NCBI GenBank assembly: GCA_003990765.1
Contig: RBNJ01000206.1
Coordinates: 1 to 36,681 of the forward strand
Direction: 5' to 3'
Length of the DNA stretch: 36,681 nucleotides
Source of the DNA: Jimgerdemannia flammicorona
Taxonomy: Eukaryota
The notes below the pieces were generated by a model. It had not been told where the DNA came from. It was given only the letters and a program-made list of their open reading frames with translations, and ran no database searches. Shown piece by piece: positions 1-36,681 of the stretch. Every line of letters begins with the position of its first letter. Position 1 is the stretch's first letter. A program made the position numbers and the translations under genes.

Positions 1-122
1 AAAAAAGAGATTTTATTATATGAAAGAGTGAGATTGATCTCAGATCACAAACAGTTAGAGCCACAGATATTAAAATCATAATTAGATGCCACAAAGAGTC
101 AAATTATACCTAATTACATATC

Positions 123-1960
123 TGTAAGAGAATTGCTTTTTAGAGTAACTGTTATGTAATTCTAGAAGGGTTTTCTGGAAGTTCTGGATATTCTGAAAGA
201 CTGTTTTCTTATAGTCAAGATCAATTTCATATGGAGTATATCCTCTATGCTTATTGATTTCAAGATCAGGTTAATGTCTCAACCAAAGTCCCTTTTTCAG
301 ACTAGTTCTGGATGTTTAGGATTTTCCATATTTCAGGAAGTTCAAGAAACTAAGACCAGCTTAGTTGAATTGACATATCGCTGCAGATAATACCTAATTA
401 GGAAATTTCATGATAGGGTTAGGAGTGGGACCTAACAGGGAGCAGATTTACTTAAGAGTAGTTTGTGGGTTATTAAATAGGTTTATTCACTATTCATGAT
501 ATTGCTATACTAGGAGTAGTTGTATAAAGGGATATTATAGGAAAGTGCTCAGGAGTTGTATTCAGATTGTTCAGATCTGAGATTCTGAGATCTGAGAGAG
601 GAGGTATTTATACTAGTGAGGGGCTATCTGGACTATACTCAATATGGATATAGTACTTAGTACCTTGTTGAGTCAGAATGCAGTCATATAGTACAAGTGT
701 GATCTGATATGTCAAGAGATCATCTGACTGCTGAGTCAGTTCACAGTCACATCATACAAGGCTAATCTAACTATACTATGACTGTTAGGCTATTTATAGG
801 TTTAGGTTTAGATGCTGTCTGGATAGTCTTCAATGACATTACCATCGATGACATCATTTCTGATAAAGTAGTCATCCAGAAAGAGTGGTTTGCAGATTAC
901 TTCTTCTTATTTGCTAAGATAGTAATATATTGGGACTTTGTCACCATTCCACAGGATAGTATCATCTATCTTATGCTGGATAAGGTGTTGGTGGGTGAAA
1001 GAGTGGTGTATCATCTTCACTTTCATCAGATTTGCTATCTGCATATCTTATATAGGTTACAGTACTATGAGTCACAGAGTTGTAGTAAGTTAGTAGCTAT
1101 AATTCATATCACTCATACTCAGGTAGTGGAGTTGTTGGTTCAATCTCAAGGGTTGTCTGAAGATACAGGTTGTGTTCTCTGGTCTCTTCATTATAGTTGA
1201 AGTAATTGGGAGTAAATGTGGGTTAGTATTCATACCAGTGGTCATTGTCTCAGTAGGTCTTGTAGGTGGTTATGAACTGTTGTAAGTTCATTGGCAAGGT
1301 CAGCAGTGTGATCAGAGTTGGTAAGGATTCTTGGCTTGAGATCATGTCAGTGTCAGAGGGATTATTGTCTTCTGCTTTATCTTTATCGAATCGAATTATA
1401 TCATAGATGTCCTTTATGGTGTATCCAACTTGAGGCATTTGTAGAATATGGTCATTGGGGTGTGAGAAGGTTCTGTCTGTGGTCTCAACATACTTGAGGT
1501 ACTTGTGGTTGAGTTCTTGTATCATGTCATTGATTTGGCCATAGGATAGGGTAGCAATCATTTCAGTGATAGTAACTCGGAGGCAGAGAATAACAGTGCT
1601 ATACTTGTAGAAGAGTTCTCAATGTTTGCAGGCAATGAGTTTCTGGTGTTAGGACATCTGGGTAATATCTGTTTCATAGTGGTGTTTGACCATATCTTCC
1701 AGGAGGTGGCCAATCTGGTAGTAGCTTGAGATTTGTCTGATTCAGTGAGCCTTGCTAAGTATGTTCAGGGCATTCCATCAGGCTTCTATGAAGTAGAGGG
1801 GTGCTAGGCTATGGATATTTATGAGGGGTAGAGGGAGTGTAGCTCAGTTGACAATGGCATTCCAAATGTCAGTGTAGATGCAGTTATAGATCTTGGTGGT
1901 CATGTTTGTGTGTATTCAGAAGTTGTAATTATTGTTTGTTTTGGTTCTCTGTTTCGATAC
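123..1960 (-). repeat. 3' LTR, lacking its inner ~230 bp
   Basis: Colinear with 7932-~9760, with many transitions. Similarity stops at ~1960, where integrase chromodomain sequence begins directly. The counterpart of ~9762-9994 and a polypurine tract are missing. Confidence 0.9.
806..1904 (-). pseudogene. LTR-embedded ORF, 3' LTR copy
   Basis: Homologous to 8611-9704; includes ORF 1250-1561 (MIATLSYGQINDMIQELNHKYL...). Many of its disruptions differ from those in the other copy. Confidence 0.6.
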
Positions 1961-1961
1961 A

Positions 1962-4900
1962 TGGATTGGGTAATCTTTCTATTTGACAAGGTACTCAGGG
2001 TAGTTCTTGTTACCACATTTATTGAGGATTTGTTCAACTTCATATTCTTCTTGGTCATTAATAATGACAGGTGCAGGTGGTTCTGTGGTTCAGTTTGGGA
2101 ATAGCATGTTATCATTCTCATTGTATCGCTTGAGATGTTGAACATTGAAGACTGGGTGAATCTTAATAGTATCTGGTAGTACCAATTTGTAGGAGGTTAG
2201 AGAGACTTGTGTAATGACTTCAAATGGTCCGATAAACTTGCTGTTCAGCTTTGTAGATGGTCTGTGCTTGAGGTTGTCAACTCAGTATTCTCAGATGTCT
2301 AGTAGAACTTTTTCTCCAATATTAAAGGTTTCTTCTCAGTAGTGTTGGTTAACATACTGTAACTGTTGTTCTTGAGCTCATGATAAATTCTTAATGACAA
2401 TCTGGCTTAGATTGCACATTCGAAGTAGGAATTCTTCAATAGCTTCAACTGTGGAGGGTTCATCAGTAGTCTGGATAAATATCAGAGGAGTGTTTGGATT
2501 TTGTCCAGTGTTGGTGAAGAATGGGGTCATTTCAAGAGAGACTTGCTTGCTGTTGTTATAGGTAAACTTGACTGTGGTAAGGTGTTCATGCCAATTGTCT
2601 TGTCTATAGAAAACATAGTTTCTTAGCATTTGTTCTAGAGTTCAGTTCATTCTTTCAGTTTGGCCATTAGTTTCAGGATGAAAGGCTGTAGATAGTGCAA
2701 GTTTTGTTCCAAGGTGTGCATAGAGGGCTTTCCAAAAATGGCTGGTAAATTTCAGATCTTGATTGCTAATAATGATCTTAGGAAGACCATAATAGCAGAA
2801 GATGTTGTCAAACAAGAGTGTAGCTATATCTGGTGCTATTGCAGTAGTAGTAGTTGGCATGAAGTGGGCTTGTTTGCTGAGATAATCTACAAAGACAACA
2901 ATTGCATCTTTCCCATTCTTGGTTCAGAGTAGTTGTACAATGAAGTCTATAGAGATTTGTTCCCAATTTGCAAATAGTACTGGGATGGGGTGAAGTAGAC
3001 CAGGTTTTGCTAGTGTTGAAGACTTGTTATATTGGCAGGCATCACAGGAAGTGATATAGGTCTTTAGTTGATCTACCATATGGGGCCAATAGAAGTTTCA
3101 GGTGATAACTTCATAGCATTTATCAAATTCTAAATATTCAGCAGTAGGTATATCATGATATTCGAATAGGATAGTCCTTCAGAGATCTCAGTTGTTTGGA
3201 ACATAAAATCTGTCCTTGTAGTAGATAACATTATCCTTGAGTTGATATTGATGGTACCAGGTATGCTTATCAGTATTATTACTGCTCAGGATTTCTTGGA
3301 GTGCTTGAGCTTCCTTATCATTAGCACATGCTGTAATAATTTGCTCTATGATAGTATTGATAACCAAGGTGAGAGTTTGGATAACTTCTTCAATAGGTGG
3401 TCTGGAGATTGCATTGGCAACAATGTTTTTCTTACCAGGGCGATACTGGATTTCATAGTCAAAGTTGATAAGAACTTTCATCTATCTGGCTTGCTTTTGA
3501 GAAAGGGTAGCCTATGTCTTGATGTTTACTAATGACTTGTGGTCAGTCAATATAGTGAAGTGTGCTCCTTCTAGATATGGTTACCATTTGATCAGAGTGT
3601 CTACAATGGCTAACATTTCCTTCTCATGAGTTGCATAGTTGATTTCAGCATTATTGAACTTGTGGGAGTGATAGGCCACAGGGTGTCCTTCTTGCATAAG
3701 CACTGCTCTAAGAGCTAGGTCAGAGGTATCAGTAGTAACTTTGTATAGTAGGGCAGGGTTTGCTGCTTGAAGTACTGGAGTAGTTATCAAGGCATCCTTC
3801 AGTACTTAGAAGGCAGTATCTTGTTCAGGTCCCCAATTTGCAAGATTGTTGAAGTCTTTTTCTTGTTTTGTAGTCTAGGGCTGTTCTTCTTTCTTGCTGT
3901 GCTTGATTATTTGGGTAAGGGCAGTGGCAATTTTAGCAAAGTTAGCAATAAATCACCTGTAATAGTTTGCTAATCCCAGAAATAACTGGAGGTCTTTCAG
4001 CTTCTTGGGTCTGGGCCAGTCCTTGATTGTGGAGATTTTGTGGAGTCTACTTTGATTCCATTCAGTATGACAATGTGTCCAAGAAATTGAATTTCTTTTA
4101 GAAGAAATTCATACTTGCTGAGTTTTGCAAAGAGTCAGTTTTCTTGGAGTTTCAGTAGTACTAGTTCAAGGTATTCAAGATGCTCCTCCAGGGTTTTGCT
4201 GAAAACTAGGATGTCATCAATATAGACAATAACAAATTTGTCCAGGTATGGGTGCAGAATAGTATTCATCAGTGTCTGGAAGGTTGCAGGAGCATTAGTT
4301 AAGCCAAAGGGCATAATCAGGAACTCAAAGTATCTATAGCAGGTTTGGAAGGCTGTCTTGTAGATGTCTTCTTCTCTCATAGCAATTTGCCAGTAACCAT
4401 TTCACAGGTCAAAAGAGCTCATGAATTGTGGGTTGGTAAGTCTATCAAATATTTCATTGATTCAGGATAGTGGGCAACAGTTCTTGATGGTCTGTTCATT
4501 GAGGTCATGGTAATCAATGCACATTTGCAAGTCTTCTCCTTTCTTGACAACAAAGAGAACTGGTACACCATAGGGTGATACACTGGGTCTGATGAATTCT
4601 TGTTCTAGGAGTTCATCAATTTCTTTCTTGAGTATATTGATTTCTCTTGGCAACATATGGTAGATTGACTTGAAGGCTGGCTTAGCATCTGGAATAGTCT
4701 TGATGGCATGGTCTACTACTTGTTTAGGAGATAGGCCTTTCAGGAACTTCTTTGGAAATATATCTCGGAATTTCTGAAGTAGTGGTCTGACATGGCTGTC
4801 AACTTTGGAAAAGTCTTCTTCAGAGTTCTTGGGTTCTTCTTTGGATGGATGGATAGAGATAACAAAGAGAGGGCATTTCTTGGCCAATTTCTTGAGTTGT

Positions 4901-7520
4901 AGCTTATTGATGTGAGTGATCTTTAGTCCAGAGTCACTAGAGTTAAGTGGGTCTTTTTCACCTTACAGTTTGAAGTTGTGGCATCCTTTCTTGATGGTCA
5001 GAGAATAATTTATCCAATCAATCATGGGGTTCTCTTATTTCAACCATGGAGTTCCAAGAATGATCTCATTGTTAGGAAGTGGTACAATTTGGAGAGTAAT
5101 ATGTACTCAGTAGTCACCAATTTGAAAGGGTAGATTGCAGACTTCCTTGCTGATAATATGAGAGGTTTCATCAGCTGTAGCAACTGCTTGAGTTTATTGT
5201 ACTAGAGAGGTGAAGACCTTGAGTCTATTAGCTGTTTCTTCATTAATGAAGTTGTCTGAGGCACCACTATCTATCATAATCTTGACAGATGGTCAGTTGA
5301 CAAAAGCTTGAAGTATAAGCAGCTTGTCTGATCCAATAGTGGTGATTTCAGTTATAGGAGTTTTCCTTCTGTTAGTTCTTCTTTGAGCCAGTTCATTGAT
5401 ACAAGAGAAGTAATCATCAATCATTCAAGAAGAGTACATTCCAATACTATCCACTTGGTATATATCTGTCTTCAATTTTTTTGTAGAATTGTTCTTCTTT
5501 ATTCATGGTAGATTGGACTAGTGTCCTATTTGATAAATTGAATCCTTTAGATCCTCAGATAGTACGTAGTAGTTTAGGAACTTCCTTGACTATCAGAGTT
5601 GACTTGATTTTCTTGAATAGGATCTGGGTAATACAGAAACCAATGAGAATCTTGAAGGGTATCCAATTATGGTTTTGGATAAGAACAATAATTTTGCCTA
5701 TATACTCCTCCTTCTACTGAGAGTCCTTTCAATGCTAGGCTGCTGCAACAGCATATTCTTCCAATATGTCCTTTAGGGATTTGGATGCTGATTCCTGTAT
5801 AGACTTGCTTGACTTCTCAGTTGGAAACTGTAGCTTCTTTGGCTGTATACAGGTCATATCCAGCTACTTTTTGACTTTCTTTGATTGGGGCCTTGGCTGT
5901 TTGTCTTAACTTGACAAAGTCTAGTATTTTGGTGGTCAGGTTATTGAGGTAGTGCAGGGTAGTAACAGTTGCTCATATTGCTGTTTGGGGTTTTCAGTTG
6001 GGGCAGGCACTGGTCATGTGTCCTGTCTTTCAGCAGTAGAAGCATACTCCACTTCTTTGAAGTTCATTTCTTTCTCCTTTAGTGAGTTTCTTAAAAGTAC
6101 TTAGCTGGGTGGGTTTGTGATTTCTGGGTATTCATGAGGTGGATGTGGAGGGAGCTCGGGATACTTCATGCTTGAGTTCTTCTTTCTTGGTCCAAGTCTT
6201 TTCCTTATTGTTGAATTGTCTTCGAGGCAGAATTGGTCCAGCTGTTAGGATTTACTTGACCATAGTCTTGATTCTTGCCAGGCACCATTATTGGTAATTA
6301 CAACCAACTGGACAATCTTGTTCTCGGATTTTTCTAGTAAGCTATTCAGGCAGAGCATCAAATAAATGGTCTGCTCTTATACCATTTCATGCTTCATCAT
6401 TGGTAATGTATCCTAGGCCAATAGTGTTCAGGAGTGACTTGAGTTTTGTACAGAAGGTTTCAAATTCTTCTTTACCATATATATTGAATTTGAGGTTGTG
6501 GAGTTTTACTCAGGATTCAGCAATCATGATTTCACTGTAGTATTGAGCAATCATGAGTTGTTTGAGTTTAGGGACTGTATTGTTTGCTGCATTCTAGGCA
6601 ACTACTGCAGATCAAGTATCCCATGTGAGGGGTTTTTCAGGAAGGGTTTGCCACCATTCTTCAGCAGGTCCTCGGAAGAATGTAATAACTCAGCGGACAT
6701 AGGCTATAGTGATAGCAAAGAGTTATTCTAGAGTGTGGTCTTGATTGTTTATTAGAAGGTGGTCAATAACTCACTCATTGGTCCATTGATTGGCTTCAAA
6801 GTTGGTATCAACTACACTTATAAAGGTTTGGACTTCTTGTGTAGTACCATTGAAGGTAGGTAGGCTCAGATTTTTCATGAGTCTGGTCTGTTCAGCTAAG
6901 GTAGTGATGGTTGCTGCCATTATTGCTACCTGGGCTGTAAGGTCTAGAATCTGTTGGTTCACCATATTGTTTATTAGAGGCAGTTGGACTGCTGGTAGTA
7001 GTGTTACTGATACTACTTGAGGTACTGGTACAGTATGTGAGGGTGTTCTTTAAGTCTGTATAAGTTGCTGGAGTAATAGTTGTGGGTCTGGAGTGAGGGC
7101 TTGATAGGTAGCTGTCTGTTGCTGTATAGGTGTATTCTGGCCTGATGGAGGTATATCTCCTTTGGTGATGTATCCAGGATCGAATTTACTGAGATACTCC
7201 TCCTCTTCTTCAGTTTGGTCTCCATGTAATTGGGTTTGCTCAGCATCAAAGTAGACAGAATCAGTTGTATATTTGATTTCAGATAGACTTAGTTCAAAGT
7301 CAAGTTCTGGTTCAGTATTGGTTTCAGATTCAGATAGAGCAGTAGTAGGGCCTACTTCAGGTTTGGGATCAGATTGTTGATAAAGAGTTTCTCTTGTCTC
7401 TTCCTTAAGAATATGGCAGGTCTTACTGTTCTGAAATCAGTAGTATAATGCAGTCTTGGTTCTGGTATGGTGAAAGTCAGTAGAGTTGAGCCACTTGGCT
7501 ATAGAGGCTTGGGCTTCATG
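1962..7520 (-). pseudogene. gag-pol polyprotein remnants (many stops and frameshifts; start approximate)
   Basis: Zinc knuckle CFYC*KTGHMTSAC (~6001-6051). Aspartic protease IMIDSGASDNF (~5245-5280). RT motifs [13 protein letters not shown] and VYIDDIL (~4205-4320). RNase H TTDTSD...NYATHEKEMLAIV (~3600-3740). Integrase SIDFIVQL, FHPETNGQTERMN and GPF (~2220-2960). Chromodomain EYEVEQILNK...YLVK*KDY (~1965-2050). Confidence 0.95.
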
Positions 7521-7914
7521 AGGAACTAAGGCTAGAAAGACTGCTGCTAGTTATCTTAGGTCACTCAGATTTGTAGAGCTGACAAAACTCTTATATATTG
7601 AGAAGAGTAAAGAAGGCTTCAATAAGACCTTCTTCATCTTGACTTGCTGGGTGTAGGGCAAGGAGTTTGGTGAATAGAGTTTCACCTATTTGCTAATTTA
7701 ACTAGAATATTTCTTTCTTTGAATGAAGTTTGTCCCACTTGTTGCAGGTGTAGAGGTCAAATTGTCCTTATACATCAGGTTCAATTCTCTCCAAATTATC
7801 AGATGGTTCAGGATAAATTCCAGTTCAGAGGTTGAGCTTTATACCAACTTGTAGGAATTCACAGAGGGGTTTATAGTGGGGTGGGGAAGTATCTTAAAGC
7901 AGAATTGGATTGTA

Positions 7915-7928
7915 AACTGCTGCTACTA
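7915..7928 (-). other. Probable decayed primer-binding site
   Basis: Three bases inside the 5' LTR end the minus strand reads TAGTAGCAGCAG, one transition from TGGTAGC..., the start typical of initiator tRNA-Met PBSs. Confidence 0.45.
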
Positions 7929-7931
7929 AAT

Positions 7932-9994
7932 TGTAAGAGAGTTGCTTTTTAGAGTAACCATTATATAGTTCTGGAAGGGTTTTCTGAAAGTTCTAGATAT
8001 TCTGGAAGACTATTTTCTTATGGTCAAGATCAATTTCATATGGAGTGCATCCTCTATGCTTATTGATTTCAAGATCAGGTTGATGTCTCAACCAAAGTCT
8101 CTTTTTCAAACTAGTTCTGGATGTTTAGGATTTTCTATATTTCAGAAAGTTCAAGAAACTAAGACCAGCTTAGTTGAATTAGCATATTGCTGCAGACAAT
8201 ACCCAACTAGGAAATTTTGTGATGGGGTTAGGAGTGGGACCTAATGGGGAGTAGATTTACTTAAGAGTGATTTGTAGATTATTAAATAGGTTTATTCACT
8301 ATTCATGATATTGCTATACTAGGAATAGCTATATAAAGGAATATTGTGGGAAAGTGCTCAGAAGTTGTGTTTGGATTGTTCAGGTCTGAGATTCTGAGAT
8401 CTGGGAGAGGGGGTATTTATACTAGTGAGAGACTATCTGGACTATGCTTGATATGGATATAGTACTTAGTACCTTGCTGAGTCAGAATGCAGTCACATAG
8501 TACAAGTGTGATCTGACATATTAAGAGATTGTCTAACTACTGAGTCAGTTCACAGTTACATTATACAAAACTAATCTAACTATATTATGACTGTTAGGCT
8601 ATTTATAGATTTAGATACTATTTGGGTAGTCTTCAATAACATTACTATTGATAACATTATCTCTGATGAAGTAGTTGTCGAGGAAGAGTGGTTTGCAGAT
8701 TACTTCTCCTTATTCACTGAGGTAGTAATACATTGAGACTTTGTCATCATCCCACAGGATAGCATCATCTGTCTTATATGCTGGATAAGATGTTGGTGGG
8801 TGAAGGAGTGGTATATAATCTTTGCTTTTATTGAATTTGCTGTCTGCATATCTTCTATAGGTTATAGCACTATGAGTTGCAGGGTTATAGTAAGCTGGCA
8901 GCTGTAGTTCATGTCACTTATACTCAGGTGGTAGAGTTGTTGGTTTGATCTCGAGAGTTGTCTGAAGGTACAGGTTGTGTTCTCCAGTCTCTTCATTGTA
9001 GTTGAAGTAATCGGGAGTGAATGTTAGTATTCATACCAGTGGTCATTATCCCAGTAGGTCTCATAGGTAGTTATAAACTGTTGTAAGTTCATTGGCAAGG
9101 TTGGCAGTGTGATCAGGGTTGGCAGGGATCCTTGACTTGAGGTCATGTTAGTGTCAGAGAGATCATTATCTTCTGCTTTATCTTTATCGAACTGAATTAT
9201 ATTATAGATATCCTTCATGGCATATCTAACTTGAGACATTTGTAGGATATGGTTGTTGGGGTGTGAGAAGGTTTTGTCTGTAGTCTCAATGTACTCAAGG
9301 TACTTATGGTTGAGTTCTTGTATTATGTCATCAATTTGGCCATAGGCTAGAGTAGCAACCATTTTAGTGGTAGTAACTTAGAGATGGGGAATAACAGTGC
9401 TATACTCATAGAAGAGTTCTCAATGTTTGCGAGCAATGAGTTTCTGGTATTGGGACATCTGAGTAATATCTGTATTATGGTAGTATTCAATTATATCTTC
9501 CAGGAGGCAGCCGATCTGGTAGTAGCTTGAGATTTGTCTGATTTGGTGGATCTTGCTAAGCATGTTCAGGGTATTCCATTGAGATTCTATATAGTAGAGA
9601 AGTGCTAGGCTATGGATATTCATGAGGGGCAGAGGAGGTGTAGCTTGGTTGACAATGATATTCCAAATGTTAGCACAGATGTGGTTATAGATCTCGGTGA
9701 TCATGTTTGTATGTGTTCAGAAGTTGTGGTTGTTGTTTGTTTTGGTTCTCTGTTTCAACACATCTTGGTGCTTAGTATATATGCATTTGGTCCTGATTAG
9801 TAATATTCCATTTGTATGAATCTTGTGTTCTGTAACTTTGTGTTGACTCAGCTTTGTGTGCTGTGACTTTGGTTTAACTCAGCTTTGTAATCATACAGGT
9901 GATTTTCAGATTTGTTTAGAGATTGTATGTAATTTTGGTGGCTTGTTCAGAGGGTGATATGTGATTTCTGTAGCTTAGAGGTTATGTGCTTACA
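7932..9994 (-). repeat. 5' LTR (2063 bp, complete, TG...CA)
   Basis: Starts TGTAAG at 7932 and ends CTTACA at 9994. Aligns by eye with 123-~1960. Minus-strand TATAAATA at 8414-8421 and AATAAA at 8291-8296. Confidence 0.93.
8611..9704 (-). pseudogene. LTR-embedded ORF of unknown function (~360 codons ancestrally), 5' LTR copy
   Basis: ORF fragments 9420-9704 and 9024-9362 are in the same frame. The TAA at 9378-9380 is CGA in the other LTR (1577-1579). Combining the two copies extends the reading to ...DNVINSNVIEDYPNSI*. Confidence 0.65.
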
Positions 9995-10031
9995 ATATCT
10001 CAGAATATATATAAATTATACTTCAGAGAGA

Positions 10032-10070
<39 letters not shown>

Positions 10071-10979
10071 GGACTCATAGTCCCACAGATTTTTATTGGA
10101 AGAGAACCTAGACTATATAGGCCAAAACCCTCCCCCACCACTCACTGAACAATATTCCCCCATTAACCTAGGCTACTAAAATGTCCAGTAGTCTCACTGC
10201 TCCAGCTATACCTGTCGAACACTGGCTATGTTGACCCCCATGATATAGACTAGACTTGTCTACTCACCAGGACTAGATCATCATTTACACACAAGAGCAC
10301 ACCTATACATCAGATCTAGCAGTGCTGAGACTGAATAAAGAATAGCCTCCTGAACCCCAAAAGAAAGCCTGAGGTAAAGAAAAAACCCCCCAACTAACCA
10401 ATAGAGAGCAAAGTAAATTCAAAGTGGGTAAGTAAAGGACTTATATACAGCACCTTCCTCAAAGGACTTATATATGGGCTAGGGTCAGAAAAGACCCCAC
10501 TCCCACTCTCTGAGCCTGTGGGCCTTGACCATGTTGCTATGTCAGCTCCCAGTTTCAATCAGGTATTGCCAAATGAGGAAGACTCCACTTCCCAAGCCTG
10601 TGGGCCTCAATTATATTGCTGTGTCAGCTCCCAGTTCTAGTTGAGTATAGCCAGGATACTGGCCCCTGCATCACCCCACCCCCTACTAGTCAATCAAAAG
10701 ACCCAATCGAAATATTGTCTGCCTCAGCCCCAATAACCGCCCTCAGCCTGGCACCCTACTGATTCACCATTATCACTCATCCTCCTATCTGTGATGGCCA
10801 TCTCCCCTCCCATCCCAACAACATCTGAAAAAACAATCACCTATACCAGAACTGTGCTCACTGGGAAGCTCACCAAAGCCAGAGAGCCCCACCACTAGTA
10901 CTCTGAACAAGTCAATTTGAATCAAATCTGGATTCGATTCATCACATGACAGTTTGATCTGAATCTCAAATCTGAAGCC

Positions 10980-11232
10980 ATCCAAATCAACTCGAATTAA
11001 TCCGAATTGCCCCATCCAAATCACCCCATCCAAATCACCCATCTGAACCACCTCAATCTGAATTACTCAATCCGAATCACTCAATCTGAATCACTCAATC
11101 TGAATCACTCAATCCAAATCACTCAATCTGAATCCTCCAATTCGAATCCTCCAATTTGAATCCTCCAATTTGAATCCTCTAATCTGAATCCTCATTTGAA
11201 TCCTTCAACTGAATCCTCCAATCCAAATCCTC
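10980..11232 (+). repeat. Left subterminal 14-bp tandem repeats of the hAT
   Basis: Units such as AATCTGAATCACTC and AATTTGAATCCTCC in tandem, followed by a (CA)-rich microsatellite at ~11270-11334. Confidence 0.85.
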
Positions 11233-11334
11233 CACATGACTCATATGCTGGACACGTCCACAATACATTATATATACACACATATACAACACACACATAC
11301 ACACACACATGCACATACAAACACACAAACACAC

Positions 11335-13907
11335 ATGTCGACAGATCAGTCTTCAACAGTTCACAGTACCAATGATGCTTCAAGTCAAACATCTCTGATA
11401 GTTCCACACCTTCCATGCAATCCTTGCTCTGAAATCTGGCAATATTGTGCTAAGATAGGAGATGATGTTGTTTGTAATTATTGCAGGTAAAAAATTAAGA
11501 TACACCTATTGACTTGTTTGATATACACATGATATTGTTTCATCCACCCCCATAAACTGCACTAGCCAGAAGTTCAAAATGCTTGATAGTATGACCTCGA
11601 ACATGAATCGACACATAAAAGACAAGTACTCTGACAAAATAAAAAAGAATACAGAGACAAATAAAATCAACATCCAAGCTGTGGTGGGTACATTTATCCA
11701 ATTGCCCAACCATTTCTATACCAACAATGCCATTTAATCAAAAATATTTAGCCATACTCTTCAGCAGAATTTTGAAATTGGCTCATTCGCTAGATTGTGT
11801 GTACAGATCAGCCATTTACAACCATTGAGAGTGATCAATTGCATAGCATCTTTGGTCTCCTCAAGCATGATTTATATTTGCTAAGTGCTAATACTATTCG
11901 TAAAGATGTCCTGGAGGTCTATAGGAAGGAGCATGACAATCTCCGCCAGATACTTCAGATAAAATAAGGGCAGCACTATGACCTTTGCAGCTGAATTATA
12001 TAAAAGAGCTCACCAATTTAACCTTACATTCAATAAGCAGAATTCAGCAAGCAAAATTTCGTTTATAATCAACACATGGATATCCCCCAATGCAATTTTA
12101 TTTCTGGGCATTACTGGTCATTGGATTGACCTCGATTGGCAGCTTAAATCTCTCACCCTTGATTTTGTCAAACTTGCTGGCCCTCATTCTGGAGACAATA
12201 TTGCAGATGCTTTTATTAGTTGTATCCAGGAGCTTAGAATCACAACTAAGGTAAAAAAAGGAGGGCTTGCCATCAGATCAGCATTTTGAGGGAGGTTCTT
12301 AAACAGAACAGATTTTGTTGGTTATTTATTTTCATATAATTCGCCAACTGAATATTTCAAGTACAGATTTTGGCTATTACGACAGACAATGCCTCAAACA
12401 ACTCAACATTTTTCCAAGCTTTAGTGGCCAGCCTCAAACAGGAAAATGTGGTCTTTGGTATAGAAAGCTACCATATACGATGCCAGGCCCACATACTGAA
12501 CCTTGCTGTTCAGGACTATCTTACATACATAGACAAAACATCTGAGAGAGGAGGGGCCCTGAGTATAATTTCCAAGCTGTGCAAACTGGTTGTATCAGTC
12601 TGATCATCCCCACAATGATGAGATAAATTTGCTGCATAGTGTAGGGCAATCAGTTTAGCCCTGAAGAGCTTATATTGGATATCTGTACACATTGGAACTC
12701 AACATTTGCAATGATCTAGCACATGCTGGAGTTTGCTGTAGTATGCATCCTTTTTTTCTTCGGTCAGCTGAAGCAACTGTTTCAGATGATGGAAGATTTA
12801 TTTTAAAAAATTAAAAAAAAAAAAAAGCCAATAGATTCAATGATGACTGCTGATAAGGAAATATGGGCCGAGGCTCTAGGTGAAAGTGAGTGGGATGTAC
12901 TTAGAAATGTTGTCAGAGTTTTGGAAGTAAGTGATGGTTGCTCTGGCTCTATACTCATTTTGTCTGCCTCTATACAATGCAACACCTTACCATATATAAC
13001 TGCCAGTGTTTCGATGATTGTATGAAGGATATAGTCAAACAAACGACCCTAACAATAAGCTCTGCAATACCAGTATACAACCTTCTAATTGACTGGTTAG
13101 AGGACAAGCTCGAGGACAGGCTGGAGGGTTGCGGTGATTTATAGTTAAGCCTGGATCAGAGAGATGCCATGGAGGTTGCTCTAAGCAAGCTCAGGAAATA
13201 CTACTCCCAAACAGATACTGCCGTATACTTAATCAGTACAGGTATGTCGATGTTGGCATGTGGCCATTGCCCCTTCCAAAACAGAGAAAACCCTACAAAA
13301 ACTCACTCTCCTTTTCTTCAAATAGTGCTGGACCCATGCTTAAAGCTACAATACCATAAAGATCAGGGCTGAGAGCAGCACTTCATTGAGAGAACCAAGC
13401 AGACCATAATCAAAGTGTACCAGAAAAACTATGCACCGCTGCAAGGTTTCAGCCAAAGTCTGGATGAATATGCCGAGAGTTCCCTCCTGTCTCACATTTA
13501 CTTCAGCAGAAAGAGGAAGAGGGAGCCATCAGTGGAAGAGCTGCCGTCAATAGACAAACTCACCATTTATCTTGCCAGCAATCACATGATCCTGCTGGAG
13601 GGCATGGAGGTGCTCAACTGGTGGAAGGTGAGTTGTCAGGTGGGCATTGTCAGGCAGGCATTGGGCCAATTTAACCCACCAATCTAACCACCACTCTACC
13701 CACTGGGGCATGCAGCTGTGTCAAACAGACTTCCCCAACCTGTGTGGTATGGCTTGGGACTATCTGGTGATTCCTGCCTCCAGTGCTCCCATCAAGCAGG
13801 TGTTCTCAGGTGGGGTGGACCTTGTTGCCCCAAAGAGGTATGCACTGAATGCTGAGATAATCCAGACATATATATGTCTGAAGTCTTGGTGGGGCTCGGG
13901 CCACTAA
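11335..13907 (+). pseudogene. Intron-containing hAT transposase, decayed
   Basis: BED finger SEIWQY...CNYC...NMNRHI. SFIINTWIS...FLGITGHWID, where the first catalytic Asp reads N. AITTDNASNN, CxxH motif IRCQAHILNLAVQ, and THWNST. C-terminal dimerisation region LNWWK...FPNL..MA.DYLVIPASSAPIKQVFS, where the catalytic Glu reads K. GT-AG introns and in-frame stops. Confidence 0.95.
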
Positions 13908-14059
13908 AATTCAGTGGGTCTGTGGATAAGTTGATTGGCCTTGTGGAATATTTAATACCTTTCAAATTAATACCTTTCAAAAATAATAAAAAGGAAAAAA
14001 AAACCTGAGGACTCAGCCTGGAGTTTGTGGCCCAAGTGGGGCAGGGTTGGCGACAGTGG

Positions 14060-14500
14060 TAGAGAGAGTGCGCAATATTTGTAGCCCTCAGCCAGTAGCA
14101 AGGGGCAGCCCCAAGCTGCCAGTGCCCAGGTCGGTGGGCAGGTCAGTGGGTCAGTAGAGGGAGTGCGCAAAATTTGTGGCCCTCCACCAGCAGCAAGGGG
14201 CAGCCCCAAGCTGCAAGTATCCAGGTCAGGGGGGTAGGCAGAGAGAGTGCACAAAATTTGTGGCCCTCCACTAGCAGCAAGGGGCAGCTCCAAGCTGTCA
14301 GCACCCAGGTCAGTGGGTGGGGTTGGTTGGTGGGTTGGTGGACACAGAGTCGGTGGAGAGAGCATGCAAAATTTGTGGCCCTCCACTAGCAGTAAGGGGT
14401 AGCCCCAAGCCACAAGTGTCCGGGATAGGCGGGGCAGGTGGAGGGAGTGTACAAAATTTGCGGCCCTCTGCCAGTGGTATAGGGGCAGCCCCAAGCCGCT
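14060..14500. repeat. Five-unit GC-rich tandem array between the two convergent hAT genes
   Basis: A ~60-bp core GAGTGCGCAAAATTTGTGGCCCTCCACCAGCAGCAAGGGGCAGCCCCAAGC recurs at ~14064, 14161, 14243, 14358 and 14443, with G-rich linkers of variable length. Confidence 0.9.
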
Positions 14501-14721
14501 AAGGAGTCTGGGGCAGAGGGTGTTTCTGGTGGTTGGAGGGCATTTCTGGTGGTCGAAGTCACCAGTTCAGGTCCCACAGGCACCCCAGCCCTGTGCTGCA
14601 GTGCCACACTGGCGGCACTATAGAGCAGGGCCAAGGGGCCAGTAGGACCCTATATAATGGCTAAGCTAATGCTACATAAGAGGTGCCTAGCCCACATAAG
14701 ACTGCCCAACCCTCACAAAAA

Positions 14722-16837
14722 CTACTCCACCCACTGGTCCCAGGCCTTGATGAGCCTATCATCTATTGTGAGTGTGACGACTGTTATGTCCAAGCTCTCC
14801 TCGAAGGCGATGGTGCTGTGGTGGTCATGTGGTTGGAATAGGATAGCCGTATTGGCTGCAAATAGGACTCTGAAACTATAGGTGAGGTCATACCAGACTC
14901 CACCGCTGTCCTCTCAGATTGGGCCCTTCCTTTCTGGGATGTAAAACATTACCGGAGTGATATTATTATCTGTATGTGTGGGCAGAGAAAGGTTGTGCCT
15001 GACATATCCTGATGTGACATGAGTATACAGTTGGTGAACCCTTGGCCCAGGACCTCATACTGTCAGACTGTGCTAGTGGACACCTGCTCTTGGTCTAGCC
15101 CAGAGAGCCCCGGCTTGAAAACCTGCCAAAACAGACAGCAATCAGTCAGCCCTTTTTGCATACAGGGGGGCAGAAACCCCCCAGGCTGTAGTACCCTGAA
15201 AAAGCAGAGCTCCTCACCTCATATGGCATGCTAAATTGTGCCAAGAATGTACATACAGCCACACTGAGATCACCACCAAGCTGGCCTGCCATATGCTCTA
15301 CCAATCTGCTCAAAGAACCCCAGATCATAGTCACCATTACTGTACAGGCTGTGTTATGCTCATGTGTAGTTTGCTCTTCGATGGTACTTCTAAAGTTCTG
15401 GTAGGGGTACAGAATCTTGTGCATCCCTGGAATTGTATCAAAAAGAGTATATCAGCAAAGAGTGTGATTTATCTGGGGAGGGTTAAAAAAAAAGGGAGAC
15501 AAGTGTGGGGGATTTTGGAACTCTAGAACCCACCCTTCGCCAGTGTTGCAGTATACCCAATTCCCATCCAAACCCCCCCTCCTTGCTTTTTTCACCCCCT
15601 CTTTTCTGCTACCCAGTATTTGACACAATCCTTACAAATCTCATTAATGTGGTAGCAAAGCTCGTCACTATAGAGATTCCTTACCACCTCACAACCACCT
15701 CTCTGTATTTGTTAATAAAGATATGGTTCTCTTCGTCATTGGTTACTCCTGCTGGCCAATGGACCCCTTGGTCAAGTACAATTGGCTCTGATTCGAATGT
15801 AGACCCCCAAGCCTTGATGACGATGCTGATACTGCTCATGCTGAACATCTTGCCCTCAAATTTCTCTATTTGATCAGATGCTGGACATGGTTGAACTCAG
15901 GTAACTTTGAACTCTTCTTTCCAATAGAACTGAGCCCTGATCTGAGGGACCGAGATAAGTATACGGATGGGTTGCATACAGATGAGTTGCATGTAGGCAG
16001 ATTGCATGCAGGCAGGTTGCGTGCAGGCAGGTTGCATGCAGGCGAATTGTAGGTGGGTTGTGTGTGGGCAGGTTGCGTGTGGGCAGGTTGCATGCAGGTG
16101 GGTTATATGCAGGCAGGTTGCATGTGGACAGGTTGCATGCAGGTGAGTTATATGCGGGTGTGGGTGTTTTTTAGGGGAAGACCACATAAAAATGAAATTA
16201 AATAAAACACAGAGATGGGTATTTCAGAAAAAGAGCATGAGTGAGTGAGTGAGTGAGTGAGCTGCATGCCGATGAGTTGCATGCCAATGAGTTGCATGCT
16301 GACGAGTTGCACAAGTTGCACAAGATTGCTCATGAAGGCTTGCTTCTATTCCTTTTGAGACCTCTGCCATGCGATACATTGACTCAACAGCTTAGCCACC
16401 AAAGGCATGCCCCGCAATGTCTACCAGCCTTTCTTCATCTTGACCAGATGTTGTGAATAAAGTCGACAGATCTCGCCATAGAGCTGTGGACCCTAAGAAA
16501 AGCACAAGGTGAATTGAGTCATGCTGGGGAAGTTTAAATAAACATAAGTAAACAAGTGGTGGCCAAGTGAGCAACCTACATCTACTATCGACTGCTTCAA
16601 AAAGGCTGCCGCATACATAGCTATAAGGTCTGTGAATTCCGAGGTCTGAAGGGCCACTATGAGTTGTTGCTGGAATTCTCCCTCATCTCTGCCATCGCCA
16701 TTGCCATTGCCACCACCACTGCCATCACCCCTTTGGCTCTCAATGAGTAGCTTGTGTGTTGTCCATATGAGAAAGAATCTAACATTGTCAGCAGAGAGTA
16801 CATTTCTACCTCAAATACTCCCTCTTTTGACAATCAT
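14722..16837 (-). pseudogene. hAT cargo gene: spliced, decayed, with a C-terminal TET/JBP-like 2OG-Fe(II) dioxygenase domain
   Basis: ATG at 16837 (MIVKRGSI*GRNVLSAD...), several GT-AG introns and a repetitive linker. The last exon reads ...LYTHVTSGYVRHNLSLPTHTDNNITPVMFYIPERKGPI*EDSGGVWYDLTYSFRVLFAANTAILFQPHDHHSTIAFEESLDITVVTLTIDDRLIKAWDQWVE*. HxD is at 14968-14976, followed by GG, a hydrophobic strand ending in F, and HxT at 14812-14820. Confidence 0.65.
15965..16325. repeat. 15-bp minisatellites inside the cargo gene
   Basis: Units such as GTTGCATGCAGGCAG (15965-16150) and GAGTTGCATGCCGAT (16258-16325). They are separated by an intron-like stretch containing (GAGT)n. On the minus strand they read as 5-aa repeats (TQPAH, NLPAC). 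Confidence 0.85.
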
Positions 16838-17065
16838 TATAGGGTGAAAAATGAGTAGACTGGACCAATATATGAATTAAGGGCTGCTGTTTTGTTTGCT
16901 TGTGATGCGGCAGGAAAGAACAAAGAAAAAAAACAAAGAAAAAGAACAAAGAAAAGAACAAAAGAAGAGAGGGAGCAAAAGGAAAGGGTGATGTCACCAA
17001 AGTACAGTAGGAAAAAAAAAAACAAGAGTGAAATAAACAAAAGAAAGGGTGATATCACCAAAGAT

Positions 17066-17235
17066 TTCAATCTGAATGGATCAATCCGGATGGACCAATC
17101 TGGATGGACCAATCCAGATGGACCAATCTGGATGGACCAATCTGGATCAATCTAGATGGATCAATCCGGATCAATCTGGATCAGATCATGAGACCAATCT
17201 GAGTTGATTCAAATTCATCACATGATGAATCTGAA
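17066..17235 (+). repeat. Right subterminal repeats of the hAT
   Basis: 14-bp units AATCTGGATGGACC, 10-bp units AATCTGGATC, and a near-palindrome ATTCATCACATGATGAAT (17213-17230). Confidence 0.85.
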
Positions 17236-18344
17236 TCGAATCTCATCCGGATCAACTCTATCCATTCAGAGTACTACCCACCACAGACACCAAGAACCTG
17301 CAGATAACCTATACTGAGCACTTGATGCCCAAGGTTGGCTGACTCCCTATATAATCTATGATATACTGAGATAGTACCTTGTTGGTGATGGCAAAAGAAA
17401 GAAGGTACCGCACCAAAACAGATACACTCCAGATGCAGCCAAAGGTACCAGAAACTATGAAAAAGTAGAGAAGATACTAATCTGATACTGATAAAGAGAC
17501 AACTTATCACTATTGCCCTTCTTCTGCTATGCTCTTATAGGCATAGCAAACCAACCTGAGGTAGAGGGGATAATAATAGGGGAAAGGAGACTCAGAAGGT
17601 TGCCTACCAAACCTTATGACTGGTAAGTAGCAGAGAAAGGAGTATTCAGAGAGATTTTTGAAAGGATCTTTAAGCATGTAAGTTATTAAAGAGTGAGATC
17701 AGAGCTCAGATCAATACCATAGATGTCAAATCAAACCAGATATGATATAAAGTCAAAATATATCTATTACACCTTAGAATTACACCTTTGAGGAAATCTT
17801 TGAAGAGATCTTTAGCATGTGAACAGTTAAAGAAGTTCTTATTGTCATTATTATTATTTACAGAAGTTATATTAGAATGTAGATAACATCATGCAAATTT
17901 GCCTGTATGTGACTATGAGGTATGAGATATAACTAAAAGCTCCTCATTAATATATAGAGAGTGTAAAATAGATAATATACCTGATTCAATAGCAGGAAAG
18001 CATCAGGTAAGGCTGTCATACATACAAAATCACAATTGGGTGACGTCACTTTTTTTTTTTTCCTCAGTTCAAAGCAAACATTTTGCAATGAGCTACCGAT
18101 TTCCCTGTTGGGGCCTGCTACGGAGCCTGTTGGCCGGACTATTTGGCGGTTGCATGCTATCACCGTAATCAGACTCGAAACCACTACGGGCGTGAACGTT
18201 GCCAGAGGGCCTCGTCTCTTTATCCACAACCTAGTGCTTCTACATTTGTGAAATATATCTGTATTTCATATTAACGTGATGAATCTTGTATAATCTTCGA
18301 CAATACGAAATACCTACTAACTTTGCTTTTGACCGGTTCCTTAT

Positions 18345-18402
18345 GCCGGTCTTGGTTGCTGTAAACCAACTGATGAGCCCCTTAAGCAAGGGCGAAACCG
18401 GT
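18345..18402 (+). ncRNA. Type III hammerhead ribozyme
   Basis: Stem III GCCGGU (18345-50) pairs with ACCGGU (18397-402); cleavage triplet GUC with C at 18351. Stem I UUGGUU/AACCAA (18352-57/18364-69). Core CUGAUGA (18370-76). Stem II GCCC/GGGC (18377-80/18390-93). GAAA (18394-97). Confidence 0.92.
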
Positions 18403-19781
18403 TCCATAGAAACACCTATTTGTCTATAGGCAGCCCATCTTCCATTGTCGTGGCAAATGGAGTTGCGTAGAGTCTATCTTTGTAAGAGTTTGATCATTTG
18501 TTCATTTTAAAATAAAAATATTGGCCCTCACAATGGCTTCGTCATAGGGATTTGTGTGTGTTGGCTCATACTCTGTTTATTTTAAAAGTATGCAGTATAC
18601 ACGACCTTGACTGAACTGAATCTCTACACTAAAAAGTCAGGCAAGTCAGAGTTGAGCATATAAAAAGATATTCTTTGTGACTAACACACTATTCTGATCA
18701 CTCTTTCTTGCCGCAATTCTGACCACTCCGCCTTTCCACCATTCTCGACGTCCCGCCTGCATATTATTCCAGCATAATATTCTGATTCTGACAATACGAA
18801 TAGAGTCCGATAGAGTTTGACTTCTGGTATAACACGTCGTACCAGAGAGGAGTTGGATAGGAAGGGAGAGGGAGGAAGGAAACATGGGTGTCTGGTTTTT
18901 TGAGGCCCAAAGGACAGTCAATGGTCAATGGTTTCTTTTTCTCTTTTGCACGAATAAAGATGGACTTCTAAGAAAGGAACCAAGCAAACAAGCAATGAAT
19001 GTCATGTATCTAAAGTGCTCTTTCTTACAGGAGTTCACACAATTACCCGTACAATGAAAGCCCAACCCCGTTCATTGTCGGTCCGCATTCAGGGATTCCC
19101 TGAATGGCGCCGTTGTGCAGGTCTAAAGCATAGTGTGTGTTTGCAAAGGCTTCGATGGGAAGCTGTGACAGCAGCTTTTGACGACAGCCATGGAGCTCTG
19201 CGGCCGGTAGCAGGCAGGTTCAAGCTTACGATCCTTAAGCTCCGGATCCACACAAGAGTATCAACGGGGTCGCCATGCATGTCGAGAATACGTTGATTTT
19301 GGATCGACGATCAGAGAACCTTATGGGAGGTTGCGGTAGGACTGGGAGTGTGCGTTACTTAAGAAGTGGGAAGGAATGCTATGCAGAGAGAATTAGGGAA
19401 GAAAGTTGTATATCCATGATTATGCCAGTCAAAATGTTGGCTAATACGATATGCCTGCGGACACGTCCTATTTGATGAATCCTTAGCCCATCATTAACAG
19501 GGAAGCGATAATCGCAAAACTACATGCGATTTAGATGTTTAAAGTATTTGCATGTCGCAGGCCATCCATAGTGGGTGACATGTGTCATCGCCTCATAGAA
19601 GACTCCAGATACGGCATGCGGTAATAAATCAATAAGTACAATGCTCCACCCAGCGACGGCGCCGGGCAGCTTAAAAACCTCGCGGCTAATGGTTTGATGC
19701 GAAGATAGCAGCACTTCCTTTGACCGCGTATTCTGATCAGATGACGTCATTATTTGGTTCTATCGTAAGTTTACAATGTGC

Positions 19782-20607
19782 CTAGTTGATGTCTTTCAAC
19801 GCCATCGATCCTACCACCAAATTCAGCACTTCTTGTTTTCCTGCCTGTGGTGTGTCGCCAAGCTTGTAGTACTTTCGCACGCTTTTCAGATCCGTGAAGT
19901 TCTCAATTTGGTCCAGCGGTGTCTCATCGCCCTTAATGAGATCCTCGAGAGTTGCCCGTACCTACCATGTTGTATGAATCAATAGTGATGAGGGCCCTAT
20001 CATTTATTCAGTCCGAAACTCAAAAAGAACAAGACATAGAGTGTACCTCCTCAGCCTCGCTGCCGACCTTGGCGATGACCATGCCGGTCGTGGTATCGGA
20101 GATGCCAAACCGGCGGAGGGACTCGCTGATCTGCGCAGAGTCCGGGAAATTGTGCATCGTCAGCCCATACATATAGTGCCGAATAATTGGGCATTAAATC
20201 GAAAAGTGTCCTTCACCACTATTTACGTATCCCGAAACCTACATTCGTCGTCGGCGATAGGTTATACACAATCTCCGAGTGGACGTTGTGGGTTGTCAAG
20301 TGGCCGTGGCACTCGTCGTGCACAGCCTTGTTGGCCGCGGCGAGTACCTGAAACTTGTCGACAACCTGCCGTAAACGGTAGGCAATCCGAGAATGTTTGA
20401 AGTTGAACAGAGATCTTTACACCTCCCACAGGCGAACTGGTTCTCTCCCAGGAAACACACCACTTTTGCGTCCACGAACGCGAACGAGAGCGAGGCATCG
20501 GCGGCGAGCAAGCGTTTGCGAAGATCCCCCGCGTTAGTGACGTTGGTATAGAGGGTGAGGTGTACGGGGCCTTTGGTTGGGTGAGGTTCGAGCGGGAAGG
20601 ATTCCAT
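19782..20607 (-). CDS. CGI121: EKC/KEOPS complex subunit Cgi121/TPRKB (4 exons)
   Basis: Spliced reading MESFPLEPHP...LYTNVTNAGDLRK...AFVDAKV|VVDKFQVLAAANKAV...LTTHNVHSEIVYNLSPTTN|ISESLRRFGI...|...VRKYYKL...VVGSMALKDIN*, with canonical GT-AG introns. Confidence 0.9.
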
Positions 20608-20856
20608 GTTTTATGTATGGAGTGAAGGAGACCGGTGGCTTATTCGGAAGTATATCTATCAAATGGTGACGTCATCAATCCCACACACTCAATGCACACT
20701 CCTCTTAGTAATTTTCATATATTTTTCGTAAACACAAGCAGAAAGCACAAAAATTCCTACACCACCACGGTATCTTTACACTGGGCGCATTTGAGATTTG
20801 TCTATATAACGAACCCTTTTGGGATATGGATGACTGTCCAGGGCTCACATAACTGT

Positions 20857-23791
20857 CTAGACACGAGCGGGGCGAGTGCCAACACCACCGGCCTTGTCGA
20901 AGACCAGCTCGGCGACCCTGAAGGCCAACTCATCGGTCTCAGCGCGGGTGGCGGCCTCGGCATAAACGCGGACGGCATCTTCGGTACCGGAGGCTCTGAT
21001 CCATTGCAGATGGGAATCGTTTGTCAGTATGCGTACCAAAGACAAATCGACGAAAAGCGCGTGCGATTGACGATTATCGACCTACCGAACGAAAGAGCGG
21101 CCGCTGGTATATTTGGCGACCAGGGCGTCAATGTCAGCCTGCAAACCCGCGGGCTCGACAAGTTGGCGTTCGGCATTGGTGGTTTTGAAGATATGGCGGT
21201 TAGCGACCTAATGATTTTGCATAATAGCAATGCTATTAGTCAGGCTCATATGAAACCGGTGTACATAATTGAAGGATACGGAACATCGGTTGAACATCCG
21301 CACATAACCAAGCGGTTCCTTATCCATCGTTCACAGGACAAGTAAACTCATATTGCATACGTACCACAACCTTGACCAGCCTGTTGGGCAAATCAGTGTA
21401 GGCCTGGTCCCACTCCTTGAGGCTCCACTGACGGTGGGTCAGGATGGCCTCGACGAGTAGCATGTCCGAAAGAGCGTCGCCGACGGTTTGGTTGATGAGA
21501 TCGGTGAGCGCGCGGAGCTGGGCGATGGCGGTAGTCTGGGCGGGGGTGCGGCTGTGAACCGTCGACGAAAGAGCGTGCGTGAAGCGTAAACGAGACTTGT
21601 CAGGCAGTTGACCGTGCAAAACGTATGATGGAGGCAACATACCCTTTCGCCGTACGGATGGTCTGCAGCGCCTCGGCACTGAACAGGACGGTGCCGTGAC
21701 CGTTCGCCTCAAAGTAAACTCCAACGTCGTACTTCTCGGCCTCGTGATGCAAATGCTTGACGCCAGTGGAGACGCACGAAACGGGGACTTTCTGAGAATC
21801 CCGACCAAGTACGTGTCGAGGCAATATTAGTACATACCGCAACTACCAAGAAAAACGGGACCGAACATTCGATGACGCCACCCATTGCAGAACTTTTGCC
21901 AATTCTACCTACCAGAACCTTGGTGAGGTAGGTGGTGGAGTTGCCATTGGCGTAGGCAGTCTGGACAACGCCGACCTTGATACTGTCGACGCCGGCGGCC
22001 TGGACGAGGTCCATGATAAACATGGCAGAAAGACCGGCGATCTTGTCACCGTCAAGGAGGCGGAAGGTGCCGTCTTTATTTTTACGCAGGCGACAAAATC
22101 GACATTAGAGATTTGATTCAAATTATAACAAATTGCAGCTTTTGATACCCGAAAGACTAGAAAATGCAAGCACACTCACCAGTATCGACGTAGTAGTAGA
22201 CCAACCGATCAGCATCGCCGTCAAAAGAGGCGGCGCGGTCACCGCTGGTTACGGTAGAGCCGGGGGGGAGACGCTGCCCGGTCTTGACGTAGTCGGCGCC
22301 GCACTGTGATAACAAAAAACGATCGCATTATGACCACGCTCTCCAAAGGCTCTCAACTAGAAAACCTGCATGACTGGACATGGCCCTACTCACGTTGTGG
22401 TTCAGCGCGCCCTCGACACCGATCTTGTCGTTAACAATGTTGACAGAGATGATGTCTTCGCCGATGACCTCGATGAGTTCACGGAGCTTGGGGGCGCCAA
22501 CCCCGTTGGCGCAGTCGACGTACAGGGGAGAGAGGCGCTGCTTATCGCTCTAAAGACGTGGAGACCAACAAAATCGCAGGGTGGTGTGCTTAGTTTCGAT
22601 CTGGTGAATTTGTGAGCGTAGATACTCGCTCATCATCGACGATCTACAATTGGCTTTATTTTCCTCCACACCTTCTTCCGAACAAGTCGCAATACGAACC
22701 ACGATCTGACGGAACGCCGTGGCGAGCTTATTGTAGTATCCTATCTCGGTAGGCTCGCCGTAGGCATCGTTGGTACCTTGAGTATTGAGACAGCGGACAC
22801 CATAGTGAAGCTGGGGGGTGGTCTTGAGACCGAAGTTGGTGTAGGAGCTGCCGGCGGCCTTGATGGCGTCTTCGAGCGAGGCAACTAGGGCGGGGCCGCT
22901 TGGCCTACGTACGTAAAAAGTGAAGAGACACGGTTGTAAGATTGCGTTCTGTCGATATGAGGTGACCACTTTTAAAAAGTTAATTTCTTCTTAAGTCATA
23001 CTAAGCCACCAGAGGTGACATTTAAAAGTAGCTGGTTTACATGTGTGCAACGACGGTGCCCATATATATGTTGGCTCACCCCCTCTCCAATCACCCACGT
23101 CACCAGAAACTCAGACGGATCCCCCAAGCAATCAGACAAAGCCCGCTTTACCTTGTATCATAAGCATAAAGGATATTGGAAGGTTTGTTGACGTCGATCT
23201 TGTTCTGCGCGATGATCCTCTCCAGGGTCTCGACGAGTGCGTCGTCGTTGGGCGCGTTAGCCAGGCTGGTGGCGTAAACCTCCCACGACTGCTCAAGCAT
23301 CTCACCACGAGGGTCGACGAGCTTGACGCCGTTATCCTATCAGATTTAAGATCCGGCGGCACGTGCAAGTTGGTTGGGTCAACGGCACGTTCTCGGACGT
23401 CATACATTGGCCACGGTGCGTGTCACCCACTCAATGAAGGATATGCAGAGGAAAGGGCTGAATCACAGGCCAGAACACGTACCTCCTCGGGGTTGTGGGA
23501 AGCGGTGATCATGACACCAATGACGCTGCCGTCGAGCTTCTTGGAACGGAGGACGGCGATAAGGCCCACGCGGAACATGATGGAGTCCAGGAGGGACGCC
23601 CTGGAGACAGGATGACGCGTGAGATTTGTACCGAGATTGATATAGAGGGTGGGCCTATGGATTGGAGATGGCTAAAAATGTTAGACTTACTTCATGCGGA
23701 AACCAGCGGTACCATATGTGAATTGGATGTTCTGAGGTTTGGGGTGGAGGGCAGAGGCGGTGACGATGTTCTCGAAGGTGAAGGCAGACAT
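20857..23791 (-). CDS. PGM3: Phosphoacetylglucosamine mutase (AGM1/PCM1/PGM3), multi-exon
   Basis: Motifs [21 protein letters not shown] (catalytic Ser), DCANGVG, FDGDADR (metal loop), [10 protein letters not shown], and [15 protein letters not shown]. Confidence 0.96.
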
Positions 23792-24097
23792 GATTTGGAT
23801 AGTTCGGGAGGGGGGATAGAGAAGAGGAATGTGGGGTAAGGGTCTAAATGGGTCGGGGGATGGCTTGGTGAACGGGGTGAACGGGCGCCTCGCTGCCATT
23901 TCGGGGGACTGATGGGTGATGTCACTCATTCGGGATGTCGGAGTTTCGCGGTGACAGCGACATTTCAGGAATCATGTGAACCGACATGTGCAAACCACTC
24001 TACTGTACCGATATAAGAACCCGATTCCTTCCTTGATCCATCTCTTTCTTCTTCTTTACTTCTTTTTTCTTTACTCTTCTCCCACCTTCATTGAATA
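23792..24097. promoter_or_regulatory. Short divergent promoter region shared by PGM3 and FOX2
   Basis: 306 bp between head-to-head start codons. TATA-like TATAAG near 24012, followed by a pyrimidine-rich tract before the FOX2 ATG. Confidence 0.55.
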
Positions 24098-27000
24098 ATG
24101 TCTGACCTGCGCTTCGATAACCGTGTTGTCATTGTCACCGGCGCTGGCGGTGGTATGCACCCTGTTCTCCACTCTGATCCCACTGTGAGAAGAAGAAACG
24201 TTACTGACCTGTCACATTTTATCAAAATAAAAATAATAATAATCCCAACCACCCTCAGGTCTCGGTAAAGCCTATGCCCTCTTCTTTGGCGCGCGCGGCG
24301 CGTCCGTGGTCGTGAATGACCTTGGCGTGAGCCGTTCCGGCGACGGCACTTCCACATCCGCGGCTGACGTGGTCGTCGAGGAGATCCGCAAGGCAGGCGG
24401 CAAGGCCGTGGCCAACTACAACTCAGTCGAGGACGGCGACAAGATCGTTGAAACAGCCATGAAAGCCTTCAACCGCGTCGACATCATTATCAATAACGCT
24501 GGTATCCTGAGGGACAAGTCCTTCGCTCGCATGACCGACGCCGACTGGGATTTGATCCAAGCCGTCCATGTCAAGGGCAGCTACAAGGTCACAAAGGCCG
24601 CTTGGGATATCTTCAAGAAGCAGAAATTCGGAAGGTACGTTTGGATTGTGATACGGGTCATGCTGAACCAATCAATTGGAATATGTCCGCTCAAACATTC
24701 CTCTCTCAACATTCCTTCGTAGAATCATCATGACTGCTTCGGCCGCTGGCGTCTATGGCAATTTTGGACAATCCAATTACTCCGCAGGTGAGTTCTTAAA
24801 CACATCTAAGCACAATTACCACACACTGTTGGTGGCCAGAAATAAAATCAATGAGCAAGACTGCTGGTCCCTCTGTACGCATTTCTCTCATACTTTCCAT
24901 TGACATCTCACATGCCGCAATCAGCCAAGCTCGCCCTGGCCAGTTTCAGTAGCACATTGGCAAAGGAAGGCGCAAAGGACAACATCCACTGCAACACCAT
25001 CGCCCCCATGGCTGCCTCTCGCATGTAAGCAATCCCTGGCTGGCTTATATATTAATTTGTCCAAATATCCCAATCGACCGAACGAGCAACCCACCACTCT
25101 TACTAACCAATCGCCACCCGACCATCACCACCACCATCACCATTACCACCACCATCACCATTACCACCACCATCACCATCACCACCACCCCCTCCCCACC
25201 CAGGACCGAGAGTATCATGCCGCCGGACGTCCTCGCGGCGCTCAAGCCTGAATATGTGGCCCCACTTGTGGCGTACCTCTGCCACGAGACGACGAAAGAA
25301 AACGGCGGCCTGTTCGAGGTGGGCGCCGGCTTCGTGGCCAAGCTCCGCTGGGAGCGCTCCAGGGGTGCCGTCTTCAAGGCTGATGACACCTTCTCCCCAG
25401 CTGCTGTCGGCGCCAAGTGGGGCGAGATCACAGATTTCTCCAACCCCGAGTACCCGTCGTCCGTTACCGACACAGACTTCCTCTCCCTCCTCGAACAGGC
25501 GAAGAATCTCGCGGCTAACCCAAAGGTCGCGCCGCTTACATACGACGGCAAGGTTGCTATCGTGACGGGAGCTGGCGGTGGCCTCGGTCGTGCTTACTCG
25601 CTTTTGCTGGCTAGGCTCGGGTGCGCTGTCGGTAAGTTATGATGTCCATATCATGTACGCCGGCTCGAATTTGAATACGTGTATCTAATTACATTTCGAG
25701 CATAACAAGCATCCCCATTCTGTAACCACCTACGCTCACAATACCAACCTTTTTTTTTTTCTGAAACCCACCGCAGTCGTTAACGATCTCGGTGGTTCCG
25801 CCACGGGCCAGGGTTCCGACAGCCGCGCCGCGGACAAGGTGGTCGAGGAGATCCGGCAGGCCGGCGGCAAAGCTGTGGCCAACTACGACTCTGTGGAGGA
25901 CGGCGACAAGGTCGTGGAGACGGCCATCAAGGCCTTCGGCCGTGTCGACATCGTCGTCAACAACGCCGGCATTCTGCGCGACAAGTCCTTCGCTCGTATG
26001 ACCGACGGCGATTGGGACCTAGTTCACCGCGTCCATCTCAGGGGCACTTACAAAGGTGTGTGGATTAAAAGCTGTCTAAAGGAAGAAGGTTGTTCGTTCG
26101 TGATGCTGTGTAGGCTGACCAAATTCAATATAAAATCTGTCCAGTTACCAAGGCCGCCTGGCCACATTTCCTGAAACAGAAGTACGGTCGCGTTATCAAC
26201 ACGGCGTCCGCCGTTGGCCTGTACGGCAACTTCGGCCAAGCGAACTACAGCGCCGGTATGTAAAAGCTTTAACAGATCGTGTGCTTAAACACTATGGTCA
26301 CTTATTCCAAGTGTCGCTTGTCCTACAAATTTATAGCCAAGCTCGGTATCGTCGGGTTGACCAAAACTTTGGCCATTGAGGGCAAGAAGAACAACATTTT
26401 AGTGAACGTGATCGCTCCTAATGCTGGCACCCGCATGTACGTAATAGCATAAATCGTGTAACATATTTACGTAATAGTATAGCGAGAATTGTGTTTTAAC
26501 CTTGCCTAAATACCGCACAGGACCGCCACCGTCATGCCTCCGGAGATGGTCGAAGCCTTCAAGCCCGAATACGTCGCTCCTCTCATCGCCTTCCTAGGCC
26601 ACGAATCTTGCCCCGAGTCCGGCAGCATCTTCGAGGTGGGCAGCGGGTGGATCGCCAAGGTCCGCTGGCAGCGCAGCGGTGGCGTAGGCTTCTCGTCCTC
26701 GCAGCCGCTACTCCCAGAGCAGATCGCTAAACACTGGAGCGACATCGTCAACTTCAACGATGGCCGCGCCACCCATCCGACTTCCACCCAGGAGGCGTTC
26801 CAGCAGTTCATGGATAACTTCGCAAACAGTGCTGTGTCTGAGCCGACCAAGAAGGAGGATGGGCTTGATATTGAAGCCGCAAAGAAGCTCACGTTTGACC
26901 CTATGGAGTTCTCGTATTCTGAGCGCGATGTCATCCTTTATGCGTTGGGCGTCGGCGCTAAGCGCACAGACCTCCATCTCGTGTATGAGAACGCCGAAAA

Positions 27001-28546
27001 CTTCACGGTTCTGCCCACCTTTGGTGTGATTCCATCCTTCGCCGCCATGAACGCCGTTCCTTTTGGCGATTTCCTACCTTCGTTCAATCCCGTAAGCCGA
27101 CATTTCAAATGTTTGAATCATTATTAATGGTTCGCCAGCCTTTCTACCATTGACTTAACCGCCTTCCCTCTCCTCGCCCAGATGATGCTCCTCCACGGCG
27201 AGCAGTTCCTCTCCTTGCGCAAGCCGATCCCGACCAGCGGCAAGTTCAATTCCAAAGCGCGTGTCATCGACATCCTCGACAAGGGCAAAGGCGCATCCGT
27301 CGTCATCGGTGTCTCCACCACCGATGAATCCGGCGACGTCCTCTTTGACAACGAATTCACCCTGTTCATCCGCGGCATCGGCGGATTCGGCGGAAAGAAG
27401 ACCGGCGAGGACCGCGGCGCGGCCACCGCTACAAACAATCCGCCTAACCGTCCTCCGGATGCAGTCGTGCGCGAGAAGACCGCCGAGGATCAAGCCGCGT
27501 TGTATCGGTAGGTGTTTGGTTGGATTTGATACCTTTGGCATTCATTAACTACAAGATTGGCATGTAATCGATCTAATACATTCGTTCTTGCTTTAATTGT
27601 TATAGTCTCAGTGGTGATTACAACCCGCTTCACATTGACCCTTCCATGTCAAAGATGGTGAGAATCCTTATTTCGTTTGGTCGAATTTTCTTCTTTCGTT
27701 TGATGAGACCTTTTCGTTCAGGTTACAAACATGTCTCTTCTTTCTCTGCAGGGCGGCTTCGACGTTCCCATTCTCCATGGTCTTGCCTCATTCGGCATCG
27801 CAGGCAAGCACGTTCTTGCCACATACGGCAAGAACGACTCCGCCAGCTTCAAGACCATCAAGGCGCGCTTCGCAAAGCACGTTTTCCCCGGCGAAACGCT
27901 CGAGACGCAGATGTGGCGTGAGGGTAACAAGATCATCTTCCAGGTCCGCGTGGTGGAGCGCGACACCATTGCCATTTCCAACGCGGCCGTTGAGCTCGCG
28001 GGTACATCTGACGCCGCCGCCGCCGCCGCTACTGGATCCCCGGCCGTGGCGCCCAGCGGTGGCATTGCCGTCGACGGATTCCAGTCCTCGGCCATTTTCG
28101 GGCAGATTAAGGATAACATAAACGCCACCTCGTCGGCCGAGCGGAAAGCACAAGTCGGCAAGATCAAGGCCGTTTTCCAGATGGACATCACAAACAAGGA
28201 TGGCAAGGCCCAGTCGTGGTACATTGACCTCAAAAACGGCGAGGGCGATGTCGGCCTTGGGAAACCGGCCAAGGGCAAGCCGGATTGTACCATCGCTATC
28301 AACGATGCGGACTTTGTCGAGATGGCTGCTGGCAAGCTGAACACGCAGAAGGCGTTCATGCAGGGCAAGATTAAGGTAGAGTATGGTTTTCACGTAATCC
28401 TTGGGTCTGTGACCTGAAGCCGGGTTACTCATACCTTTTTGTTCGTTGCCCCCTCTTTTTGTGGGTCCATTTAGATCAAGGGTAACATGATGCTTGCCAC
28501 CAAGCTTGGCGACGTACTGAACAAGCAGCCCAAATCCAAATTGTAG
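24098..28546 (+). CDS. FOX2: Peroxisomal multifunctional beta-oxidation enzyme type 2: two SDR dehydrogenase domains, MaoC-type hydratase 2, SCP2 domain, PTS1
   Basis: Two copies of VTGAGGGLG...[11 protein letters not shown]...YGNFGQxNYSAAK. Hydratase motif [14 protein letters not shown]...PILHGL. SCP2 region WYIDLKNG...PDCTI...[17 protein letters not shown]-terminus ...PKSKL* (28535-28546). Confidence 0.97.
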
Positions 28547-28779
28547 TAGTTGACATTCCAGTGTAATTAGAAATCCACACCAAAGTTATATGTATATATA
28601 CATACTGGAGGTTAAGTCAGATGCCTCGGGTGTTATGTAGTAGATGCAAATAAAATTCTGAAATATCTTCGCATCGTACTGGTGACAATTTTAGATTGTC
28701 GAATTCTGAATCGATTGCTACATTTTGGGTGGAACTTATGGGAGAAAGTAGAGGGTAGTTGTACATGTTTACAAACCGT

Positions 28780-31700
28780 CTATCCTTCGCCCGCCACCAC
28801 TTCTCTATAAAAGCCATTAAAGTCCAGCCTCAATAGCAACTCCTGCAAAAACCCACCCACCCCTGACTTGGTATCCATCCGATCATGATACGCCCGATGC
28901 TGCTCATACTTCGCCTCCCGTTCATCGAGCCCCTCTGCCGCCTCCTTCCTCACACCCACACCCATCCTCCCACCACCCTTCTCCTCCAACGCCATCAAGA
29001 TCTTCACCAGCATACCCGCGTACAGCCGGAATTTGTCATAAAGCCCACGGCATTTACGCCGGTGCTCGTCTTCCTCGTACACCGTCGGCCTCTTCTCCAA
29101 GAACGCCTCGCGATGGTCGTCCAGCACCCGCGCGAGCGTGATGATGACAGTAAAGATACCATTCACGACCTTCATGATGGACTCTTGCCGCCGCTTCAGC
29201 AGGCACTGGAACAACATCCGATCCAGAACGTGATCGTGGTACGCGCGCAATGAATCCAGATCCATGATGATACTGTCGTCCATCTCTTCCTCCTCCTCTT
29301 CTTCCTCGTCATCATCTCCCATCACCGTGCTCTGGTCATCCCCGATGCTCGACGCCGCCACGTCATCCTCATCCCTTCGTCTGGGCGCGGCGCCGAACAT
29401 GGCCCTCCGCGCCATCAGGTCGAGTCGTTTCGTGAATAGAACCCATGTAGACCCAATGGCGACGTCGAAGACATAGCCGTACAGGGCCTTGACGAACTGG
29501 TGCGCCTCGAAGCGGAAGCGGCGGAGGAGATGATCACCCTCGATCTGCTCGATCGTCGCGTTCACGGGGAGCCGTTCGTGGATAAGGCGGTAGAGGCGGC
29601 GGACGACAGCCTCGACGCGCAAGATATGCAGGAGGAAAGTGAAGAGACGGTTATATTTGTCCAGGCTACTTGGCGTGATGATGGTGTTGACAGGGTGAGG
29701 AGGGCGGTAGGACAAGTACAGAAAATCGAGAGCCTCGACAGCTATCATCGGCGAAAAAAAAAAAAAAAAGGTTGACAATTAGAGAATCGGCGATAAAGGG
29801 AATTCAAATACAATTGAACCTCAGTTCTCAACCTACCGTGAGGATCCCTCCACGGCTCATTCCCCTCATCGTCCTCCTCGCCTAGCACCGCAAACGCCAT
29901 CAGATCATCCAATCCCTCCACCTCGCCCTTCCTCCTCACGACCTCCTTCCTCCCCCTCCGCACCTCCTTATTCGCGGCAATACTCTCCAGTAGCACGGCC
30001 TTGAGCGCCATAGCCAGCTCGGCGCCCCTGGGAGGCCACGTCTGCCTTGAGTGAAGCCTGATGTGCAACCCGATACCGGCGCGTTTTCCCGCGGTGTCCA
30101 TCTCGTCACCGGTCTCAATCTCGTCCGTGAAGAGGGACTCGGTCAGGCCGCTGACGAAGACGCCGTCGCCCAGGAGCATGTAACGCCGAAGGACGGTGAG
30201 GTGGCCGCGGAGGTTGAGGTCGTGGAAGAAGAGGGAGAGGACGGATGCATTGATGAGGCGGCAGTGGGCGCGGAGCGGATGGGAGAGGGATTGGTCTGCG
30301 AGGATTTGGAGTGGGGGGATGTGACCGTCTGGGCGGAGGGTGTTGTGATTGAGAGGTTCGGATTCGGACTGCAGCAAATGTTCGATTTGGAGGAGGGTGG
30401 ATGGGTTGTGGTTGGCGCGGGAGGGGGCTAGGGAAAAGAAACGGGTATTGGTGGTGACGGTGGATGAGCGGGACGAGAGCGATGGAATGGAGAAGATGTC
30501 CTCGAGGTCAGTGACGAGTGAATGGTCAGATGTGCTGGTGTCGAAACTTTTATCAGTATCTCCGTCGGAACCGTCATCAGAATGAGCGATCGTGTCCAGC
30601 ATGTCCATGGCTGGCGGAGGCTCCTCTTCATCGTCATACATCATGACAGGGGGGATGATGTCCCGAAGCAACCGACGATTACTGTCCTCTGTTGCCTCGA
30701 TATGGGGGACAACCGATTTTGCAAGCAATTCTGGCGTATCGAGAGCCAGTGAATCACGACTGAAAAAGCGACGTCTATACTTCGATACTCGGTTTGCCTG
30801 ATGGGACATAGGAACAGTTTTGATCTTCTATTAGAACTATACCATATGCGCGTCAGCCAACCCCCAAATTTTACAGAATTTTTGCCCGCTTACCTTACGC
30901 AGATCCTCTATCGCCTCAACGATTCTCCCTACGTACATTTGTATGTTCTCGTGCATTCTATATTACAAACATGGGAGCAAGTGAATTCGAACGTCAGAAA
31001 CCCTATCTCCGAAAAAAAGGCCGTCGACTTTATAAATAACTTACTCTTCGATCTCCCGATGCGTCATCACCCACCGCAACCTCACATCTCCCGCCACTAC
31101 TGCTCCGATGCCGCCCCTCACATGTTCTGCCCCACACAATGGGTGGTCGGGTCGACATTCTCTCAGTAGCCTCAACGACTTGCCCGCCTCAAGCACATCC
31201 CTGGCCAGCTCCGGCGCCAAGAACTCGGGGGGGGGGCTGGTGCGGCTCATCTGGAAGTAGTCGTTCCAGAAAGCGTCGCCGTCCTTGCGCACGAAGCTGG
31301 TCTCCTCGCCGTCCAGGTTGGTCACAAAGAATTCGCTGTAAGGGTCGGCCACCTGCCCGGACCCCGTCGTGTCCACGATCGTTGCTTCCCCGTCCCCGGC
31401 CGCCACGCCGACCCACCGGTCCAGCATTGAGAGGTACGGGCGGCTCGAGTGCGCGAGGAACGTGAGCAGCAGGGCCTTGTGGGTCACGTCGTGGGATTGG
31501 GCCGAGTCAAGGCGGAGGGCCGCGTGGTAGAGGTGGGTTAGGAGACCCGAGCCGAAAGGGAGGTGGAAGCCGCGGCGGACGTGTTCGACGACTTCGGTGG
31601 GGCTCAAGTTAGGGTGAGCGGAGACGGACTGTAATATACAGCATGTTCAAAGAATATTAGCTCGGTTGCTAGCAAATATTTGCAAATCATTTACAGCAAG

Positions 31701-33190
31701 TAGAAGATTTTATCAATTGCAAATACTCACGCAATAACACAAATCTGCCAACCGCTCCAAAATTATACAGTAATCCTCAACGGAGTGATACAATTTAAGT
31801 ATGGCAATTTTGGAAGATCCACCCATAGCCGCGATGAAGGCAGGAATGGTTCGTTGCATAGCAGAGACATACGATGCTAGCGAGTGACCAAAGGCGCTTC
31901 CCGTGAGGCCAAACAGACTAAAACGAAGATGGACGAGAGGGGGGTGGGGGTGAGTTTCAATATGTTTTCATAGAGATGGCGGATTTCAAAGAGATAGATA
32001 CTATAGAAAACAAACCCAGGATGTGGTAGATATACCTCGGGTCTGCTTTGCATTGATTAGCCACATTTTCCAATCGCTTGAAATATGTCCCGCAATCCAT
32101 AAAACGGCGTAATACTCTGGAGGTGTGACCGATTTCGAATGAAAATCATATTGAAGTGGCGGCAATCACACCAAGTCAGCAAAACACACTTACGGCGCCA
32201 TGGCTCGCGCACTAAACCCGACGATCCGTATGTTAGGCAGCGCAGGCTCGAACTTGCGCAGTTTGGTATTGTACTGGAACATGCCGGTGGGCGTGCCGAT
32301 GAGAAGCTTGACGGTATCCTGAGATTGGGAGTGAAAGTGAATAACAGTCGCAATGTCGACGAATGGGACATGGAAGGAAATCGCAAATAGATTATATGAT
32401 ACCTCAATCAAAGCCTCCTGCTTCACAATGTTCTCGGGTGCGGAGAAATGGTAACGGAAATGCCTGGAACAGCACAAACAATGACAGCGTATATAAACAA
32501 ATGGAGTTCATTGTTGATAGTTCTCAACAGTAAAAAGCCCTACCTCTGATATACGGCCTCGTATGTCTTCAAATCGGCCTCGCTCAGATATGGAGACGGT
32601 AATCCGTGCGCGGCTATGTCCTCTCTGGGCCCGGGCCTTTGGCTGAACGCTTCCCACGATAATAGCTTGCCCTCTTGGTCCTCGGGCTCGGCTGCGGCAC
32701 GAACCCAGAGGTCGTCATTGACGTCAGCATCATCCGGGTTCGGCAGCGGTGCCGTTTCGGGCTGCGACGCCGTTCCGGGCTGCGACCGAGTTGCATGATG
32801 GTTCAAGAGGTGAGCGTTGACGAGGCCGGTCCGGATATTGTCGATGTCATCGATATTCGGGATGGCGAGGTCGATGACATTGAACGCTTGGTCGGAGAGT
32901 TCGGGAAGCTCGAAGCACGATGTTGGATGCGTAAGATTGTCCAATCCGAGGAGACCTGAAAGAAAGAGAAGAGGTGGGTCAAACCGTTGCAACCAAAGGT
33001 TTGCTTTGTTGGCGGACAGCCCTAATGTGCTTAACCTACTTGCCATCAGTGGCTGCTTAACGTATGGGGTTTTAAAGGTGGCCTCTGTGATGGATAAGTA
33101 GTTATCGTTGTCGTCGAAGGGTTCTTCAAATGTACTGTCTGTGTAGCAGGTGTAGTTGCCCCATGCAGCGGCATGGTCTTTCTCGTCCAT
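28780..33190 (-). CDS. Gamma-tubulin complex component (Spc97/Spc98 GRIP family), GCP6-like; start codon approximate
   Basis: GRIP motifs PYLSMLDRWV, LEAGKSLRLL, LRRYMLLGDG, LSYRPPHPVNTII...YNRLFTFLL and C-terminal LLLRLDFNGFY. The long N-terminal extension and acidic insertion fit GCP6 (inference). Confidence 0.85.
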
Positions 33191-33712
33191 GGTTTCAAAT
33201 TCTTTGTGGCGCGTTTTCGCGGTGAAATGAAGTCCATATGCTGACGTCACTATCTGCGTGACTGCTGAATTGGCGACATATTCTGATATTCTGTAGCATT
33301 TCGCATGTATCTTTAGCATTTCGCATGTATCTTTGAATTATCTGAAATGCACTCTTCAGCAAGATATTTCTGGCTTTGAAAGAGACGGCTGCAATCACTT
33401 TTAGCTTGATCTGGGACTTACGTCACAACAATTTTATTTGTTAGAGTATTCGGATGATGCCATCATTGCTTTATTTATTTTATTTTGGCCCAAGGTATGC
33501 TTTCAAATCAATTTGAATTGACCTCTTGATTTTAATCTAATTTAAATCAATTTTAATTTAATTTAATTCAATTTATTTAAAAGTACTAAAAATAAGATTT
33601 ATTAAATAAAAATATATTTATTTTAGTTTAGTTAGTTAATTAATTATTTACTAGCTTAGTTAAAGAGATAGAATCTTACTTATAGATAAGACTTAATAAA
33701 GATAATAGTTAA

Positions 33713-34126
33713 CCTCCCACCTCACGTGTAAGTCCTTTACTCACCTCAACTGGGAGAACCAGGCCCTACCCACCATGTTGTGCTTTGATGAGGGTTTTTT
33801 ATTTGCCTGTCATTCTCTTTGGGGTGGCAGAGGCTATTCTATTTGGCTCGGGCATGGCCTTATACATATGTTGGATTCTCAGATGTGTGCTTTCAGTCAT
33901 TGGTGTATGGTTGGGTTTTCCCTGGTGGTAGGGAGAGCATGGTGTGCAGAATGAGGTGTGGGCTTATCAGCCCTGCTGTGCCTGGCATGGTCGAGCTGCT
34001 GGACAATAGCTAGCCTAGGTTAATGGGGGGGCAGTGCTTGGTGGGTGGTGGGGGAGGGTTTTGGCCTATATAGTCTAGGTTTCCTTCTAATAAAAATCTG
34101 TGGGACATGAGTCCGTAAAATAAAAA
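33713..34126 (+). mobile_element. Short 5'-truncated copy of the poly(A) retroposon
   Basis: Matches 36271-36681. AATAAA followed by an A-rich tail. 15-bp TSD AAAGATAATAGTTAA (33698-33712 and 34127-34141). Confidence 0.92.
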
Positions 34127-34232
34127 AAAGATAATAGTTAAGTATAATTAAGTCAAATGTATTTATCTATTAATTATAAACCATTAATTTATATTTTCTT
34201 AATTATTTTACTAAATAAAACTAAGCTAAAGA

Positions 34233-35070
34233 GAGTGCTCTGATCAAGTCAGGAAAATTTGAATCTGATTCAAATTTGCTAACTATGTAACTGATTCAAG
34301 CTAGTTCAAATTTATCACATGATGAATTCAAACTGATCCAAATTCATCATATGATGAATTTGAATCAGTTCAAATTTGAATGTATTATATAATAAGTTCA
34401 GATTGATTTGAATACAAATCAAACTAGCTCAAATTTATCTTAAGAGCTAAAATCTTGGCAAATTCTTCAAATGATAAACTAAACTAAATTAGAAGTCAAT
34501 TAGTACAAATTAACAAGTCTACCAAAAAGGGCAATTTTTTAGTAGAAAAAAAACTCTAAAAAAGAATACTATATTTGTCAAACTTCTACTAAATATTCAA
34601 AAACTAAGATATAATATGAAAATTAGTTACCAAATATATAATATCTACAGATTTTTTTGCTCTCCTAAGTTTCCAAAAAATTTATTATAGTAGTATACAG
34701 CTTCTAAGATTTTGTGACAAATACTCAGAGATAAACTGTTCAAAACTTTCTTATCTCCAATAACTGTTAAACTATATAGTTAATTTGAGTAAAATACTAT
34801 CATCATATTAGACTCTAGCAAAACTCCAATATTGTAAGCTAAATTATAGAACAAGTCTCTAGATTTTGAAATATACTGTTCTTCATGTTTGATGATATAG
34901 AGTAAAACAGATATCACATCTTGATCAGTGTAAGTAGAAGAGCTTATATATCAGTCAAAAAATATATTACTGACTTTTACTATATTTTACTCAAACTGAA
35001 ATTCTCTAAGTCTAAAATATATTCTAGATTGACTCAGATTCATCTGATCTCTATCTATTTCAGATAATTT
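34233..35070. mobile_element. Heavily decayed hAT-related remnant
   Basis: GAGTGCTCTGATCAAGTC resembles the hAT left end TAGTACTCTGAACAAGTC. Shares the ATTCATCA..TGATGAAT palindrome. CTCTATCTATTTCAGA (~35049-35064) resembles the right end. No clean TSD. Confidence 0.45.
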
Positions 35071-35509
35071 CAAAGCTAATGAAGATACTGGTGCCAAAGT
35101 TGGAAGCTCTGATACTAAAGTTGAGAATGTCAAGAATGCTGAGAATGTGACTTCTAGTAGGCTATTGGAGACTACTTGGGAGTAGTGTATCAGAGTAATG
35201 ATATACAGAGTTAGTGGAAGAATCTGAGAAATAGACTGGTGGAGAGGGTGGGAAAGAAATGGCTTACCTTAGGCTGAACTTTAGTGATTTGGGTAGGGTT
35301 GGCCAGTCACTGATTATTTGTTTTTGAAAATAGGAGGAGACTTGGCTTAGGGAACTGGTTATTGCATTGATATGGCCTTATGGAAGACATCTTGACAGAC
35401 TGGTGGCTTGGTTGAGAGCTACAGGATAGTTGAAGGTACTGCTTAGTGGAGAAGATCTGTAGGTAGAGTCAGAGAAGAGTGGGGGTAATGGGTGAGAAGG
35501 TGGCCTTCA

Positions 35510-36681
35510 GCTCCTTTCTCTGCTACCTTACTAGTCACAAGGTTTGGTAGGCGACCTTCTGAGTCCCCTTTCCCCTATTATTACCCCCTCTATCTCGGGT
35601 TGGTTTGCTGTGCCTGCAGGGGCATGGTGGGAGGAGGGCAATGGTGATGAGTTGCCCCTTTATTGGTGTCAGATCGGTACTTCCTCCACTTTTTCACAGA
35701 TTCTGGTGCCTTTGGCTGCATCTGGGGTGTACTCGTTTTGGTGTGACACCTTCTTCCTTTTGCTGTCACCAACAAGGTGTTGTCTCAGTGTGTCTCGGGC
35801 TACATAGGGAGTCAGCCGACCTTGGGCATCAAGTGCTCAGTGTAGGTTACCTGCAGGTCTTCGGTGCCTGTGGTGGGGCCCTCTGGCTTTGGCGAGCTTC
35901 CCGGTGAGCACAGTTCTGGCATAGATAACTGCTTTTCAGGTGTTGTCAGGATGAGAGGGGAGATGGCCATCACAGATAGGAGGAAGGGCGATTACGGTGA
36001 ACCAGTAGAGTGCTAGGCTGGGGGCGGTCATCGGGGCTGGGGCAGGTGCTGCTTCGGTGGGGCCTTTTGATTGGTGTGGCGCAGTTAGGTAGTAGGTGTC
36101 ACTATCGGCTTCTTTTGGCGGTCAGCGGGGTTGGGCCCCAGTCATCAGGGGGGTCAGGAGGCCCGAGGCTACCCATTTCAGGTATCTTGGCTGCACTCAA
36201 CTGGAACCGGGAGCTGACATGGCAATGTGATTGAGGCCCGCAGGCTTGAGTAGTGGGGTATTGGGGGTTTCCTCCCACCTCACGTATAAGTCCTTTACTC
36301 ACCTCGACTGGGAGAACCAGGCCCTACCCACCGTGTTGTGCTTTGATGAGGGTTTTTTCTTTACCTGTCATTCTCTTTAGGGTGGCAGGGGCTATTCTAT
36401 TCAGCTCAGGCATGGCCTTGTACATATGTTGGGTTCTCAGGCATGTGCTTTCGGTCATTGGCATATGGTTGGGTTTCCCCTGGTGATAGGGAGAGCATGG
36501 TGTACAGAATGAGGTGCGGGCCTATTGGCCCTGCTGCACCTGACATGGTCGAGCTACTGGACAATAGCTAGTCTAGGTTAATGGGATGGCAGTGCTTGGT
36601 GGGTGGTGGGGGAGGGTTTTGGCCTATATAGTCTAGGTTCCCTTCCAATAAAATTCCGCAGGACATGAGTCCGTTAAAAAA
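35510..36681 (+). mobile_element. Longest and least decayed copy of the poly(A) retroposon (5' end may extend to ~35075; tail at the window edge)
   Basis: Colinear with the split copy at 10034-17642. Ends AATAAAATTCCGCAGGACATGAGTCCGTTAAAAAA. Confidence 0.88.

Follow-up and report, generated by a model that had tools for sequence, protein, structure and literature searches.

Introduction

Cleavage by hammerhead ribozymes leaves one product with a 2',3'-cyclic phosphate end and the other with a 5'-OH end. Plant LTR retrozymes reportedly carry type III hammerheads in both of their LTRs, a description for which PMC7229834 and PMC11721086 cite Cervera et al. (2016). Type III hammerheads are also given as the mark of plant LTR retrozymes in the accessible text of a later paper, which assigns type I hammerheads in tandem non-coding repeats to the non-LTR retrozymes and states that those of animals are expressed as abundant, heterogeneous circular RNAs (PMC7229834, Cervera and de la Pena 2020). 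Penelope-like elements of fungi carry type I hammerheads that have a large helix III and are active as monomers, according to the accessible part of PMC4209133 (Cervera and de la Pena 2014). Hammerheads in fungal DNA genomes are mentioned only as Penelope type I ribozymes in the accessible portions of PMC4209133, PMC7229834, PMC8557442, PMC11721086 and PMC13725137. Within the main texts of openly available papers we found no retrozymes or type III genomic hammerheads for fungi, and none for Mucoromycota.

Here we analyse a hammerhead motif in Jimgerdemannia flammicorona, a root-associated, early-diverging mycorrhizal fungus of the Endogonales (Mucoromycota). The window, meaning the whole stretch of DNA under analysis, is contig RBNJ01000206.1 at its full length of 36,681 bases. 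The copy in this window has the defining features of neither plant LTR retrozymes, nor animal tandem retrozymes, nor Penelope-like elements. We hold with moderate confidence that it is part of a dispersed copy of a multi-copy, non-coding and transcribed repeat family of J. flammicorona, with a likeness to retrozymes and other ribozyme repeats of Penelope descent.

Results

A complete hammerhead of type III topology

The elements of the motif are as follows.

18345..18402, plus strand: complete hammerhead motif of type III topology, by core reading, fold and descriptor scan
G18345-U18350, plus strand: helix III 5' strand, GCCGGU
18349..18351, plus strand: GUC cleavage triplet, with the predicted cut after C18351 from its position relative to the core
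18352..18369, plus strand: helix I, 18352-18357 (UUGGUU) with 18364-18369 (AACCAA), 6 Watson-Crick pairs and hexaloop GCUGUA
18370..18376, plus strand: catalytic core strand CUGAUGA
18377..18393, plus strand: helix II, 18377-18380 (GCCC) with 18390-18393 (GGGC), 4 G-C pairs, opening pair G10.1-C11.1
18394..18397, plus strand: core GAAA (G12 A13 A14 A15.1)
18397-18402, plus strand: helix III 3' strand, with CCGGU after the GAAA, pairing through one A-U, four G-C and one G-U pair

All positions of the conserved hammerhead core are present (C3 U4 G5 A6 N7 G8 A9, G12 A13 A14, A15.1-U16.1 and H17). A18397 and U18350 form the A15.1-U16.1 pair, and position 17 is C18351, thus not a G. Helix III is open and helices I and II are capped by loops, which is the type III topology. 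When the 58-mer is folded in isolation, its MFE structure has the hammerhead shape at -18.5 kcal/mol, with helices of 6, 4 (+2) and 6 bp; in the centroid fold helix II is extended past a bulged C by UU/AA, giving 2 more pairs under the loop AAGC. Efficient natural hammerheads typically have tertiary contacts between loops 1 and 2, which in this motif are GCUGUA and AAGC. The core reading and this fold bear out the initial annotation, which had described a complete hammerhead with all core nucleotides and three stems in type III topology, and the cut that it expected after C18351 agrees, as a prediction, with the position relative to the core.

A descriptor scan of both strands of the 36,681 bases, with stems relaxed to at least 3 pairs in helix I and at least 2 each in helices II and III, matched 18345-18402 and nothing else on either strand. 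BLAST and a repeat finder likewise detected no second copy of the motif in the window, in agreement with the earlier statement that there is none. In 15500-21000, searches for a second ribozyme on either strand and for other ribozyme classes returned only chance-level Rfam matches.

The Rfam check that had been proposed, a search with Hammerhead_3 (RF00008, clan CL00010), gave 24.1 bits, about half the gathering threshold of 48.5, with E = 0.0042 on 251 bases and 0.093 on 5.5 kb; the alignment is local, covering model positions 7-48, and leaves helix III unscored. At the gathering threshold, nothing was listed for the whole window. The stability of the 58-mer fold is also unexceptional (z = -1.72), 11 of 200 shuffles folding as well or better. 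A score this far under the threshold and a fold this ordinary would speak for a chance match to the hammerhead consensus. Against it, 600 Mb of random sequence generated at the local base composition contained 3 matches with stems of at least 4/4/3, 0 with at least 5/4/4 and 0 with the observed set of 6/4/6. A chance origin is therefore very unlikely, close to negligible, and the existence of homologous copies elsewhere with structure-preserving changes, described below, speaks against it as well. On sequence grounds we regard 18345-18402 as a genuine hammerhead motif whose self-cleavage is predicted.

The locus between decayed transposons and host genes

The surroundings of the motif contain the following features; X1 denotes a sequencing run that is probably of RNA.

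left of the motif: decayed transposon block, with RVT_1 at 4138-4401, rve at 2645-2923 and simple repeats
13632-13904: hAT remnant
18602..19100, minus strand: neighbouring spliced transcript, running from at least 19100 down to ~18602, matched by a 739-nt X1 contig with 0 differences at depth 6.7
19785..20610, minus strand: CGI-121 gene with exons in several frames, Pfam PF08617 on 20296-20610, other exon-like frames judged by eye
right of the motif, minus strand: phosphoacetylglucosamine mutase and further genes
28780-29778: gamma-tubulin complex reading frame, 100% identical to the J. flammicorona protein at NCBI, next relatives in Glomeromycotina

Pfam was applied to 43 of the 57 reading frames of at least 75 aa left of 18300 (the other 14 lying in low-complexity repeats at 13795-17152) and to 22 further frames. 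The only reverse transcriptase or integrase matches were RVT_1 at 4138-4401 and rve at 2645-2923, both of LTR type and 14 kb from the motif. BLAST and the repeat finder detected no LTR pair near the motif, the flanking direct repeats being no longer than 9-14 bases. No tandem array was present at the site, and no telomeric repeats and no tRNA or SINE-like features were found. A primer-binding motif for tRNA-Met, allowed up to 2 mismatches, matched at 8 places, 0 of them in 18261-19000. Solo-LTR edges at 18260 (TG) and 18455 (CA) were considered and dropped, as the flanking 4-5 bases mismatch as a target duplication.

The DNA around the motif retains CpG, as had been noted initially: the observed/expected ratio is 0.93 in 18261-18453 versus 0.10 in the transposon block at 1-13000. 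The shortness or the youth of the ribozyme repeat may have kept it from being targeted by such decay. The neighbouring minus-strand transcript matches 18602-18891 and 19029-19100 and is joined at 18891>19029 across an intron of 137 bases (18892-19028, GT..AG, seen as CT..AC on the plus strand). Its orientation is antisense to the ribozyme, and a gap of ~200 bases separates its end from the motif.

An intact motif in DNA that keeps its CpG, unlike the decayed transposons alongside, could be taken for a ribozyme domesticated for one purpose, the processing of a host transcript near CGI121; a domesticated RNA-processing element was one of the two alternatives offered in the initial annotation. 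The only transcript seen at the locus argues otherwise, as it lies on the opposite strand and stops ~200 bases before the motif; no plus-strand transcript of the locus was seen. Nor was a gene link seen; the stop codon of CGI-121 is ~1.4 kb from the ribozyme and on the other strand. The block is moreover multi-copy with varying flanks, and its active fold is predicted to be blocked in context by a competing hairpin. We thus find domestication without support and very improbable. The other alternative, a relic or copy of a retrozyme-like element, fits the data presented below.

The motif is the putative core of a multi-copy family

Contigs of X1 were aligned to 17700-19100, and pieces of contigs from two soil metagenomes (X2 and X3) could be placed on the same region. 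A further data set, X4, contributed 0 contigs, which does not speak for absence. The placed contigs define one further feature.

18261..18453, strand not assigned: block common to other family copies, recurring over ~80-190 bases and most conserved in 18326-18404

The RNA label of X1 is a guess at the level of the run; X1 does contain RNA, because one of its contigs skips a canonical GT..AG intron with 0 mismatches. Within 17700-19100, 82 X1 contigs match, 54 of them in part only, and where they run on their flanks differ from the window. The pieces listed cover 18261-18340, 18306-18404, 18326-18404, 18368-18453, 18371-18443 and 18385-18453, with 5-10 differences each, inside contigs of 117-1,273 nt that are otherwise unlike the window. 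In two long contigs (461 and 1,273 nt, depth ~160) the block lies internally and shows 7-10 differences. X3 has a 226-nt contig that carries 18326-18404 with 1 difference between unrelated flanks, and X2 provides two more diverged pieces of the block. As 82 X1 contigs and contigs of two soil metagenomes match with differing flanks, the motif is, to judge from these alignments, the conserved core of a multi-copy family. The initial annotation had taken it for a solitary element in unique, non-repetitive DNA, a description that these matches overturn.

The limits of the repeat may lie well beyond the common block. Several consensus sequences of X1 loose ends are recognisably diverged homologues of the window's flanks, and one X1 contig joins the ribozyme block to 18598-18640 and to 18862 onward, so that the repeat may reach ~18920, with insertions and deletions.

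Expression is measured only poorly by contig depth, and the summed X1 depth mixes all family members; with this understood, the sum is 12,537 in 18358-18404, against 1,755 and 641 in the two bins on its left and 304 on its right. For the single-locus spliced transcript next door the depth is ~6.7 versus ~12,500 over the motif core. Over the flanks of the window's own locus, X1 depth is 0 at 18076-18216, 1.48 at 18452-18498 and 0 at 18499-18592; the uncovered stretches carry no information on expression. At the level of the family, the abundance and heterogeneity of the ribozyme-bearing X1 contigs fit active transcription of many copies.

Variation among the copies was examined over the ribozyme. 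Family variants in helix I and loop 1 include 18361 G>T (in the loop), a loop insertion and 18365 A>G, which changes an A-U pair to G-U; a 4-base deletion at 18364, which would break helix I, occurs in a single contig. No variant in the catalytic core is listed among the aligned contigs, an invariance that is partly built in, since similarity to the core was how the contigs were detected. At the cleavage triplet, one loose-end consensus of X1 (agreement 0.71) has a different reading, and therefore some family copies may be dead.

An upstream arm predicted to compete with helix III

Three features around the motif, read from the sequence, bear on its folding.

18331..18337, plus strand: upstream competitor arm GACCGGU, pairing with 18345-18351 in 7 bp around the 7-nt loop UCCUUAU
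18332..18340, plus strand: first copy of the 9-base direct repeat ACCGGTTCC
18397..18405, plus strand: second copy of ACCGGTTCC, 65 bases after the first

Both the arm and the 9-base repeat are absent from the initial annotation. The hairpin of 18331-18337 with 18345-18351 is predicted to sequester the helix III strand together with the cleavage site. Thermodynamic folding of transcripts of 81, 151 and 195 nt gave the hairpin a probability of 0.9-1.0 and helix III a probability of 0.0, and the best fold with all hammerhead pairs was less stable by 6.8, 8.0 and 6.4 kcal/mol, respectively. This folding of the native context is a thermodynamic prediction that takes in neither tertiary contacts nor folding kinetics. 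Activity in the native context is uncertain, given that helix III is predicted to lose against the upstream arm; the arm should win kinetically too, because it is transcribed first. It lies inside the segment that the X3 contig keeps at 78 of 79 bases, and we therefore consider it a feature of the family and not an accident of the window locus.

The upstream copy of ACCGGTTCC, UUAU and GCCGGUC together form the hairpin. Counted through to the second copy of the repeat, the block resembles 1.14 hammerhead units of 65 bases each. The hairpin can be read in two ways. If the ribozyme is of type III, the upstream arm competes, in the predicted folds, with the real helix III. If it is read as type I, the hairpin is a closed 6-bp helix III that ends at the cleavage site, and the block is 1.14 units of 65 bases.

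The type I reading leads to an alternative origin, a fragment of the pseudo-LTR that flanks a Penelope-like retroelement, in which the ribozyme would trim the element's transcript. The type I hammerheads of fungal Penelope-like elements have a large helix III (accessible part of PMC4209133), and in the permuted type I reading the window has just such a helix III, closed and of 6 bp, in the hairpin ACCGGU-UCCUUAU-GCCGGU with C17 directly after it. Insertions of these elements typically have partial tandem redundancy, according to the accessible text of PMC8557442, which the 9-base terminal repeat here resembles. A 2026 preprint, in the part accessible (10.64898/2026.07.22.740005), further derives animal retrozymes from Penelope pseudo-LTRs. 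Yet the hairpin is not preceded by GAA, which leaves the type I reading incomplete in the window copy, and the window holds no Penelope-type reverse transcriptase, its sole reverse transcriptase being the LTR-type RVT_1 with integrase at 2645-4401, 14 kb off. The lack of telomeric repeats in the window and of Pfam-matching reading frames in the environmental relatives (see below) also counts against a Penelope fragment, which we consider unlikely.

The motif is a circular permutation of environmental relatives

Relatives of the motif were sought with a pattern in which only the ends of helices I and III and the core are fixed. It matched 23 metagenome loci and 3 viral loci, most of which are unrelated hammerheads that satisfy the pattern; the 3 viral matches were judged unrelated, with a phage-type layout. 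The window's helix II and its loop are shared by 5 loci (L008, L009, L018, L021 and L003). In L008, 18363-18402 of the window is found at 95% identity and 18346-18361 at 100%, in the reverse order, which indicates a circular permutation. The L008 motif is of type I and reads CCAA, core, helix II, GAA, the minimal palindromic helix III ACCGGU, the cleavage site and UUGGUUGCUGG, after which ~480 bases of other sequence lead to the next copy. By alignment, then, the window motif is a circular permutation of environmental type I hammerheads.

Tandem units with one ribozyme each were found in L008 (530 bases), L021 (647 bases), L012 (655 bases) and L026 (394 bases). The last is a 523-base contig of a bacterial draft assembly with two type I hammerheads, the sole match in a scan of prokaryote genomes; we suspect contamination or a small repeat, and it is uninformative on the fungus. 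An all-against-all comparison of L003, L008, L009, L010, L018 and L021 identified only ~50 bases around the ribozyme in common, and 0 of 27 reading frames in L003, L008, L010, L018 and L021 matched Pfam. Tandem non-coding units with one ribozyme are the signature that PMC7229834, in its accessible text, describes for non-LTR retrozymes. In an alignment of 9 related hammerheads, pair 10.2-11.2 of helix II covaries (C-G in 3, U-A in 4 and A-U in 2), and 97.2% of cells are paired. The 530-nt unit of L008 has no exceptional structure as a whole (fold z = -1.62).

Viral contigs gave 0 matches to the exact helix II pattern and 0 to a pattern of the type III layout. With a degenerate helix II pattern they yielded 1 type I hammerhead, in a 106-kb contig (L027), whose helix II and loop are of a similar type, so that a widespread functional sequence type, and not close kinship, may account for part of the likeness to L008.

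These scans also bear on another proposal, in which a viroid-like or ambivirus-like circular RNA replicates in the fungus; this replicon would itself be the abundant RNA of X1, and the block would be a partial DNA copy of it. Circular RNAs carrying hammerheads do replicate in fungi, as stated in the accessible part of PMC11721086; the summed depth over the ribozyme core in the probable RNA run is very high; and a permuted layout of greater than unit length is what copying of a circle would be expected to leave. The many flanks and the many high-depth variants, however, argue for dispersed genomic copies over one replicon, and soil-metagenome contigs, guessed to be DNA, hold the block with differing flanks. 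There is no nearby ribozyme of opposite polarity and no RNA polymerase gene, and the viral-contig scans returned no relative of the type III layout. A circular replicon is accordingly quite improbable as the source.

Discussion

The hammerhead of J. flammicorona shares traits with each of the described classes of genomic hammerhead and departs from each of them. With animal non-LTR retrozymes it has in common its sequence, the window ribozyme being 85-95% identical over 40 bases to type I ribozymes in tandem units of 394-655 bases, and a family that is heterogeneous, many-copy and strongly represented in the probable RNA run. Animal non-LTR retrozymes are head-to-tail tandem arrays with units of ~150-450 bases and yield abundant RNA of unit length, both linear and circular; in contrast, the window copy is not tandem and its host is a fungus, the tandem arrangement being found in the relatives L008, L021, L012 and L026. 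The window copy is also permuted to type III, a 6-base loop taking the place of the repeat body, and its helix III has 6 bp as against the minimal palindromic ACCGGU.

Plant LTR retrozymes are matched in type III topology, in non-coding context and in membership of a dispersed repeat family. Those retrozymes have two direct LTRs, a tRNA-Met primer-binding site and a polypurine tract. At the window locus there was no LTR pair, the 36.7 kb contained no second ribozyme, and the primer-binding motif had no match nearby. In sequence, the window motif stands closer to type I ribozymes from tandem repeats than to Rfam's type III model. That model, RF00008, which stands for viroids and plant satellite RNAs, agrees with the window in core nucleotides and in the three-helix layout over its positions 7-48. 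The window motif differs from it in being a repeat of genomic DNA and not an RNA replicon, and in scoring about half the gathering threshold. With the Penelope-like elements of fungi it shares a fungal host, a helix III whose length would allow activity as a monomer and a repeat of retroelement type; those elements have type I hammerheads in pseudo-LTRs that flank a reverse transcriptase gene, with or without a GIY-YIG endonuclease, and are often telomeric, whereas the window copy is of type III, with neither reverse transcriptase nor telomeric repeats. What distinguishes this ribozyme-bearing non-coding repeat is its permuted topology together with the conserved competitor arm.

For the dispersed, transcribed repeat family that we favour, the following origin can be proposed. 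The family would descend from a tandem or circular type I retrozyme-like element. At a head-to-tail junction, or through loss of the repeat body, the strand that follows the cleavage site (UUGGUUGCUG) would have come to lie directly before the strand that precedes the core (AACCAA). Helix I would thereby have been closed by the 6-base junction loop GCUGUA in place of a body of several hundred bases, and the two strands of helix III would now have to come from what remains of the preceding unit and from the end of the present unit. The 9-base terminal redundancy with its 65-base period could be a leftover of the head-to-tail junction or of reverse transcription past one unit. We infer this origin by permutation, as well as retrotransposition and any cleavage or circularisation.

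If the plus strand were transcribed and the active fold formed, the RNA would cut itself after C18351. Because the upstream arm is predicted to trap the strand with the cleavage site, the window copy is probably a poor self-cleaver or a switchable one, and mostly uncut. With no partner ribozyme in 36.7 kb, it could not by itself release a unit-length or circular RNA. Among the dispersed members of its family, this copy is most likely one that is inert or weakly active.

A bolder extension, which we put forward tentatively and think doubtful as it stands, is that the Endogonales carry an active family of retrozyme-like elements, short non-coding repeats with abundant RNAs, in which a hammerhead permuted from type I to type III processes these RNAs and possibly circularises them, with a conserved competitor hairpin as its off-switch; this would be the first retrozyme-type element of fungi. 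If true, an abundant, many-copy hammerhead family would extend retrozyme-type elements to a third kingdom, and a simple permutation would connect the two topologies, type I and type III. Such a family would also be relevant to the question whether ribozyme repeats encoded in genomes gave rise to the viroid-like circular RNAs of fungi. The family itself would provide a naturally occurring hammerhead whose competing hairpin, as predicted from its folding, is conserved.

Possible extent of the ribozyme repeat family

In X1, a sequencing run presumed to be RNA, summed contig depth reached 54–204 at 18593–18640 and 18828–18921, a depth that mixes family members and lies far above that of the local transcript (about 6.7). 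One X1 contig links the ribozyme block (18261–18453) directly to these segments, with joints from 18435 to 18598 and from 18640 to 18862. Given the high-depth segments and the contig joining them to the ribozyme block, the repeat family may extend over about 660 bases and have insertions or deletions within that stretch.

A spliced transcript beside the ribozyme

The minus strand to the right of the ribozyme is represented by a 739-nt contig without a single difference to the window:

18602–19100, minus strand, spliced transcript

The contig skips an intron at 18892–19028 that has GT..AG ends on the minus strand. The transcript is located past the CGI-121 stop codon, at a distance of 685 bases or more, and its frames gave no Pfam match. 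It may represent either a long 3′ UTR that is spliced or an independent non-coding RNA.

Hammerheads in other DNA

Five metagenome contigs (L016, positions 1501–2557, L017, L022, L005 and L007) carry three type III hammerheads at a spacing of 486–564 bases, which Rfam matched at 31.7–37.6 bits; weaker type I matches lie between them. These contigs appear to represent a distinct family of tandem ribozyme repeats. Another hammerhead was located in a 106-kb viral contig, L027:

L027 601–629, minus strand, type I hammerhead whose helix III forms a long hairpin

Its helix II and loop sequence are nearly identical to those of the fungal motif. Separately, a 523-base contig (L026, 1–523) filed under a Demequina iriomotensis draft assembly is made up of a GC-rich tandem repeat (1.3 units of 394 bases, with one type I hammerhead in each unit). 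Its appearance is that of either a contaminant or a retrozyme- or viroid-like repeat.

Other features of the window

The blocks at 1–13000 and 33000–36681 are AT-rich, strand-skewed in composition and strongly depleted of CpG (observed/expected 0.10 and 0.35, respectively), and contain LTR-retrotransposon remnants and primer-binding-like motifs, a pattern consistent with RIP-like decay. A DNA transposon remnant was also detected.

2645–2923, rve, LTR-retrotransposon remnant
4138–4401, RVT_1, LTR-retrotransposon remnant
6373 and 35106, primer-binding-like motifs
13632–13904, plus strand, hAT transposase dimerisation domain remnant (PF05699, E = 6e-10)

The interval separating the transposon block from the ribozyme holds, at 17054–17185 and 15900–16400, a tandem array (eight copies of a 14-base unit) and other simple repeats that resemble proline/histidine-coding sequence.

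One further gene was annotated:

26510–28417, plus strand, peroxisomal multifunctional enzyme type 2 gene (PF22622, PF01575, PF02036)

The C-terminal domain of the enzyme is the SCP2 sterol-carrier domain, and we take its domain order to be of the animal type, not the Dikarya Fox2 type.
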